Assembly: GCA_041748915.1 (NCBI GenBank)
Contig: JBGTCG010000076.1
Span: 205-64,204 of the forward strand
Length of the DNA: 64,000 nt
Source of the DNA: Methylococcales bacterium
GTDB taxonomy: Bacteria; Pseudomonadota; Gammaproteobacteria; Methylococcales; UBA1147
Direction: 5' to 3'
This document shows, in pieces, positions 1-64,000 of this stretch; the first letter of the stretch is position 1, and the number at the start of each line of letters is the position of its first letter. A program made the position numbers and the translations under genes. Below the pieces are notes generated by a model that was not told the origin of the DNA, did no database searches, and worked only from the letters and a program-made list of their open reading frames with translations.

Positions 1-172
1 ACGGTTCGACCCTGGAACCTTCCGATGACCGCTGGGAACTTTGTGCGCGGGTGCTTTCCCGTCGGGACATTATCGACCGGCTGTCTGTGTCCTGGTAGCA
101 GTCGCGCCTTACCAGCCCCGTACAATGCACGAATCCGTGATACTGACAAGCCATTTTTAACCCGGTTCGGCC

Positions 173-440
173 ATGAAAATTATTTCCTGGAATGTGAACG
201 GCATCCGCGCGATCCAACAAAAAGGTTTCGAAACCGCATTCGACCGAATCAACCCCGATATCCTGTGCTCCAGGATACCCGCGCGCAACCCGATCAGGTC
301 GTCGAGGCGCTCGGGAATCTCGACGGCTATCCTCTCTGCGCCGACGGAGCAATCAAAAAGGGTTATTCCGGAACCGCGATACTGTCGCGAATACCGCCGA
401 AAACGGTGATCCGCTGGCGGTCGATCCAGACACGGAAACC
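173..440 (+). pseudogene. xthA: Exodeoxyribonuclease III (ExoIII/XthA family) 5' remnant, frameshifted and truncated
   Basis: ORF 173-409 opens MKIISWNVNGIRAIQQKGF..NPDILC, a typical ExoIII N-terminus. Near nt ~265 the family-like sequence continues in the frame of ORF 25-468 (LQDTRAQPDQV..KKGYSGTAILSRIPP). Only ~90 of the ~260 aa expected are present, and no later ExoIII motifs occur in any frame of 441-643. Confidence 0.7.
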
Positions 441-643
441 GTGTATCCGGCCTGGGCGCAGGAAGTGAACGAAGCGGCGCCCGCCGCTCCTTTGAAAGCA
501 GGTAAGAAAGCCGATCCAAAACTCCAGGCCCGTTCCGACGACGGCGGCCGCCATTTCGGCGAGCCGGTTCGGGTAAATCCGGCCGAGGACGATGTGCGCT
601 CCCGCACCGTCCATGTGCGGGTGGCCCGGCCGGAAACCGAGTC

Positions 644-1098
644 ATGAAACCGGTACGACCAAAAACCAGCGTCCGGCGCTGGATCGTCCTGTTGATAGCA
701 ACCGGCGGCCTTGCGGCGGCGTCCCGCGCGATGGAACCCCGGTCGTTACCGGATTACCGTGCAAGGATCCTCGGTTCCGGTCGGGAAGTCAGCATCGCCG
801 GATTTCCCGGACAGGCGATCCTGATCAATACCTGGGCGACCTGGTGCCCTCCGTGCCGCAAAAAAATGCCGGACTTCGAAGCCATTCACCACGGTACCGG
901 GGCCGGGGCCTGGTGGTGGTCGGCGTGAATATCGACTAAGGTCGGGCGGTGGCGCGCTATGTTCAGGGAATGAAAATCAGTTTTGCGATCTGGCGCGATC
1001 CGCAAAATCGGTTCAGCAAGCGCTTTCGCTCGCTCGGCGTTCCAGAAACCTTTCTCGTGGATCGGAACGGCGCGATCTTCCGGCACTCAATTGGTTAG
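644..1098 (+). pseudogene. TlpA/ResA-like periplasmic thiol:disulfide oxidoreductase, disrupted by one frameshift and one in-frame TAA
   Basis: ORF 644-928 has a signal anchor and a WCPPCRKKMP (CxxC) motif. Near nt ~890 the family sequence shifts to the frame of ORF 592-939 (RYRGRGLVVVGVNID), which hits TAA at 937-939. The same frame then continues GRAVARYVQGMKISFAIWRDPQNRFSKRFRSLGVPETFLVDRNGAIFRHSIG* (stop 1096-1098). Confidence 0.75.
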
Positions 1099-1212
1099 AA
1101 TGAAACATTTTTCGCCGGGTCGATAATACCTGATTCATCCCATGCAAGTTATTCGCAGTCCGATCAATCTCCGAACGATAAAGCCGGGCTGCGCTCGAAA
1201 TATCGGGAGAAT
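1075..1212 (+). repeat. Left copy of a ~135-bp diverged direct repeat (tlpA 3' end + dead ribF 5' end)
   Basis: Aligns by eye at roughly 85% identity with 1850-1985 (..ttggttagaatgaaaca.ttttcgccgggtcg..catgcaagt.attcgc..gatcaatctccgaa..gccgggctgcgc). ORF 1142-1366 opens MQVIRSPINLRTIKPGCA, versus the RibF start MQVIRGLINLRKIAPGCA. Confidence 0.85.
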
Positions 1213-1280
1213 GGTTTCAGGAGAGCGTTTCAAGAATATGCTGGCCACAAAAAATGGCAGTTCGACCGCCCTTTCCTTCC

Positions 1281-1310
1281 GTCTCTCAAAAATACTCATT
1301 TTTGAGAGAC
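1281..1310 (+). terminator. Perfect 13-bp-stem hairpin (gtctctcaaaaat-actc-atttttgagagac) followed by a T-rich tract
   Basis: Inverted repeat read directly from the sequence. It lies between the dead ribF start and the parD promoter region. The stem is AT-rich, so terminator function is uncertain. Confidence 0.35.
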
Positions 1311-1340
1311 GTGTATTTTGCCCCAGGCCACAGAATTTCC

Positions 1341-1377
1341 TTGCACTGGATACCAAAAAATATTAATAATTAATATA
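1341..1377 (+). promoter_or_regulatory. Putative parD promoter with AT-rich palindromic operator
   Basis: TTGCAC (1341-1346), 17-nt spacer, then TAATAA. This overlaps the 7-1-7 palindrome tattaat-a-attaata (1361-1375), ~25 nt upstream of the parD ATG. ParD-type antitoxins are known to autoregulate through palindromic operators. Confidence 0.4.
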
Positions 1378-1400
1378 AAGGTAAAAGCGAGGCGCCAATC

Positions 1401-1637
1401 ATGCCGAAGAACACAAGCGTCACCCTTGGGGAACACTTTGAAGGGTTCATTGCAACAAAAATCAGGGAAGGCCGTTTTGGTTCTGTCAGCGAGGCTGTCA
1501 GGGCAGGCCTTCGGCTTCTTGAAGAACACGAGATCAAGCTGGAGGCGCTGCGGGCGGCTTTGATCGAGGGCGAGAAAAGCGGCCCCGCCGCTGAATTTGA
1601 CGTGGAAGAGTTCCTCGATGACATGAAGAAGGAATAA
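1401..1637 (+). CDS. parD: Type II antitoxin, ParD (ribbon-helix-helix, COG3609-like)
   Basis: 78-aa [47 protein letters not shown]... matches the ParD-family pattern (N-terminal RHH, SASEVVREGLRLLE-like motif). It is followed 6 nt later by a ParE-like start. Confidence 0.85.
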
Positions 1638-1643
1638 AACCCG

Positions 1644-1727
1644 GTGTCTGTTTTCACACTCCGCCCCAGAGCCAGGCAGGATCTGGAGGACATCTGGCGC
1701 TACACCTTTCAAACATGGGGCGGGTAG
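1644..1727 (+). pseudogene. parE: ParE-type toxin, only the first 27 codons (truncated)
   Basis: GTG-initiated VSVFTLRPRARQDLEDIWRYTFQTWGG* resembles a ParE/RelE-family N-terminus (..A..DL..IW.Y). Stop at 1725-1727. Full-length ParE is ~95-100 aa. Confidence 0.65.
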
Positions 1728-1849
1728 AATCCCTCCTGAGTAACTCAGCGGGTCGGCAACGCGGAGTACGATTTCGTGCTAAACCGGTTCCACCGCGGGC
1801 ATTTTCCCGCGGTACGATCGCGCCCGTCGAATTATATGCATTCCCCGTT

Positions 1850-1985
1850 CAATTCGCCGGTTCGATTGGTTAGAATGAAACACTTTTCGCCGGGTCGGCA
1901 AAACCTAACTTATGCCATGCAAGTCATTCGCGGTCTGATCAATCTCCGAAAGATAGCGCCGGGCTGCGCCGTGACGATCGGAAAT
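1850..1985 (+). repeat. Right copy of the ~135-bp diverged direct repeat (dead tlpA tail + live ribF start)
   Basis: See 1075-1212. This copy contains the functional ribF ATG at 1917. Confidence 0.85.
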
Positions 1986-2876
1986 TTCGATGGCGTTCAT
2001 CCGGGGCATCGAGCGGTGATCAGAAAGCTGGCGGACAAGGCCACTGAACTGCAACTGCCGGTCGTCGTGATGCTGTTCGAACCGCAGCCGATGGAATTCT
2101 TCCGTCCCGACATTACGCCGACCCGTCTCACGCGCTTGCGGGAGAAGGTCGTTCTGCTGCAGAAGATGCCCGTCGACTACGTATTGATCTTGCGGTTCGA
2201 TCGTGTACTATCGAACATGTCCGCCAGCGAATTTGTCCGAAAAATCCTGATTGACCGGCTGAATACCAAATATGTCGTGGTCGGCGATGATTTTCGATTC
2301 GGCCGCGAAAGATCGGGCGATTTTGCGTTGCTTCGATCGCTTGCGGCAGAATCCGGTTTTATCGTGGAAAGCACCGTTTCCCATAGCATCGACGGTGAAC
2401 GGGTCAGCAGCACCTTGATTCGCGATGCGTTGGCGGCGGGCGATCTGGAATTCGCGAAACGGTTCCTGGACAGGCCCTTTTCGATCATCGGCAGGGTCAT
2501 CCCTGGCCGTCAGAATGGCCGCGCGATCGGTTTTCCGACCGCGAATATTGCGATGGGCCGCAAAAATCCGCCGGTGCGCGGCGTATTTGCCGTTACAATG
2601 ACCCGATACCTTGACCAGGCATGGCCCGGAGTCGCGAATGTCGGCATCCGGCCGACGTTCGGACGGGACCCGACGGTTTATCTCGAAGTCCATTTGTTCG
2701 ATTTCGCGGCCAGCCTGTACGGCCGTTGCGTTGAAGTGCATTTCCATGAAAAGATTCGTGACGAAATACGCTTCGATTCGGTCGGGGATCTGCAACAACA
2801 GATCCGGCGGGATGCCGTGGCGGCTCGGGATATTCTGGATCGGCGGTTCGGGATTACGAGCAATTTCACTGGCTGA
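1917..2876 (+). CDS. ribF: Bifunctional riboflavin kinase / FMN adenylyltransferase
   Basis: MQVIRGLINLRKIAPGCAVTIGNFDGVHPGH.. (FAD synthetase N-terminus) with a C-terminal riboflavin-kinase part (GFPTANI). Start taken at the internal ATG 1917 of ORF 1776-2876. Conserved ribF-ileS-lspA order. Confidence 0.95.
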   Translation: MQVIRGLINLRKIAPGCAVTIGNFDGVHPGHRAVIRKLADKATELQLPVVVMLFEPQPMEFFRPDITPTRLTRLREKVVLLQKMPVDYVLILRFDRVLSNMSASEFVRKILIDRLNTKYVVVGDDFRFGRERSGDFALLRSLAAESGFIVESTVSHSIDGERVSSTLIRDALAAGDLEFAKRFLDRPFSIIGRVIPGRQNGRAIGFPTANIAMGRKNPPVRGVFAVTMTRYLDQAWPGVANVGIRPTFGRDPTVYLEVHLFDFAASLYGRCVEVHFHEKIRDEIRFDSVGDLQQQIRRDAVAARDILDRRFGITSNFTG

Positions 2877-2955
2877 AATGCGACGGATTGATAAACCCGA
2901 CTGGGTCATCCGTTGACGGGCAGTATCGGTATTGGTGAATCAGATCTAACAAAAA

Positions 2956-5781
2956 ATGGATTATAAAGCGACACTCAATTTGCCGAGCACATCGTTTCCG
3001 ATGAAAGCCAATCTGGCGGCCCGGGAACCCGAACGGTTAAAGCACTGGAATCAAACCGCGCTGTATGCGCAAATCAGGGAGCGCTTCGCCGGGAAACCGA
3101 AGTTCGTTCTGCACGATGGTCCGCCCTATGCCAACGGCGCGATTCATATCGGCCACGCGGTAAACAAGGTGTTGAAGGATATCATCGTCAAAAGCAAAAC
3201 GATGAGCGGCTATGACGCGCCGTATGTCCCCGGCTGGGATTGTCACGGTCTGCCGATTGAGTTGATGGTCGAAAAGAAAATCGGCAAACCCGGAGCCCAG
3301 GTCGAACCGGCCGAGTTTCGCAAAGCCTGCCGCGCGTATGCGGCGAGGCAGGTCGAATTGCAGCGGGACGAATTCAGGCGGCTCGGTGTCTTCGGGGACT
3401 GGGAAAATCCTTACCTGAGCATGGATTTTACGTTCGAGGCCGATATCATCCGCGCGCTCGGCAAGATCGGCGCGCGAGGTTATATCGAGCAGGGGGCCAA
3501 ACCCGTACACTGGTGCACCGACTGTGGATCGGCGCTGGCCGAGGCCGAAGTGGAATATGAAAACAAACATTCGTCGGCAATCGACGTGCGCTTCCGGGTG
3601 CTCGACGCGGAGCAACTGCTGGGGCGCTGCCACCATGTTCCGGATCATGCCGGTGAAGGTCCGATTTCAATTGTGATCTGGACGACGACCGCGTGGACAT
3701 TACCGGCCAATCACGCGGTGGCCGTGCACCCGGAACTTGAATACGCGGTGATTCAATGCACCATCGGGCAGCAACCCGAACGCATCGTCGTGGCGGAGGC
3801 CCTGTTGAAAGACGTGATGCTGCGCTACCACGTGGACAACTACAAAGTGGTCGCCTATTGCAAAGGCGACGCACTCGAATCCGTCCGGCTGCAGCATCCG
3901 TTTTACCAGCGCGAGGTCCCGATCATTCTCGGCGATCATGTCACGGTCGAAGTCGGAACCGGCGCGGTGCATATAGCCCCCGGGCACGGGCAGGACGACT
4001 ATATCGTAGGGCAGAAATACGGTCTCCCGGTCGATAATCCGGTAGCCGATGACGGCACCTTCAAAAGCGGGACCGAGTTTTTCGCGGGCGAGCACGTGTT
4101 CAATGTGGATTCCCATGTGCTCGAGGCGCTATCCGACAAAGGCGCGCTGCTTCATGAAGAAGCCATCGAGCACAGCTATCCGCATTGCTGGCGGCACAAA
4201 ACGCCGATCATCTTCCGCGCGACCGCACAATGGTTTATTTCCATCGATAAAAACAACCTGCGCGAGAAGGCTCTGGCCGAGATCAAACAAGTCACCTGGA
4301 TTCCGTCCTGGGGCCAGGCCCGCATCGAAGGAATGGTTGCGGAAAGACCCGACTGGTGTATTTCCAGACAACGAAACTGGGGTGTGCCGATCGCGCTGTT
4401 CATCCACAAGGAAAGCGGCGAACTGCATCCGCGCACTCCTGATCTCATCGATACGGTTGCGGGTCTCGTGGAAAAACACGGGATCGATGCCTGGTTTGCG
4501 TTGAATCCGAAGGATTTAATCGGCGAGGAAGCCGACGATTACCGGAAAATCAGCGATACGCTGGATGTGTGGTTCGACTCCGGGGTCACCCATGCCTGTG
4601 TGCTGGACCGCAGGATGGACTTGAAATTTCCGGCGGATCTTTACCTCGAAGGCTCGGATCAGCACCGGGGATGGTTTCAGTCGTCTTTGCTCGCCTCGGT
4701 CGCGATGAACGAAGTCGCGCCGTATCGCGCGGTATTGACTCATGGTTTCACGGTCGACGCCGAGGGCCATAAAATGTCCAAATCGCGCGGCAATGTGGTG
4801 GCGCCGCAAAAAATCATGAACAGTCTCGGCGCGGATGTGCTAAGGCTTTGGGTCGCGGCAACCGATTACCGCGGAGAGATGAGCGTCTCGGACGAGATTC
4901 TGAAACGCACCGCGGACGTTTATCGCCGCCTTCGGAACACCGCGCGTTACCTGCTCGCGAACCTCAATGGCTTCGATCCTGATCAGCATCAGGTGCCGTT
5001 CGCGCAGATGCTCGGACTGGACCGTTGGGCGGTGGACCGGACTTATGGATTGCAACAGGGGGTGATTGACGCCTATGGGGATTACCGCTTTCTCGAGGTC
5101 TATCAAAAGGTCCATAACTTCTGCGCGGTGGAGATGGGCGGCTTTTACCTGGACATTATCAAGGACCGGCAATATACCACCGCCGAAAACAGTCTGGCCC
5201 GGCGCTCTGCCCAGACCGCAATGTTCCATATTGCCGAAGCCCTGGTCCGTTGGCTCGCGCCGATCCTGAGTTTTACCGCCGATGAGATCTGGCAGTACCT
5301 GCCCGGCGAACGCGCGGATTCGGTATTTCTTGAAACCTGGTATCAAGGTTTGCGACCGCTCGATCCGAATGCACCCATGAACCGGGATTACTGGGATCGG
5401 GTGATCCGGGTACGGGATTGCATTGGCAAGGAACTGGAAAAGCTTCGAGGTCAGGGCCACATCGGTTCGTCATTGGATGCCGAAGTCGAACTGTACTGCG
5501 ACCCGGGATACGTTGATCTGTTGAATGCATTGCAGGGGGAATTGCGGTTCATCCTGATTACGTCCTATGCGACCGTGATATCCGATGAATTTCTTGTCGA
5601 GGATGCCCGTGAGACCGAGATCCCAGGTCTGAAGATAAAGGTAAGTCCTTCCGGACATCGAAAATGTGTTCGCTGCTGGCATCATCGGCACGATATCGGC
5701 GTTGATCCCGAACATCCGGAACTGTGTTCGCGCTGTGCCGAGAATGTGGCGGGTCCGGGTGAAACCCGGCATTTCGCATAG
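2956..5781 (+). CDS. ileS: Isoleucine--tRNA ligase
   Basis: 941 aa. HIGH motif ([14 protein letters not shown]), KMSKS motif (HKMSKSRGN) and a C-terminal Cys cluster (CVRCWHH..CSRC). Confidence 0.98.
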
Positions 5782-5789
5782 GATCGCGC

Positions 5790-6257
5790 ATGCTTCGGTG
5801 GCTGCTGTTATCGGCGATCGTACTGATTCTGGACCAGCTCAGCAAGACTGGAATTGTCAACAGCATGGATCTGCATGAGTCGATTCCGCTCATACCCGGT
5901 TTCCAGTTGACCTACGTCCGCAATCCGGGCGCCGCTTTCAGCTTTCTGAGCAATGCGGGCGGCTGGCAGCGCTGGGTCTTCATCAGTCTGGCATCCGCGG
6001 TCAGCATCGTACTCTGCGTCTGGCTGATCCGCCTGCCGAAGAACGCATTGTGGCCCGCGGCCGGACTCTCGCTGGTCCTGGGGGGAGCGCTCGGCAATCT
6101 GGTCGATCGCGTGATCCATGGTTCGGTGATCGACTTCCTGGATGTGTATTACAAAACCTGGCACTGGCCGGCTTTCAATATAGCCGACTCCGCAATCACG
6201 ATCGGCATCTGTATTCTATTGCTGGATTCATTCCGATCCCCGCGCAAGACCGTCTGA
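5790..6257 (+). CDS. lspA: Lipoprotein signal peptidase II
   Basis: 155 aa, four hydrophobic segments. NPGAAFSF and FNIADSAI motifs. Immediately downstream of ileS. Confidence 0.95.
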   Translation: MLRWLLLSAIVLILDQLSKTGIVNSMDLHESIPLIPGFQLTYVRNPGAAFSFLSNAGGWQRWVFISLASAVSIVLCVWLIRLPKNALWPAAGLSLVLGGALGNLVDRVIHGSVIDFLDVYYKTWHWPAFNIADSAITIGICILLLDSFRSPRKTV

Positions 6258-6275
6258 GCCACCCAGGCCCGAAGC

Positions 6276-7913
6276 GTGACCGCTCATCACCTTCAACTTT
6301 CCGCAACGATCGGGCCCTGCCCCTTCTCTGACCGGTTTCGTATCCCGGTTGAACAGGCCTGGAGCATGCTGCTGGTGTATTCGGTTTACCGAATTTTCCT
6401 GGCCGCGCTTTTCGCGCTGTTGGCTCATCTTCGAATCGGTCCCTCGCTGCTGGGCAAATTCAGTCCGGATTTTTTCCTGATTGTGAGCACCGTCTATTTT
6501 GCCCTGACCGTGCTCGCACTGGTCTGTCTGTTAGCGCGCAATCCCGGATTCCAGGTCCAGGCCCCGTTACAAATATCCGTCGACATTGTTACGTTGACGT
6601 TACTCATGCATGCGAGCGGCGGTATCTCCAGCGGAATCGGCATACTGATTGCCGTCTCGCTCGCGGCCGGTGGACTGCTCATGGGCGGGCGGTGCGCTCT
6701 GCTGTTTGCCGCGCTGTCGACGATTGCGGTGTTCGGCGAGCAGATTTATTCCCACCTGGCCAATTCCTTCGAGACGACCGCCTATACCTATACCGGAATG
6801 CTTGGCGCCTCGTTTTTCACGATTTCCTTGTTGGCCCTGGGGCTTGCCAAACGCGCCGAGCAGAGCGACGCGATCGCGGCCGAAAAAAGTATCGAATTGG
6901 CTGACCAGGAGCTTCTCAACGCCCATATCATCGATCATCTTCAATCCGCGATCATCATTCTCGACCAGGACGAGCAGATACAGGTCATGAACCCATCCGC
7001 GCTGCGGTTGTTCAATCTGGGTCCGAAACCGTCCCGGCTTGCGTCCATTTCGAACAATCTCGCGGAACATTTTCGTCGATGGAAACTGGACAATGCGCAT
7101 GAGTCGGCCATTTTACAGGCCAGCCCGGCGCTGAACGTGAACGCGCGTTTCAGCCGGCTCGGCAACACCCATAAACCCTACCATATGATCTTTCTCGAGG
7201 ATTCCCGCCTGACCAACCAGCGCGTCCAGCAAAGTAAACTCGCGTCGCTCGGCCGCCTGACCGCGAGCATTGCGCATGAAATCAGAAATCCGGTCGGCGC
7301 GATCAGCCATGCGAGCCAGCTGCTCGCCGAATCCACGGTCCTGGAAAAGCAGGACCGGCGTTTGATTGAAATCATTCGGGAACATACCGTCCGGGTCAAT
7401 GATGTGATCGAAACCGTGCTGCAAATTTCCAGGCGACGCGAGTCGAAACCGGAGAACATCCATCTGGAGAAGTGGATGTACAAATTCATCGCCGATTTCA
7501 TGTTGGAACAGCAATTGCCGGAATCACCGTTCCGTCTGTCGGCTCCGGCGGAAGATATTAGCGTCCGGTGCGATCCGGGCCACCTGCAACAGATTCTCGC
7601 GAATCTTTGTTCCAATGCGCTGAAATACGGGCGTGAAGCTTCCGAAGCGGTCGACCTTGAAATTGGACCGTCCAATTCGATGATCCGCATCGAGATCCGC
7701 GATCATGGTCCGGGGATTCCCGAGGATCTGGCCAACCACATTTTCGAACCATTTTTCACGACGTCGGCCACAGGCACCGGATTGGGATTGTATATTGCGA
7801 AAGAACTGGCAGAATTAAACCTGTCTAAACTCGAATACGAACCGGATATTTCCGGCGGCAGTTGCTTTCGCATTTATCTCCCCGCTGCCGATAACAGCGC
7901 GATCGCGATATGA
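6276..7913 (+). CDS. pilS: Membrane sensor histidine kinase, PilS-like
   Basis: Multi-TM N-terminal half, H-box SIAHEIRNPVGAI, and N/G boxes NALKYG, DHGPGI, GTGLGLYI. The N-terminus LLVYSVYRIF resembles the PilS LYHLYR region. The exact start is uncertain. The PilS assignment (versus another NtrB-type kinase) is tentative. Confidence 0.6.
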   Translation: MTAHHLQLSATIGPCPFSDRFRIPVEQAWSMLLVYSVYRIFLAALFALLAHLRIGPSLLGKFSPDFFLIVSTVYFALTVLALVCLLARNPGFQVQAPLQISVDIVTLTLLMHASGGISSGIGILIAVSLAAGGLLMGGRCALLFAALSTIAVFGEQIYSHLANSFETTAYTYTGMLGASFFTISLLALGLAKRAEQSDAIAAEKSIELADQELLNAHIIDHLQSAIIILDQDEQIQVMNPSALRLFNLGPKPSRLASISNNLAEHFRRWKLDNAHESAILQASPALNVNARFSRLGNTHKPYHMIFLEDSRLTNQRVQQSKLASLGRLTASIAHEIRNPVGAISHASQLLAESTVLEKQDRRLIEIIREHTVRVNDVIETVLQISRRRESKPENIHLEKWMYKFIADFMLEQQLPESPFRLSAPAEDISVRCDPGHLQQILANLCSNALKYGREASEAVDLEIGPSNSMIRIEIRDHGPGIPEDLANHIFEPFFTTSATGTGLGLYIAKELAELNLSKLEYEPDISGGSCFRIYLPAADNSAIAI

Positions 7914-9247
7914 GCAAACCGATGACTTTAGTCGTGGACGACGAGCCGGGTATCCGTGAACTCCTCGAAATCACACTGGCGCGAATGGATATCGACTGCC
8001 GCGCCGCGGGCGCTCTTCATGAAGCACGCTCACTGCTGAAGCGAGAAAATTTCGATTTGTGTCTGACCGACATGAAATTGCCCGACGGCGATGGCCTGGA
8101 TCTGGTTGGGTATATCCAGGAGATGTTCCCCGCGCTTCCGGTTGCGGTTATTACGGCGCATGGCAGTATGGACACTGCGGTTCGGGCATTGAAAATGGGC
8201 GCCTTCGATTTTGTATCCAAACCGATCGATCTCGCGATGCTCCGAAAACTGGTCGACAGCGCGCTCCGGCTTGGCACCTTTCCGCAGAGAGACCGGAGAT
8301 CCCGTCACCAATTGCTCGGCGATTCCACGGTGATGCGGGAAATTCGTTCCAAAATCGCAAAGGTCGCGCGCAGCCAGGCGCCGATCTATATCAGCGGAGA
8401 ATCGGGAACCGGCAAAGAACTGGTCGCCCGCTTGATTCATGAAAAAAGTTCACGGCATGACAAACCATTTGTTGCGATCAACTGCGGAGCCATCCCGGCC
8501 GAACTCATGGAAAGCGAATTTTTCGGCCATCTCAAGGGAAGTTTTACCGGCGCCGGCGCCGACAAGCCGGGACTCTTCCGCGCCGCGGACGGCGGGACGC
8601 TGTTTCTGGATGAAGTTGCCGATCTTCCGCAATCGTTACAAGTCAAATTGTTACGCGCGATTCAGGAAAGACAGGTCCGACCTGTCGGAGGTCAGGAGGA
8701 AATCGCGGTGGATATCCGCATTCTGAGCGCGACGCACAAGAATCTCACGGAACTCGTGGATCATGGCTTGTTCCGGCAGGACCTCTATTACCGCATAAAC
8801 GTGATCGAACTATCGGTGCCGCCGTTACGCGAGCGGATCGGCGATATCGCGGCGCTGTCCGATCATATCCTGTACAAACTGAGCGGCCAGACCGGACTGC
8901 CGGTCACGGAATTGATGCCGGACGCCTTGTCGGCGCTGCGGAAATACAGTTTTCCGGGAAATGTCAGGGAGTTGGAAAATATTCTCGAACGCGCATCCGC
9001 TCTTTGTGACAACAACCAGATCTCCGCCGCCGACCTCGGCCTTCCGGATAACCTGCCGCTCAACATCCACAGGCCGGAACCGGCCCCTGAATCGGTTTCC
9101 CTCGAAAACTATATGGACGAAATTGAAAAACAGGCCATCATTCAGGCCCTCGACCAGACCCACTGGAACCGGACCGCGGCGGCCAAGAAACTGGGCATTA
9201 CGTTCAGGGCGCTGCGTTACCGGCTCAAGAAACTGGGCCTGGAATGA
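7910..9247 (+). CDS. pilR: Sigma-54-dependent response regulator (NtrC family), PilR-like
   Basis: REC domain, AAA+ sigma54-interaction motifs (GESGTGKE, ESEFFGH, GSFTGA) and a C-terminal Fis-type HTH (AAAKKLGITFRALRYRLKK). There is a 4-nt overlap with the kinase stop. Confidence 0.65.
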   Translation: MSKPMTLVVDDEPGIRELLEITLARMDIDCRAAGALHEARSLLKRENFDLCLTDMKLPDGDGLDLVGYIQEMFPALPVAVITAHGSMDTAVRALKMGAFDFVSKPIDLAMLRKLVDSALRLGTFPQRDRRSRHQLLGDSTVMREIRSKIAKVARSQAPIYISGESGTGKELVARLIHEKSSRHDKPFVAINCGAIPAELMESEFFGHLKGSFTGAGADKPGLFRAADGGTLFLDEVADLPQSLQVKLLRAIQERQVRPVGGQEEIAVDIRILSATHKNLTELVDHGLFRQDLYYRINVIELSVPPLRERIGDIAALSDHILYKLSGQTGLPVTELMPDALSALRKYSFPGNVRELENILERASALCDNNQISAADLGLPDNLPLNIHRPEPAPESVSLENYMDEIEKQAIIQALDQTHWNRTAAAKKLGITFRALRYRLKKLGLE

Positions 9248-9329
9248 ACGGGACCGTAGTCAGTTCGATAAACGGCGCCGCGACCACGGCCGCAAGGCTA
9301 TCAACAATCATTTTCCTTCCTTGGTATTG

Positions 9330-10280
9330 TCAGCTATTGGTTGTCCGGGTTCCCGTGCACGGAAGTTGATGCAGGATTTCCAGCACCGCACTCAGATTTT
9401 CCGGCACGGTTACCCATAAATGAGTAGTTTCGCGGAAAAGTATCCGGTTGTGGATCAGATAGCGGTTAATCACGGTTTCGATTTCCGCCTTGCTTTTGTC
9501 GAACCAATACCCGTCTTTCGAAGCGACCAGCACAACCGACGGAATGTCAATCGGGAATTCCGCGTTTCCGAGGTTATGCTCATTGGCCCAATTGTACCGG
9601 GCGATGCTCACATAGGCCCACAACGTTCCCGCGAAATAGAACCTGGATTCGAGATCGTATTTAAAAAACGTTTTTTTTTGCGAACCATTGCGCCAGCATT
9701 TGTCGGCGCCGCATTCGGCGTTGATGAACGTAATCCAGTTATGATTCGGAAACGCGAACCAGCGATCAGACCGGTGCCTGAATCCGTTCAGCCGGTAGAA
9801 AATCCCCTCCCATGCGGTGGCTTCGGACCAATCCGGCGCACAGGCGATCCAGGCCAGCTTCAATTTGTTCCGGATCGCCCCACCGAGTTCCCGGTAAGCC
9901 GCGATAAAGTCGTAAAATCCGCTGCTGTTGACGATGACCGAAATTTCATCGAATCGCGCGGCAAGCGATGCAAGATCCTGCAGAATTTTAGCGTGCTTTT
10001 TCTCGAGATTTTCCGGGTTGTATTTTTCCCAGATTGGCCGGCGGGCGGAAAATTCGTTCAAGTATAAACACCGAATATAAAAATCCGCGCCAAAGCTCCT
10101 CGCAAAACTGGGTAACGCAAAACGGATCTGTCCCGGAACGCCATTGAATCCGGGAATAAAGTAAAACACATTCCGGGTATTGGCTGGATTCCCGTATTCG
10201 GAAAGGTCGTCATAAAAGCTTTTATAATCGCGCAATGATTGATGATAGCGGTTGGTAAACTGACTGGTCCACAAACCCAT
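9330..10280 (-). CDS. Hypothetical protein, probable alpha/beta-hydrolase fold
   Basis: 316-aa ORF. FYFIPGFNG (oxyanion-region-like), VNSSG (degenerate GxSxG elbow) and a C-terminal ETTHLW histidine. No family recognised with certainty. Divergent from the 10528 gene. Confidence 0.5.
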   Translation of the reverse strand: MGLWTSQFTNRYHQSLRDYKSFYDDLSEYGNPANTRNVFYFIPGFNGVPGQIRFALPSFARSFGADFYIRCLYLNEFSARRPIWEKYNPENLEKKHAKILQDLASLAARFDEISVIVNSSGFYDFIAAYRELGGAIRNKLKLAWIACAPDWSEATAWEGIFYRLNGFRHRSDRWFAFPNHNWITFINAECGADKCWRNGSQKKTFFKYDLESRFYFAGTLWAYVSIARYNWANEHNLGNAEFPIDIPSVVLVASKDGYWFDKSKAEIETVINRYLIHNRILFRETTHLWVTVPENLSAVLEILHQLPCTGTRTTNS

Positions 10281-10527
10281 TCTTGGGCCCTCTTTTACAT
10301 TTTTATCAATAGCCTATTAGAGTCAGGCGCCGTCAAAAGGGAAACGCGGGCTGCCGGATTCTTTTATTATATCGAATGGTTCTGGAGCTTCCAGCGCATT
10401 TCCGTTTGCAGACACCGGTTCCCCGGGCCGATTCTCCGGCCCCGCGCATTGGCGGCCGGAAGCGGATCGTTCTACAATAGCCGGCCTCGACCGGGCCAAA
10501 ACAATGACTTCAACTTCATAAGCTGCC

Positions 10528-13365
10528 ATGAACCCTGCAGACCAACCTATTCAATCTAACCCACTGGCCGCGACCGGCGAGGTCCTGATCAACACGATCC
10601 TGGAATTGGGCCGGGAAATGAAAATCAGCCCTTCGTTACTCGAACACCTGGATCTGGATTCGCCACTGGACACCGTATTGGGGCTGGACAGTCTGACGCG
10701 GGTCGAATTTATCGCCCGGATCGAAAAGCGTTTCCGGGTGCAATTGGCCGAGTCGGCTTTTAAGAACGTGGCCACGCCCCGGGAACTGCTGCGCGAAATT
10801 TCAGGCGCCGGGTCGATGGCCGATCCACGTTCGGAACAGGCCATCACCACGCTGACTCTCGAAACCACCGATTCGACCCCGAAATACGCTCAAACGCTCA
10901 CGGACATCCTCAATTGGCATCTCAAGACTCATCCGGACCGTCCCCATATCCAGTTTTTTAGTGACCACGGCGTCGGTGAAATCATCAGCTACCGGCAATT
11001 GCATGAACGCTCGGAAGCAATCGCCGCCAATCTGCAGGCGGACGGATTCCAGCCCGGCCAGGCCGCGGCGATCATGCTGCCGACCTGCGCGGATTATTTT
11101 TATTCCTTTTTTGGCATCCTCGCCGCGGGCGGAGTTCCGGTGCCGATTTATCCGCCGGCGCGACTCAACCAGATCGAGGATCACCTGCTGCGGCACAAAA
11201 AGATTTTGAACAACTGCAGCGCCGCGGTTCTGATTACCGTTCCCGAGGCTTTGCCGGTTGCCCGGCTCTTGAAGAGCCATGTCCAGTCCCTGCGGTCGAT
11301 CGCAACCCCGTCCGGACCGCAACGCACCCGCGCAACGCTGCTGCGGCCGAAATTATCCACTGACGACATCGCCTTTCTGCAATATACGTCCGGAAGCACG
11401 GGCATTCCGAAGGGAGTCACTTTGAGTCACGCCAATCTATTGGCTAACATCCGCGCCATGGGGAGCAAACTGGAAGTCAATTCCTCGGATACCTTTGTAA
11501 GCTGGCTGCCGCTCTATCATGATATGGGCCTGATCGGTTCCTGGTTCGGAAGCCTTTATTATTCGGCATTGCTCGTAATCATGTCACCGCTGGACTTCCT
11601 GGCCAAACCGGAACGCTGGCTTTGGGCCATTCACCGCCACCGGGCCACGATCACGGCGGCGCCGAATTTCGCCTATGAGTTGTGTTTAAAACGGACCACA
11701 TCGGAGCAAATTGACGGGCTGAAGCTGGATTCGATGCGCGCGATGTTCAACGGAGCGGAGCCGGTCAGCCCGACAACCTTGCAGGGTTTTATCCAGCGGT
11801 TTGCCGCGGCGGGTCTGCGGCCTGGCGCGGTGATGCCGGTCTATGGTCTCGCGGAATGTTCGGTCGGGTTGACGTTTCCGCCACTCGGCCGCGGGCCCTT
11901 GATCGACCGGGTGTCGCGCGAAAAATTCATGAAAAAAGGAATCGCAGGCCCTGATCCGGAGAGCCCCGACGCCCTGCAATTTGTATCCTGTGGCTCGCCG
12001 ATCAAAAATCACGAAGTCCGGATCGTCGACGAGAACGGACGGGAAGTCCCCGATCGCTTCCAGGGCCTTCTGCAGTTTCGGGGACCGTCGACCACGTCCG
12101 GATATTACAATAATTCGGGAATAACGCGGGATCTATTCGATCAGGATTGGCTGAATTCAGGCGACCTCGCCTATATTGCCGACGGCGAGGTCTATCTGAC
12201 CGGACGCGCAAAAGATTTGATTATTCGCGCGGGACGCAACCTTTACCCTCAGGAACTCGAGGAACGCGTCAGTGAACTGCCCGGCATCCGCAAAGGTTGT
12301 GTGGCGGTATTCGGCAGCAAAGACCGTGAACGCGGCACCGAAAAACTGGTCGTACTGGCCGAAACCCGCGAGACGGACGCCGCCAAGAAACATGCGCTCG
12401 AAGTGGAAATCAACCGCGTCGTCTCCAATTTGACCGGAAGCGCGCCCGACGAGGTCGTCCTCGCCCCCCCGCAAACAGTCCTGAAGACCTCGAGCGGCAA
12501 ACTTCGACGCAGCGCCTGTAAGGAATTGTATGAGAATAACCGTCTCGGAAAAGGCGTCCGACCGATCTGGCTGCAGTTTTCTTCCCTGGCCTTATCCGGA
12601 GTTGTGCCGGAGCTCCGACGCATTCAAAATTCGATCGCATCCGGTCTCTGGGCTACCTACGCCTGGGTCGTATTCTCCATTCTGACTGCACTTACCTGGA
12701 CCAGCGTCGTACTGTGCCCGACCTTCGCGTGGCGAATCAAGATCATCCGTGCCGCCGTCCGGGTACTCTGCTGGTTGACCAACACCCGGATGGAAATCCG
12801 CGGCGCCGAACATTTGAACAGCATCGATCGACCCTGCGTGCTGGTCTGCAATCACTGCAGCTACCTCGATGCGGCGATGCTTTTCCTGGCTTTGCCACTC
12901 CGCTTCAGCTTTGTGGCCAAAGGCGAACTGAAGGAACAATTTCTGGCACGGGTTTTTTTAGACCGTATCCATACCGAGTTTGTAACCCGCTACGAAACCG
13001 AAAAAGGCCTCGCGGATTCGGAGAAAGTCACCAGGGCGGCGCGTGCCGGAAAAAATCTTCTCTTTTTTCCGGAAGGGACATTTACGCGCGTGCCTGGGCT
13101 CCGACCGTTCTTTATGGGAGCTTTCAAAACCGCGACCGAAACCGGCCACCCGTTGTTACCGGTGGTCATTCAGGGTACCCGGTCGATTCTGAGATCGGAT
13201 TCATGGTTCCCGCGGCATGGGTCGATCGAGGTGGATATTCTGCCGCCGGTCATCCCGAATACCCAAGGCTCCCCGGAAGATCCGTGGCAGACCGCAATGA
13301 CTCTGCGCGAAACCACGCGGCAGGCGATGTTGCGCAAGCTCAGGGAACCCGACTTGACCGCCTGA
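10528..13365 (+). CDS. Tri-domain fusion: carrier (ACP-like) domain + AMP-dependent acyl ligase/adenylase + membrane-linked PlsC-type lysophospholipid acyltransferase
   Basis: N-terminal LGLDSLTRVEFIARIEKRF (phosphopantetheine Ser motif). YTSGSTGIPKG and GDLAYI..GRAKDLI AMP-binding motifs. Hydrophobic linker, then NHCSYLD (HX4D) and FPEGT acyltransferase motifs. Confidence 0.85.
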   Translation: MNPADQPIQSNPLAATGEVLINTILELGREMKISPSLLEHLDLDSPLDTVLGLDSLTRVEFIARIEKRFRVQLAESAFKNVATPRELLREISGAGSMADPRSEQAITTLTLETTDSTPKYAQTLTDILNWHLKTHPDRPHIQFFSDHGVGEIISYRQLHERSEAIAANLQADGFQPGQAAAIMLPTCADYFYSFFGILAAGGVPVPIYPPARLNQIEDHLLRHKKILNNCSAAVLITVPEALPVARLLKSHVQSLRSIATPSGPQRTRATLLRPKLSTDDIAFLQYTSGSTGIPKGVTLSHANLLANIRAMGSKLEVNSSDTFVSWLPLYHDMGLIGSWFGSLYYSALLVIMSPLDFLAKPERWLWAIHRHRATITAAPNFAYELCLKRTTSEQIDGLKLDSMRAMFNGAEPVSPTTLQGFIQRFAAAGLRPGAVMPVYGLAECSVGLTFPPLGRGPLIDRVSREKFMKKGIAGPDPESPDALQFVSCGSPIKNHEVRIVDENGREVPDRFQGLLQFRGPSTTSGYYNNSGITRDLFDQDWLNSGDLAYIADGEVYLTGRAKDLIIRAGRNLYPQELEERVSELPGIRKGCVAVFGSKDRERGTEKLVVLAETRETDAAKKHALEVEINRVVSNLTGSAPDEVVLAPPQTVLKTSSGKLRRSACKELYENNRLGKGVRPIWLQFSSLALSGVVPELRRIQNSIASGLWATYAWVVFSILTALTWTSVVLCPTFAWRIKIIRAAVRVLCWLTNTRMEIRGAEHLNSIDRPCVLVCNHCSYLDAAMLFLALPLRFSFVAKGELKEQFLARVFLDRIHTEFVTRYETEKGLADSEKVTRAARAGKNLLFFPEGTFTRVPGLRPFFMGAFKTATETGHPLLPVVIQGTRSILRSDSWFPRHGSIEVDILPPVIPNTQGSPEDPWQTAMTLRETTRQAMLRKLREPDLTA

Positions 13366-13416
13366 AAATTGAAAACGCACGGGATCCTTCGGCAAACGGA
13401 ATTTCCAGGGAAACAT

Positions 13417-13540
13417 GAAAAATTCCATCCTGGATTTCTCCGTGGTCGGCGGCGCCCAATGCGATTTAGTGCTGCCCTTTTTAATATAATGCCGAAAGCT
13501 TGAATTTGGCAGCGTATCCCTGCGCCGCGGGAAGCTCTGC
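13417..13540 (+). repeat. Structured intergenic repeat, family 1, copy 1
   Basis: ..ttccatcctggatttctc..ggcggcgcc-caatgcgattt-agtgctgcc..tttggcagcgtatccctgcgccgcgggaagctctg.. aligns with 29140-29290, 36935-37077, 49055-49208 (reverse) and 56165-56280 (reverse). Confidence 0.85.
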
Positions 13541-13568
13541 CGAACCGGGAACCACATCGGTATCGCGC

Positions 13569-15215
13569 TTATGCCCTGCTTGCCTTGAAACGGCGCATCA
13601 ATCCGTTGGTCGATGAATCATGCAGTTCGGGACGCAATTCATTGTCCATCTCCTGGAGCAAGCCGCTCGCAAGCTGTTTCCCGAGCTCGACGCCCCACTG
13701 GTCAAAGGAATTGATTCCCCAGAGGATTCCCTGGGTGAAAATCTTGTGTTCATAAAGGGCGATCAAGGCCCCGAGATTACGCGGACTGAGTTTGTCGATC
13801 AGCAGCATGTTGCTCGGCTTGTTGCCGGGGAAAGTCTTATGCCTGGCCAAAAGATGCACGTCCTCGGCGTTGGCATTCGAGTAACGCAATTCTTCGAGGG
13901 CCTGGCCGGCGGTTTTGCCTTTCATCAAAGCCTCGGCCTGCGCGAAACAGTTGGCAATCAGAATCTTATGGTGCAATTCAAGCCCCGATTCATCTTCCAG
14001 TACCGCGATAAAATCGACCGGAACCAGATCGCTGCCCTGATGAATCAACTGGTAAAAAGCGTGTTGGCCGTTGGTGCCGGGTTCTCCCCACAATACGGGC
14101 CCTGTTTTTGTGGCGACCTGTCGTCCTTCGCGGCCTACGGTTTTTCCGTTGCTTTCCATATCGCATTGCTGCAGATAAGCCGGGAAACGATGCAAGCGCT
14201 GATCGTAGGGCAATACCGCATAGGTTTCCGCTCCGATAAAATTCCGGTTCCAGATGCCGATCAGCGCGAGGATGACCGGCAGATTTTCCTCGAACCGCGC
14301 ATTCCGGAAATGTTCGTCCATCGCATTAGCGCCCATCAGCAGGCACTCGAACTTTTCCATGCCCACGCTCAAAGCGACCGATAAGCCAATTGCCGACCAC
14401 AACGAATAACGCCCGCCGACCCAGTCCCAGAATTCGAACATATTGACGGGATCGATTCCGAAGGTCTCGACTTCGGCCTGATTGGTCGAAACCGCTACGA
14501 AGTGCCTCGCGATGTTGGCCGACGATCCGGCTTTTTCCAGAAACCATTGCCGCGCCGAACGCGCGTTGGTCATCGTTTCCTGGGTGGTGAATGTTTTCGA
14601 GGAAACCACAAACAATGTGCTCTCGTGATCCAAATCCTTCAGGGTCCTGCACAGATCCGTACCGTCGATATTGGCCACGAAATGACTTCGGATGGTATCA
14701 ACGGCTTGTCCGGCCAGCGCTTCGACCACCATTCGTGGTCCAAGGTCAGAGCCTCCGATTCCGATATTGACGGCATCGGTAATGGGTCTACCGGTACATC
14801 CTCGCCATGATCCGGAATGGATCGCTTCGACAAAACGTCCCATTTTTTCGAACACGGCCAGGATTGCGGGCATAATATCCGTACCGTCGACCACGAGCGG
14901 GGAGTCCGACCGCCGCCGCAACGCGGTATGCAGCACCGCCCGGTCCTCGGTCAGATTGATTTTTTCGCCGGTAAACATCCGTTCTATCCAGGCGTCCAAC
15001 CGCATCTGGCGAGCGAGGTCACACAACAGTTTGAGGGTTTCCGACGATATCCGGTTTTTCGAAAAATCGAGGAATATCCCAGCCGCTTCCAGGGAAAAAC
15101 GCGAGCATCGGCCTGGATCATCGCGAAACATCTGGCGCATGTCCGGCTCGCCGGTTTGTTCATGATGGGCCTTTAACGCAGACCAGGAGTCCGTTTGAAC
15201 CGGATTGGAAGTCAT
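13569..15215 (-). CDS. pgi: Glucose-6-phosphate isomerase
   Basis: 548 aa. NIGIGGSDLGP and SKTFTTQET motifs of the PGI family. Confidence 0.97.
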   Translation of the reverse strand: MTSNPVQTDSWSALKAHHEQTGEPDMRQMFRDDPGRCSRFSLEAAGIFLDFSKNRISSETLKLLCDLARQMRLDAWIERMFTGEKINLTEDRAVLHTALRRRSDSPLVVDGTDIMPAILAVFEKMGRFVEAIHSGSWRGCTGRPITDAVNIGIGGSDLGPRMVVEALAGQAVDTIRSHFVANIDGTDLCRTLKDLDHESTLFVVSSKTFTTQETMTNARSARQWFLEKAGSSANIARHFVAVSTNQAEVETFGIDPVNMFEFWDWVGGRYSLWSAIGLSVALSVGMEKFECLLMGANAMDEHFRNARFEENLPVILALIGIWNRNFIGAETYAVLPYDQRLHRFPAYLQQCDMESNGKTVGREGRQVATKTGPVLWGEPGTNGQHAFYQLIHQGSDLVPVDFIAVLEDESGLELHHKILIANCFAQAEALMKGKTAGQALEELRYSNANAEDVHLLARHKTFPGNKPSNMLLIDKLSPRNLGALIALYEHKIFTQGILWGINSFDQWGVELGKQLASGLLQEMDNELRPELHDSSTNGLMRRFKASRA

Positions 15216-15314
15216 CGTGCCTTGAAAGTTATCCTCTTTATCGAATCGATGTTCGCTGGCGCGAAAACCTGGCGTTCAAGTCCAAAACAGAACGCCGCGA
15301 AAGAAATACGGGAA

Positions 15315-15695
15315 TCAGGCTGCCTGAACCGGAATCTCTCGATTGGTCCGGACTATCTGATTCTTTTCGTTCACATACACGAGTTGGGGTTTATATCCTG
15401 CTAACTCGCTCTGACTCAGCCCGATATAAGAGCAAACAATCAACAAATCGCCGGGCGCGGCGAGATGCGCGGCTGCGCCATTGACCGAAACGATGCCGGA
15501 ATCCTTCTCCGCCCGAATCGCATAGGTCGTAAATCGATTGCCGTTGGTGATATTGTAAATCTGAATCTGCTCGTATTCGCGAATTCCGGATCGCTCGAGA
15601 AGGGCACTGTCAATTGCACAGGAGCCTTCATACTCCAATTCCGAATGCGTAACGGAAACCCTGTGCAGCTTGGCTTTCAGCATCGTTGTTTGCAT
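15315..15695 (-). CDS. panD: Aspartate 1-decarboxylase
   Basis: [29 protein letters not shown].. parallels E. coli Pan[30 protein letters not shown] (the self-processing G-S site is present). Start chosen at the 8th codon of ORF 15315-15716. Confidence 0.95.
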
Positions 15696-15737
15696 AAGTT
15701 CAAAAGGTATGGGCAAATTTTGACTGGAAATTATGCA

Positions 15738-15902
15738 TCAAAGCCACCGCGCAGGCAACTTGATAGCCGATTCCTGGACCGTTTCACGGAGCGATGCGGA
15801 CTTCGATTTTTTAATCAGATCAATAGCTTTCGCGATAGCGACGAAACCGTCGGGCGGGAACGGTATAACCATCAGCTTAGCTTGAAAAGGCCCGCTCGTC
15901 AT
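15738..15902 (-). CDS. Possible small ORF (54 aa) between panC and panD
   Basis: ATG..TGA reading MTSGPFQAKLMVIPFPPDGFVAIAKAIDLIKKSKSASLRETVQESAIKLPARWL. It fills the otherwise empty 220-nt panC-panD spacer on the operon strand. No family recognised. Confidence 0.25.
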   Translation of the reverse strand: MTSGPFQAKLMVIPFPPDGFVAIAKAIDLIKKSKSASLRETVQESAIKLPARWL

Positions 15903-15918
15903 CCCGGCTGCGCCAGGT

Positions 15919-16791
15919 TCATTCTTCGACCCGATTTATCGAAACCTGCCCGGCACAAACGGCTTGGTTATCGATCAGGCGCGCATTTCCGAGCCAGGCC
16001 GCGGCCAGAATGATCAACTCGCGATCGCCGGGGCCAGGCGGCTGCAAATCCTGGATCCTGCCGACCGAAAAATAGTCGGGTCTGAAGTCATATTTCCTCA
16101 GTTTGATCATATTTCGCTGTTCCAGATCGCCGAATTCCGCGGTTCCCGCGCGGATCTCCGCGGCCGCTTCACACAGTAGCCGGTACAGATTCGGAGCAAG
16201 CCGCCTTTCCTGGTCCGACAAATAGCGGTTCCTGGAACTCATCGCCAATCCGTCGGGTTCCCGCACGGTTTCGACCGATTTGATCAGCACGGGAACATTG
16301 AGGTCGGCGGTCATCTTCCGAACAATCATCAATTGCTGAAAATCCTTTTGTCCAAATACCGCCACGTCCGGTTGCACCATGTTGAAAAATTTCAGGACGA
16401 TCGTGGCGACTCCCGAAAAATGGCCGGGCCGATGTTTACCGCATAACCGGTCGGACAACCCTGGAACAGTCAAATGGGTAAATGGTTTCACCGGATAGAC
16501 TTCTTCGGTCGGGGGCGCGAAAATCAGATCCGCAGGTTTCGTTGCAAGCCTGCGAGCATCTTCATCGAAGGTCCGCGGATAATCAGCAAAATCCTCTCCT
16601 TCGCCGAATTGAGCCGGATTGACAAAAATGCTGACGACCACACGTTCGCCATTTCGCGCCGCTTCGTCAACCAGTTTAAGGTGACCGTCATGCAGATTCC
16701 CCATGGTCGGCACGAGCGCGATCCGCTCGGCCGCCTTTCGCCATTCCGCCACCCGGATACGCAGCGATTCGATCGTTTCAATGATTTCCAT
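15919..16791 (-). CDS. panC: Pantoate--beta-alanine ligase
   Basis: MEIIETIESLR..IALVPTMGNLHDGH.. aligns with the E. coli PanC N-terminus. Start taken at the 13th codon of ORF 15919-16827. Confidence 0.95.
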   Translation of the reverse strand: MEIIETIESLRIRVAEWRKAAERIALVPTMGNLHDGHLKLVDEAARNGERVVVSIFVNPAQFGEGEDFADYPRTFDEDARRLATKPADLIFAPPTEEVYPVKPFTHLTVPGLSDRLCGKHRPGHFSGVATIVLKFFNMVQPDVAVFGQKDFQQLMIVRKMTADLNVPVLIKSVETVREPDGLAMSSRNRYLSDQERRLAPNLYRLLCEAAAEIRAGTAEFGDLEQRNMIKLRKYDFRPDYFSVGRIQDLQPPGPGDRELIILAAAWLGNARLIDNQAVCAGQVSINRVEE

Positions 16792-16844
16792 GACCATCCC
16801 CGGTAATCCGCCATCCTGGACAACCAACTCCTGGTCTGCGAAAA

Positions 16845-17660
16845 CTATTCCAGACCATGCTCCGGACCCGGAAACTCGCTGGACCGTACCGCTCTGACGA
16901 AGGATTTCACGGCCGCACGGATTCCGCTTTTGCCGGCCAGAAAGTCTTTCGCGAACTTCGGGGTTCGCTGCAAGCCGACACCGAGCAGGTCATACAAAAC
17001 CAAAACCTGTCCGTCGCATGAATTACCGGCTCCGATTCCGATCGTCGGGATTTTGATATTCCGGGTGATTTCCGCGGCCAGATCTCGCGGGATACATTCG
17101 AGAACCAGCAAACCCGCTCCGGCTTCTTCGAGGATCCGCGCGTCCCCGACCATTTGATCCGCCGCGGCACGGTCTTTCCCCTGAACCCGGAAGCCGCCGA
17201 GCTGATGGATGGACTGCGGCGTCAAGCCCAGATGCGCGCAAACCGGGATTCCCTGTCCGGTCAGATGCCGGACGATCTCGGCAAAACGCCGGCCACCCTC
17301 CAGCTTGACCATCCGGGCGTTGCCTTCACGCATCAGACGTGCGGCATTGAAGGCGGCCTGATCCCGGTTCGCGTAACTCATAAACGGCATGTCCGTGACT
17401 AGCCAGGCGCGTTGGATTCCTTTCGCAACACACCGCGAGTGATAGACCATTTCATCCACGGTCACCGAGAGAGTGGTTTCCTCGCCTTTGATGACCATAC
17501 CCAGCGAATCGCCAACCAAAACGATGTCGACGCCCTCTTCGTCCAACACGTGGCTGAATACCGCATCATAAGCGGTCAGGCAGGTGATTTTTTCACCGTG
17601 CTGTTTCATTTTTAGCAGGTCCGGTAGGGTCAAAGCCCTGCTTTTGTTATTCGCCCCCAT
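16845..17660 (-). CDS. panB: 3-methyl-2-oxobutanoate hydroxymethyltransferase
   Basis: 271 aa. LTAYDA and VGDSLGMV motifs. In the panB-panC-panD order. Confidence 0.95.
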   Translation of the reverse strand: MGANNKSRALTLPDLLKMKQHGEKITCLTAYDAVFSHVLDEEGVDIVLVGDSLGMVIKGEETTLSVTVDEMVYHSRCVAKGIQRAWLVTDMPFMSYANRDQAAFNAARLMREGNARMVKLEGGRRFAEIVRHLTGQGIPVCAHLGLTPQSIHQLGGFRVQGKDRAAADQMVGDARILEEAGAGLLVLECIPRDLAAEITRNIKIPTIGIGAGNSCDGQVLVLYDLLGVGLQRTPKFAKDFLAGKSGIRAAVKSFVRAVRSSEFPGPEHGLE

Positions 17661-17693
17661 TTAACTGCACATCCGGAAACCGGTTGATTTGGC

Positions 17694-18188
17694 TTACTTG
17701 ATTCGGGTCAGACCATCGCTGGAGCATTTATTGAGCAGATCCGCGATCGGGCCTTTACCGGGAATGGAAATATGCGGCGCAATTTCTGCCAGGGGATACA
17801 GCACGAACGCGCGGTCTGCGATTCCGTGATGTGGAATTATCAGATCGTCGGTTTGTACGATGTCCTGATTATATAACAAAATGTCGAGGTCCAGCGTTCG
17901 CTCGGTCCATCGGACACCGCTCCTGATCCGCCCGGACCGGTCCTCAATAGCCTGAAGTTCACTTAACAATAATGCGGGCGGCAACGCGCAATCAATCACC
18001 ATGACCGCATTCACAAAATCAGGCTGGTCCTTTGGCCCCATTGGCGGACTGCTATATAAACTTGAACAGGCCAGCGACCGGCATCCGTTCAAACCGGCTA
18101 CCGCGGCAATCCCACGTCGAACCTGATCTTCCGGGCCGCACAAATTGCTTCCCACACCGATATAAACCAAAGTCCCGTGGACATTCAT
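17694..18188 (-). CDS. folK: 2-amino-4-hydroxy-6-hydroxymethyldihydropteridine diphosphokinase
   Basis: VYIGVGSNL, RTLDLDILLY and IPHHG motifs. The pcnB-folK order is conserved. Start could alternatively be the GTG at 18203. Confidence 0.9.
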   Translation of the reverse strand: MNVHGTLVYIGVGSNLCGPEDQVRRGIAAVAGLNGCRSLACSSLYSSPPMGPKDQPDFVNAVMVIDCALPPALLLSELQAIEDRSGRIRSGVRWTERTLDLDILLYNQDIVQTDDLIIPHHGIADRAFVLYPLAEIAPHISIPGKGPIADLLNKCSSDGLTRIK

Positions 18189-18209
18189 CCGTTCAACCAC
18201 CAACTCGGG

Positions 18210-19541
18210 TCACCGCAGTGCCTTTCCCGCCGGCCGGAACCGGCCGCGCCGCCTGGACCTGCGGCCGGAACCACGCAGCATTTTTTTTTGTTCCGGTTCG
18301 TCCACGCGCTGAAAATTGTCCCACCACTCCGCGATCGAGGGATCGATATCGCCGGTCGCCGCGCGCAAGGTCATAAAGTCAAAGGCGGCCCTGAAACGAG
18401 GGTGCGCCAGCAATTTGAAAGGACGATCGCCGGAACGGTTTTTAAAACGCGGTTGCAAACACCAAACTTCGCGTGCAGGCATGGCAATTCTGCGCGGCAA
18501 GGCCGTTGTGCTCGACTGCAGCCGGATCACTTCGCCGGCCGCCTGCTGAATCGCCATGAATTCGTTCTGGCCGTTCTGGATCTGGGTCTCCATACGAGCG
18601 CGAACCGGCTCCCATAAAAATGCGGCGAACAAAAAATAGCCGGTAACCGGTTTATCCTGACCGATACGAATATCGGTATTCTCGAGCGCCTTGGCAAGAA
18701 ATACCGGCGGAAAGCCGTCTTTTTCATGCGCGAGACACTTTTCGGTTTCCGGAAACAACATCTCGAACAGGTCGTAGTGCCTGAGGAGTTCAAAAGTCTG
18801 GACCGCATAACCGGACAAAAACAGCTTCAGCGTTTCATCAAAAAGCCGCGGGGGCGGTATTTCTCTGAGCAGGCCAGACAGTTTCTTGATCGGCTGCTCG
18901 CAGCTCGGATGAATCGCAAAGCCCAGCTTGGTCGAGAATCGAATCGCACGGAGCATCCGCACCGGATCTTCGCGATAGCGTTCCTCGGGATCACCGATCA
19001 GACGTAACACGGCATTTTCATGGTCTTTCATACCGCCGACAAAATCCACTACGGAATAGTCGCTGGCGTTGTAATACAAGGCATTGACGCTGAAATCCCG
19101 GCGCCATACGTCTTCCTCAAGAGTGCCGTATACATTGTCCCGCAACAGCCGGCCGTTCTCCATGACCCGGTCCCCATTCGAATCGGCGCCGCGGAAAGTC
19201 GCGACTTCGATAATACTCCGGCCGAAAAAGATATGCGCGAGACGAAAACGCCGGCCGATCAGCCTGCAGTTCCTGAATATCGACTTGATCTGTTCCGGCC
19301 TGGCATCGGTCACTACATCGAAGTCCTTCGGTTCCCGGCCCAGTAAAAGATCGCGGACACAACCGCCGACCAGGTAAGCCTGAAAACCGGCCTGCATTAG
19401 GCGGCTAAGCACCGTGAGTGCTTCATCGCTGATCTGGGAACGGGAAATGGAATGTTCGGAACTGGGATAGATCTTATGGACTGGGCCGGATTCTATTCCT
19501 TTCAGACGGTCGGATAGATTTTTTATAAACTTGAATATAAT
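18210..19541 (-). CDS. pcnB: Poly(A) polymerase I, probable AUU start
   Basis: ORF 18210-19412 starts inside the conserved region (..LVGGCVRDLLLG..). Upstream in frame and stop-free: IIFKFIKNLSDRLKGIESGPVHKIYPSSEHSISRSQISDEALTVLSRL, matching the PcnB N-terminal region. The only ATG/GTG/TTG between the in-frame TAA (19547-19545) and that region is a GTG (19427) lying inside it. ATT is at 19541-19539. Confidence 0.85.
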   Translation of the reverse strand: MIFKFIKNLSDRLKGIESGPVHKIYPSSEHSISRSQISDEALTVLSRLMQAGFQAYLVGGCVRDLLLGREPKDFDVVTDARPEQIKSIFRNCRLIGRRFRLAHIFFGRSIIEVATFRGADSNGDRVMENGRLLRDNVYGTLEEDVWRRDFSVNALYYNASDYSVVDFVGGMKDHENAVLRLIGDPEERYREDPVRMLRAIRFSTKLGFAIHPSCEQPIKKLSGLLREIPPPRLFDETLKLFLSGYAVQTFELLRHYDLFEMLFPETEKCLAHEKDGFPPVFLAKALENTDIRIGQDKPVTGYFLFAAFLWEPVRARMETQIQNGQNEFMAIQQAAGEVIRLQSSTTALPRRIAMPAREVWCLQPRFKNRSGDRPFKLLAHPRFRAAFDFMTLRAATGDIDPSIAEWWDNFQRVDEPEQKKMLRGSGRRSRRRGRFRPAGKALR

Positions 19542-19825
19542 TGTTTATCCCAAAGTTTGAAAAGACGGGTATCTTATCATCGTGCATTCAGGGGACTCAA
19601 TTCCATTCTACCCCGAAAGATTGTTTTTTCCATTACCCGGCTGTAGTAGAATTCCGTCGCGCCGCCGGAATGCCGCGGTCACCAGCAGCGCATTGCCGGT
19701 TTTTCAGGATCGCTCGTCCGGTCATCCGGGGTTGCCTGCACCGGGAATGTACCGATGAGTCTTGAATTACGCACTGAGTTTAGTCCATTTGTCGATCTCT
19801 GATCGAATAAGAGGCGTCAAGAAAA

Positions 19826-20020
19826 ATGAATTTCAAACAAATTCTCGACCAGTTCAGTTCAACACCGCTGCTGACCAGTTTGTTTATCGTTGATTTCGCC
19901 ATTTTGATGTTCCATAAACCTCCGGCATTTTTTTCTCTTCTGATGCTCGGGGGATTGGTCGCGCTGTCGATGTATTTTGGGCAGAAACTCGGGCTTTACT
20001 CGATTGATAAACAGTATTAA
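19826..20020 (+). CDS. Small hypothetical membrane protein (64 aa, two hydrophobic segments)
   Basis: ORF with an aagagg-type RBS region upstream. No family recognised. Confidence 0.4.
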   Translation: MNFKQILDQFSSTPLLTSLFIVDFAILMFHKPPAFFSLLMLGGLVALSMYFGQKLGLYSIDKQY

Positions 20021-20094
20021 CGATTCCGAGATTTTGGTTTTTCATCTATTCGTGATAGTTCACGTTACGCCGGTTTCTACTGCCATTTATCCGC

Positions 20095-20565
20095 TTGAAC
20101 GCCGATAAATTGGTAAGAATCGAGCCGCCTGTTCGCGTTGCCGATAATCGCGGCTATCCGGGACTGCTCCGGCGGCTGGGAGCCATCCTATACGACGCCT
20201 TGGTATTGAGTGGCGTATGGTTTGCCGCCACCGCGTGCATCCTGCCCTTGAACGGAGGTGAAGCGATCGCGCCTGGACAATGGCAGTTTCCCGCCTATAT
20301 CGTGCTTGTCAGTTATGTGTTTTTCGGGTGGTTCTGGACTCATGGCGGCCAGACAATCGGCATGCGCGCGTGGAAAATTCGGGTTGTCAGCCATTCCGGA
20401 GGATCGATGACCTGGTTCCAGGCCCTGCTTCGCTTTTGCTGCGCTATCCTGTCCTGGAGCGCCGCCGGAATCGGATATTGGTGGATCGCATTCAGCAAGG
20501 ATAATAACGGATGGCATGACCTGTTGTCGCGCAGCCGGATTATCTGGATGGACTCATCCATTTAA
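20095..20565 (+). CDS. RDD-family membrane protein
   Basis: RRLGAILYDALVL.., GQTIGMRAWKIRV and WHDLLSRSR motifs typical of the RDD domain. TTG start as listed in the ORF track. Confidence 0.75.
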   Translation: MNADKLVRIEPPVRVADNRGYPGLLRRLGAILYDALVLSGVWFAATACILPLNGGEAIAPGQWQFPAYIVLVSYVFFGWFWTHGGQTIGMRAWKIRVVSHSGGSMTWFQALLRFCCAILSWSAAGIGYWWIAFSKDNNGWHDLLSRSRIIWMDSSI

Positions 20566-20873
20566 GGAAACACTGAATAAATCCATTCTTCGATTTCTGC
20601 GCTGTCCGCAACACTAAATCCGATTCGGTGTTGCGGCACCTCCAGTCGCTCGGCAGCGCAATCAACAAGCTTATCCGAGACAATCGTTGCTTCCTGATCA
20701 ACCATAGAAGTGTCCGTCTGCGGCTTCCGATTGAATTCAATTAACGTGTCGCGTAAAGAATTGCCACTGAAAACTAACTTGTAATACCGGCCGGATTCTC
20801 ATTCTGGACAGATATCCGCGAGCCGCGCTAGACTATGCTGATCCGGAAACACCCATCCATGGGATGTTTCCTC

Positions 20874-20908
20874 TACGGAATCGGAAAATATAGTTTTCCG
20901 ATTCCGTA
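20874..20908. repeat. Perfect 15-bp inverted repeat tacggaatcggaaaa-tatag-ttttccgattccgta
   Basis: Read directly from the sequence. Sits 2 nt upstream of leader element copy A. Confidence 0.9.
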
Positions 20909-20910
20909 CA

Positions 20911-20990
20911 TTTTCAATAGCGAAAGCCATTGAAAATGCCGGCTCGTCGTGAGCCGGACCAGTTTTCGTTCGTTTCCGAACGGAAACTGG
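20911..20990 (+). promoter_or_regulatory. Three-hairpin leader element, family 2, copy A (35 nt before the ATG at 21026)
   Basis: tttcaat-N10-attgaaa; ccggctc-gtcgt-gagccgg; ccagttttcgttcg-tttc-cgaacggaaactgg. About 80% identical by eye to 38061-38139. Confidence 0.6.
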
Positions 20991-21025
20991 ACGCTGCAAT
21001 ATCGACTCGGGCGAGAAATCGAAAT

Positions 21026-21214
21026 ATGACCGTGTTAAAAATCCTCATTTTTATCGCGCTGGTTTTGACAATACTCAGCATGGTCGCCGGAATCGGGGTG
21101 ATGGGTGAAGGCGGTCCGCTGGACAAGAAGTTCTCGAACCTGCTCATGAGATGGCGGGTCTGGTTGCAGGGCGTGACCGTGGTCCTGTTGCTGATTGCGA
21201 TCATTCTCCATTGA
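21026..21214 (+). CDS. Twin-transmembrane-helix small protein (HIG1-like)
   Basis: MTVLKILIFIALVLTILSMVAGIGVMG..LLMRWRVWLQGVTVVLLLIAIIL: two TM helices of the HIG1/twin-TM type. Internal ATG of ORF 20930-21214. Confidence 0.65.
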   Translation: MTVLKILIFIALVLTILSMVAGIGVMGEGGPLDKKFSNLLMRWRVWLQGVTVVLLLIAIILH

Positions 21215-22118
21215 TCGTCCGACTGGAATCCGGCTGGATTGAAAAATAACCGGCCAGAAATTCAATAAACGATTTGATTTTGATCGGAACGGTTCGCCTC
21301 GATAAATACATGGCGTAAATCGGCAGCGACGGAACCCGGTACGGACGCAGGATTTCTTTGAGCGCGCCCGAATGCAAATAGGGTGCCACTGTAATGTCAG
21401 GGGCCTGGAAGATCCCCATGCCTTTCGCCGCGGCTTGACACAGCACGCTGCCATTGTTCGAAGCAAAACACCAACGCGGCATTACGCTCCGGATGGATTT
21501 TCCGTTCTGGAAAATCCAGCTTTCACCGTGCGGATTTCCGAGGAATTGCAGGCATCGATGCACTTTTAACGCGTCGACCGAGCGTGGTTCACCGTATTGT
21601 TCGAGATAGCCCGGCGAAGCGTAGGTGCACAATTCGGTCGTTCTAATGATCTTGCCCACCAGGTCGATATCCGGTTCATCGGTAATCCGAATTGCGATAT
21701 CGTAGATACCGTCAACGAGGTCGACATGCCGGTTATCCAGGACCAGATGAATATCGACATCGGCGTAATCCTTTCGATACTGGTCTACCGCCGCGACCAT
21801 GTGCATCATCCCGAAGTCGATCGGAGCATTGATTCTCAAGAGACCTTTGGGAAGATGGTCGATTTGATTGGTCAACTCCTCCAGCTCGGTCAAATCATTC
21901 AATAGCTGCCGGCAACGCGGATAAAACTGGCGTCCGGCTTCGGTCAGGCTGACTTTTCGGGTGGTACGGTTCAACAGGCAGACTCCCAAATGCCGCTCCA
22001 GCTGAGCAATGTGTTTGCTGACCATCGGCCCCGAAAGCTTTAATCTTTCCGCGGCGGCCGCAAAGCTCCCCGATTCCGTAACCAGGCAGAAAGCGCCCAT
22101 GCTTTTTAATTTGTCCAT
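21201..22118 (-). CDS. LysR-family transcriptional regulator
   Basis: 305 aa. N-terminal HTH (FAAAAERLKLSGPMVSKHIAQLE) plus a LysR substrate-binding region. Divergent from the carbonic anhydrase gene. Confidence 0.9.
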   Translation of the reverse strand: MDKLKSMGAFCLVTESGSFAAAAERLKLSGPMVSKHIAQLERHLGVCLLNRTTRKVSLTEAGRQFYPRCRQLLNDLTELEELTNQIDHLPKGLLRINAPIDFGMMHMVAAVDQYRKDYADVDIHLVLDNRHVDLVDGIYDIAIRITDEPDIDLVGKIIRTTELCTYASPGYLEQYGEPRSVDALKVHRCLQFLGNPHGESWIFQNGKSIRSVMPRWCFASNNGSVLCQAAAKGMGIFQAPDITVAPYLHSGALKEILRPYRVPSLPIYAMYLSRRTVPIKIKSFIEFLAGYFSIQPDSSRTINGE

Positions 22119-22280
22119 CCGAATAGTAACTCTCAGTTACTAGAAAGATAATAAATAGGCTATTTATTGTAATGGAAGTACTTATTAAAATATAAGAACG
22201 GGAATCACTGTTTCGTATTGCGTTGCCTGCCGTGTAACCCGACCTCATATTTACAAACAAAACGATCAGGAGAAAAAGCG

Positions 22281-22838
22281 ATGGGTCAGATTCTGGACGA
22301 AGTGCTGAAAGCCAATCAGGCTTACGTAGCTGATTTTGGAACGAAAGGTAAATTACCGATGCCGCCGGGACGGCGTTTTGCGATCCTCACGTGCATGGAT
22401 GCGCGATTGGACCCCGCGAAATATGCCGGGCTCGCCGAAGGTGACGCACATGTCATCCGTAACGCGGGCGGCCGGGCCAGCAATGATGCTATCCGTTCGC
22501 TGATAATTTCCTACAAACTATTGGGCACGCACGAGTGGTTTGTGATTCATCACACCGATTGCGGAATGGAAACATTTACCGATGAAATCATGCGCGACCT
22601 GCTCAGCAGCAGTTTGAAAACCGCGAGCATCGATGCCAGCGGGTGGCACGATTCGGGTGAAGGCCCGGGTTCAGCGGAAGGTCAATTCATCGACTGGCTG
22701 ACCATTAAAGATCAGGCGACCAGCATCCGCGAAGATGTCAACCGGATCAAGTCCCATCCCCTGGTTCCGGCGGATATTCCGGTGTACGGTTATCTTTACG
22801 ACGTCAAAACCGGCACGCTGAACAATGTGCCGACCTGA
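22281..22838 (+). CDS. Beta-class carbonic anhydrase-like protein
   Basis: Zinc-ligand motifs CMDAR and HTDCG. AGGAG RBS before ATG 22281, which is internal to ORF 22218-22838. Confidence 0.8.
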
Positions 22839-22987
22839 TGCGGGCTGAATAAAAACTGACCGAAGGCGTTCCATATTTCTTCGAAGAATCTGGAGTTTTT
22901 GCTTTGGGTAAAAATAGGGTATTCTTTATCCGTTTCATTGTTTTGTGACCAGGACAATTACTGCCAAGGCTATTCAAGTTAGGTATT

Positions 22988-23407
22988 ATGCTCCTTAAAA
23001 CTGTCATCGCGACCGCATTGTTCGCAGTCGTCGTCTTGCCGCAGTCCCTGGCTGCACAGACCGGTTTTACCGCGACACCGGTATTGGCCGAGTCACGAAC
23101 CATCACCGGTCAGGCGCTTCGCTACCCGGAGACGCGGTCACCGGAAGTTTCATCGGTACTGGTGGAAATTGCACCCGGCGGCGAAAGTGGCCGCCATAAA
23201 CATCCGGTTGCGCCGCAGATCTATGTGATCGAAGGTGAAGTCACGATCGAATTCGATGGTGGAAACCAGAAGAAATTTCCTGCCGGAGAAGCCTTTTTGG
23301 AAGCCGTGAATACCTGGCACAACGCGAAAAACCTCGGCAGTAAACCCGTGAAAATGCTGGTTGTGTTCTTCGGAGAAAAGGGAAAGAAGAATATGATCCG
23401 TCCGTGA
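22988..23407 (+). CDS. Secreted cupin-domain protein
   Basis: Signal peptide (..VVLPQSLAAQ) and a cupin motif (GGESGRHKHP..EGEV). Confidence 0.75.
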   Translation: MLLKTVIATALFAVVVLPQSLAAQTGFTATPVLAESRTITGQALRYPETRSPEVSSVLVEIAPGGESGRHKHPVAPQIYVIEGEVTIEFDGGNQKKFPAGEAFLEAVNTWHNAKNLGSKPVKMLVVFFGEKGKKNMIRP

Positions 23408-23474
23408 TCAGTGTTCGGCCGGAAACACGCTCCCGGGGAAGGTTCCAAGGCTTTTTAACGGGGTGCCTGCTGCG

Positions 23475-23918
23475 TCAGCGTAACTGTTTCCTCATTTCGA
23501 GCACGTTTCCGGATTTGGCCTGATGGTATTGCACGTTGTCCATCAAGGTCTTGATGAAAAACAGTCCGAGTCCGCCGCCGGTGGGATTGTCCAGATCCGG
23601 TGGCGGTACCGATTTCAGATCGAACCCTTTGCCTTTATCTTTAACCCGGATCAACAGTTCGTTTTCCTGCACATGGATTGAAATTTTGATACCGCCATTC
23701 CGGCGATGGTTTGACCCGTGCGCGATCACATTCGCCATTGCTTCGGTCAGGACCAGATTGAGATTATATCCGAGTACTTCCCGGTCCCCGCTGTAACGAT
23801 CAATTTCACGGGCTACGTCCTCGCCAATGGAGCCGACCAAGCCCAAAAACCGGGTATTGGTTGGGATCACAACATCGACTTTGACTCGTGATTGGTAATT
23901 TGAACCGGTCATGCTCAA
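23475..23918 (-). CDS. Anti-sigma factor / serine kinase of the RsbW-SpoIIAB type (HATPase_c)
   Basis: EAMANVIAHG (N-box), DKGKGFD and GGGLGLFFI (G-boxes). 147 aa. 6 nt downstream of the STAS gene. Confidence 0.8.
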   Translation of the reverse strand: MSMTGSNYQSRVKVDVVIPTNTRFLGLVGSIGEDVAREIDRYSGDREVLGYNLNLVLTEAMANVIAHGSNHRRNGGIKISIHVQENELLIRVKDKGKGFDLKSVPPPDLDNPTGGGLGLFFIKTLMDNVQYHQAKSGNVLEMRKQLR

Positions 23919-23924
23919 CCCCTC

Positions 23925-24260
23925 TCAGTCTTGCCCGAGGGCCTCCTCAAGCGTCGGATAGATTTTGAACACACGGTGGAGGCGAGTCAGTTCGAACATC
24001 GATTTTACCTGACTTTGCAGACCGGTGAGAATTAATCCCCCCTTGAGACTGGCTGCATTCTTGAATCCGGATAGCAGAACACCCAGCCCGGAGCTGTCCA
24101 CAAACCGGACCTCGCTCATTTCGATTATGATATTGACGTTGCCATTTTCGAGAAGCTTCAGCATACGATCCTTGAATTCAGGAGAATTATGCGCATCGAG
24201 GCGCTTCTCTTTGATTCGGAGAATGGTCGCGTTTTTGATCTCTTCAAGTTCTAGATTCAT
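23925..24260 (-). CDS. STAS-domain anti-sigma-factor antagonist (RsbV/SpoIIAA type)
   Basis: 111 aa. FVDSSGLGVLL with the conserved phosphorylatable Ser context. Confidence 0.85.
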   Translation of the reverse strand: MNLELEEIKNATILRIKEKRLDAHNSPEFKDRMLKLLENGNVNIIIEMSEVRFVDSSGLGVLLSGFKNAASLKGGLILTGLQSQVKSMFELTRLHRVFKIYPTLEEALGQD

Positions 24261-24487
24261 CTTAGGAAATTGAATGCGTACCGAGTTGGATAGTGGCAGG
24301 ACATGTCGCGTGTGATTGGTTGGTCAAGTCGCGCCGGCCGGTCGAGAGTGAAGGCTTCGGTCTAGCCCCGGGCATCAGACCAACCGGCATCACCCGACCA
24401 TTGTAAGAACAACCCTATCAAAAAAAAAGAATATTATCTATAGGGCCGATGCCGACTCCGGCAGGCGGCGATCCCGGCGGGATTTAT

Positions 24488-25360
24488 TCAGCATTGTCCG
24501 TGGCGATATCCAATCGGTTGCCCCATTTTCAGGATGGATTCTGCCTGCAGTCGAGACGACCACGAGATTCTATCCCGCTCGAATAACGCGATGACCGTCG
24601 AACCCATATTGAATCGTCCCATCTCCTGCCCCTGTTGCAGGATGACCGGATTGTTGCCGTAGTTCCAGGTCCGCATCGAACGTGACCTCGGCGGCGTAAC
24701 CACACCATGCCATACGGTTTCGATGCTGGAAACAAAAATTGCGCCGATCAGTACCAGCGCCATCTTCCCGAGAGGAGTTTCAAAGATTGCAACAACGCGC
24801 TCGTTTTTTGCGAACAGGTTCGGGACAACTGCCGCGGTTGCATTGTTCACGCTGAATAGCCGTCCCGGAATATGGCGCATCCCGGCCAATATACCTCGGC
24901 ACGGCATGTGCGCGCGATGGTAATCACGCGGAGACAGATAAATCGTGGCGAAACTTCCGCCGGCGAAAACGCCCGCCAGTTCCTGCTCTCCTCCCAGTAA
25001 TTCCGACAGACCAAAGCGGCGGCCTTTGGCTTGGATGATGTCGTAGCGGTCGATTGTTCCAATCTGCGAAACTGCGCCGTCCGCCGGACTGACTACGACA
25101 TTGTCATCTTGACTTACTGGCCGGACGGATTCTTTAAGCTCCCGGGTAAAAAAATGATTAAAGCTCGGGTACGCGGCGTAATCCGCTGACCCGGATTCAC
25201 CGAGATTGACGCGGTATAGCGATACCACGCTGCGGATTGCAAAGTTTTTCCACCACTTGATTTCGGAACGGGTCAGGTGATGCATGATTCTGGACAGCGC
25301 ATGCTGGGGCAATAGGTATTGCGGCAGCGAAAAACAGGCGTTTTTTATGGAATGGATCAT
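24488..25360 (-). CDS. psd: Phosphatidylserine decarboxylase proenzyme
   Basis: Psd-family sequence with the C-terminal self-cleavage site (F)NMGST. Start taken at the 31st codon (MIHSIKN..) of ORF 24488-25450. Confidence 0.9.
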   Translation of the reverse strand: MIHSIKNACFSLPQYLLPQHALSRIMHHLTRSEIKWWKNFAIRSVVSLYRVNLGESGSADYAAYPSFNHFFTRELKESVRPVSQDDNVVVSPADGAVSQIGTIDRYDIIQAKGRRFGLSELLGGEQELAGVFAGGSFATIYLSPRDYHRAHMPCRGILAGMRHIPGRLFSVNNATAAVVPNLFAKNERVVAIFETPLGKMALVLIGAIFVSSIETVWHGVVTPPRSRSMRTWNYGNNPVILQQGQEMGRFNMGSTVIALFERDRISWSSRLQAESILKMGQPIGYRHGQC

Positions 25361-25662
25361 GGTCTGTCCAAATGTTGAATGGCGCTGTTTTTCCGGAGAT
25401 CCTTTTTCCATCAAGATCCGGTCGACAATCTTTTTACGGCCAATCCGCATTTTATAAAACTGAAGGTCCAGAATCCATCGGCGTCCGAATTCGGCACCCG
25501 CAGATGCGCGGCCGAGCCGGTTAGTGCGGGCTTACCGCTGCGATCCGAATGACCGGTCCAGGGTTCCTGAAGCCGATCAAAAGAGGTCTAACGCCGGCAA
25601 AGAACTCATTCACGATTCCGCTCCACAGGCCGCCCGGCCGGCTTTTTTGCGCCGTGTTATAT

Positions 25663-25691
25663 TTGACATTTACTGGTACGGGCGTAAGAAT
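25663..25691 (+). promoter_or_regulatory. Putative sigma70 promoter for mcl-mtkAB
   Basis: TTGACA (25663-25668), 16-17 nt spacer, TAAGAA(T). About 60 nt upstream of the mcl ATG. Confidence 0.35.
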
Positions 25692-25749
25692 ATCTGCCCC
25701 ATTAAATTTGTACACAATTCTTTCAACAACTATATAACGAGTAAAAACA

Positions 25750-26697
25750 ATGAGTCACACAAGGTACGAACCCGCAACCCCGCGGGTACAGCGTAGTGAA
25801 CTTGCCGTACCCGGTTCCAATCCGGGAATGTTCGAAAAGGCACTCAAGAGCGGCGTTGATTATGTCTTTCTGGATCTGGAAGACGCGGTCGCGCCGGACG
25901 ACAAGATTCCCGCACGGAAGAACATCATCGAGGCGCTCAACGATCTGGACTGGAAGGGGCACGGGATCACCATGTCCATCCGGATCAACGGGATTGATAC
26001 CTATTATATGTACCGGGATGTTGTGGAGGTCGTCGAGCAGGCCGGGAACAATCTGGATACGATTCTGATTCCCAAAGCCGGAACCCCTGGTGATGTCTAT
26101 ATGGTAGACGCGATGTTGACCCAGATCGAAGTGGCCGTTGGCTTGAAGAAAAAGCTTGGCATCGAATGCCTGATCGAAACCGCGCTCGGCATGGCGAATG
26201 TGGAAGCGATCGCGACTTCGAGCAAACGGCTCGAAGCGTTGCATTTCGGTGTTGCCGACTATGCGGCGAGCAACCGCGCGAGAACCACCAATATCGGAGG
26301 CTTGAATCCCGATTATCCGGGTGACCAGTGGCATGCGGCATTGAGTCGCATGACCGTGGCCTGCCGGGCTTTCGGGCTCCGTCCAATTGACGGACCATTC
26401 GGCGATTTCAACGACCCGGAAGGCTACAAGCTGGCAGCCAGACGCGCGGCCGCGCTGGGGCTTGAGGGTAAATGGGCGATTCATCCTTCCCAGGTTGCTC
26501 TCGCGAATGACGTGTTCTCCCCGCCACTGGCCGAAGTCGAAAAAGCCAAACGCATTCTGGTTGCGCTGGATGAAGCGGCGAAGCAAGGTAGAGGCGCCGC
26601 GTCGCTGGACGGCCGGTTGATTGATGCGGCCTCTGCCCGCATGGCGGAAAATGTGGTGCGTGCCGCCGAGGCGATCGCTGCAAAGACGGCAAGATAA
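25750..26697 (+). CDS. mcl: L-malyl-CoA / beta-methylmalyl-CoA lyase
   Basis: RSELAVPGSNP..FLDLEDAVAPDDK..ALGMANVEAIATSSKRLEA..GVADYAAS..GKWAIHPSQ closely parallels Methylobacterium MclA as I remember it. HpcH/HpaI aldolase fold. Confidence 0.9.
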   Translation: MSHTRYEPATPRVQRSELAVPGSNPGMFEKALKSGVDYVFLDLEDAVAPDDKIPARKNIIEALNDLDWKGHGITMSIRINGIDTYYMYRDVVEVVEQAGNNLDTILIPKAGTPGDVYMVDAMLTQIEVAVGLKKKLGIECLIETALGMANVEAIATSSKRLEALHFGVADYAASNRARTTNIGGLNPDYPGDQWHAALSRMTVACRAFGLRPIDGPFGDFNDPEGYKLAARRAAALGLEGKWAIHPSQVALANDVFSPPLAEVEKAKRILVALDEAAKQGRGAASLDGRLIDAASARMAENVVRAAEAIAAKTAR

Positions 26698-26727
26698 CCA
26701 ATTAAATAAGATTAAGAGGGCAATACG

Positions 26728-27903
26728 GTGGATATCCATGAGTATCAAGCAAAAGAGATCCTGTCGGGATATGGGGTTCCAATCGGCAAGGGCGGCCTGG
26801 CCTACAGCCCGGAACAGGCCGTGTACCGGACCAAAGAGATCGGCGGCAGCGTCTGGGCGGTCAAGGCGCAGATTCATTCCGGCGCGCGCGGCAAGGCCGG
26901 CGGAATCAAGATATGCAAGACCGATGACGACATTTTCAATGTAGCCAACGAGCTGCTGGGCAAAAAACTCATTACCCATCAGACCGGTCCGCAAGGCAAA
27001 ATTTGTTCCCGCCTTTATATAGAAGCCGGCACCGATATTGACCGGGAAATTTATTTCAGCCTGATCGTCGACCGGGTTCATGAACGGGTCGTGATGATCG
27101 CTTCTTCGGAAGGCGGCATGGAGATTGAGGAGTTGGCGGAAAACAATCCGGACGCAATTCTGAAGATCTTCGTGGAGCCCGCCGTCGGATTGCAGGATTT
27201 CCAGGCACGCGAAATGGCGTTCGGCCTGAAGATTCCTCAGAGCGCGATGAGCCAGGCGATCGCAACCTTCAAGGGCTGCTACCGCGCGTTGCGGGATCTG
27301 GACGCGAATATGGTCGAAATCAATCCCCTGGTCATTACCAGGGAGGGCGGCCTGATCGCGCTCGATGCCAAAATGGGATTCGATGACAACGCTTTGTACC
27401 GCCAGCAGCGGATCGCGGAGTTGCGCGACAAGTCGCAGGAAGACCCGCGGGAAACCGCCGCATCCGACCGCGGCTTGAATTATGTCGGCCTGGAGGGGGA
27501 TATCGGTTGCATGATCAACGGAGCGGGCCTGGCGATGGCCAGTCTCGACATGATCAAGCTGGCCGGCGGCGAGCCCGCGAATTTTCTCGATATCGGCGGC
27601 GGAGCGACTCCGGACCGCGTCGAGAAAGCATTCCGTCTGGTTCTCGCCGACGACAATGTGGTCGTCATGTTGGTCAATATTTTCGCAGGTATCAACCGTT
27701 GCGACTGGGTCGCCGAAGGGGTGGTCCAGGCCGCCAAAAAACTGGATGTCAAGATTCCCTTGATCGTCCGTCTGTCCGGAACCAATGTCGACGAAGGCCG
27801 GAGAATCATCGCCGAAAGCGATTTGCCAATCATCACCGCCGATACGCTCGCGGAAGCGGCAAATAAAGCGGTTGAGGCACGGAACAGAGTCGTTGGCAAA
27901 TAA
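26728..27903 (+). CDS. mtkA: Malate--CoA ligase (malate thiokinase) beta subunit
   Basis: GTG start. [35 protein letters not shown] matches MtkA better than SucC. Directly follows mcl. Confidence 0.85.
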
Positions 27904-27924
27904 CACAGCAGGGGATCAGAATTC

Positions 27925-28815
27925 ATGGCTATCATGATTGACGAAACAACGCGTGTGATCGTGCAAGGATTCACCGGCAAAATAGGAACGTTTCACGCGC
28001 AGGATATGATGAATTACGGAACCAATGTCGTCGGCGGAGTGACGCCCGGGAAAGGCGGAACCACGCATCTCGGCAAACCCGTCTTCAACACGGTCAAGGA
28101 TGCGGTAAAAGGCACCGGCGCCACCGCGAGTATTTTGTTTGTTCCGCCCCCGTTCGCGGCGGACGGTATCATGGAAGCGGCGGACGCGGGGTTAAAAGTC
28201 TGTGTCGCGATCACCGACGGCATTCCAACCCAGGACATGATGCGCGTCAAACGCTATATGCGCCGTTACAAAAAAGAAGATCGCATGCGTTTGACCGGGC
28301 CGAACTGCGCGGGCACGATCAGTCCGGGGCGGGCCATGCTCGGTATTATGCCCGGGCATATCTACATGCGCGGCAATGTCGGGATCGTCGGGCGCTCCGG
28401 GACGCTCGGTTATGAAGCAGCTTCGCAGATGAAAGCATTGGGGATCGGAATTACGACGTCGGTCGGGATCGGCGGCGATCCGATCAACGGCAGTTCGCAC
28501 CGGGACATACTGGAGTTGTTCGAGCAGGATCCTGAAACCAGGGCGGTGATGATGATCGGTGAAATCGGCGGACCCCAGGAGGTTGAAGCCGGATATTTCG
28601 CCCGTGATCATATGTCCAAGCCGGTCGTAGCCTATATTGCCGGACTGACCGCGCCGAAAGGACGACGGATGGGCCATGCCGGTGCGATCGTCTCCGGCAG
28701 CGGCGAAAGCGCCGCGGAAAAGGTTGCGATCCTAAACGAATGCGGGGTAACCATCGCTCCGACGCCTTCGGAACTCGGCAAAACGATGGCCCAGACACTT
28801 GCCAAACTCAGCTGA
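27925..28815 (+). CDS. mtkB: Malate--CoA ligase alpha subunit
   Basis: 296 aa. CoA-binding N-terminus VIVQGFTGKIGTFH and the phosphohistidine region MGHAGAIV. Confidence 0.85.
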   Translation: MAIMIDETTRVIVQGFTGKIGTFHAQDMMNYGTNVVGGVTPGKGGTTHLGKPVFNTVKDAVKGTGATASILFVPPPFAADGIMEAADAGLKVCVAITDGIPTQDMMRVKRYMRRYKKEDRMRLTGPNCAGTISPGRAMLGIMPGHIYMRGNVGIVGRSGTLGYEAASQMKALGIGITTSVGIGGDPINGSSHRDILELFEQDPETRAVMMIGEIGGPQEVEAGYFARDHMSKPVVAYIAGLTAPKGRRMGHAGAIVSGSGESAAEKVAILNECGVTIAPTPSELGKTMAQTLAKLS

Positions 28816-29139
28816 GCCGGAATTCTTTTGCGCGCCTTTTCGATGCGCCGTGACGAATTGCGAATGGATCGCCACCGCGGTCATGATTGAGCCGGTCTCG
28901 CGAATAATCCAAGGCGATATTCGGAGTTAAAATCCCGGATGTCGCCTTTATGCTTCTGCCATACCCGAGCCGGTGGAAGCTGGGCTCCAAACTTTTTCCG
29001 GGCAGTTGGGTGAAGCGGCAGTCGGAACCGGCTATCCCACCTGAAGTCCTGATCAAGACGCGGAGTCGTTGTGCTGCCTGGACTCAAAGAACGCGATATT
29101 CACCTGCCTACCGTGTTGATCGATAACTTAGGGAAACGC

Positions 29140-29290
29140 TGAATTAATCCATCCTGGATTTCTCAGCGGTCGTCAACCCTGCCAATGCGATTTGGGTTTG
29201 CCTCACAAAATCAGACGCTTACAGCGTCCTATTTTGGCAGTGCATCCCTGCACTGCGGGAAGCTCTGATTAAATCAGGGCTTCCTTAGGC
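29140..29290 (+). repeat. Structured intergenic repeat, family 1, copy 2
   Basis: tgaattaatccatcctggatttctcagcgg..ccaatgcgatttggg..cacaaaatca..attttggcagtgcatccctgcactgcgggaagctctgattaaatcagggcttcc. Hairpins gcagtgca-tccc-tgcactgc and ggaagctctgat-taa-atcagggcttcc. Confidence 0.9.
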
Positions 29291-29505
29291 GATGTGAGCC
29301 GGACGGTCAGGGCAATGCGCGCCGACGTCATCGATTAGTTTGAAAAACCCTGCGGACCCCGGCTATTGCAGGCCGTCAGCGATGTGATCCATTCCCGCAT
29401 CGAATAGGTCCCGGCCGGACCTTCACCGAATCTCCGAACACCGGTTCCAGAGATCGCCCTGCGCGCGAGTCCAATGATCGAGGCATCGGGTTACCCGAAC
29501 AATCT

Positions 29506-31467
29506 TCACGGCAACTCCAACGGCAAAATTCCCTGTTCAAGAATGGACGCATATTCGCCCGACACGAGCTTCCGGCCCCGATTCCGCGTACTGGATTCAA
29601 TCCGTCTGGACAAACTGGATATCCGCAGGTGATGGATCGCAATTCGTTCCGCGGATCCGTTGCAAAACTGGTCGGCCAGTTCCGTTGCGTGTTCATCCTG
29701 GTGCCTTACCGCGCGCAAGCAGGTTACGGCCATCACCGAAAGATCCATTGCGATCTCGGCAAAATAGGCGAGCAGAACCTGGCGCTGTTCGAATGACTGA
29801 TCGGGTGAAAGCAGTTTATCCGGTGATTTCTTGACCTGAATCGCATTCCACAGCCGCTTGCCGTAATAACTTAGACCTTCCCGCAGGATCTCCCGGTAAA
29901 CGAGCCGCAACAGACGACTCCGGTTACGTTCAATAAATACAAAATGACGCCGTAGCGCATGCCCGGACAAGTCCGCGGGCAGCTTTTTTCGTCCGTATAT
30001 TCCGGATAGAAAACGGCCGCCGAATTCAATCAAACGCTTGCAGGTGGCGACAATGCCCCCTCCTCCGCGCGCGAGCGATTGGTAATCGGCGATCAGTGTG
30101 TCCAGCAAACAACGAATGGTGTAGAGCAATAGCACATTGGAGCCGCCCTCACCGATGCGCATCATCCGCGCGCTGCGATACAGGCGCTCGACCGGAAGCG
30201 CGAATTCGCCCCGGCGTGATTGCGAAGCATAGGTTTCGTAACCGCGCCCGCCGCGGATCTGGAGCGTATCATCCGCGGTCTGGATCAGCGCGTCGGACGA
30301 AAAAAGTTTCAGGATCGCGGCTTCGAGGCGGACATCGCTGCCCGGACGGTCCGCGAGCCCCGCGACGAATCGGATATAGGATTCGACCGCATAGATCGAA
30401 GCGGCCATGTTCAGCAGAGCCTGGGTATTCAGCGCATGTTCGGCGATCGGTTTACCGCCCTGAATTCGCCGCGCAGCCCACCACCGCGCGCCGCGTTCGA
30501 GCTGTTTCATCATGCCCAAACAGATCGCCGCGATATTGATTCGCCCGGAAGCGAGATTTTTGAATGCGATTTTGAGCCCGTCCCCTACCCCGCCGACCAT
30601 CTGGGTATGTTCGACGCGGACGTCCTCAAGTTGAATCGCGGCGTTCGGAAGTCCGCGCCAGCCGCAGAACTCCAAAGCCTTGGTCGTGATGCCCGGCGTT
30701 TCGCGGTCCACCAAAAACGCGGTAATCCGGCCGCGCCGGTCGATCGTTTCCGGGTTCTCGCCCGGATACAGCACCACGGCCAGCATCAGATAACAATCGG
30801 CAATCGTGCCCAGGGTCGTGAACAGCTTGCCGCCGCGCTGCCAGGTGCCCGACAGCCGAAAGGAATGCCTGTCGTCACTGGCGTGGGCGAACGTTTGCAG
30901 CCGGCCCGGATCGGAACCGGCTTCCGCAGTGGTCAGACAAAACGCCCCCAACGCGCTTTCGGCAAGCCACGGAAGATATTTCCTGCGTAAAGTTTCGCCG
31001 GCCGATTGACGTTCCACCGATTGGCCCAGATCAAGGTCGCGGCCCGACAACAGGCTTTGAATCACGCCGAGCTGCTGCACGGACACCACCAGGGCCAGCA
31101 CTTCGCTGCGGCTCGCGATCAATTCGAGCAGGCGGACAAAAACGCTCTGCGGCAATCCCAGGCCGCCATATTCCTTGGGGATTCTGGCGCGAAAGCAGCC
31201 CAGCTTGCGCAGGCCGTCGAGGTATTCCGCCGGAATTTTTCCGTCCGTTTCAATCCTTTCCGGATCGACAAAATCGGCAAGCCATTTTTCGACCGCGGCC
31301 AGCATCGAGTCCCCGGAAGTCTCGGATTCAGTAACAGCAATGGATTCATAATCGATCCCGTGATCCAGAAAACCCGAGAATGGTGAAGGCCGCATTTTCT
31401 CATGGGAATCTTCAAGAATCTGCCGATATTGAGAATATTCTGAACGCATTACGCCTCCTGACTTCAT
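29506..31467 (-). CDS. Large acyl-CoA dehydrogenase family protein (653 aa, with C-terminal extension)
   Basis: ACAD-like core (..TTAEAGSDPG..; ..QIRGGRGYET..) followed by a ~200-aa extra C-terminal region. Last gene of the minus-strand hppD-hmgA-fah-maiA string. Confidence 0.8.
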   Translation of the reverse strand: MKSGGVMRSEYSQYRQILEDSHEKMRPSPFSGFLDHGIDYESIAVTESETSGDSMLAAVEKWLADFVDPERIETDGKIPAEYLDGLRKLGCFRARIPKEYGGLGLPQSVFVRLLELIASRSEVLALVVSVQQLGVIQSLLSGRDLDLGQSVERQSAGETLRRKYLPWLAESALGAFCLTTAEAGSDPGRLQTFAHASDDRHSFRLSGTWQRGGKLFTTLGTIADCYLMLAVVLYPGENPETIDRRGRITAFLVDRETPGITTKALEFCGWRGLPNAAIQLEDVRVEHTQMVGGVGDGLKIAFKNLASGRINIAAICLGMMKQLERGARWWAARRIQGGKPIAEHALNTQALLNMAASIYAVESYIRFVAGLADRPGSDVRLEAAILKLFSSDALIQTADDTLQIRGGRGYETYASQSRRGEFALPVERLYRSARMMRIGEGGSNVLLLYTIRCLLDTLIADYQSLARGGGGIVATCKRLIEFGGRFLSGIYGRKKLPADLSGHALRRHFVFIERNRSRLLRLVYREILREGLSYYGKRLWNAIQVKKSPDKLLSPDQSFEQRQVLLAYFAEIAMDLSVMAVTCLRAVRHQDEHATELADQFCNGSAERIAIHHLRISSLSRRIESSTRNRGRKLVSGEYASILEQGILPLELP

Positions 31468-31551
31468 CGGTACCGCGCCGTGCGCGCTCGCGCGAAGCCG
31501 CGACCGTCGTCGAAACCAGGCGAGGCCGCCAAAACAATCCGGTCTTTCCGG

Positions 31552-32223
31552 CTACGCGTCTCCCGAATCTGCGGATTCCGGCGAATCCGGCTGGCGTTCC
31601 GGCGCCGCCCTGCGAAACGCGTCAATCCGGGTACAGTTCCGGTGTATTCCCTGAATCAAGGGATAGCGTTCGATCCGATGATCGAAGCGGAGCGCGTTAT
31701 ACACTTGCGGGATCAGAAACAGATCCGCGAGCCCGGGCGCGTCACCGAAACAGAAAAGGCCTTTCGACCCTGACCGTTCGAGCCGGATTTCGAATGCGCT
31801 CAGACCCTTCTCGAGCCAGTGATGATACCAGCGCTGTTTCTGTTCGGTCGTGGTGCTTTCGGGCCATAAATAAGTCAGAACCCTAAGATTGTTCAATGGA
31901 TGAATGTCACAGGCAATCATCTGGGCCAGCGACCGGACCAACGCGCGGTCGCCGAGGTTCTCAGGAAGCAGAGGGCGCAATGGATAACGCTCTTCGAGGT
32001 ATTCGATAATCGCGGCCGACTCGGTCAGCAAACCGTCTTCGGTGTTCAGCGCCGGAACAAGCCCCTGCGGATTGATTTCGAGATAGTCCCTGTGCTGGTG
32101 TTCCCCGCCGTTTTTAAGCAGATGCACGGGATAAATCGTATAGTCGAGGTCTTTCAGGTTCAATGCGATGCGCACCCGGTAGGCCGCGGAACTACGGTGA
32201 TAGCTGTACAGACCTAAGGCCAT
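31552..32223 (-). CDS. maiA: Maleylacetoacetate isomerase (GST zeta class)
   Basis: N-terminal SSAAYRVRIALNLK motif typical of zeta GST/MaiA. Overlaps the fah stop by 10 nt. Confidence 0.85.
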   Translation of the reverse strand: MALGLYSYHRSSAAYRVRIALNLKDLDYTIYPVHLLKNGGEHQHRDYLEINPQGLVPALNTEDGLLTESAAIIEYLEERYPLRPLLPENLGDRALVRSLAQMIACDIHPLNNLRVLTYLWPESTTTEQKQRWYHHWLEKGLSAFEIRLERSGSKGLFCFGDAPGLADLFLIPQVYNALRFDHRIERYPLIQGIHRNCTRIDAFRRAAPERQPDSPESADSGDA

Positions 32224-33197
32224 GATTCAACCATCTGATCGATCGCGCCGAAAATCGATTCGTCCCGCTCGTTGGTCATTTCGATACGAACCCGATCGCC
32301 GAATCGCATGAATGGGGTCGTGGCTTCTTTTTTCTCGATCACTTCGACAACCCTTTTTTCCGCTATGCACGAAAAACCTCTGCCAAGATCCCGGTTACTG
32401 ACCGTGCCGCTGCCGATGATGGTTCCCGCCTGCAAGCGGCGGGTTTTCGCGGCATGGCTGATCAGCCGGGCAAAATCGAATTGCATATCCGCCCCGGTAT
32501 CGGCATGGCCGAAGCAATCACCGTTCCAGAACACCTGCAGAGAACCGTGGAGCCGCGTTCCATCCCATCCCTCGCCGAGTTCATCCGGGGTGACCGCGAC
32601 CGGAGAAAATGCACTCGAAGGTTTTCCATTCAGAAATCCGAAACCTTTCAAGAGTTCCGCGGGAATCAGGTTCCGCAGCGAAACGTCATTGACCAGAACC
32701 AACAAGCGGATGTGATCGGCTGCGACGTCCGGCGACACACCCATCGGCACGTCACCGGTAATCACCGCGACTTCGGCCTCGAAATCGATACCCCACGATT
32801 CGTTTTGCACGGCAATCGAATCGCGCGCGCCGAGCAGTGTATCGGATCCGCCCTGATACATCAGCGGGTCGTCCAGAAAACTCGGCGGCATGGCCACGCC
32901 GCGCGCCTTGCGGACCCTTTCCACATGGCTCAGATAGGCGCTGCCGTCCAGCCACTGATAAGCCCGCGGCAGCGGGGCCGCGAGTTCCGTCCAGTCGAAC
33001 GTCCGGCCGATCGATCCGCCGCGGTTCAGCGATTCATAAATGCGTTCCATTTCCGGCGCGGCCCGTTCCCAATTGTCCAGCACCTCCTGCAGGGCGCCGC
33101 CCCATTCCCGGACTTCCGCCAACCGGTCGAGGCTGCGATTAAAGACCGCGAGTTGCCCATCCCGGCGGTCAGGCCATTTCAGCGTTCCGAGCTTCAT
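32214..33197 (-). CDS. Fumarylacetoacetate hydrolase family protein (short bacterial type)
   Basis: ~327 aa FAH-fold protein (..GSGTVSN.. C-terminal region). Its position between hmgA and maiA suggests the fumarylacetoacetase step. ATGA overlap with hmgA. Confidence 0.75.
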   Translation of the reverse strand: MKLGTLKWPDRRDGQLAVFNRSLDRLAEVREWGGALQEVLDNWERAAPEMERIYESLNRGGSIGRTFDWTELAAPLPRAYQWLDGSAYLSHVERVRKARGVAMPPSFLDDPLMYQGGSDTLLGARDSIAVQNESWGIDFEAEVAVITGDVPMGVSPDVAADHIRLLVLVNDVSLRNLIPAELLKGFGFLNGKPSSAFSPVAVTPDELGEGWDGTRLHGSLQVFWNGDCFGHADTGADMQFDFARLISHAAKTRRLQAGTIIGSGTVSNRDLGRGFSCIAEKRVVEVIEKKEATTPFMRFGDRVRIEMTNERDESIFGAIDQMVESWP

Positions 33198-34309
33198 TTC
33201 CAGGAATCCACATACCCTTTCCATTCGGCCGCATCGGCCGCTTCGGCGACATCCAGATTATCGCGGGCATCAATCATCACCGCGACTTCCCTGGTTTCCC
33301 TGCCCCGGTTCGAGGCCGCGTTTCTGAGCGCCTTCGGATGTGGGCCGTGCGGGATTCCACGCGGATGCAGGGTCATCATGCCCGGATAAATATGATCACG
33401 GGAGAAAAATTCGCCGGCATGATAAAAAATCAGTTCATCGTAATCGTCGTTGCTGTGAAAAAAAGGCACGTTCAAGGCGCCGGGATCACTCTCGAACGGC
33501 CTCGGCACAAACGTACAAACCACAAAATGGGCCGCGACGAATGTCGAATGAGCCGACGGCGGAACATGGTAACGGTGACTCATTAACGGACGGATATCGC
33601 GCCAGTTCAGGCGCACCGGCATTAATGCGCCGTGCCAGCCGACCGCATCCAACGGATTGAACGGATAGACGATCGTGCTGAGCCGATTGCGACTCTTGAC
33701 CACGACCCGCCATTCATTGTCATTCTGTTGCGCGATAAAGGCCTCGTCGATCGACGGCGCATCCAGTACCGCAGGGTCGAATATCGCGTGATTACCGACC
33801 AGTCCCTTGTCCGGAAGACGAAAGCTGTCATTCGTCGCTTCGATCAGCAATAAACTGACCGGCTCCTCAATGGACATGCGCCACAAGGTGCCGCGCGGCA
33901 ACATCAGATAGTCGCCCTCGCGGAACACAAGCCGGCCGTAGTCGCAAAACAGTTCCCCGGCGCCTTCATGCACGAAAATCAATTCATCGCCATCCGCGTT
34001 CCTGACCAGAAGATCCATGCTATGATCGATCCGGACAAAACGAATCCGCACGCCGGAATTGCTGAACAGCATTCCCGCGTCCCAAGGGGACTTTGCGCTG
34101 ATTTCCATTTGCCGTGTATCGAACGCGCGCGGCCGCATCGGTCCCTCGACGCTCGACCAGGCGGTCGGCGGATGGCGGTGGTACATTTGAGTGGCCGGGC
34201 CGTAGAAACCTTCTTTGCCGAGCTCGCGCTCGTAGGTATCGCGGGGCAAATCGGTGTGCGCTTGGCGCGATGACGCGCCTTCGATCCGGGGAAGATGAAT
34301 CCACGCCAT
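33194..34309 (-). CDS. hmgA: Homogentisate 1,2-dioxygenase (short ~370-aa form)
   Basis: GKEGFYGPATQMYHRHPPT resembles the KGFSG..S.LYH...PT signature of the short HmgA family. Cupin-like core. Directly downstream of hppD. Confidence 0.75.
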   Translation of the reverse strand: MAWIHLPRIEGASSRQAHTDLPRDTYERELGKEGFYGPATQMYHRHPPTAWSSVEGPMRPRAFDTRQMEISAKSPWDAGMLFSNSGVRIRFVRIDHSMDLLVRNADGDELIFVHEGAGELFCDYGRLVFREGDYLMLPRGTLWRMSIEEPVSLLLIEATNDSFRLPDKGLVGNHAIFDPAVLDAPSIDEAFIAQQNDNEWRVVVKSRNRLSTIVYPFNPLDAVGWHGALMPVRLNWRDIRPLMSHRYHVPPSAHSTFVAAHFVVCTFVPRPFESDPGALNVPFFHSNDDYDELIFYHAGEFFSRDHIYPGMMTLHPRGIPHGPHPKALRNAASNRGRETREVAVMIDARDNLDVAEAADAAEWKGYVDSWK

Positions 34310-34310
34310 A

Positions 34311-35363
34311 CTAAAGGACTCCGCGTTGCATCTGATCGCGCTCTATGGACTGAAACAGCGCATTGAAATTTCCTTCCCCGAAACCCTGGTTTCCTTTACG
34401 CTGGATCACTTCGAAAAAGATCGGACCGATTACCGTGGACGTGAAAATTTGCAGCAGTAATCCATGGTCCTGGGCGGTTCCTCCATCGATCAGAATTCGA
34501 TTTTCCCGTAGTCTTGCGATATCTTCGCCGTGTTCAGTAATCCGTTCATCGAGATGCTCGTAATAGGTGTCGAGTACGTCCATGAACTTGATGCCGTTGG
34601 ACCGCATTGCTTCAACCGTGGAATAGATATCGTCGGTCGCCATCGCAATGTGCTGGATACCCTCGCCCCGATAAGCGTCCAGGTATTCCTGGATCTGTGA
34701 TTTTGCGTCGGAAGGCTCGTTGATCGGAATCCGGATTTTGCCGCACGGACTGGTCATCGCGCGCGACTTCAGGCCGGTGGTCTCGCCATGAATATCGAAA
34801 TAGCGGATCTCATGGAAATTGAACAGTCGTTTATAAAACTGGGCCCAGTCATTCATCCTTCCTTTGCGGACATTATGGGTCAGATGGTCGATTTCCTTGA
34901 GGCCCACTCCGGCCGGTCTCAGTTCGACGCCTTCGAACGGGATAAAATCGACATCGTAAATGGAGCGATCACCGTAACGATCGATCAGATAAATCAGACT
35001 GCGGCCGATTCCACGGATCGCCGGTATATTGAGCTCCATCGGCCGGGCATCGCCGAGATGCGGCTCCCCGCCGAGCTTCAGCGCGCGTTCATAGCTCTCG
35101 GCTGCATTCTTGACCCGAATTCCGAAGGCGCAAATCGACGCGCCGTGGACCTTCGCGAAAGCCTGGGCGAAACTGCTGGGTTCATGGTTGATTACGAAAT
35201 TGATCCCGCCCTGGCGATACAAGACGACATCTTTCGAACGGTGGCGCGCGATCGCGACAAACCCGAGTTGTGAAAACAACTGTTCCAGGGCCCTCGTATC
35301 CGGAGCGGTGTACTCGACGAACTCGAATCCGTCGGTTCCCATTGGATTCGGGATGTTTACCAT
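34311..35363 (-). CDS. hppD: 4-hydroxyphenylpyruvate dioxygenase
   Basis: 350 aa. GFEFVEY, GIQHIAMATDDI and FFEVIQRKG motifs characteristic of HPPD. Confidence 0.9.
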   Translation of the reverse strand: MVNIPNPMGTDGFEFVEYTAPDTRALEQLFSQLGFVAIARHRSKDVVLYRQGGINFVINHEPSSFAQAFAKVHGASICAFGIRVKNAAESYERALKLGGEPHLGDARPMELNIPAIRGIGRSLIYLIDRYGDRSIYDVDFIPFEGVELRPAGVGLKEIDHLTHNVRKGRMNDWAQFYKRLFNFHEIRYFDIHGETTGLKSRAMTSPCGKIRIPINEPSDAKSQIQEYLDAYRGEGIQHIAMATDDIYSTVEAMRSNGIKFMDVLDTYYEHLDERITEHGEDIARLRENRILIDGGTAQDHGLLLQIFTSTVIGPIFFEVIQRKGNQGFGEGNFNALFQSIERDQMQRGVL

Positions 35364-35489
35364 ACTGATACTCCATCCATATTCATTAACGGCGCTTCAC
35401 GGAACGAAGCGCGCCCACAGTCCCGGTGACTGTAAGATTGCACACTGCAAGTGATCGGTATTGGACGCTCACGGAAATCGCTTTCAATC

Positions 35490-35790
35490 CGCAGTTTCGA
35501 ATGTTACCCGAAGCGATGGGATAAGTTCATTCTGCCATAGACCTTCGTCGGGGCATGAAGGTTCAGATACGGCGCAACGGACAAGACCGCCCGGCTCCAG
35601 CAGCGACACTGCTGTACCGCGGTTTCGAGCCAATCAGGTTTGGACGCGCGCCGCGCGACGCCGGGGTCATCACGTCCAGGATTTGCGGCATTTGCGGTTC
35701 GGCCCACCTTTATTCCTTCGCGCGGCTGCGCCGGGCATCCAGGTTGCTTCGGCTAATGCGCGCGACCCTGGGCGAACTCATCGGACGGGT
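35490..35790 (+). pseudogene. Relic of a [NiFe]-hydrogenase large-subunit N-terminus (multiple frameshifts)
   Basis: The frame of ORF 35555 reads KVQIRRNGQD..ATLLYRGFEPIRFGRAPRDAGVITSRICGICGSAH. This matches the L1 pattern RGxE..L.GR.P.DA......RICG(I/V)C...H. An ..SSGHEG piece (EGH-like) lies in another frame just upstream, and a GIQVASANAR (GI.VP.NAR-like) piece lies in another frame downstream. Nothing further of the ~500-aa protein is present. Confidence 0.5.
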
Positions 35791-36095
35791 CGATGAACCG
35801 GTCTTCCGGTCCGTCAACAGGGAACGACGGACGGCGAAGGGTATGGATTGGTCACGGCGGCGCGCGGCGCATTGCGACATTGGGTTCGACTGCGCGACGG
35901 TGTTATCGAACAATGTCAGGTCGTCACGCCGACGGCATACCGGCGAGCCAAACGGATTATTCGAAAGTGCGAATAATCCGCACCGGTTTCGTACGGCCGC
36001 GTGCGCTGGCCGGAAATTTTGCCGTTCCGGGACGAAATTGCTTAACCGCGTTTACTTCAAATATAATCCAGAGTTTATACAATGTAACTATATCG

Positions 36096-36896
36096 ATGGT
36101 GTTTTGGGTCCTGCAGCGAGTCGTCGCCTGTTACTCCCTGCTCTTATACTCAGCCGTATTTATCGGGATCGATTACGGTGCAGCCGTAAAGCTGATTTCC
36201 GGGCCTCTGCTATGGGTGTTGATCATCCTGCAGATCGCGCGGCATGCGGCTCTCGGCATGACCTTGGGTTTCCACCGCTTTTATTCGCATGCAGCGTATA
36301 AGACATCCCGCCTTTACGAGTTGTTTATTGCCTATTGCTGTGCGGCTTCAAACCAGGCCGCGATGACCTGGTGGGCCGGCACGCATCGATATCATCACGT
36401 CCATTGCGACGACGATCAGGATCCGCATTCGCCGGTAACCCATTCCTTTCTTTATGCCTGGCTCGGCTGGGGATACGATCCGAAACATGCGGACAAGGTA
36501 ATTCAGCTCCGTTACCCTGAAATCCGCTGGCTGGATCGGTGGTGTTTCCTGATACCCTGGACGGAGTGGATCCTTTTTTGGCTATTCTCCGGATCGCTCG
36601 CATTCGCAACCCTCGCGTCCATGATCCCGGCCGGGTTATCACCGGTCGGCACGCTGTTTTTCAATTGTATCTCGCATGGCGGCAAACCGGATGAAAAAGG
36701 CTGCACGGCGCGGCGATATTATCAGCTTTCGGCCATTCTGCTGGGCGAACACGATCACCGGGATCATCATGTCTATCCGAACAAAGCCAAGCGTCCGGGC
36801 CCTGATTTACCCTACTGGCTGATATTATGGCCTATGGCAAGACTCGGATTGATTTGGGATCTGAAAAATGATCATACCGATACGCGGCGCGGGTAA
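36096..36896 (+). CDS. Membrane fatty-acid (acyl-CoA/acyl-lipid) desaturase family protein
   Basis: Three His boxes: HRFYSH, HRYHHVHCD and HDHRDHH. Hydrophobic N-terminus. Start taken at the internal ATG 36096 of ORF 35793-36896. Confidence 0.8.
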   Translation: MVFWVLQRVVACYSLLLYSAVFIGIDYGAAVKLISGPLLWVLIILQIARHAALGMTLGFHRFYSHAAYKTSRLYELFIAYCCAASNQAAMTWWAGTHRYHHVHCDDDQDPHSPVTHSFLYAWLGWGYDPKHADKVIQLRYPEIRWLDRWCFLIPWTEWILFWLFSGSLAFATLASMIPAGLSPVGTLFFNCISHGGKPDEKGCTARRYYQLSAILLGEHDHRDHHVYPNKAKRPGPDLPYWLILWPMARLGLIWDLKNDHTDTRRG

Positions 36897-36934
36897 ATCC
36901 GGCGCTGACCACCCTGCCCTTGACCAGGCAAACC

Positions 36935-37077
36935 TGAATAAGTCCATCCTGGATTTCTCAACGGCCAGCAACCTCAACAACGATTTGGGAGTGCCTTACA
37001 AACTCATATGAAAGCGTAGATTTTGGCAGCGCATCCCTTACCTGCCGGAAGCTCTAATTTAATAAGAGCTTCCCTGG
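36935..37077 (+). repeat. Structured intergenic repeat, family 1, copy 3
   Basis: ctgaataagtccatcctggatttctcaacgg..acaacgatttggg..tacaaactca..attttggcagcgcatccc..ggaagctct-aatttaata-agagcttcc (perfect 9-bp terminal hairpin). Starts 39 nt after the desaturase stop. Confidence 0.9.
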
Positions 37078-37101
37078 AGCCTTCCGCACATCCTGAAGGA
37101 A

Positions 37102-37824
37102 TCAGACTGGAGGAAAATAGGCCAAGGTATTGCCAAAATGCCGGGATATCCGATAACCACGGTCCCTGAGTGTCATCTCCCACTCCCCCCGCCACCGTTT
37201 GTCGATATATTGATGTTCATAAAGCAGGATCGCAGGGGCCATGGTCTCAAAATCGATCTGTTCCAGAATTTCATAATCGTAGCCCTCCGTATCCACGAGC
37301 AGCAGGTCAAGTTTTTTGATGTGGTGCATTTCAAGCAGATCAGTCAGCGATATGCACTCCATTTGCTCCTTCACGACATAGCGCGCAAGATCGGGTACTG
37401 CCCATGTGTGGGTCATCAAAATATCAAGATCAAAGGTTCCGAGGCCTTTACACCACTCTGGCAGGAACGGAATATTATCCCGGATTCGATAAAAATCGCG
37501 AACTTCCCTGCGATCCGAGATCGCGACATTTTCAAATATCAGTCGATCATTGGCGTTGTAATTCTGTTTCAAGCGTTCAAAACAGGTCCGAACCGGCTCC
37601 ACCAGCACCCCGCGCCAGTTCGATTGCTGTACAAACGGATAAATTGGATCATAAATGACGCCGTCGTTGGCGCCAATCTGTACAAAGAACAAATCGGTTC
37701 CTGCTGCAACCGCCTGCGAAAGCACGCGCTCCAGGGTGAACCATTTCGGCATGCGGCACAAGCGGTCGAAAGCCTTAACGAAAACCATTCGGAGTCTATA
37801 AGCGGGACTGGGAAATTGATCCAT
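37102..37824 (-). CDS. FkbM-family methyltransferase
   Basis: FFVQIGANDG motif and FkbM-like core. Start taken at the 41st codon (MDQFPSP..) of ORF 37102-37944. Confidence 0.75.
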   Translation of the reverse strand: MDQFPSPAYRLRMVFVKAFDRLCRMPKWFTLERVLSQAVAAGTDLFFVQIGANDGVIYDPIYPFVQQSNWRGVLVEPVRTCFERLKQNYNANDRLIFENVAISDRREVRDFYRIRDNIPFLPEWCKGLGTFDLDILMTHTWAVPDLARYVVKEQMECISLTDLLEMHHIKKLDLLLVDTEGYDYEILEQIDFETMAPAILLYEHQYIDKRWRGEWEMTLRDRGYRISRHFGNTLAYFPPV

Positions 37825-38060
37825 GGCGCATTTTTTTTTACGGGTGCACGGCAGGTTTACACTATCACAGATTACAGCGATCGGCGGAACAAACAGACAC
37901 CTTCCGTCCCGCAATCTTATTCGCGCATGAGATGGATGCATCATTGAACCGGCAGAAGTCCGCGGAAAATGCGAGTGAGCGCAGCATACCGATTGAAATA
38001 GTACACTGAATTTCCTATCCTAGTGGCTGACCGGAAAGCGCGATTTCCCGGTTCCTCGCA

Positions 38061-38139
38061 ATTTCAATGATCTAATCTATTGAAATGCCGGCTCGTCCTG
38101 AGCCGGAATAGTTTTCGCTCGTTTCCGAAAGAAAACTAT
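38061..38139 (+). promoter_or_regulatory. Three-hairpin leader element, family 2, copy B (38 nt before the mprF-like ATG)
   Basis: tttcaat-N10-attgaaa; ccggctc-gtcct-gagccgg; atagttttcgctcg-tttc-cgaaagaaaactat. Contains an 8-codon uORF, ATG 38085..TAG 38111 (MPARPEPE). Confidence 0.6.
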
Positions 38140-38177
38140 CCTAGCTTCACAGGAACACCAGGATACTGGACCCCAAT

Positions 38178-40754
38178 ATGTCTAACCAGCTCGGCAAAAA
38201 ACTGATCGCTTATATCGGGACTTTCTTGAGCGTCGTGATCGTTTGCATCGCACTTTGGGTCATGTACGACACACTGCACGCGATCAGGCTTTCCGATGTT
38301 ATTGCAAGTCTTCAGAAGCTTTCTTCTTTTTACATCCTGCTCGGCTTCGCAATCACCGCGTTAAGTTATCTCACGGTGACCGGTTACGATGTTGTTGCGC
38401 TGCACCACATCAAGCGCCGGGTTCCGTACTCGCGCGCTGCGCTCTCGGCGTTTCTGGCGTCCACTTTCGGCAACAACATCGGTTTCGCGATTCTAACCGG
38501 AACTTCGATTCGCTACCGAATCTACTCGTATGCCGGCTTGTCCGCGCTGGATGTCGCAGGAGTCAGTTCGATGTGCGCATTGACGACGATTCTCGGGATG
38601 AGTTTTGTGTTTGCGACGTCCATGCTCCTGCAATCGGCTGATATCCCAAGCACCGGCATCAAGATTCCGATTGGACTGATGAAAACCATCGGAGCCTTGC
38701 TCCTGTTTGCGATCGGCGCGTATATCCTGGTCGCGGCCTACAAACCCTTGACTTTAAGAACCGCCAACTGGTCACTCAAACTACCATCAGCCAAAACCAC
38801 GTTAGCTCAAATCCTGCTCGCAACCACCAACCTGACCCTGATCGCTACACTGATCTATGTTCTGCTTCCAGCGGAAACCAACACCAGTTATATCGCGTTC
38901 CTGAGCGTCTTCGCAATCGCATTGATCGCCGGAAGCGCCAGTAATGTCCCCGGAGGAATCGGCGTATTCGAATCGGTCATTTTGATCGGACTTCCCGAAA
39001 TTCCTCCGGCGGCGTTACTCGGATCCATTCTGTTGTTCCGCTGTATTTACTATTTGAGCCCTCTCGGGATTGCGGCCACCCTGCTTCTCTACCACGAATC
39101 CAACCGACAAAGAAAACGGATCGAGGAACTTCACGTCTCGGTTCTGGATGTTCTCGACGAGATTGGTCCGCATGTGATGGCCATGATCATCATGCTCGCG
39201 GGAGTGATCCTGCTGTTTTCCAGTTCGATTCCGGTCGGCTTTAATCGCAATCTGTCTCCGGTCTGGGTCCCGCTGTTTCTGGTCGAAGTTTCCCATTTAA
39301 CCGGGGCCGCCGCGGGCATCGGACTGTTACTACTGGCACGCGGAATTTCGCGGCGCCTGGCTTCTTGCTTTGATCTGGCGGTTAACCTTCTGATCCTCGG
39401 CATGGTGACTTCGCTGCTGAAAGGGTTCGGCTTTCGCGAAGCAATTGTTCTGGGATCGATTCTCGGCCTGCTCTGGTCCACTAGACACGAATTTTACCGG
39501 AAAGCCTCTTTGTTCGACGAAGGTCTCCCCGCCGAATGGGTTTCGTTGTTATCGATCATCCTCGCCGTAACCATCTGGCTCGGCCTCTTTTCCTTCAAAG
39601 ACACGCCTTATTCAGCATCCCTCTGGTGGGACTTTTCATACGAAAACGACTATTCACGATTCCTGCGTTCATTGGTGGTCGTATTCGGCATCAGCGGCAT
39701 CGCAACTTATATCAATTTGTTACGGCCGGACCCGCTCCCCGGCCTTCCAGAAGATTTGATTTTGTCCAAAATTCGCAAAATTCTGGCATCGGAGCCGAAC
39801 CCAAGGGCCAACCTGGTTCTGTTCGGTGACAAACGCATCTTGTTCAACCGGTCCGAGACCGCGTTCATTATGTATCAGATCCAGAGCAAAAGCTGGGTCG
39901 TACTCGGAGACCCGGTCGGTCCGAAAGAGGAGCATCGGGACTTAATCTGGTCATTCCGGGGACTCTGCGACCGTTACGGCGCCTGGCCGGTATTCTATAT
40001 GGTCGATGAAAGTGAACTGCCGTTCTTTAACGATCTCGAACTTTCGATTGAACGTATGGGCGACGAAGCCGTGATGCCTCTGGAAAACTTCTCACTGGAC
40101 GGCGCGCTCCGAACGGCACTGCTCAGCGAATATAACCAAGTCAAAACGCTCGGGGCCCGTCTCGATGTCGTGGAAGGAGATGCGCTTGACCGGATCATGC
40201 CGGAATTAAAGGCGATCTCAGATAATTGGCTGAACGCCCACAATACTGAGGAAATGGGTTTTTCGCGAGGTTTTTTCGACCAGTATTTGATCCGGAATTT
40301 TCCATGCGCCGTGATCAGAATGAACGACCGGATTGTCGCGTTCGCAGTGATCTGGACAACTCCCAGCCGGATAGAGGTGGGATTGGATCTGATACGGTAT
40401 CATCAGGACGCGCCCAAACTGGTGACGGATTATCTGATGATCGAAACCATGTGGTGGGGAAAAAAGATGGGGTATCGCTGGTTCAACCTCGGCATCGCGC
40501 CGCTTCCGGGGCTCAAAGATCATCCGCTCGCCCCACTCTGGCACCGGATCGGAGTATTGATGTACCGGCCCAGCGATACGAACCATTCGCTTGACGAAAT
40601 CCGTACGGAAGAAGAAAAATACAATCCGGTCTGGCGCCCGAAATATATCATAGGGCCGAGCGGGATCAGAACGCCTCGAATAATCCGTGATATCAGCCGG
40701 CTGATTTCGCGACGTAACGTTCACTTACGGGCCAACGATTCCGGCAACACCTGA
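38178..40754 (+). CDS. mprF: MprF-like bifunctional aminoacyl-phosphatidylglycerol flippase/synthase
   Basis: 858 aa. Long multi-TM N-terminal half. C-terminal aminoacyl-PG synthase-like domain (..EEMGFSRGFF..VAFAVIW..DLIRYHQDAP..YRWFNLGIAPL). Substrate unknown. Confidence 0.8.
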   Translation: MSNQLGKKLIAYIGTFLSVVIVCIALWVMYDTLHAIRLSDVIASLQKLSSFYILLGFAITALSYLTVTGYDVVALHHIKRRVPYSRAALSAFLASTFGNNIGFAILTGTSIRYRIYSYAGLSALDVAGVSSMCALTTILGMSFVFATSMLLQSADIPSTGIKIPIGLMKTIGALLLFAIGAYILVAAYKPLTLRTANWSLKLPSAKTTLAQILLATTNLTLIATLIYVLLPAETNTSYIAFLSVFAIALIAGSASNVPGGIGVFESVILIGLPEIPPAALLGSILLFRCIYYLSPLGIAATLLLYHESNRQRKRIEELHVSVLDVLDEIGPHVMAMIIMLAGVILLFSSSIPVGFNRNLSPVWVPLFLVEVSHLTGAAAGIGLLLLARGISRRLASCFDLAVNLLILGMVTSLLKGFGFREAIVLGSILGLLWSTRHEFYRKASLFDEGLPAEWVSLLSIILAVTIWLGLFSFKDTPYSASLWWDFSYENDYSRFLRSLVVVFGISGIATYINLLRPDPLPGLPEDLILSKIRKILASEPNPRANLVLFGDKRILFNRSETAFIMYQIQSKSWVVLGDPVGPKEEHRDLIWSFRGLCDRYGAWPVFYMVDESELPFFNDLELSIERMGDEAVMPLENFSLDGALRTALLSEYNQVKTLGARLDVVEGDALDRIMPELKAISDNWLNAHNTEEMGFSRGFFDQYLIRNFPCAVIRMNDRIVAFAVIWTTPSRIEVGLDLIRYHQDAPKLVTDYLMIETMWWGKKMGYRWFNLGIAPLPGLKDHPLAPLWHRIGVLMYRPSDTNHSLDEIRTEEEKYNPVWRPKYIIGPSGIRTPRIIRDISRLISRRNVHLRANDSGNT

Positions 40755-40919
40755 CCAGAGGGTGGTTGGTTGAAGACTCGTTTACCCCCCTCTTACGGCC
40801 GGAACGCGGTCCTGGTCTGCTGCGCTCCCGCGCCATCCGCAGGAAACCGGATAAATCTTTTAGAATTACTCTAATTTTGTTACATTGCATGTAAATAATA
40901 TTGAATAAATGTGTCGACA

Positions 40920-42062
40920 ATGAAAAAAATAAAAATCGCGATCATCGGGATAGGCAACTGTGCAAGTTCGTTGATTCAAGGTATTCATTACTACCGGAAC
41001 AAGGACAAGAGGAGCGCAACCGGATTGATGCATTGGACCATCAACGGTTACACACCATCGGACATTGAGGTCGTCGCGGCGTTTGATATCGACGCGCGCA
41101 AGGCCGGCAGGGATGTATCGAAAGCGATGTTCGCGAAACCCAACTGCACGACGGTGTTTTGCGCGGATATTCCGGACTCCGGCGTAACCGTACAGATGGG
41201 AAGAATACTCGACGGTTTTTCGGAACACATGAAAGAATTTGAGGATAATTCCACGTTCCTCGTATCGAGTCTTGCGGAACCCGAAAAAATTCATGTCGTC
41301 GACGTTCTCAAGAATTCCGGCGCGGAAATCCTGCTGAATTACCTGCCGGTAGGCTCCGAACAGGCAACCCGCTTTTATGCGGAGTGCGCGCTCGAAGCCG
41401 GGGTTGGATTCATCAACAACATACCGGTATTTATTGCGAGTGACCCGATCTGGGCAAAACGATTCGAGCAGGCGGGCTTGCCGGTGATCGGCGACGACAT
41501 TAAAGCGCAGTTGGGCGCCACGATTACCCACCGCATGCTTACCGATTTATTCAAAAAGCGCGGGGTGACTCTGGAACGAACCTATCAACTGAATACCGGT
41601 GGTAATACCGATTTCTTGAACATGCTGAACCGGCACCGGCTCGCCTCGAAAAAAACGTCCAAAACCGAGGCCGTGCAATCCGTGGCATCGGAGCGGCTGG
41701 ACCAAAACAACATTCACGTCGGCCCCAGCGATTATGTTCCGTGGCAGAAAGATAATAAGGTATGCTTTATCCGCATGGAGGGGAACTTATTCGGGAATGT
41801 TCCGATGAATTTGGAACTCCGGCTTTCCGTCGAAGACTCGCCGAATTCGGCCGGGGTCGCGATCGACGCGATCCGCTGCGCGAAACTTGCGCTGGACCGG
41901 CATATTGGCGGTCCCCTGGTCGGCCCCGCGGCATATTTCTGCAAGCACCCGCCCAAACAATTTACGGATGAAGAAGCGTTGAAATTGCTCGAAGATTACA
42001 TCGGGGAGGAAGCGCCAACCAATGTATCGTCGTTATTTCCGGATCGAAAACACACCGTATGA
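40920..42062 (+). CDS. ino1: Inositol-3-phosphate (myo-inositol-1-phosphate) synthase, short prokaryotic type
   Basis: MKKIKIAIIGIGNCASSLIQGIHYY (NAD-binding N-terminus), ..NYLPVGSE.., ..QLNTGGNTDFLN.., ..SKKTSKTE.. as in the bacterial/archaeal MIPS family. Confidence 0.85.
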   Translation: MKKIKIAIIGIGNCASSLIQGIHYYRNKDKRSATGLMHWTINGYTPSDIEVVAAFDIDARKAGRDVSKAMFAKPNCTTVFCADIPDSGVTVQMGRILDGFSEHMKEFEDNSTFLVSSLAEPEKIHVVDVLKNSGAEILLNYLPVGSEQATRFYAECALEAGVGFINNIPVFIASDPIWAKRFEQAGLPVIGDDIKAQLGATITHRMLTDLFKKRGVTLERTYQLNTGGNTDFLNMLNRHRLASKKTSKTEAVQSVASERLDQNNIHVGPSDYVPWQKDNKVCFIRMEGNLFGNVPMNLELRLSVEDSPNSAGVAIDAIRCAKLALDRHIGGPLVGPAAYFCKHPPKQFTDEEALKLLEDYIGEEAPTNVSSLFPDRKHTV

Positions 42063-42219
42063 ACCAATTCATACTTCGCGCATACCGCACCCAATCGTTC
42101 CACCGAAGCCTGTGAGCGCTTAAGCTTGATCAGGCGATTCATTCAGGAAACCTGAATCCGGACCGGACTGCCGCCCGTAAAGTGTCGCTCTGCCGGAAAG
42201 CATTAATCGGTACTCGTCC

Positions 42220-43011
42220 ATGCCCGGCAATTCGATAGTGAAAGTACCGATCTTCTATTACCATTCCATAGGTAATCACGGCCCGGAGACTTTAGCGGTA
42301 CGTGAATTCCGGCGTCACCTGGAACTGATCCGCGCACATTATTTCAAGCCAATCACTTTTTCCGAATTGCTTTCGCTGGACCCGGACGATCGCGGCCGAT
42401 ACGTTGTACTATCCTTCGATGACGGACTGCTCGACAACTTCGAGAATGCCGCGCCGATTCTGAACGACTTCGGTTACCGGGCTACTTTTTTTGTAATTCC
42501 CGGTTTCGATCACATCATCCGCTGGGTCAACCCGAAAACCCGCGCGTGGAGCGAATCCCGGAACGCAGGTTTCACCCTCCCTTTTCCTGGTATGCAGAAT
42601 CATCATCGCCGGCAACTGCTCGACTCCGGAATGGAAATCGGTTGCCACACCATGAATCATCCGAAATTGACCGAGGTCCACGCACATCAGTTACGCGTCG
42701 AAATTACGGATTCAAAAGCTTTGCTCGAAGATCAACTGGGTTCGCCGGTCACGACATTCTGCTATCCGAAAGGCCGGTACAACAAAAATGTTCTCGATCA
42801 CCTCAGAAATGCCGGCTATTCGGGTGCGTGTACGACCATGCCGGCCTATTATGACCGCGCTACTCCTAAATACGAATGCGGCCGGTTTCTAATTGAGAAC
42901 CCCGTCTTGTTTAATAAAATACTCGAGTGGGCCTCACCTTCAAGTCAATGGACCGGGCCGCTGTGCCAACTGCTGCGTATCCCCTTAAAGCTGAAAAATA
43001 CTTATTTTTAA
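42220..43011 (+). CDS. Polysaccharide deacetylase (CE4 / NodB homology) family protein
   Basis: LSFDDGLLDN (TFDDG-type metal/catalytic motif) and CHTMNHP (H..H motif). 263 aa, no obvious signal peptide. Confidence 0.8.
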   Translation: MPGNSIVKVPIFYYHSIGNHGPETLAVREFRRHLELIRAHYFKPITFSELLSLDPDDRGRYVVLSFDDGLLDNFENAAPILNDFGYRATFFVIPGFDHIIRWVNPKTRAWSESRNAGFTLPFPGMQNHHRRQLLDSGMEIGCHTMNHPKLTEVHAHQLRVEITDSKALLEDQLGSPVTTFCYPKGRYNKNVLDHLRNAGYSGACTTMPAYYDRATPKYECGRFLIENPVLFNKILEWASPSSQWTGPLCQLLRIPLKLKNTYF

Positions 43012-43241
43012 CGCCCCCGGCCGGTTCAGCCCCGAGTGGTTGGCCTTCCTGCGTTGATATATACTCATTACACCCCCGATGGGGGTATTCCGGTAGTTGC
43101 CGAAGGGCCGTAAAATGATTGATAGCAACAACTTATCAGCGTACCGGCCAAATCCTCGGCCAGTGGCCAAGGCATTTTGCAGGCTCCGAAATACAAAAAA
43201 CGAAAAACACATATAGATAAATGTCTTATCAGGGGGACCGA

Positions 43242-44882
43242 ATGCAAAAGATTTGGTTACGGCAGTATCCTGCGGGTACACCCGATGAAATCAGTCCCGA
43301 TGTCTACCCGTCACTGATCGCGTTGTTCGAAGAAAGTGTTGCCAGGTTCGGCGTTCTTCCCGCGTTCACTCAAGGAAAAACCACTCTCTCCTATTCCGAT
43401 CTTGACCGTCTTTCGCGGAATTTCGCGGCCTTTATGCAAAAAAAAGGAAACATCAAAGCCCGGGATTGCGTGGCTATCATGCTGCCGAATTGCCTGTATA
43501 TACCCTTGGCGCTCTTCGGCGCGCTACGGGCAGGCGCGCGAATTACCAATGTCAACCCACTTTACACTTCGGGCGAACTACGACAACAACTTTCTGACGC
43601 GAAGGCGAAGGCGATCATTATAGATGCCGATTCCCTGCCGGCGTTGTTGCCGATTTTGCCGGATACCGAGATCCGGATCGTGGTGACCGCCTGCTCCGGT
43701 GATGCCGCCGTGGCGAGTGTCCTCGCAACGTCACCGGTCGCGGATTCGAAACAACCGGTGGACTTCGATACCGCGCTCGCACTCGGCGGAGATCTTGAAC
43801 TTGAACCCGCAGCAACGGCTGGCAAAGACATCGCCTTCCTTCAATATACGGGCGGGACAACCGGTGTTTCAAAAGGCGCGGCGCTGACGCACCGCAATCT
43901 GATCGCCAATATCATTCAGTTTTCCGCGATGATGGGTCCCAAGATTTCTGCCGGCCGGGAAATCGTGGTTACAGCCTTACCTCTGCACCATATCTTTGCA
44001 CTGACGATCAACTGCCTGACTTTTTTTTGCCACGGCGGCCGCAATGTATTCATTAGGGACCCACGGAATTTAGCAGGCTTGATTGCCGGCCTGGGCCAAT
44101 GGCCGTTCTCGGTATTCACCGGGGTCAATACTCTTTTTAATAACCTGCTGAATCATACTGAATTTAACAAGCTGGATTTTTCGGAGCTCAAAATATGCAT
44201 CGGCGGCGGCGCCGCGGTTCAGGAGTCCGTCGGCCGACGGTGGCACGAGGTCACGGGCTGCCGTCTGTTACAGGGGTACGGTCTGTCGGAAACCTCGCCG
44301 CTCCTCACCATCACCCCAGGTGACTCCGACACATTCTCCGGGAGCATCGGCGTGCCCGTTCCGTCCACTGAAATTTCGATCCGCGATGAAACCGGCGGCG
44401 AGGTTCCGGTTGGAAAAGTCGGGGAATTGTGCGCCCGTGGGCCGCAAGTCATGCAGGGTTATTGGCGGAATAACTCCGCCAGCCGCAATGCGATGACCCA
44501 CGATGGTTATTTCAAAACCGGTGACATCGCCAGAATGGATGAAAACGGATGTTTTTATATCGTCGACAGGAAAAAAGACATGATCCTGGTCTCCGGGTTT
44601 AATGTCTTTCCGAACGAAATCGAAGAAGTCCTATCCAGGCATGAAGGGATATTCGAATGCGCCTGTATCGGCGTGACCGATAAACATTCCGGGGAAGCCG
44701 TCAAGCTGTTCGTGGTCGCAAAAGCCGGTGTTCAAGTGACTTGCGCGGACATCCGGGATTACTGTCGCCAGCGCTTGGCCGCCTACAAAATTCCCAGGCA
44801 TGTGGAATTCGTCGATGAATTGCCGAAAACGGCGGTGGGCAAAATCTTGCGCCGGGAACTGCGGAAGCGGGCCGGCCATTAG
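43242..44882 (+). CDS. fadD: Long-chain-fatty-acid--CoA ligase
   Basis: MQKIWLRQYPAGTPDEI.. (FadD-like N-terminus), YTGGTTGVSKG, GELCARGPQVMQGYW, ..GKILRRELR. RBS agggggac before the internal ATG 43242. Confidence 0.9.
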   Translation: MQKIWLRQYPAGTPDEISPDVYPSLIALFEESVARFGVLPAFTQGKTTLSYSDLDRLSRNFAAFMQKKGNIKARDCVAIMLPNCLYIPLALFGALRAGARITNVNPLYTSGELRQQLSDAKAKAIIIDADSLPALLPILPDTEIRIVVTACSGDAAVASVLATSPVADSKQPVDFDTALALGGDLELEPAATAGKDIAFLQYTGGTTGVSKGAALTHRNLIANIIQFSAMMGPKISAGREIVVTALPLHHIFALTINCLTFFCHGGRNVFIRDPRNLAGLIAGLGQWPFSVFTGVNTLFNNLLNHTEFNKLDFSELKICIGGGAAVQESVGRRWHEVTGCRLLQGYGLSETSPLLTITPGDSDTFSGSIGVPVPSTEISIRDETGGEVPVGKVGELCARGPQVMQGYWRNNSASRNAMTHDGYFKTGDIARMDENGCFYIVDRKKDMILVSGFNVFPNEIEEVLSRHEGIFECACIGVTDKHSGEAVKLFVVAKAGVQVTCADIRDYCRQRLAAYKIPRHVEFVDELPKTAVGKILRRELRKRAGH

Positions 44883-45343
44883 TCCGCCGCCGAAAACCAA
44901 CAATCACTACTCAGGTCTCCTCAACCACGGTCCGATCCAATTTCCAGGAATCGGCGCCAGCCGGTCCTCGAATCGAACGGTTCCGTTATTCTCGTGCCGG
45001 CGCCGGCGTCTCATCCTGTAAACGAGCTCCGGCGACCGGCAGAAATCGGCGCTGCAATCGGCTAAATGATTCACGGAAAGGCGACTGGACGCCCTTTCCG
45101 TAGGATTGATATAATTACGCTTTTTACTAATCTTTTGCGCAACAGTTTAATCGGCGGGAAGCAGGGACGTTCCGGAAATGTCGCACCCGGAAACCGGCAG
45201 CCTCTGAAATTAGAGTGTTTTATCCGGAACTCGGACTGGCCTTGCAATCTGGCCACTCAAGATCGATTCCCGGAACCCAGCCCCAGATCACCGGAAACGC
45301 GCCGGTTGCGGCAATTAAAATTTTACACTGGAGGAAAAATACA

Positions 45344-46357
45344 ATGACGATAAAAGTTGCGATCAACGGCTACGGACGCATCGGACGCAATGTCCTAAGA
45401 GCGGTCTACGAAGGAGGCCGAACCGGCGAAGTTCAAATAGTCGCAGTCAATGATCTGGGCGACACTGCCACGAACGCGCATTTAACGCAATACGATTCCG
45501 CGCACGGTAAATTTCCGGGAGAAATCGCCGTCGACGGCGATTACCTGCTCGTCAACGGTGACCGCATTCGAGTATTCGCGGAACGCGACCCCGCCAAATT
45601 ACCCTGGTCGGCTCTGAATATCGATGTCGTACACGAATGTACCGGCTTATTCGCCTCGAAGGCAAAGGCCAGCGCGCACCTGCACGGGGGCGCGAAAAAA
45701 GTGATCATCTCCGCTCCCGGCGGCAATGACGTTGACGCGACGATTGTCTATGGAGTCAACCATCAGGTGCTGAAATCCACGGACACGGTGATTTCGAATG
45801 CATCCTGCACGACTAACTGCCTGACTCCGCTGGTCAAGCCTCTGATGGATTCCGTTGGTGTCGAACATGGCCTCATGACCACGATTCACGCCTATACCAA
45901 CGACCAGGTGCTTACCGATGTTTACCATTCCGATCTGCGGCGGGCGCGGTCCGCGACGATGTCGATGATCCCGACAAAGACCGGCGCCGCGGCCGCCGTT
46001 GGACTCGTGTTGCCTGAACTCGCTGGGAAACTGGACGGTTTCGCGATGCGAGTTCCGACAATTAATGTATCGATAGTCGACCTCACATTCCAGGCCAGCC
46101 GTGCGACCAGCAAGAATGAAATCGACGCTATCTTGAAGGACGCTTCCGAAACCACGCTGAAAGGCATTCTGGAATACAACGACAAACCGCTGGTTTCGGT
46201 TGATTTTAACCATAATCCCGCCTCTTCGATTTATGAGTCCACCCTGACCAAGGTGATGGAAGGCCAGTTCGTCAAGGTTCTGGCCTGGTATGACAACGAA
46301 TGGGGCTTTTCGAATCGAATGATCGACACCACGATCGCGCTTATGAAGGCCAAATAA
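45344..46357 (+). CDS. gap: Glyceraldehyde-3-phosphate dehydrogenase
   Basis: [17 protein letters not shown].. and the active site SNASCTTNC. Internal ATG of ORF 45215-46357, preceded by ggagg. Confidence 0.97.
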
Positions 46358-46369
46358 AGGAAGTCGTTG

Positions 46370-47809
46370 ATGTTAAGAAGAACCAAAATCGTTGCCACGC
46401 TGGGTCCGTCTACGGACCGACCGGGCGTTCTGGAACAATTGTGCAAAGCCGGAACCGACGTATTCCGGATCAATTTTTCTCATGGAACCGTCAACGATCA
46501 TTTGCAACGCGCGAAGAGAATCAAGGAGGTATTGGAAAAAACCCGTCGCCATATCGGGATTTTGGCCGACCTTCAAGGTCCCAAGATCCGCATAGCGCGC
46601 TTCAAGGAAGGTAAAATCGTACTCGAAAAAGACGCCCGGTTCGTGCTTGATGTTTCATTCGATCCCGACGCCGGCGACCAGAACCAGGTCGGTTGTCTGT
46701 ACACCGCGTTACCAGGCGATCTCAAACCGGGGAACGTGTTGATGCTGGATGATGGACGCATCTTACTCGGTGTCGATAAAATCGACGGTCCGCGGGTTAT
46801 CTGCCATGTCATCGCCGGCGGCGATCTTTCCAACAACAAGGGCCTGAATCTGCAAGGCGGCGGACTTTCCGCTCCGGTACTGTCCGACAAGGATAAAAAG
46901 GACATTAAAACCGCGGCCGAGATCGATGCGGATTATGTCGCAGTGTCTTTTCCGCGTTGCGCGGCCGATATCCACCAGGCGCGCCGATTATTGCGCGCGG
47001 CCGGCAGCGAAGCCGGGTTGATCGCTAAGATCGAGCGCGCGGAAGCGCTCGATGTCATCGAAGAAATCATCGAAGCTTCCGACGGAATCATGGTCGCGCG
47101 CGGCGACCTCGGGGTTGAAATCGGCGACGCGGTCCTGCCGGCGGTTCAGAAACAATTGATCGAACTGGCCAGAAAAATGGATACCGCGGTCATTATCGCC
47201 ACGCAGATGATGGAATCCATGATTCATAATCCGTTTCCGACCCGAGCGGAAGTTTTCGATGTCGCGAACGCGATTTTCGATGGTACCGATGCGGTCATGC
47301 TTTCTGCGGAAACCGCGACCGGCGAATACCCGGTCAAGGCCGTCGAGGCAATGCGACGGATTTGTCTGGAAACAGAAAAACAACCCGGACTTCAAGTCCA
47401 ACCCGCCGATCATTTGCACTTTTCCCGGGTCGACGAAGCCATCGCGAAATCGGCCATGTATGTCGCTAATCACACGGATACCAAGGCCATCATCGCACTC
47501 ACCGAGTCAGGCGCCACGCCAATCTGGATGTCCAGGCTGAATTCGTCGATTCCGATTTTCGCGATGACGTCGCACGTCAAAACCTGCCAAAAGGTGACTT
47601 TGCTCAGGGGCATCTATCCGTTGAACTTCAAGGTTGACACGCGCAGCCATGCCGTGTTGAACAAAGCAGCCATTGAGGAACTGGAGGCTCGCGGCATGCT
47701 TTCCAAAGGCGACCTCGTGATCCTGACCAAAGGTGACCTTACCGGAGTCCAGGGCGGCACCAACGCGATGAAAATAATCCGTGTCGGCGACGAACTGATT
47801 CCCGAATAA
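46370..47809 (+). CDS. pyk: Pyruvate kinase
   Basis: MLRRTKIVATLGP.., MVARGDLGVEI. 479 aa. Confidence 0.95.
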   Translation: MLRRTKIVATLGPSTDRPGVLEQLCKAGTDVFRINFSHGTVNDHLQRAKRIKEVLEKTRRHIGILADLQGPKIRIARFKEGKIVLEKDARFVLDVSFDPDAGDQNQVGCLYTALPGDLKPGNVLMLDDGRILLGVDKIDGPRVICHVIAGGDLSNNKGLNLQGGGLSAPVLSDKDKKDIKTAAEIDADYVAVSFPRCAADIHQARRLLRAAGSEAGLIAKIERAEALDVIEEIIEASDGIMVARGDLGVEIGDAVLPAVQKQLIELARKMDTAVIIATQMMESMIHNPFPTRAEVFDVANAIFDGTDAVMLSAETATGEYPVKAVEAMRRICLETEKQPGLQVQPADHLHFSRVDEAIAKSAMYVANHTDTKAIIALTESGATPIWMSRLNSSIPIFAMTSHVKTCQKVTLLRGIYPLNFKVDTRSHAVLNKAAIEELEARGMLSKGDLVILTKGDLTGVQGGTNAMKIIRVGDELIPE

Positions 47810-47938
47810 CCGATCGCGCGATCGATCAAGCCCGGCGGACTTGGTGAATGGACGGAATCATTCAACGTCGCCGGCTAAGAACAAGTTTTCGAAATACCAG
47901 GACAATACGCTTTTATTCCTACATCAGTATTATTTTTC

Positions 47939-47966
47939 TGTCAATATTGATTCTTTTCGGTATACT
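47939..47966 (+). promoter_or_regulatory. Putative sigma70 promoter (TGTCAA-16 nt-TATACT) in the pyk-downstream spacer
   Basis: Read directly in an AT-rich stretch. The next + strand start codon is 48355, ~390 nt downstream. Confidence 0.35.
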
Positions 47967-48354
47967 CATCGGCCTGAGATAATTTCGGCCGGATCATCGT
48001 GGCTCGAGGCTGATTCCGCTTCTCAGGTAAACAATCTGAAAAAAATGGCGCCAATCCAAGCGTACCGAAAAATGCATCCGGTGGGGGGATGATAGGTTAA
48101 GAAAGCAGTTTCACCATTCAGTCTATCCTGGTTGATTCCATGGCAACGTAAATTGCCTGCTCGCCCGCGCGGCGCGCCCTTCCGTCGTGAAAAAACGAAA
48201 TTGCGGCTAACGCACCGGCGGGCGTCTGGGGTCCAACACAAGTAGCGAAATTTCTGTGCGTTTTCGTTGCTTTAATAACCTACGAGCGCCCTGACAGGGT
48301 TGATTCGGAACATGCGGCCGGAGCGTCGGTAACGATCTATACGAGGAGGAAATA

Positions 48355-48690
48355 ATGACATTCAAAGAACTACAAGCAATAATCAACGAGAGGATTCAGA
48401 ACCTGCGCGAGAAGATTCAGAACCTGCGACAGTTAAGTTCGCAGTTAAGGAAGGAACATTCTGAATCGCCTAATACGATCGCTTTCGTCAAAGCGGCCTT
48501 CACCCGCGAAATCCTGGAAAAGAAGGAACGCATTCCCGGCGCGATCATCGCTGCTTGGATATTGATCCTTATGATCGCCAGTTATGACTGGACTTTTGGC
48601 ATGAACTGGTCGGTGGTTTTCTATTTCGGAGTGCTGCCATTTATTGTCTTTTTCATTGTGCGCAGCATAAGACAAGCGCCGTCAAACTAG
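48355..48690 (+). CDS. Hypothetical protein: N-terminal coiled-coil plus two C-terminal TM segments (111 aa)
   Basis: Strong RBS (gaggagga) 5 nt before the ATG. Heptad-like N-terminus (IQNLREKIQNLRQL). No family recognised. Confidence 0.6.
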   Translation: MTFKELQAIINERIQNLREKIQNLRQLSSQLRKEHSESPNTIAFVKAAFTREILEKKERIPGAIIAAWILILMIASYDWTFGMNWSVVFYFGVLPFIVFFIVRSIRQAPSN

Positions 48691-49054
48691 TTGACCCCAC
48701 AGGCTCGCTTTCTGGAGCCATCAATCTTCCGGAAAAATTCCCGACCGCCGAAAACTTGGGCCGCTCGCCGGAATGCGGGCGGTTCCGCCCATTGCGATCA
48801 TGGATCCTGTTATTTATGGTTCCCCGCCGCGGCGAAAACGACGAACCATAGCGTGATTTCCGCTCGCTGTTTCCGGATTTTCTGTCCGGGCAGCAGGTGT
48901 TCAAAAAATATCGGCTGGAATTTTTTGAAACCTGTGAACCCCAGGACTGACAAGGTTCTGAAATTGCCGTCTTATTTGGTCGGATTCAGTTTTATTCTTT
49001 ACTTTTGTATCAAGGCGTTGCAGACTAACGTGGTCTAATAATCATAAAATTTGC

Positions 49055-49208
49055 CTGGGATCCGTAAGGACGCCCTGACTAGTTCAGAGCTTCCCGTAGC
49101 GCAGCGATGCGCTGTCAAAGTCGATCGATATAAGCGGTTGATTTTGTACGGCAGCACCAAATCGCATTGGGTGCTGCCGACTGAGAAATCCACGATGGAT
49201 TTATTCAA
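49055..49208 (-). repeat. Structured intergenic repeat, family 1, copy 4 (reverse orientation)
   Basis: The reverse complement reads tgaataaatccatcgtggatttctcagtcggcagcacc-caatgcgattt-ggtgctgcc..acaaaatca..tttgacagcgcatcgctgcgctacgggaagctctga.. with a perfect 9-bp first hairpin. Confidence 0.9.
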
Positions 49209-49463
49209 ATTAATGGATAGGGCGAATGCACGGCGAGATCAACAGTTTCAGACGGGCCGGTCTGTTTCGTGCCATTCCTGGATTGACTGCCAGATTCTGA
49301 CAACAGATTTGTCTGAAAAGAACTTAGAGTCGTAATCGGATTCCATGACCTCTAGTCCAAGATCTCACCGCAGTGTGCCGCCGTCGGACGGCCAGGGATA
49401 AATAACAACTGAAAATAATTCCGGTCTGCCTATCCCGGCAGATTGACAAGAGGCGAGACTACT

Positions 49464-50717
49464 ATGCAATACCTTGAAATATTTACCGCAGATCTGAATA
49501 ATCTGATTGCTGCAATTTTGAATAACCCCATTTTAACCATGGTTGCCGGCGCTGTACTTGGAGCTCTTATCGTCCTGGTCCTTGCTGTGATTCTGCAACT
49601 AAGAACGTCAACAAAGTACCGGAGGCTCCAGGAAGAAAGGGATCGCAAATTCCAATCGCTACAGGAAACCCTGTCGCAGAAAACCAGAAATATCGCGACA
49701 TTGGAGCAGATTTGCCTGGAACAGAAGGAGGAACTGGCAAGTACCGGGGAACAGATTGCCAGGCTCGAGGCAGCGGCAAGAAATGCGCCTATGCTGGAAA
49801 GTAAGTTTGAACAACAGTTGCGACAAATCGAAGCGCTGACCGATACCATCGTGAGCGAGCTAAATCCGGGCCATCCGTCGGCGCCAAATCCTGCATCCAA
49901 TCCGTCCGCAGAAACCAGGGCGCCATTAACCAATGAAGAGGTGATAGATCATCTCAGCTCTCGTCTTTATTTGCAGTTGTCAAATCTACATCAACAGATC
50001 TCGGACCAAAGCCAATTGATCGGCGCAATGCAGAGCGAACTGAACGCAACGAGGAAAGCTGCCGCCAAGCAGGCCATTACCGATCACCCACAACAGCCGC
50101 GTATCGTCAAAGCGCGGTTTGGCGATCGCGTTCTCGAACCTATCCAACTGCGAATCGATGGGTTCAGGCAAACCGTACATGAAATTCCGAACCAGACCAG
50201 AGCAAAAATTGATCGGCTGCTGATCGAGCCGATATCGCAAAAAGTCGCCGAAATCAAAACGGGATTGAACCAGATCCCCGAACTTAGTTCGGCTCAATTA
50301 CACAGAGTCGTGCTGGATCCGCTCAATAATTTTATTCATCAGGTCAACCAGGCGGCTAAACGCGTACCGGAATTCTCGCACGAAAAATTCAACCGCTTGG
50401 TCACCACGCAACTGCAGGATCTGGTCGGCCAACTCAAGATGAGCAGTCGCAGCCTGTCCACGGAAACCCGTGAAAACTTTGCCCGCGTTATCGTTCGGCC
50501 CCTTGAAAAACTGCTCGCTGAAATTAAGCAAATATTGACTTCGCTGCCGGAACAAGGCAGCGCCCGGATTAAAGAACGCGTGGTCGGGCCGGCAATGCAA
50601 AAACTGAAGGCACTATCGGAAACGGGTACGCAAAGTTCAATCCAGGGGTTGAAAAATGCCGGGAACTGGGTAATCGAAGTGACTCGGGGCGGCGCACCCG
50701 CCTCGGCCGCCACGTAG
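49464..50717 (+). CDS. Hypothetical membrane-anchored coiled-coil protein with six tandem ~30-aa repeats
   Basis: One TM (ILTMVAGAVLGALIVLVLAVIL), then a Q/E/L-rich coiled coil, a Pro-rich linker, and repeats of the form (V/I)x(E/D/R)P(I/L)..(10-13 aa)..(I/V)P(E/N)..(8 aa)..R(L/V) from nt ~50127-50676. Start at ATG 49464; the track's TTG at 49443 is less likely. Confidence 0.65.
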   Translation: MQYLEIFTADLNNLIAAILNNPILTMVAGAVLGALIVLVLAVILQLRTSTKYRRLQEERDRKFQSLQETLSQKTRNIATLEQICLEQKEELASTGEQIARLEAAARNAPMLESKFEQQLRQIEALTDTIVSELNPGHPSAPNPASNPSAETRAPLTNEEVIDHLSSRLYLQLSNLHQQISDQSQLIGAMQSELNATRKAAAKQAITDHPQQPRIVKARFGDRVLEPIQLRIDGFRQTVHEIPNQTRAKIDRLLIEPISQKVAEIKTGLNQIPELSSAQLHRVVLDPLNNFIHQVNQAAKRVPEFSHEKFNRLVTTQLQDLVGQLKMSSRSLSTETRENFARVIVRPLEKLLAEIKQILTSLPEQGSARIKERVVGPAMQKLKALSETGTQSSIQGLKNAGNWVIEVTRGGAPASAAT

Positions 50718-51114
50718 GGTTCCCATCCACCCCGTCCCGGTTGCGTCCGCCTTCGAGCACTTGGCGCCTTTGGTAGGCCGGCAACCGCTGGCGGTCGGAC
50801 GTTCCAACCCGGATCCGACCGACCTGGATCTGGTTCTTTCCAGGATTAGACAGGGCGATCGACTGGGTCGAATGCCTGGACGGGAAAATTCATAAAACAT
50901 CTCGTCCAGGCGGAAACCTCGTTGTCCGCTTATTGATTCGCGAATGCCAGGGCTCCGATTTTCCCGGCGACGCCGGTGCGTGATCGCGATTCGACCAAGG
51001 TCAAAATCTGTTAAGCTACCGCGTTTTTGTGCAAGTGCTTGTTTCCAGCTTGCCGGGCAGCGTTCTCGCTACCGGTCAATTTGTTCTGGTCTGAAGAACC
51101 TTAAGGAGAAACCT

Positions 51115-53112
51115 ATGATGCCCTCGCGCAAAGATCTCGCGAACGCCATACGCGCGCTGAGCATGGATGCCGTCCAGAAAGCGGCTAGCGGACATCCCGG
51201 CGCACCGATGGGAATGGCGGACATCGCCGAAGTCTTGTGGAATGATTATCTATCCCATAATCCGTCGAATCCTGCATGGCCGAACCGCGACCGCTTCGTC
51301 TTATCGAACGGACACGGCTCCATGCTCCTTTATTCCTTGCTCTATCTGACGGGCTATGACCTGTCGATTGACGAAATCAAAAACTTCCGCCAACTGCATT
51401 CCCGAACCCCCGGACACCCTGAATACGGTTGTGCTCCCGGTATCGAAACCACGACTGGCCCTCTCGGGCAGGGACTTGCGAACGCCGTCGGCATGGCGCT
51501 CGGTGAACGGACCCTCGCGGCCCAGTTCAACCGGCCCGGTTACTCGCTCATCGACCACTTCACCTATGTATTCGCGGGCGACGGATGTCTGATGGAAGGC
51601 ATCTCCCATGAAGTCTGCTCGCTCGCGGGAACGCTTGGTCTTGGAAAACTGATTGCATTCTATGACGATAACGGCATTTCCATCGACGGAGAGGTCGAGG
51701 GCTGGTTTACGGACGATACTCCGAAGCGATTCGAAGCGTACGGCTGGCACGTGATACCGGCGGTTGATGGTCATGATTCCGATGCGGTCCGGCGCGCGAT
51801 GGGCGAGGCTCGTCTGCGGACCGACAAACCCTCGCTGATCTGCTGCAAAACCATTATCGGCTGGGGATCGCCGAATAAACAGGGAACGGAAAGTTCTCAT
51901 GGCACCGCGCTTGGCGAGGACGAAGTCCAACTGGTCCGAAAAACAATCAACTGGCCTTACCCTGCATTCGAAATCCCCGATGAAATCATGCAGGCTTGGA
52001 ACGCAACGGCGAAAGGCGAAATCCGCGAAGAGCAGTGGATCCGGTTGCTGGAGCAGTACCGGCAGCAATATCCAGATCGTGCCGCAGAATTCCAGCGGCG
52101 CCTGGCCCGGGAGCTGCCGGATACCTGGCGGACAACCTGCAGCGAGGTTATCGCCGAGGCCCATGCGAAAGCCGAAAAGATCGCAAGCCGGAAAGCCTCG
52201 CAGAACTGTATCAGCGCGTACGCTCCAATCTTGCCCGAATTGATCGGCGGCTCGGCCGATCTCGCGGGGTCGAATTTGACTCTATGGCCGCAAGCCAAAG
52301 ACGTCAATCAGGACGACCGGTCCGGAAACTACATCTTTTTCGGGGTGCGTGAATTTGGCATGGCGGCAATTCTGAACGGGTTGAGCGTATATGGCGGTTT
52401 TATTCCGTTTGGAGCTACTTTCCTGACCTTTTCGGACTATGGGCGCAACGCGTTGCGGTTGGCCGCACTGATGAAAACCCGGGTAATCTATGTATTTACG
52501 CACGATTCCATCGGCCTCGGCGAGGACGGTCCGACTCATCAACCGGTCGAACATTTGGGTTCACTGCGGCTGATCCCGAACATGCAGGTCTGGAGGCCTT
52601 GTGACACGGTGGAAACCGCGGTCGCGTGGCAAATTGCAATTGAACATGTCGATGGCCCGACCTGCCTGGTGTTCTCCCGCCAGGGGCTGCCCCACCAGAA
52701 ACGCTCCGCCGGGCAGATTCGAGATATTCAGCGGGGAGGATACATTCTGGCCGACTGCGACGGCCGGCCCGATGCGATATTGATCGCGACCGGTTCGGAA
52801 GTCGGCCTCGCGATGGAAGCCGCCGCTATCCTGAGCGGCCAGGGTAAAAGGATCCGTGTGGTATCCATGCCCAGCACCAACACCTTTGACCAGCAGGATC
52901 GGGACTACAGGGAATCGGTGCTGCCGCCATTCATACCCACGCGAATCTCGATAGAGGCCGGTAGCACCGGTCTCTGGTACAAATACGTGGGATTCTCTGG
53001 AAGAACAATCGGTATCGACCGGTTCGGCGAATCCGCTCCCGGTGACGCTCTGTTCAAGGAATTCAAGCTGACCCCTGAACGCATCGTCGAATCGGTCCGG
53101 GAAATCCTCTGA
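51115..53112 (+). CDS. tkt: Transketolase
   Basis: [23 protein letters not shown].. and [19 protein letters not shown] aaggaga before the internal ATG 51115 of ORF 50944-53112. Confidence 0.97.
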
Positions 53113-53122
53113 ACGCGGCGGC

Positions 53123-53906
53123 ATGCTGGCGGCGCTGAAATTGGAAGTCGACGGTTCTCGGGCGGGTACCGAAGCCGAAGGCCACCGCGTCGCTTATAAA
53201 CAGGCATTCAGCGAGACCGGTCTGCACCGGCATTGGAGCAAACCAGACTTCGGCCGGTTAACGATCTCTGGAGACAGGGAACGCCTCCGCCATCATTTCG
53301 AACCCCGGATCCGAAACAATGACTTGCTGCTCCCACGTAATCCGGCTCAATTCATCGAAAATCTGTATCAGAGAAATACCCGATATTTCGCATCGCTTGC
53401 CGAAACGGGCCGGCTCTTGCCACGGCCTGGCATATCCAGAATAATAACCGAGGCTAAAAAGGCCGATTTGATTCTGGCAATCCCTCATCGACAGACAAAA
53501 AAACGTAAGTGCAATATTTCGCTCTTCGTTTAACGAAAACCTCGAACCTCGGTTCGAAACCATCGCAGCGGGAGAGACAGTGGACAAAAGAAATCCAGCG
53601 CCGGACATGTATAGCCAGGTATTGAAAACACTTCGACTCGACGTGGCGCATTGCCTGTCTGTCGAAGATTCCGCGGACGACTGGCGCGTGGCCCGCGCCG
53701 CCGGAATACGCGCCATCGTAACCCGGAACGCCCACCCCGGGATCGATGGTTTCTCAGAGGCGGCCGTCCAGAACGAAGATGAAGATTCGGATAAGCCCTG
53801 CATTTCATCGGGAGTCGAATCCCGAAACGTAATTATCGCGTTGCCGAAGCCTATCGATCGGATTGCGCGATCCCGCATTCACGCCGATGCGCCGGCGCGC
53901 CGATAA
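53123..53906 (+). pseudogene. cbbY: CbbY-like HAD phosphatase, frameshifted and with a degenerate catalytic motif
   Basis: ORF 53123-53533 (..LEVDGSRAGTEAEGHRVAYKQAF..RPGISRIITEAKKADLILAI..) continues in the frame of ORF 53580-53906 (..KNVSAIFRSSFNENLEPRFETIAAGETVDKRNPAPDMY..VEDSADDW..AAGIRAIVT). The frame switch is at or near the A7 run 53497-53503. The expected DxDGT reads EVDGS. Confidence 0.7.
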
Positions 53907-53933
53907 GACACTGTACCGGATCGAGCGCCTCCC

Positions 53934-54836
53934 ATGTCAAAACAACATCCGATTATCGTCGTTACCGGTTCGTCGGGCGCGGGAACCACTTCGGTCAAAT
54001 ATGCTTTCGAGCATATTTTCACGCGGCTGAAGATCAAAGCGGCCATCGTCGAAGGCGATAGTTTTCATCGCTATGAGCGTGAGGAAATGCAAAAGCAGAC
54101 CCAGGAGCATGACGAAAAAGGGCTGCCCTTTAGCCATTTTTCCGCGGAAGCGAATCTACTGCAGGAACTCGAAGCATTGTTCCGCCAGTATGGCCAAACC
54201 GGAACCGGTTCCTATCGTCACTATATCCACAATGAAGAAGAAGCCAAAATCCACGACTATCCTTCCGGCACCTTTACCCCTTGGCATCCCTACCCGGACA
54301 ACACCGATCTGATGTTTTACGAAGGTCTTCACGGAGCCGCGGTCGGCGACGGCATCGATATCGGCCAGCATGTTGATATGACTATTGGCGCGGTCCCGGT
54401 CATCAACCTGGAATGGATCCAGAAGCTGCATCGCGACACGCAGGAGCGGGGCTACCGGCGTGATACGGTGACCGACACGATACTTCGGCGTATGTACGAC
54501 TACGTGCATATGATTACACCACAGTTTTCGCGCACCGATATCAATTTTCAACGAGTTGCGACCGTAGATACCTCGAATCCGTTCATCGCGCGGGATGTAC
54601 CCACTCCGGATGAAAGCCTTGTCATCATAAGGGTCAACGATCCCAGAAAATTCGACATCGACTTTCCCTACCTGCTGGCCATGGTTCAGAATTCCTTTAT
54701 GTCAAGACGCAACACCCTGGTCATTCCCGGCGGCAAGATGGGCCTGGCGATGGAAATTATCTTCACGCCGATCATCGAGAAGATCATGACCGCGAAAAAG
54801 CAGATGTATCGACTGGGACGGGACGTCAATCGTTGA
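53934..54836 (+). CDS. prk: Phosphoribulokinase
   Basis: MSKQHPIIVVTGSSGAGTTS (P-loop). 300-aa bacterial PRK (CbbP-like) sequence. Confidence 0.92.
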   Translation: MSKQHPIIVVTGSSGAGTTSVKYAFEHIFTRLKIKAAIVEGDSFHRYEREEMQKQTQEHDEKGLPFSHFSAEANLLQELEALFRQYGQTGTGSYRHYIHNEEEAKIHDYPSGTFTPWHPYPDNTDLMFYEGLHGAAVGDGIDIGQHVDMTIGAVPVINLEWIQKLHRDTQERGYRRDTVTDTILRRMYDYVHMITPQFSRTDINFQRVATVDTSNPFIARDVPTPDESLVIIRVNDPRKFDIDFPYLLAMVQNSFMSRRNTLVIPGGKMGLAMEIIFTPIIEKIMTAKKQMYRLGRDVNR

Positions 54837-55039
54837 TTACCATAACCGCCACGGATTCCGCTGAAATCCCCGAGCCTAATTGTATAATCGGCGCCGAACA
54901 TCCGGTTTCACGAAAAGTCCCGGCCATCCTTCCAGCGGGTTTTACGCGTGGCGCCCGTTGGCCTTACAGACGCGGGCGTATTAAACGATGTTCAGCGCAG
55001 GTGGAACACGAACTTCCCTGTATTTGACGGAGAATTATT

Positions 55040-56089
55040 ATGGCCTTACTATCAATGAGACAGCTTCTCGATTATGCCGCGGAAAACGATTTCGGACTGC
55101 CGGCGTTCAACGTGAACAATATGGAACAGGTGCACGCGATCATGCAGGCGGCCGACGCGACCGATAGTCCGGTGATCATGCAGGGTTCGGCCGGTGCGCG
55201 ATCCTATGCGGGCGAGCCATTTTTACGGCATCTGATTCTTGCCGCGGTGGAGCAGTATCCTCACATTCCAATAGCGATGCATCAGGATCACGGCGCCGAA
55301 CCGGCCGTCTGCGTGCGTTCCATTCAGTCCGGCTTCACATCGGTCATGATGGACGGCTCGCTGATGCCGGATATGAAGACCCCTGCATCCATTGAATACA
55401 ACATCCGAACCACTGCGGAAGTCGTTCGATTTGCACATGCCTGCGGGGTTTCCGTGGAGGGTGAACTGGGTTGTCTGGGCTCTCTCGAAACCCGGGAGAT
55501 GGGCGAGGAAGACGGCCACGGGGCCGCCGGCAAGCTCAGCAAGGACATGCTGCTGACCGATCCCGATGAAGCCGCCGAATTCGTTCAGCGAACCGGGGTC
55601 GACGCGCTGGCCATCGCGATTGGAACCAGCCACGGCGCCTATAAATTTTCCCGCCCGCCGACCGGAGACATTCTCGCGATCGACCGAATCAAGGAAATCC
55701 ACGGCCGGATTCCGAACACCCACCTGGTCATGCACGGCTCGTCCTCGGTACCGCAGGAATGGCTGGAAATCATCAACGAATATGGAGGCAATATGGGCGA
55801 AACCTACGGGGTTCCGGTCGAAGAAATTCAGGAAGGGATCCGGCACGGGGTCCGGAAGGTCAATATTGATACCGATCTTCGCATGGCCTCGACCGGCGCC
55901 GTCCGTAAATACCTGTCCGAAAACCGATCCGTGTTCGATCCGCGCAAGTTTCTGAAAACATCGACCGACGCGATGCGAAGCATCTGCGCGGCGCGCTACC
56001 AAGCCTTCGGCTGCGCGGGGCATGCCTCCAAAATTAAACCGGTATCCCTTTCGGTCATGGGAACACGCTATGCGCGCAGTGGGCTTTGA
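55040..56089 (+). CDS. fba: Class II fructose-/sedoheptulose-bisphosphate aldolase (CbbA type)
   Basis: [27 protein letters not shown].., [14 protein letters not shown] and VMHGSSSVP motifs. Confidence 0.95.
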
Positions 56090-56164
56090 TCGGGCGCGTT
56101 CCCGTGCTCTCACGATTCCCACCGCAGCCGAATGGTTGAATGCCGGACCGGTCTTTAAAAAGCC

Positions 56165-56280
56165 GCACCACAGGAATTCGCTGCCGAAACCGCACGCTGA
56201 AAACGTTTGATTTATAAGGCAGGACCAAATCGCGTCGGGTACCGCCGGCCGCTGAGAAATCCCAGGACAGATTGATTTGG
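56165..56280 (-). repeat. Structured intergenic repeat, family 1, copy 5 (reverse orientation, more diverged)
   Basis: The plus strand ..gctgccgaaa..ttgatttataaggcaggaccaaatcgcgtcgggtaccgccggccgctgagaaatcccaggacagattgattt aligns with the plus strand of copy 4. In the element's sense orientation it starts 19 nt after the esterase stop. Confidence 0.7.
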
Positions 56281-56298
56281 CGTTTTCCAGCGGAGCAA

Positions 56299-57189
56299 TT
56301 AAAGCGAATCCTTAATCGCTCCCTCGGAGTTTAGTCCGGCTTGGCGGCGGGCGCCATGGCTTGTAAAAAAATCGATGACCGTGGAATTCAGATCCGGCCA
56401 TTCGCCATGTGGAGCCTTGCCTTCGCAATACCAGGTCTTGACCTCCAAATTGCAGTCCGGATATTCCAGGCATCCTGCTACTTTCATTGGGCGCGGCTTA
56501 TTATCACACTGGTTACAGGCCGCCCACCATTGCGCCGCTTCGTTGCCAAATTCGGGGAACAAGCGATCCAATTTGCTGTGCATGATCAGCACTGAAATCG
56601 GCTCCGGGCAGGGGTAGGCGGCGAGATCACTGCCGCGGATACCGGCTGCACTGGGCGCAATGGCATCCGGAATATGCCGGGTGTCCTCCAGAAATGCGAG
56701 TCCCATTGCAACGGTGCCTCCGTCCGAATGCCCGGTCAAAAAGATCCTGTTGTCATCGACGCACCATTTACCCGAGATTTGATCGGGGATTCCTGCGAAT
56801 TCGATCAAAGCCTTGCCCGACATTCGTTTGTGATTAGGATAGGCGATAATGAAACCGGCCCGGGTTGCGGCGAGCGTGAGATTCGTCATGCGTTCGTTGC
56901 TGAAGCGGCTTTTTCCTGCGGGCGCATACACAACAATCAAGGGGTGCGGGAACGATGCATCATAATTCGACGGTGTCCGAACGTTGAATTTGACGCCATT
57001 CGGCGTGATTTCGTCGTTGGTGATGCCCGCTTTTCCGGTACGGAATCCCGGTTTACAGTCGAACGAACCCGCCGATTTTTGATATTCCGTTCTGCCGAGT
57101 TCGGCCGGATCAGGTTCGCAGCCATAAAGCTGCGGTCCAACGACTGTCGCGACCAGAATCCATGTGAAGCCATTCAGGCGGTAGCGCAT
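56299..57189 (-). CDS. Lipoprotein esterase of the PHB-depolymerase/LpqC family
   Basis: Lipobox (..PQLYGC), nucleophile elbow GHSDGG, and Cys-rich C-terminal part. Confidence 0.75.
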   Translation of the reverse strand: MRYRLNGFTWILVATVVGPQLYGCEPDPAELGRTEYQKSAGSFDCKPGFRTGKAGITNDEITPNGVKFNVRTPSNYDASFPHPLIVVYAPAGKSRFSNERMTNLTLAATRAGFIIAYPNHKRMSGKALIEFAGIPDQISGKWCVDDNRIFLTGHSDGGTVAMGLAFLEDTRHIPDAIAPSAAGIRGSDLAAYPCPEPISVLIMHSKLDRLFPEFGNEAAQWWAACNQCDNKPRPMKVAGCLEYPDCNLEVKTWYCEGKAPHGEWPDLNSTVIDFFTSHGARRQAGLNSEGAIKDSL

Positions 57190-57268
57190 CTCATGAATTT
57201 GCAGAGAGTTGGACGGAAACGTCCGCTGAAGATATCCGAAACCGATCCAATACTACGACATTCGACGG

Positions 57269-58447
57269 TCAGGATAAATATCTTTTTTCGAGAATCTCGA
57301 CCGCGGGCAGCGTCTTGCCTTCCAGATACTCGAGAAATGCCCCGCCGCCGGTAGAAGCGTAGGAAATCCGGTCGCCGACTCCGTATCGATCGATCGCGGC
57401 GAGCGTATCGCCGCCGCCCGCAATCGAAAATGCCCGGCTTCCAGCGATCGCTGTCGCCAACGCCCTGGTGCCTTCGCCAAATTGATCGAACTCGAAAACG
57501 CCGACCGGCCCGTTCCAGACGATTGTTCCCGCGGAACGGATCATGGCTGCATAAACTGCTACCGTTTTGGGCCCGATATCGAGAATCAAATCGTCATCAC
57601 CGACATCCGCAACCGGTTTGATCACGGCAGCCGCAGCGGCCGAAATTTTCTTTGCGCATACGACGTCTTCGGGAATCGGTATTTCCGCGCCGCGAGACTT
57701 CGCAGTCTCGATCAAACGCTTTGCCGCCGGAATCAGATCCTTTTCGATCAGCGATTGTCCGACCGGAAATCCCGCGGCAGCGATGAACGCATTCGCAATT
57801 CCGCCTCCGGTGATCAATTGGTCGACCTTGGCCGAAAGTGACTCCAGTATCGTGAGTTTGGTCGAGACTTTTGAACCGCCGACGATAGCCAAAAGCGGTT
57901 TGACCGGATTGGTCAGAGCGTTTCCGAGCGCATCGAGTTCCTTCGCCAGCAAGGGCCCTGCGCAGGCAATCGGTGCGAATTTGGCAATCCCGTGCGTGGA
58001 AGCCTCGGCGCGATGGGCGGCGCCGAAGGCATCCATGACGTAGATATCGCACAGAGCGGCCATTTTCTTAGCGAGTCCGGCATCATTTCTCTTTTCGCCT
58101 TTGTTGAAGCGGACATTCTCACACAGGACGACCTCGCCGGGTTCGATCTGGATTCCGTGCAGCCAGTCCGTTTCGAAACGAACCGGTGTCCCGAGTAGCT
58201 CACCAAGTCTTGCGGCAACCGGTCGCAGTGAGAACTGCGCGTCATAAACGCCTTCGCTCGGACGTCCGAGGTGGGAGAGCAGCATCACTTTGGCGCCGGA
58301 CTTCTGGGCGAGGCGAATGGTCGGCAAGCTGGCCCGGATCCGGGTATCGCTGGTTACCGCCTGGTTTTGCACGGGCACATTGAGATCTTCGCGGATCAGT
58401 ACGCGCTTCCCGTCGAGATCGAGGTCTTGCAGGTGTTTAATCGGCAT
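57269..58447 (-). CDS. pgk: Phosphoglycerate kinase
   Basis: 392 aa. [15 protein letters not shown] and [10 protein letters not shown] motifs. Confidence 0.97.
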
Positions 58448-58474
58448 GAATTACTCCCCTAATCGTAATTGGAT

Positions 58475-58527
58475 CAGGGTGCGCCGTGCGTACTATTCAG
58501 GCCACAGGGTGCGCACGGCGCACCCTG
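58475..58527. repeat. Three-arm GC-rich inverted-repeat cluster between the thioredoxin-like gene and pgk
   Basis: Palindrome cagggtgcgc-acg-gcgcaccctg (58505-58527), plus an extra arm cagggtgcgccgtgcg (58475-58490) that is the exact complement of 58512-58527. Confidence 0.85.
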
Positions 58528-58535
58528 CATGGGGG

Positions 58536-59093
58536 TCAATCGGCTTTCCATTTGATCGAACAACCCATGCTCGGGACCTGTTCTCCGGGCCCTTTCCCGG
58601 TACGAGCGACCAGGTTCATTGCCTCGAACAGATCACGTCGCGCGCCGTCAGGCGCCGGACTCATGCCGCTGGCATCCAATCGACCCCGGTATTGAAGCTC
58701 CAGATCCTTGTTAAATCCAAAAAAATCCGGCGTGCAGACTGCGCCGTAGGCTTTCGCGGTTTCCTGCGATTCATCGATCAGATAAGGAAACGGGAAACCG
58801 AATTCGGCGGCGATCCGGCGCATGTTTTCCAGGGAATCCTCGGGGTACATGTCCGTATCATTCGCCATGATGCCGACCGACCCGATGCCATATTCCTTCA
58901 GTTCGCGCGTATCCCGGACCAGGCGTTCGCGAATTGCCTTCACATAGGGGCAGTGATTGCAGATAAACAGGATCAGCAATCCATTTTCACCCCGACAGGA
59001 ATCCAGGGATCGGACGATTCCGTCCGTGTCGGGAAGTGAAAAATCGATGGCTTTGCGGCCGAATTCGCAGACTGGGGTTTCCGTTCGTGCCAT
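58536..59093 (-). CDS. Thioredoxin-fold (AhpC/TSA-like) family protein
   Basis: 185 aa. FICNHCPYV redox motif context typical of this thioredoxin-family group. Confidence 0.8.
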   Translation of the reverse strand: MARTETPVCEFGRKAIDFSLPDTDGIVRSLDSCRGENGLLILFICNHCPYVKAIRERLVRDTRELKEYGIGSVGIMANDTDMYPEDSLENMRRIAAEFGFPFPYLIDESQETAKAYGAVCTPDFFGFNKDLELQYRGRLDASGMSPAPDGARRDLFEAMNLVARTGKGPGEQVPSMGCSIKWKAD

Positions 59094-59312
59094 GTGAGCA
59101 CCTTGCTTGAGTTTAATTTTTTGCGCGAGCGACTATAGTTTGATCTATCGAAAAAAGGTTTGATTGGCTCGAATTTTTACTTTTCAAAGAACAAAATTTC
59201 ATCCTGGCTTCAAACCAGGGCCGGCAAAATTGGGGAAACAACCAAAAAAAAATGAATCAATGATGCGCGTAGATGATACCAGAGAATCCGCGAACCGTCT
59301 CCGGATCGGCGG

Positions 59313-61127
59313 TTGATTGCGAGAGGCTTGAAACGCCAAGACGCCGTGCTCGACTATTTAAAGATTAAAGCCCTGACCGTTTGCATTCTGCTTCTTGGAG
59401 GAGTCGCTGACGGACCTATGGCGTCCGGCAATACCGATCCAGAATCGCTTAGCGACGTCCGGATATTGATTGATGTTTCGGGCAGCATGCAATTGAATGA
59501 TCCGGGCAATCTCCGGATTCCCGCGCTCAGGTTGCTGGTCAATTTGTTACCTCCGGGTTCCCGTGCCGGTGTCTGGTTGTTTGCGGCTGAATCGACTCCG
59601 TTGGCGCCTGTCGGCAACGTGGACGATGAATGGACCGCCAGGGCGTTGGAATCAGCTTCCGGTATTCATTCACATGGATTGCTTACGAATATAGAAGACG
59701 TACTGAAAGTGGCCGCGGAAGGTTGGAACGCCACACCGGAAAACGGCCGGAAAAACATCCTTCTTCTGACCGACGGCGTCGTCGATATATCGAAAGATCC
59801 AGAAGCCAATAAGTCCTCCCGGACTGCAATTCTCACGCGGGTCATTCCCGAATTGCAGCGTCTTTCCGTCCGGGTACACACAATTGCCTTGTCGGAAAAC
59901 GCCGATCACGACCTGCTGAAAAAACTGTCTTTCGATACCGGCGGCGGATATCAATCCGTGCGGTCGGCCCAGCAGTTGGAACGGGCTTTTCTGGCCCTGT
60001 TCAAAAAGGCGGTTCCGACCGACAGTGTTCCTTTGGCCGGAGATAAATTCTCGATCGATTCCGGTATCGATGAGTTCTCCGTGCTGGTCTTTCGAGAACC
60101 CGGAGCACAGCCGACTCGGGTGATCAATCCGAAAAGGACGGAAATCGCTGAGGACGATCATGGCGAAAACATCCGCTGGCGCCATGAAGCAGGCCACGAT
60201 CTAATCACGATAAAACAGCCGGAAACCGGCGAATGGCGTTTACTGGCGAACCTCGACCCCGACAATCAAGTCATGATCGTCACCGATCTCAAACTGCAAT
60301 TGAACGAATTGCCGAACTATATAAGCGAACACGAAGCCGTTGAATTTCTGGCCAGGATCACCGAGAAGGGTGAAACCATTGTCAATCCCGATTTTTTAAG
60401 TCTGATCGAGGTTCGTCTGGAGCAAACCGACGGCCTTGGGCGCAAAACGGATTGGATCTTCAAAAAAGATCCGGCCGATATCGGTTCGTTTAGGCAATCC
60501 GTCGAAGAAACACTGACGGCCGGCGAGCATACGTTCAGGATCGTTGTGAACGGCCGGACCTTTCAACGTGAAACGGAACATCGGATCCCGGTGGTTGAAA
60601 AATTCATGGACGTCGAAATCTCAAGGACCAGTGACCCGGAAATCAATTCGATCCGGATCCGGCTGATTCCGGACCCGGCTATTATCGAATTGGATTCCCT
60701 AACCGCCGACGCCGCGGTCATTCATCCTTCGGGTGAAGCAGAAAGAATTGCTCTAGCGCAGGGTAACGGCGCGCGCGAAATGGTAATCGGCATTCCGTCG
60801 GCCGGTGAACGCATCCTCATCAATTTCACGGTGAGCGCAAAAACGCGACGCGGAGACACTGTGCATCCCCCGATTAGGCCCATTGTCGTCGATCAGCACC
60901 TGCTCGATGCCTTGGACAAAGGGGACGAAGGCGCGGCCAAGCGCGAGCCGGACAAAGATCACCCGGAGACGAAGCCGGTAATCCAGCAACCGGATTGGAT
61001 GATGACCGGTATTATCGCCGGCACGGTCAATTTAGTTTTTCTGATCGCCGGGTTCTTTATATACCGGTTCGTACAAAAGCGATCGGCGAAGCAACAAACA
61101 CGGCTTATCGACAGGTTGGCGGCATGA
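59313..61127 (+). CDS. von Willebrand factor A domain protein, secreted with C-terminal membrane anchor
   Basis: LIDVSGSM (DxSxS MIDAS) ..LLLTDG.., a long beta-rich middle, and a C-terminal TM (MMTGIIAGTVNLVFLIAGFFIY). Start uncertain: TTG 59313 versus GTG 59346. Confidence 0.8.
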   Translation: MIARGLKRQDAVLDYLKIKALTVCILLLGGVADGPMASGNTDPESLSDVRILIDVSGSMQLNDPGNLRIPALRLLVNLLPPGSRAGVWLFAAESTPLAPVGNVDDEWTARALESASGIHSHGLLTNIEDVLKVAAEGWNATPENGRKNILLLTDGVVDISKDPEANKSSRTAILTRVIPELQRLSVRVHTIALSENADHDLLKKLSFDTGGGYQSVRSAQQLERAFLALFKKAVPTDSVPLAGDKFSIDSGIDEFSVLVFREPGAQPTRVINPKRTEIAEDDHGENIRWRHEAGHDLITIKQPETGEWRLLANLDPDNQVMIVTDLKLQLNELPNYISEHEAVEFLARITEKGETIVNPDFLSLIEVRLEQTDGLGRKTDWIFKKDPADIGSFRQSVEETLTAGEHTFRIVVNGRTFQRETEHRIPVVEKFMDVEISRTSDPEINSIRIRLIPDPAIIELDSLTADAAVIHPSGEAERIALAQGNGAREMVIGIPSAGERILINFTVSAKTRRGDTVHPPIRPIVVDQHLLDALDKGDEGAAKREPDKDHPETKPVIQQPDWMMTGIIAGTVNLVFLIAGFFIYRFVQKRSAKQQTRLIDRLAA

Positions 61128-61762
61128 TTGAAGTAAGTTCGTTGGCAGCAGTATTCATGGTGGAAGGACTGACCGGAGCGGTGCTATTCATCGCCGGGAT
61201 TACCGGATTTATCCTGCGCCGGCGCGCCATGGAACGGAATGCCGCCAGCCGGTTTATCAGACTGATCAAGAAAAGTGAGGCCGGGCGATCGGAACGGCTC
61301 GCAATAGCGATCTCCGAATCGTGCGTGTTGGATCAAGTCCAGCTCGACGCAGTGCTTTTCGAAATCAACTCCTGTGAAAAATCGCTTTATCAAAAAATCA
61401 TACAAATGTTTCTGAACCGGGATGTGGTCCTGTTGAACGGTATCGATCAGGGTATTCAAGCCCTGACAACGCCCTTTTGCAGACTACTGTCGGAGGTCTC
61501 CGGAAACAACAGGGACGAGCCCAAACTCGCCGCGGCCATAGAATCTGCGCGGGCCGAAATCGAGCGGCTGAAAAAAGACCGCGAGCGTATTTCGAAACAG
61601 CTTGCGATGGCCATGGAATCCATGGATGAAATTTCCGCAGAGTACACCAAATTATTTGGCTCATCGAAGGAGGCGGAAGAGCTGGATATGAGCCGGAAAC
61701 GCATGTTGAATACCTTTATCCGCGCTGAGCAGCGGATCAATAAAGCCTTCAGCGAAGATTGA
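61124..61762 (+). CDS. Hypothetical N-terminally membrane-anchored coiled-coil protein (212 aa)
   Basis: ATGA overlap with the VWA gene stop. TM (GAVLFIAGITGFIL) followed by RRRAMERN.. and a helical region. No family recognised. Confidence 0.65.
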   Translation: MIEVSSLAAVFMVEGLTGAVLFIAGITGFILRRRAMERNAASRFIRLIKKSEAGRSERLAIAISESCVLDQVQLDAVLFEINSCEKSLYQKIIQMFLNRDVVLLNGIDQGIQALTTPFCRLLSEVSGNNRDEPKLAAAIESARAEIERLKKDRERISKQLAMAMESMDEISAEYTKLFGSSKEAEELDMSRKRMLNTFIRAEQRINKAFSED

Positions 61763-61879
61763 CTTTACCGGTCCGCAAATGCAAAGGGTTACGCGTCGCT
61801 TGTATCCGGCCGGTTTTTCCCCGACCGATGCTTGCCGCCTGAATCGATTCTCTGACCGGCCGATGGGCAAAATCTGTCA

Positions 61880-62500
61880 ATGAACTTCACTTTTTGGTTG
61901 TTACTGGGCGAATTGTTGTTCGTATTACTGATAGTCCTCATTTTTCTTGCAATCGCCAACTGGCGTAAAAGAAGGTGGCTAATCGCCGAACTGGCCGACT
62001 TATCGGCACGGGTGAATCGCACGGAGCCTGAGCGACAGTCAAGGCTTCAACAGCGTCTGCTGGAATTACTCGGGCTTGAAGAACACGAAGCGGAAAGCCT
62101 GAGTCGCGAACTCGTCCGGGCGGAAAGAACGCTATTCAGGACCTTTACTGAAATTCAATTCGGCGCCGACGCCGGCAAGATCGGCGCCTTCGATCAAAGC
62201 GTGTATACGTTATTGGAAAGCTATTGGATAGTAGCCGCGATTGAACCGACCCGGAAAAGGTCGGCATCGATAAAAATGGCCGGCCCGGGAGCAGGACCGG
62301 AATTCGGCGAGGAATTCGCGGTGGAAGTGGACGGTATTGCCGATTCATCCGAATTCCTGTCCGCCAAATTGGCCTACGCTCAGGAACCAACCGAGTCCGG
62401 AGATTATATCGAAACCGGCGACGCAGGCGATGATCTTTCCGAACCGACTTGGGATGACGCGTTCGACGAAGCGGTCGAGCAACAAAAGCAGATTAGTTAA
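61880..62500 (+). CDS. Hypothetical N-terminally membrane-anchored protein with acidic C-terminus (206 aa)
   Basis: TM (FWLLLGELLFVLLIVLIFLAI) followed by NWRKRRW.. and an Asp/Glu-rich tail. Same architecture as the preceding gene. Confidence 0.6.
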   Translation: MNFTFWLLLGELLFVLLIVLIFLAIANWRKRRWLIAELADLSARVNRTEPERQSRLQQRLLELLGLEEHEAESLSRELVRAERTLFRTFTEIQFGADAGKIGAFDQSVYTLLESYWIVAAIEPTRKRSASIKMAGPGAGPEFGEEFAVEVDGIADSSEFLSAKLAYAQEPTESGDYIETGDAGDDLSEPTWDDAFDEAVEQQKQIS

Positions 62501-62520
62501 AAAATGTTGGGCGGAACACG

Positions 62521-63840
62521 TTAGCTCAGAAATTGGCTTTCAGCTTTCTCGAGGTCCTCGGGCGAACCGAATAAAACCACGACATCGCCCGATTCCAGTA
62601 TCGTTTCCAGAGAGGGCGACAAGGTCCTGAACCCTTTCCGGACCAGCGCCGTTACAACCACCTTGTCGAATTCCAACGCGCCGAGCGGGTTGCCGATTGC
62701 CCGACAACCGTTCGTCAGAATCACCGGACGGAGTCTATCCAGGCTCGACTCATGCTTCTCATTGTCATATTCATCGCCACTGCGGAAAAATTCTCGCAGC
62801 AAGCGATAGCGGTTAGTTCTTTGATCCCGTATGCTTCTCACCACGCGAATGATCGGGACCTCGAGCAGGATGAGGGCATGAGACGCAATCATGATGGCGA
62901 CTTCGAGCGATTCCGGTACGACCTCGGTCGCTCCGGCCTTGCGCAACTCCTCCACAGTACTTTCGTCTCGCGCACGCACCATGACCGGGAGGTCCGGACT
63001 CAGATAGCGGATGTGGTGCAGAGAGTTAAGCGCCGAAGTCAGGTCATCATGACTGATCACCACCAACCGCGCGGTTTTAATGCCGACCGTCTCCAGAACA
63101 TCCTGGTCGCTGGAGTCCGCATAATGAACGGGCTGTGCGGCGATGCGTGCTTCGCGGACCCTGGCCGTATCGAGATCGAGCGCGATGTACGGAATTTTTT
63201 CGATTTCGAGGAATCGGCCCATACTCTGGACTATGCGGCCGAAACCACAGATCATGACATGATCGATCAGAGGATCTCGGCCCTGCTCCGCCGCTCTCGG
63301 ATTGCTCTGCGGGAAGCTGGCTGAAGCCGAGAGGAAGTCGGTCAGAAATTCTTGGTAACGGATTAGAAACGGTGCTCCGATCATTGAAACCAGAACGGCC
63401 ATCAGTACGATCTGGGAGACGTCCGGAGCGATTACGCCGGCTTTTAACGCGATCGCAAGCAGAGCAAAGCCAAACTCCCCGCCGACGGCGAGCAGCAGAC
63501 CGACGCGTACCGAGGTTCGTTTTTCAATATTCGCGAGGCGGAGGATGGCGGCGACCAGAATAATCTTGACCGCGAGAAGGGCAATGCCCGAAGTCAGAGC
63601 CGGCAACCAGATCTCCGGAATCAAGGATGGATCGAACAACATTCCGATACTGACGAAGAACAGCCCCAGCAACACATCTCGAAACGGTCTGATCGTTGCC
63701 TCGACCTGATGCCGGAATTCCGTTTCGCCGAGCATCATCCCGATCAGGAATGCGCCGACCGCCATGGAGAGTCCAAGGCTCTTGGTGGCCCAGGCGGCCA
63801 ATAGAGAGACGAACGGCACCGTTAGCCCGACTTCAGCGAT
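62521..63840 (-). pseudogene. CPA2 (Kef-type) monovalent cation:proton antiporter with TrkA-N/TrkA-C domains, 5'-truncated
   Basis: The ORF begins inside the transporter domain (..LGLSMAVGAFLIGMMLGETEFRHQVEATIRPFRDVLLGLFFVSIGM, equivalent to about residue 200+ of KefB/C). Then ICGFGRIVQ (Rossmann) and a TrkA-C region. In-frame stop at 63843-63841. No upstream TM-coding frame in 63841-64000. Confidence 0.65.
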
Positions 63841-64000
63841 TCAGTCTAAGATTCCCCGGATTTTTACTGAGGGCGTAGCGCAGGTAATTGATCACTAAAG
63901 GCAGGATTTCCGAAAATTGCGCAAAAGCGCCTGTAGTGCCTACCTACCCCATTGACTTATTGGAATAATTTGCAAGACTACCGGCATGTTTTTGCGTGCC
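63841..64000. other. Unrelated sequence abutting the kef truncation point (possible end of an inserted element continuing beyond the window)
   Basis: Abrupt loss of kef coding potential. The + strand shows TTGACT..ATG (63985) opening a new ORF at the window edge. No transposase or terminal repeat could be recognised. Confidence 0.25.

Follow-up and report, generated by a model that had tools for sequence, protein, structure and literature searches.

A hairpin-rich intergenic repeat in a Methylococcales genome is probably a new MITE family of the IS5 group

A short intergenic repeat with several hairpins recurs along the 64,000-nt stretch of Methylococcales DNA analyzed here (the window), and it raises one main question: is it a structured RNA or a mobile element? 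A preliminary description listed five copies and left several options side by side: a REP/BIME- or MITE-like element, a 3'-UTR stabiliser or terminator module, or a small-RNA family. Our analysis sustained the MITE option, through terminal inverted repeats (TIRs), a YTAR target-site duplication (TSD), IS5-type ends, and absence at orthologous loci, and it spoke against the RNA-level and REP/BIME options. We consider it very probable that the repeat family is a non-autonomous MITE of the IS5 group, about 152 bp long and moved by a transposase encoded elsewhere. It is a new family of a kind that is already well known, not a new RNA gene.

The five listed copies were all present and homologous in a MAFFT alignment, and each of the two core motifs occurred four times in the window (0.06 and 0.00 expected in dinucleotide-preserving shuffles). 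The copy number rose from five to eight when we scanned the window, with filters off, using a covariance model built from 29 complete elements. The boundaries moved as well: in the model-defined copies, the true start lies about 8 nt further 5' and the end slightly earlier than first described. This 5' shift was revealed by relatives from other genomes. The transposon nature had been hidden because the earlier boundaries cut off the left TIR.

In its full form, the element reads GGAAGCNCTGAATAAATCC ... GATTNAATCAGNGCTTCC, and its ends are inverted copies of each other, with TIRs of 19-21 nt (GGAAGCGCTGAATAAATCC ... GATTNAATCAGNGCTTCC). Nearly the whole element consists of hairpins, five in total: H1 is the left terminal repeat plus its own inverted copy, H2, H3, and H4 are internal, and H5 is an inverted copy plus the right terminal repeat. 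The copies in the window and the end features of copy 2 are the following (scores from the covariance model):

13409..13541, forward strand: copy 1, 62.9 bits, decayed, right terminal hairpin truncated
20566..20638, forward strand: copy 6 (new), partial, 22 bits, E = 6.6e-5, with the left TIR, a degenerate H1, and H2
20837..20990, forward strand: copy 7 (new), sister lineage, 59.8 bits
29128..29131, no strand: left copy of the TSD of copy 2, TTAG, read directly
29132..29284, forward strand: copy 2, 153 bp, the best preserved, complete with H1-H5, 138.4 bits, E = 1.4e-38, full length
29132..29149, forward strand: left TIR of copy 2, GGAAACGCTGAATTAATC, also the 5' arm of H1
29267..29284, reverse strand: right TIR of copy 2, reverse complement GGAAGCCCTGATTTAATC, also the 3' arm of H5
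29285..29288, no strand: right copy of the TSD of copy 2, TTAG, read directly
36927..37073, forward strand: copy 3, 93.2 bits
37999..38139, forward strand: copy 8 (new), decayed, sister lineage, 30.9 bits, E = 1.8e-7
49068..49212, reverse strand: copy 4, 109 bits
56150..56287, reverse strand: copy 5, 43 bits, the most decayed, H5 lost

Within the window, only copy 2 keeps both ends together with the TSD. Its inverted repeat (29129-29149 / 29267-29287) spans 21 nt with 81% complementarity, and its predicted RNA fold reaches -65.7 kcal/mol (z = -6.8). In most window copies the tips are eroded and the TSD is not recognisable; in copy 4, the left tip was replaced or eroded (CATTAATT, not GGAAGCGC). 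Copy 6 was first found by its TIR pattern. It is inserted at TTAA (20562-20565), and the TAA of this site is the stop codon of an RDD-family gene (Pfam RDD; ORF end 20565). Copies 7 and 8 represent a sister lineage with 79% mutual identity over H3-H5: both have the five-hairpin layout, and their stem sequences and termini differ from those of the main family. The predicted fold of copy 7 is the more stable (-84.2 kcal/mol, z = -11.2). Overall, the window copies are mostly decayed, old relics that were retained mainly in convergent gene gaps.

Some ORFs run through the repeats, at 13201-13557 (reverse strand) and 49051-49335 (forward strand) of the window and at 4076-4219 of contig L107, and one such ORF is a 47-aa gene call in a public assembly. 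The element has probably given rise to these ORFs as artefacts of annotation.

Relatives in other genomes gave the clearest view of the insertion mark. A metagenome scan with a 22-nt left-end pattern retrieved 108 loci. A first scan of genome contigs, with a pattern as short as 16 nt, gave mostly chance matches; the true carriers it revealed were OZ251218.1, L085, L030, L036, L053, L058, L064, L070/L095, and L104. Metagenome loci and genome-scan carriers together provided 71 distinct elements complete with their two ends and flanks, a few of them the same insertion from two samples, whose removal left the picture unchanged. The 4-nt flanks were identical in 30 of the 71 complete elements, against 4.6 ± 2.0 expected when right flanks were shuffled among copies (maximum of 12 in 10,000 shuffles). 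The effect appeared at k = 4 and at no other repeat length. On either side the flanks conform to Y-T-A-R, and their composition is flat beyond. Since flank pairs such as ATAA/ATAA, TTAT/TTAT, TTAG/TTAG, and CTAA/CTAA are not palindromic, the repeat is direct rather than an outward extension of the inverted repeat. Moreover, GGAAGCNCTGAWTNAATC is present at both ends in relatives.

The relatives fall into size classes of 152 bp (the main one), 73-87 bp, about 135 bp, and 165-205 bp. The 73-87 bp class contains the two terminal hairpins only (H1 + H5), and it presents TSDs too. Many relatives carry, nested in the H2 loop, a second G+C-rich palindromic repeat (GTGGGAGCGCAGCTTCGCTGCGCGATGATCGCCCGGC...GCCGGGCTCC) that is unrelated to the element (L085 2261-2391; L125, L132, L135, L140, L192, L195, and L202), and such nested inserts account for the 165-205 bp classes. 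In one Gammaproteobacteria MAG, elements form head-to-tail and head-to-head clusters in which a 4-bp ATAA/TTAT duplication is the sole separator. Clusters are found at L089 1486-1828 and at L022 5629-5883 (chromosome OZ251218.1), and they suggest repeated insertion beside existing copies.

Among known systems, the element stands nearest to IS5 of E. coli and to MITEs derived from IS5-family elements. A 4-bp YTAR duplication is the signature of IS5 (PMC5009759, PMC10359306), and the duplication of our element matches it. The ends are also alike. A real IS5 copy, from plasmid Rts1, has the ends GGAAGGTGCGAACAAG ... CTTATTCGCACCTTCC; when the IS5 ends (GGAAGGTGCGAAYAAG) are set against the element (GGAAGCGCTGAATAAA), both have GGAAG at positions 1-5 and GAATAA at positions 10-15, and the element end is identical in register to the right end of the real copy at 11 of 16 positions. 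There are differences too. The element lacks a transposase gene and measures 152 bp, compared with 1.2 kb for IS5; each of its ends is itself palindromic (a TIR plus its inverted copy), and it carries three further internal hairpins. Its hosts are uncultured Methylococcales-like bacteria and other environmental Proteobacteria, not enterics.

Transposase remnants bring the element and the IS5 group closer. A tblastn search with the IS5 transposase over the 1.45 Mb of collected DNA returned one match, a frameshifted N-terminal fragment in contig L146. It lies about 80 nt downstream of AGAAGCGCTGATTTATCC, and the contig also bears a short element. Searching with this fragment retrieved twelve proteins, all of 52-93 aa and with the IS5 N-terminal domain PF05598; where they are named, they are called 'IS5 family transposase' (JGI). 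These truncated IS5-type genes are 46-49% identical to the IS5 transposase over residues 4-73, and they begin 66-80 nt after AGAAGCGCTGATTTATCC, GGAAACACTGATTTATTC, or GGACACGCTGATTTATTC, each of which is identical at 16 of 18 positions to the right-end repeat of the element (GGAAGCGCTGATTTATTC). The remnant repeats are flanked by ATAA, TTAG, TAAG, or CTAG, and the remnant loci begin as follows:

L218/L219: CTAG followed by GGACACGCTGATTTATTC
L220/L222: TTAG followed by GGAAACACTGATTTATTC
L221: TAAG followed by GGAAACACTGATTTATTC

The same IS end thus occurs at two different sites (L220 vs L221), and twice a transposase remnant and a short element lie on one contig (L146 and L224). As the remnant ends match the element ends, the ends of the short element are those of an IS5-group insertion sequence. 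The preliminary description had counted a match to a known IS or MITE terminal sequence against its own proposal, and such a match to IS5-type remnants is what we found.

An intact parent IS with matching ends (inverted-repeat motif GGAAGCNCTGAWTWAWYC) was found neither in the 1.45 Mb of collected DNA nor among the closest protein relatives. The sequences downstream of about 140 left ends and the inverted TIR pairs spaced 0.7-3 kb apart contained remnants only, and all remnants with matching ends (16/18) were truncated or frameshifted. A bare-TIR scan of viral contigs gave one chance match in a coding region. L223 holds a different IS5-family element without these ends. Three other contigs resembled candidates and were rejected: L058 holds an IS256-type insertion, L110 an IS110-type insertion, and L135 ordinary genes.

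On these grounds, the family would move in trans. An IS5-group DDE transposase whose gene lies elsewhere would bind the 19-21 nt TIRs, excise or copy the element, and insert it at YTAR sites through a 4-bp staggered cut, and the 4-bp direct repeat would be the trace left by the repair of this cut. YTAR includes TAA or TAG, so gene ends would be natural targets, and insertions between convergent genes would persist because they leave promoters intact. The five hairpins are probably a property of the element lineage: in both end hairpins the terminal repeat pairs with its own inverted copy, and the three inner ones are probably kept through compensatory change in active master lineages.

Related genomes lack the element at orthologous loci. 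A contig from a Methylococcales MAG (L234) carries an ortholog at 83% identity and has the gene order found around copies 3 and 8: desaturase-like (forward), FkbM methyltransferase (reverse), and LPG synthase (forward). Its convergent gap measures 118 nt, compared with 205 nt in the window, and both coding flanks align. The covariance model detected no copy in the gaps of L234, nor in L235-L237 (E ≤ 1, filters off). This is a presence/absence difference for copies 3 and 8 across a diverged gap, not a base-precise empty site. Six loci orthologous to the surroundings of copy 2 also had no copy; there, the synteny downstream of the sucD/mtkB-like gene differs among relatives, so an empty site cannot be defined. 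Methylobacter, Methylomarinum, and Methylovulum have sucD/mtkB-like proteins with 81% identity to the one in the window, and for MAG proteins the identity rises to as much as 90%.

Some features of these neighbourhoods deserve a record. Copy 2 is separated from the stop of the sucD/mtkB-like gene by 316 nt (28816-29131) that have no called gene or model match, and the only ORF there (82 aa, 28808-29056, reverse strand) has no Pfam match. Upstream of copy 3, a 367-aa ORF (35793-36896) has fatty-acid-desaturase-like homologs (PF00487), all of 257-291 aa and covering about 70% of it; it is probably over-extended at its 5' end. The sucD-like gene (27925-28815 and neighbours; L228-L233) is called 'malate-CoA ligase subunit alpha' in many relatives (JGI), where it adjoins genes for an HpcH/HpaI-family lyase, an ATP-grasp beta subunit, and a PEP carboxylase. 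This neighbourhood is consistent with a serine-cycle gene cluster of a methanotroph-related host.

As for the position of the copies relative to genes, the distances of 52, 39, and 19 nt from a stop codon, given for three copies, are accurate (ORF ends at 13365, 36896, and 56299), and four of the five listed copies (1, 2, 3, and 5) do sit in convergent gaps according to our gap map. Copy 1 lies between a fatty acyl-AMP ligase-like gene and pgi, copy 3 between the desaturase-like and FkbM methyltransferase genes, and copy 5 between fba and a 296-aa ORF, all convergent. Copy 4 occupies a co-directional gap, antisense to the flanking ORFs, and copy 8 a divergent gap upstream of the LPG-synthase gene. 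In a greedy ORF map of the window, based on crude gene calls, the 45 intergenic gaps comprise 11 convergent, 9 divergent, and 25 co-directional ones, and the elements occupy five, one, and one of them, respectively. Occupancy is therefore 5/11 for convergent gaps vs 2/34 for the others (hypergeometric p about 0.006). Among 47 relatives whose flanks could be classified, again with crude ORF calls, 15 were in convergent, 9 in divergent, and 23 in co-directional gaps. A target preference together with the loss of insertions that hit promoters would produce the 'just after a stop codon' pattern, with no need for a 3'-UTR function.

The stem covariation seen in the preliminary description is real, and the stem examples quoted there are correct on direct reading of the alignment. 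We drew the structure by hand from the alignment, as RNAalifold mis-drew hairpins 4 and 5. Standard pairs fill 90.9% of the cells in the 29-sequence alignment, compared with 33-41% when partners are slid by 1-3 columns, and 27 of the 59 pairs show compensatory changes on both sides. Double-change cells number 161 vs 47 in column shuffles, with every helix contributing and none of 500 shuffles reaching the observed value; these counts are not phylogenetically independent, as they derive from roughly four or five subfamilies.

Could the element then be primarily a structured RNA, either a small-RNA family or a 3'-UTR stabiliser or terminator, with its hairpins under selection as RNA? The multi-hairpin folds are very stable in copies 2 and 7, the compensatory changes are genuine in all five helices, and several window copies lie just past stop codons in convergent gaps. 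Furthermore, MITE transcripts in other bacteria are known to yield sRNAs or terminators (review, PMC10969869). However, the earlier statement that G-T pairs are tolerated on the sense strand only was wrong: stems in the four best window copies contain 11 G·T vs 14 A·C mismatches, and those in 59 high-scoring distinct relatives 67 vs 102 (35 vs 32 when rare states only are counted), so there is no G·U excess. The antisense strand of copy 2 folds almost as well as the sense strand (-61.7 vs -65.7 kcal/mol). Orientation is unbiased in co-directional gaps, with 13 relatives in sense and 10 in antisense, and 9 copies lie in divergent gaps, where promoters are located.

The Rfam scan proposed earlier gave no family match: there were 0 hits over the whole window at the gathering threshold, and noise only around copy 2 at E ≤ 10. 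Terminator-like sites were no commoner than in shuffles, and the terminator idea was rejected at this chance level; a conserved hairpin plus U-tract, as an intrinsic terminator has, is absent. The T-run after the inner stem of H3 is part of the helix, and it swaps sides with an A-run between subfamilies (AU to UA), a change that preserves base pairing in the helix and would break up a U-tract. What comes after H5 is the YTAR flank rather than a run of T's. Besides, an RNA gene leaves the TIRs and TSDs unaccounted for. The hint of an RNA-level structure is thus unsupported, and we regard a primarily RNA nature as highly unlikely. The strand-symmetric structure fits a property of the DNA, or one that acts equally on either transcript.

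A plain MITE model still leaves two observations unaccounted for. The three internal hairpins are kept by covariation, and the short H1 + H5 forms, which lack them, seem to be mobile. Secondly, decay is uneven: among window copies 1-5, identity is 81% in the H1 core, 73% in H4, 68% in H2, 54% in H3, 46% in H5, and 45% in the left tip. The H1 core, a palindrome (TGAATAAATCCATCCTGGATTTCTCA), thus decays more slowly in dead copies than the tips where cutting occurs. This comparison uses the window copies; the metagenome sample was gathered by exact match to the H1 core, so its conservation in those alignments is by construction. Uneven decay could possibly reflect a constraint on master copies (transposase binding to the H1 core) combined with terminal erosion. 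Alternatively, the H1 palindrome or the hairpin block could have a role in situ, to which we give a small chance.

This second reading amounts to a MITE partly exapted by its host, in which proteins could bind the H1 core palindrome (AATCCA-TCC-TGGATT), or the strand-symmetric hairpin block could lie between convergent genes as a barrier in both directions or as a protector of RNA ends. It is compatible with the MITE reading, and we see it as an unlikely addition to it. Besides the uneven decay, it draws on the H2-H4 layout and the H1 core palindrome: compensatory change has maintained them in at least four or five diverged lineages, and they persist in the sister lineage with different termini. 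The elements also fill most of the five convergent gaps, where palindromic hairpins would serve transcripts arriving from either side. Yet uneven conservation can arise from master-copy constraint plus terminal erosion, the convergent-gap enrichment is weak in the wider sample (15/47), and relatives at 79-90% protein identity have no copies, so no conserved host role is evident at these loci. A functional module inside the MITE, structured and strand-symmetric (the H2-H4 block and the H1 core palindrome), is therefore a doubtful proposal; such a module could be a dispersed protein-binding site, a replication or transcription barrier, or a bidirectional protector of RNA 3' ends.

The remaining option was a REP/BIME-type element or a REPIN; its spread would be due to a RAYT/IS200-type tyrosine transposase that acts on hairpins in single-stranded form. 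Like these, our element consists of extragenic palindromes, often in convergent gaps, and is mosaic or clustered in some genomes (as in the L089 and L022 clusters). IS110-family elements also use it as a target, which is likewise true of E. coli REPs. REPs have neither TIRs nor TSDs and are mobilised by RAYT tyrosine transposases; by contrast, our element has IS5-type ends and a clear 4-bp TSD of variable sequence, which an IS200/IS605-type mechanism does not produce. It has no conserved GTAG-type head, and its 152-bp unit, which has TIRs, exceeds the 20-40 nt of a REP. The collected loci showed no RAYT, in a search that was not exhaustive. We thus consider membership in this class extremely improbable.

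Other insertion sequences have landed in the element. An IS110-family IS lies inside H5 (GGGAAACACT+IS+GAAGTATTCAGTGTTTCC) at L110 45-1445 (reverse strand), with a 333-aa transposase containing DEDD_Tnp_IS110 and Transposase_20 domains, and L153 888-1110 has a similar junction; H5 appears to be a preferred landing site for IS110-family IS. An IS3-type orfA (MSSKRHTDEFKIEAVRQV...) is inserted in H2 at L162 about 768-880 and downstream, and at L058 2280-3700 the right end of the element is cut short by a 400-aa transposase of the IS256/Mutator family.

As a non-autonomous IS5-group MITE, the family agrees with what is described for the class. Prokaryotic MITEs are small, typically under 500 bp, and without a transposase gene, and against the criteria of size, TIRs, TSD, coding capacity, and copy number (PMC10969869) our element presents a unit of 152-153 bp (size classes from 73 to 205 bp), a 21-nt TIR in copy 2 within the expected range of about 10-30 bp, its TSD, spurious ORFs only, and eight window copies alongside more than 100 from metagenome contigs and others from several MAG genomes. 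Classical structured bacterial MITEs combine TIRs and TSDs with stable predicted folds and nested insertions (review, PMC10969869), and our family resembles them in the TSDs of its young copies, its very stable folds, and its nested or clustered insertions. Correia/CREE of Neisseria, ERIC, RUP/BOX, and Coxiella QMITE1/2 are likewise small, multicopy, and intergenic, with TIRs. The TSD of Correia elements is TA. The TSD of our element is 4-bp YTAR, whereas that of QMITE2 has 7-9 bp (PMC10969869). Our element also differs in folding into five local covarying hairpins, not one long fold-back, and its sequence is unrelated to theirs, with no Rfam or literature match. A full-text literature search found no description of the core sequence, and blastn of copy 2 and the family consensus against 72,556 plasmids gave no match.

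The finding turns a puzzling structured repeat from a possible new RNA family into a MITE of the IS5 group, and this assignment keeps it from being wrongly annotated as an sRNA, as a terminator, or as short ORFs. The calibrated covariance model and the corrected boundaries can be used to mask the family in methanotroph-related and other environmental genomes. For specialists, the interest lies in internal hairpins that are maintained by covariation and absent from the shortest mobile forms, and in a terminal hairpin that serves as a target for IS110-family elements. If the inner module were functional, it is this module that selection would be holding in place between convergent genes, and it would also be a landing pad for the IS110 family. 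For the biology of the family, the element shows cleanly how a transposon that targets YTAR comes to lie beside stop codons.

Follow-up and report, generated by a model that had tools for sequence, protein, structure and literature searches.

Genes for a putative inositol phospholipid and a possible hexosaminyl derivative in a group of uncultured Methylococcales

We found that the window, i.e., the whole 64,000-nucleotide stretch of DNA that was analyzed, from an uncultured, methanotroph-type bacterium of the order Methylococcales, carries the core of a gene set that is spread over several loci and confined to one uncultured Methylococcales group. Judged from sequence, the most likely role of this set, which we propose with moderate confidence, is to make an inositol phospholipid, some of which would be turned into a GlcN-PI-like, hexosaminyl-inositol phospholipid. 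The six genes described earlier in a sequence-only reading were recovered at the same positions and in the same families, and their open reading frames (ORFs) were confirmed (Table 1). The spacing of 157 to 230 nt given there for the co-oriented mprF, MIPS, CE4, and fadD genes fits our measurements of 156, 157, and 209 nt. The conserved module comprises five genes only, namely those for the desaturase, FkbM, MprF, MIPS, and CE4. No informative promoters or terminators were revealed by a consensus scan.

Table 1. Features of the lipid-related locus in the window
Feature	Position	Strand	Basis
Desaturase-like protein	36096..36896	+	Three His boxes, weak NCBIfam DesA match
Desaturase-fkbM spacer with dispersed MITE-like repeat	36897..37101		BLAST of genome
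FkbM-family SAM methyltransferase	37102..37944	-	PF05050, TIGR01444
fkbM-mprF spacer with ~110-bp dispersed repeat	37945..38177		Genome repeat copies
Full-length MprF	38178..40754	+	NF033480, PF09924, PF03706
myo-Inositol-3-phosphate synthase (MIPS), short bacterial/archaeal type	40911..42062	+	PF01658, TIGR03450
Cytoplasmic CE4 (NodB-fold) de-N-acetylase	42220..43011	+	PF01522
FadD-type long-chain acyl-CoA ligase	43221..44882	+	PF00501, PF13193, NCBIfam FadD-type models

MIPS matched PF01658 (122 bits) and the full length of TIGR03450 (1-355/355) with 450 bits, below the actinobacterial cut-off of 638, and was found in 15 of 41 relatives and in 21 of the 151 genomes of the order Methylococcales. 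We compared 26 MIPS-negative relatives and, for synteny, 12 related loci from four Methylococcales families (f1, f3, f4, and f6); every genome carrying the gene set is a metagenome-assembled genome (MAG). The MIPS-positive families may form a single clade, so that co-occurrence of the gene set may count as one evolutionary event. In all 12 loci, the CE4 gene lies adjacent to, downstream of, and in the same orientation as MIPS, with spacers of 36 to 157 nt, which makes this the most conserved adjacency, tighter than any other pair. The arrangement of fkbM facing away from mprF-MIPS-CE4 recurs in two families, usually with the desaturase gene adjoining, and the f3 and f6 genomes and G007 keep MIPS-CE4 without mprF alongside. 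One genome (G012) has a MIPS gene with an internal deletion and keeps CE4, fkbM, mprF, and the genes for the desaturase, the PIP-synthase-like protein, and the glycosyltransferase GT4a described below. CE4 (PF01522, 89 bits) has no hydrophobic segment and no signal peptide, and its residues H15, D67, D68, H143, and H147 are invariant among 10 orthologs. As modeled with AlphaFold (pLDDT 85), it folds like the GlcNAc de-N-acetylases PplD, IcaB, and PgaB, which together with BpsB were its nearest folds.

Conservation of mprF-ino1-CE4-fadD, suggested earlier as a check, was borne out in part: the other genes are linked beyond chance, but fadD is syntenic nowhere else. Its product is a FadD-type protein (640 to 660 bits on the NCBIfam models). 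The gene adjoins CE4 in this genome only, not at any of the 12 related loci, and in G001, of the same genus, gap-pyk directly follows CE4. We therefore rejected fadD as a member of the set and consider it unrelated to the route proposed here.

The short membrane desaturase-like protein (266 amino acids, three hydrophobic segments; His boxes HRFYSH, HRYHH, and HDHRDHH) gave no Pfam match, and its sole library match, to NCBIfam DesA, was weak (34 to 36 bits). Its orthologs, 67 to 85% identical, occur in 12 of 14 MIPS-carrying relatives (none was found in G005 or G018), and the MIPS-negative genomes hold only paralogs of 36 to 38% identity. The gene adjoins fkbM in f1 and f6, and in f3 it belongs to an operon with a patatin gene and the PIP-synthase-like gene, the latter lying just downstream of the desaturase gene in both genomes; in G017, the patatin gene sits between the two and overlaps the start of the PIP-synthase-like gene by 8 bp. 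FkbM (PF05050, 69 bits; TIGR01444, 59 bits), whose gene is convergent with the desaturase gene and divergent from mprF, likely starts at Met41 (37824), because its orthologs align from about residue 40. Such orthologs, with two paralogs each, are present in all 14 MIPS-carrying relatives and in 0 of the 26 MIPS-negative ones.

The "family-2 leader element" assigned earlier to mprF is present, but it is a dispersed repeat of about 110 bp that occurs 13 more times across the genome (78 to 89% identity), one of these copies lying at about 20900 to 20990 of the window (C76:21098-21192). The desaturase-fkbM spacer holds a second family, for which BLAST gave 131 further genomic hits (70 to 82% identity), and no Rfam match was obtained within 35300 to 45300. 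Both families are mobile repeats rather than a gene-specific leader, and the MITE-like repeat has no functional part in the pathway.

Neither a CDP-alcohol transferase nor a GT4 was found on searching the window's contig, in agreement with the absences stated in the sequence-only reading. The genome search that it had called for yielded a stand-alone, PIP-synthase-like CDP-alcohol transferase of 190 amino acids on contig C260, with the full DxxDGxxARx8GxxxDxxxD motif, and no IPCT/DIPPS, which leaves no di-myo-inositol-phosphate route in this genome. The four best NCBIfam matches of the transferase (AIP synthase, 100 bits; PIP synthase, 65; BT_1523, 54; DIPPS, 45; compared with 25 for PgsA) are all families of inositol phosphate users, and its best PDB matches were AF2299, RsPIPS, and M. 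tuberculosis PgsA1. It belongs to a lineage-restricted clade, with at least 50% identity only in Methylococcales-type sequences and then a drop to 34%. Orthologs (E ≤ 1e-58) occur in MIPS-carrying relatives and in 0 of the 26 MIPS-negative ones, and in all four f4 genomes the gene is convergent with fkbM. An inositol-using enzyme elsewhere with a conventional role had been held to count against the proposed pathway; one is indeed encoded elsewhere, but it is part of the same set, co-inherited and linked in varying ways, rather than a conventional enzyme with an independent role.

A further operon, on contig C123, encodes three DMT membrane proteins and a HexNAc-type GT4 (GT4a), whose nearest relatives are the UDP-HexNAc enzymes PglJ, BshA, and MshA. 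GT4a orthologs scored at least 288 bits, versus at most 138 for paralogs, and were confined to MIPS-carrying relatives (0 of 26 MIPS-negative ones). The operon is conserved in all four families; it abuts CE4 in G006, and at most 2 kb separate the two in G005 and at most 6 kb in G007. In independent lineages, too, CE4 accompanies a GT4: its closest homologs elsewhere (about 50% identity), in Legionella and Rokubacteria, lie directly or one gene behind a GT4, and 6 to 8 kb away the Legionella cluster has a CDP-alcohol transferase whose match profile is likewise AIPS>PIPS>DIPPS. The C260 transferase and both GT4s fall far under every curated NCBIfam cut-off, and the five loci of the set are unlinked in this genome. 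The glycosyltransferase/deacetylase (amino-sugar) logic had been missing from the sequence-only reading.

Bacterial PI synthesis via PIP is known from Mycobacterium (PgsA1), Renibacterium (PIPS), and Bacteroides (BT_1523/BT_1525/BT_1526) (PMC9246714, PMC6506517), and in the Bacteroides inositol-lipid cluster an "LPG synthase" homolog adjoins MIPS (PMC9246714). The present set shares with these systems a MIPS and a small CDP-alcohol phosphatidyltransferase that has the catalytic motif and is nearest to inositol-phosphate users, and an MprF-family gene beside MIPS, like BT_1521 in Bacteroides. It differs in having a transferase that misses the PIPSynth, AIPS, and BT_1523 cut-offs and forms a lineage-restricted clade, in lacking a dedicated PgpA-like PIP phosphatase in the cluster, and in the added CE4, GT4, DMT, and FkbM members.

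We propose, with about an even chance of being right, that PI synthesis is followed by HexNAc transfer, de-N-acetylation, and flipping, i.e., by the logic of gpgSDF/hexSDF applied to an inositol lipid. By family membership, MIPS would convert glucose-6-phosphate to inositol-3-phosphate, which the C260 transferase would join with CDP-diacylglycerol to PIP. A phosphatase would then yield PI, the single PgpA being a candidate by analogy with BT_1525. With a UDP-sugar as donor, GT4a would attach HexNAc to the inositol head group, and CE4, to judge from its fold, motifs, and neighborhood, would remove the acetyl group to leave a cationic amino sugar. The product may reach the outer leaflet by way of the three DMT proteins and/or the MprF membrane domain. 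In parallel, MprF probably aminoacylates phosphatidylglycerol (PG). Speculatively, FkbM might O-methylate the head group, and the desaturase, with the patatin lipase in some relatives, might tailor acyl chains.

In Pseudomonas aeruginosa, gpgSDF makes GlcN-phosphatidylglycerol with a glycosyltransferase, a deacetylase, and an MprF-type flippase (PMC12713373), as does hexSDF an aminohexosyl glycolipid in Clostridioides difficile (PMC10128005). Our set resembles both in its GT4-type synthase, predicted to add HexNAc to a membrane lipid, its cytoplasmic deacetylase, and the MprF-type membrane domain encoded alongside; in the predicted outcome, an anionic or neutral lipid likewise gains a cationic head group. 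In contrast, GpgD is a COG3233-type deacetylase whereas the window CE4 belongs to PF01522, and GT4a, with a score of only 56 bits, is far from the cut-off of 480 of the GlcN_PG_synth model. Unlike in both systems, the window MprF is full length, aminoacyl-transferase domain included, three DMT proteins accompany the glycosyltransferase, and the genes occupy several separate loci. Another difference is the association of the deacetylase with MIPS and the PIP-synthase-like gene, from which we predict an inositol lipid as acceptor; GT4a could instead use PG, diacylglycerol, or inositol phosphate.

The members might also serve independent envelope functions, co-inherited and loosely clustered, with MprF an ordinary Lys/Ala-PG synthase-flippase, MIPS and the PIP-synthase-like enzyme making plain PI, GT4a, CE4, and DMT making a different amino-sugar product (GlcN-PG as in gpgSD, a polysaccharide, or a linkage unit), and adjacency reflecting shared regulation (membrane-charge stress) or history. 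This is rather unlikely, but it accords with an MprF above the curated equivalog cut-off, a gpgSDF acceptor that is PG and not PI, unlinked modules, gene orders shuffled between families, and relatives that are non-independent samples. Besides, the MIPS query used detected no MIPS in the Legionella genomes that carry the cluster of CE4, GT4, and PIP-synthase-like genes, so that the CE4 family as such is not bound to de novo inositol synthesis. On the other hand, the invariable MIPS-CE4 pairing is hard to explain if CE4 is unrelated to inositol, a PIP-synthase-like gene lies near GT4-CE4 again in an unrelated order, and each family links a different pair of members, as one functional set would produce.

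The window MprF (bifunc_MprF NF033480, 757.5 bits, cut-off 600; PF09924, 245 bits; PF03706, 37 bits; at least 12 hydrophobic segments) is, by its domain matches, an N-terminal flippase-type membrane domain joined to a C-terminal aminoacyl-tRNA-dependent lipid aminoacyl transferase domain. Among the relatives examined, close orthologs (at least 51% identity) occur in MIPS-positive families only, and the MIPS-negative G033 has a 37% identical homolog. The gene is upstream of MIPS in every one of the four f4 genomes and in five of six assessable f1 genomes (G000, G001, G004, G005, and G006; G007 is the exception). MprF homologs aminoacylate other lipids as well, such as Lys-Glc-DAG in Streptococcus agalactiae and Ala-DAG in Corynebacterium. 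Contig C38 of this genome has a second, canonical mprF, in an operon with virJ (acvB), whose product is only 35% identical to the window copy. The window copy could therefore be specialized, with PI or HexN-PI instead of PG as its acceptor or flipped lipid, giving an aminoacylated inositol lipid, the stronger form of the hypothesis in the sequence-only reading; the position of mprF immediately before MIPS in f1 and f4 and the MprF-flippase type of GpgF and HexF would suit this. We consider it improbable, because the protein has the score of a genuine MprF equivalog, most MIPS-positive relatives carry the cluster type only, probably as their general aminoacyl-PG synthase, and MIPS-CE4 persists where mprF does not adjoin. 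The window copy is a second paralog, and paralogy is uninformative on substrate.

A lipid product was favored over a solute, both having been entertained in the sequence-only reading, by the PIP-synthase-like gene, which co-occurs with MIPS and lies inside the cluster in sister families. A soluble product, either a mycothiol/bacillithiol-like GlcN-inositol pseudo-disaccharide or a methylated inositol osmolyte (an MshA-like GT4a acting on inositol-3-phosphate, CE4 in place of MshB, DMT export, FkbM methylation), would agree with BshA and MshA among GT4a's best solved or curated relatives, "mycothiol INO1" as the best model for MIPS, and the usual role of DMT proteins as small-molecule transporters, but is very unlikely given that GT4a is far under the MshA (76 bits versus 462) and BshA (108 versus 274) cut-offs, that the co-occurring CDP-alcohol transferase is a membrane enzyme operonic with desaturase and patatin lipase in f3, that MprF acts on membrane lipids, and that the nearest folds of CE4 act on polymer- or lipid-linked GlcNAc; nor did a cysteine ligase come to notice. 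A di-myo-inositol-phosphate cassette (MIPS plus fused IPCT/DIPPS) has a closely related MIPS: in another Methylococcales genome, G093, a 74% identical MIPS is directly followed by the fused gene and not by CE4, whereas here CE4 follows MIPS, IPCT/DIPPS is absent, and the 190-residue transferase stands alone.

In the initiation of eukaryotic GPI anchors, PIG-A (a GT4) transfers GlcNAc to PI, PIG-L de-N-acetylates the product, and flipping follows. The GlcN-PI-like route proposed here would likewise run from PI through GlcNAc-PI to GlcN-PI on the cytoplasmic face before translocation, and the same chemistry is predicted as for archaeal glucosaminyl archaetidylinositol. However, the deacetylase has a CE4 fold instead of the LmbE/PIG-L fold, no PIGA-domain match was obtained for GT4a, and mannosyltransferases, ethanolamine-phosphate transferases, and a transamidase are absent here; the relation to the GPI and archaeal systems is one of analogy, not membership. 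We found no report of a bacterial amino-sugar inositol lipid in the literature, and the head group is known from eukaryotic GPI anchors and archaea. If the proposed route is true, the genes of the island would together make the membrane surface less negatively charged.

The six genes that the sequence-only reading had placed in a lipid-modification locus are all present in the window, and profile searches returned the open reading frames and families that it had described. Judged by its profile matches, the aminoacyl-lipid synthase/flippase (MprF) is a bona fide member of its family: it aligns with NF033480 over positions 13 to 845, scores 245 bits to PF09924 and 37.2 bits (cut-off, 33.4) to PF03706, and has at least 12 hydrophobic segments, with an N-terminal LPG_synthase_TM and a C-terminal LPG_synthase_C (DUF2156) domain. 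The myo-inositol-3-phosphate synthase (MIPS) exceeded the PF01658 cut-off of 27 and matched TIGR03450 over 1 to 355 of 355 with 450 bits; as the actinobacterial equivalog requires 638, MIPS is not the mycothiol-type equivalog. Neither a signal peptide nor a membrane segment was predicted in the CE4 (NodB-fold) deacetylase, which bears out its earlier description as signal-peptide-less.

Genes of the locus and the partner transferase gene (window positions, unless a contig is named)
Feature	Position	Strand	Observation
Desaturase-like membrane protein, 266 aa	36096-36896	+	His boxes
FkbM methyltransferase	37102-37944	-	Convergent with desaturase; start probably at 37824
MprF, full-length	38178-40754	+	NCBIfam bifunc_MprF (NF033480), 757.5 bits (cut-off, 600)
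MIPS, short type	40911-42062	+	PF01658, 122 bits
CE4 deacetylase	42220-43011	+	PF01522, 89 bits
FadD-type ligase	43221-44882	+	Family match
PIPS-like protein, 190 aa	G000:C260:1703-2275	-	CDP-alcohol transferase motif

The spacers mprF-MIPS, MIPS-CE4, and CE4-fadD measure 156, 157, and 209 nt, and a consensus promoter/terminator scan of the locus gave counts at shuffle level, uninformative for operon mapping. The "family-2 leader" formerly assigned to mprF proved to be a dispersed repeat of about 110 bp with 13 further copies in the genome. It lies in the fkbM-mprF spacer (37945-38177), and an Rfam search of the locus region matched no family; on both grounds, we reject a leader or riboswitch 5' of mprF. 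A second repeat family, with some 130 other BLAST matches in the genome, is represented in the desaturase-fkbM spacer (36897-37101), so that both spacers bordering fkbM are repeat-bearing; members of this second family also occur at about 13405-13538, 29130-29284, and 49068-49207 of the window. The G+C content of the source genome (G000) is 54.5%; in the cluster and in its partner loci elsewhere in the genome it is somewhat lower (47 to 52%).

MIPS homologues were found in 15 of 41 related genomes, belonging to four Methylococcales families (f1, f3, f4, and f6), with a broken copy in f6. Of the proposed neighborhood, mprF-MIPS-CE4, divergent from fkbM, recurs in f1 and f4. In all 12 loci fetched from the four families, CE4 lies directly 3' of MIPS on the same strand, 36 to 157 nt apart. 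One genome (G007) has fkbM facing MIPS-CE4 and mprF elsewhere, the f3 genomes have MIPS-CE4 alone at this site, and the desaturase gene borders fkbM in f1 and f6. The inclusion of fadD did not hold: it adjoins CE4 in none of the 12 related loci, and gap-pyk directly follows CE4 in G001, which is of the same genus as the source genome. Because fadD is never adjacent outside the source genome, we reject it as a member of the module. Points that use G004 (loci L007, L020, L030, and L132), a genome flagged as unpublished, duplicate those from other genomes.

By homology search, FkbM is distributed as the MIPS-carrying relatives are and is absent from the MIPS-negative ones. Close MprF orthologues share this distribution (a 37% homologue occurs in the MIPS-negative G033), as does the desaturase, which was not found in G005 or G018. 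The f6 genome (G012; L025:8752-9312) retains only MIPS fragments, residues ~4 to 119 and ~312 to 366, the stretch ~120 to 311 being lost; it keeps CE4, fkbM, and the desaturase, with the PIPS-like gene, GT4a (both described below), and mprF intact elsewhere. In f1 genus g3 and in f3 (L015:3563-4312; L038:2054-2800), the cluster includes a patatin-like phospholipase gene, of which tblastn found no homologue in G000.

The genome search that the sequence-only reading had suggested, for PI/PIP synthase or IPCT/DIPPS genes, yielded a PIPS-like gene on contig C260 and no IPCT/DIPPS. The source genome encodes five CDP-alcohol transferases (open frames of 208 to 320 aa; ORFs of 190 to 312 aa), two of which are PgsA and PssA. 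The PIPS-like protein (PF01066, 61 bits) has a complete DxxDGxxAR...GxxxDxxxD motif at residues 66 to 91, which is also found in its orthologues. It scored 100 bits to archaetidylinositol-phosphate synthase (NF040950; cut-off, 180), 65 to PIP synthase (NF045883; 170), 54 to BT_1523 (NF052561; 350), and 45 to DIPPS, compared with about 25 each to the PgsA, PssA, and Pcs models. We do not count it among these equivalogs, whose cut-offs it misses; its scores group it with the inositol-phosphate users and are much lower for PgsA, PssA, and Pcs. The best genuine PDB matches were AF2299, Renibacterium PIPS, and Mycobacterium tuberculosis PgsA1. Orthologues (E ≤ 1e-58) were present in 12 of 14 MIPS-carrying relatives and in none of 26 MIPS-negative genomes, the two lacking a match being G002 (87% complete) and G007 (90% complete). 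This clade is lineage restricted, with at least 50% identity in Methylococcales-type sequences and then 34%. In all four f4 genomes, the PIPS-like gene is convergent on fkbM at a few tens of bases, and in the two f3 genomes it follows shortly after the desaturase gene. A 248-aa patatin-like lipase gene stands between the desaturase and PIPS-like genes in G017, its stop overlapping the PIPS-like start by 8 bp.

Two other transferase loci of the source genome were observed. On contig C193 (L028:2023-9138), a 312-aa CDP-alcohol transferase and a methyltransferase are divergent from a GT4 glycosyltransferase and a stand-alone UPF0104 protein (MprF-flippase type), adjoining pterin-type genes (GTP cyclohydrolase II/RibD_C and PTPS); the locus may encode another module, for a lipid or a pterin glycoside. 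On contig C220 (L027:4842-6235), the gene for an endonuclease/exonuclease/phosphatase-family protein runs into the start of that for a 249-aa CDP-alcohol transferase, and the two may form a phosphatase and transferase pair.

In CE4, the Asp-Asp and His-x3-His motifs (D67, D68, H143, and H147) and an N-terminal H15 are invariant in 10 orthologues, in keeping with the Asp-His-His metal triad and catalytic Asp of CE4 enzymes. The nearest folds to its AlphaFold model (pLDDT, 85) are PplD, IcaB, PgaB, and BpsB (Foldseek E, 1e-15 to 1e-11). IcaB, PgaB, and BpsB are PNAG de-N-acetylases. PplD de-N-acetylates the GlcNAc linkage unit of streptococcal rhamnopolysaccharides (PMC8807736). From these motifs and modeled folds, the natural reading is that CE4 acts as a GlcNAc de-N-acetylase in the cytoplasm. 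In a scan of one genome per species, homologues about 45 to 53% identical occurred in Legionella, Rokubacteria/Methylomirabilota, and a few other MAGs; outside Methylococcales, none lay beside MIPS in 66 loci. In the annotated Legionella and Rokubacteria loci, the homologue lies directly, or one gene, behind a GT4 glycosyltransferase.

The cluster in Legionella bozemanae and L. santicrucis (L052 and L056; ~7900-17100) comprises GT4, a 265-aa protein, the CE4 homologue, a GNAT-like protein, a fused acyl-AMP ligase/carrier/aminotransferase (AONS-like), a sulfatase-family membrane protein, and a convergent PIPS/AIPS-like transferase. This CDP-alcohol transferase (211 aa, 6 to 8 kb away) has the same profile order, AIPS>PIPS>DIPPS, as the PIPS-like protein of G000. 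The cluster supports the association of GT4, CE4, and the PIPS-like enzyme, and since a homology search detected no MIPS in the Legionella genomes carrying it, the association does not strictly need de novo inositol.

The best G000 homologue of the GT4 beside these outside CE4 homologues, which we term GT4a, is encoded on contig C123 (G000:C123:19384-20553), as the last gene of an operon after three paralogous 10-TM DMT/EamA proteins, one with a weak ArnE match. The operon is conserved in f1, f3, f4, and f6; it abuts CE4 in convergent orientation in G006 and is no more than 2 kb from it in G005 and 6 kb in G007. GT4a orthologues (at least 288 bits) occur only in MIPS-carrying genomes, other genomes having paralogues of at most 138 bits, and were missed in G002 and G003, the two least complete f1 MAGs. 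Its scores (PglJ, 130; BshA, 108; MshA, 76; GpgS, 56 bits) are all below cut-offs and place GT4a nearest to the UDP-HexNAc-using GT4s. The MIPS-positive families may form one clade, and therefore the perfect co-occurrence may reflect a single event; a stronger argument than co-occurrence is that the pairs of members found in physical linkage differ from family to family.

A block on contig C88 encodes a second FkbM, an FAD oxidoreductase, DUF6629 and DUF374 proteins, and an Mgs/GpgS-like glycosyltransferase (GT4b), and blocks of this type adjoin the desaturase gene in six relatives. The case for GT4b as a strict member is weakened, and the block is a looser associate, because GT4b orthologues also occur in the MIPS-negative families f7 and f5. 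Beside GT4b-DUF374 on C88 (L147:6899-9761) are an ECF sigma factor, a ChrR-type cupin anti-sigma factor, and an ATP-grasp L-amino-acid-ligase-like protein.

From these family assignments, which are observed, we infer the substrates, step order, and topology of a route to hexosaminyl-phosphatidylinositol (HexN-PI). MIPS would form inositol-3-phosphate, from which the PIPS-like enzyme would make PIP; a phosphatase, for which the single PgpA is a candidate by analogy with BT_1525, would convert PIP to PI; GT4a would add HexNAc; CE4 would deacetylate the product to HexN-PI; and the three DMT proteins, the MprF membrane domain, or both would translocate it. The same synthase-deacetylase-flippase logic is proven for GlcN-PG in Pseudomonas aeruginosa gpgSDF (PMC12713373) and for an aminohexosyl glycolipid in Clostridioides difficile hexSDF (PMC10128005), and we propose its application here to an inositol lipid. 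CE4 and the MprF membrane domain are near each other in the window, and GT4a is on another contig in G000; GT4a and GT4b scored 56 and 115 bits to the GlcNAc-PG synthase equivalog NF053787 (cut-off, 480). The route also parallels the PIG-A/PIG-L steps of GPI initiation, but only as a functional analogy, since the deacetylase fold differs (CE4, not LmbE); GT4a has no PIGA Pfam match.

Besides the window MprF, the source genome encodes another: contig C38 carries a canonical mprF-virJ (acvB) operon (L148:496-3953; LPG_synthase_C, 310 bits; VirJ, 245 bits), whose genes overlap by 4 bp. Its mprF, truncated at the contig end, shares 35% identity with the copy in the window; the window MprF is thus a second paralogue without a hydrolase partner. 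The cluster-type MprF is, however, the only MprF in most MIPS-positive relatives. Judging from the sequences, ordinary aminoacyl-PG synthesis beside a second charge-modifying pathway is more likely than an inositol lipid as the acceptor. In the Bacteroides inositol-lipid clusters, too, an "LPG synthase" homologue adjoins MIPS (PMC9246714). That a GlcN-PI-type lipid is made with CE4 substituting for PIG-L and a BshA/PglJ-like GT4 for PIG-A, and that the MprF paralogue flips or aminoacylates this inositol glycolipid, seems to us improbable; if true, both the lipid class and the MprF acceptor would be new.

A soluble, mycothiol-like product is less likely than HexN-PI: GT4a does match the MshA and BshA models, but falls short of their cut-offs of 462 and 274, and the deacetylase is again CE4 rather than the LmbE of mycothiol and bacillithiol synthesis. 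A di-myo-inositol-phosphate (DIP) solute pathway in G000 is rejected, as no IPCT/DIPPS was found: three of the CDP-alcohol transferases have no NTP-transferase domain by Pfam, and the remaining two pass the PgsA and PssA cut-offs. Such a cassette does occur in G093, of another Methylococcales family (L158:7305-10278), where a MIPS 74% identical to that of the window is followed after 4 nt by a fused IPCT/DIPPS (175 bits to PDB 4mnd), with a 201-aa ORF also in the cassette. Within one taxonomic order, MIPS thus pairs with IPCT/DIPPS in G093 and with CE4 in the window; searched against G000, the IPCT half of the fused enzyme matched only generic nucleotidyltransferases (23 to 25%), and the DIPPS half matched none.

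Among bacteria, inositol lipids are rare. Eukaryotic GPI-anchor synthesis has hexosaminyl-PI as its first committed intermediate, and the compound is also known as an archaeal lipid; no bacterial example turned up in the searched literature, where methanotroph inositol lipids, bacterial GlcN-PI, and MIPS with MprF led only to the Bacteroides, gpgSDF, and hexSDF systems. The individual parts are all of known kinds, and the combination of MIPS-CE4 with a PIPS-like enzyme, a HexNAc-type GT4, DMT proteins, MprF, FkbM, and a desaturase was not found in the searched literature. If the route to HexN-PI is true, bacteria would reach this lipid with other enzyme folds, a case of convergent head-group chemistry, and the gpgSDF/hexSDF principle would extend to inositol lipids. 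Besides, it would suggest a function for a CE4 subfamily that is also found in some Legionella species and would provide a testable candidate for the tuning of membrane surface charge in uncultured relatives of methanotrophs.
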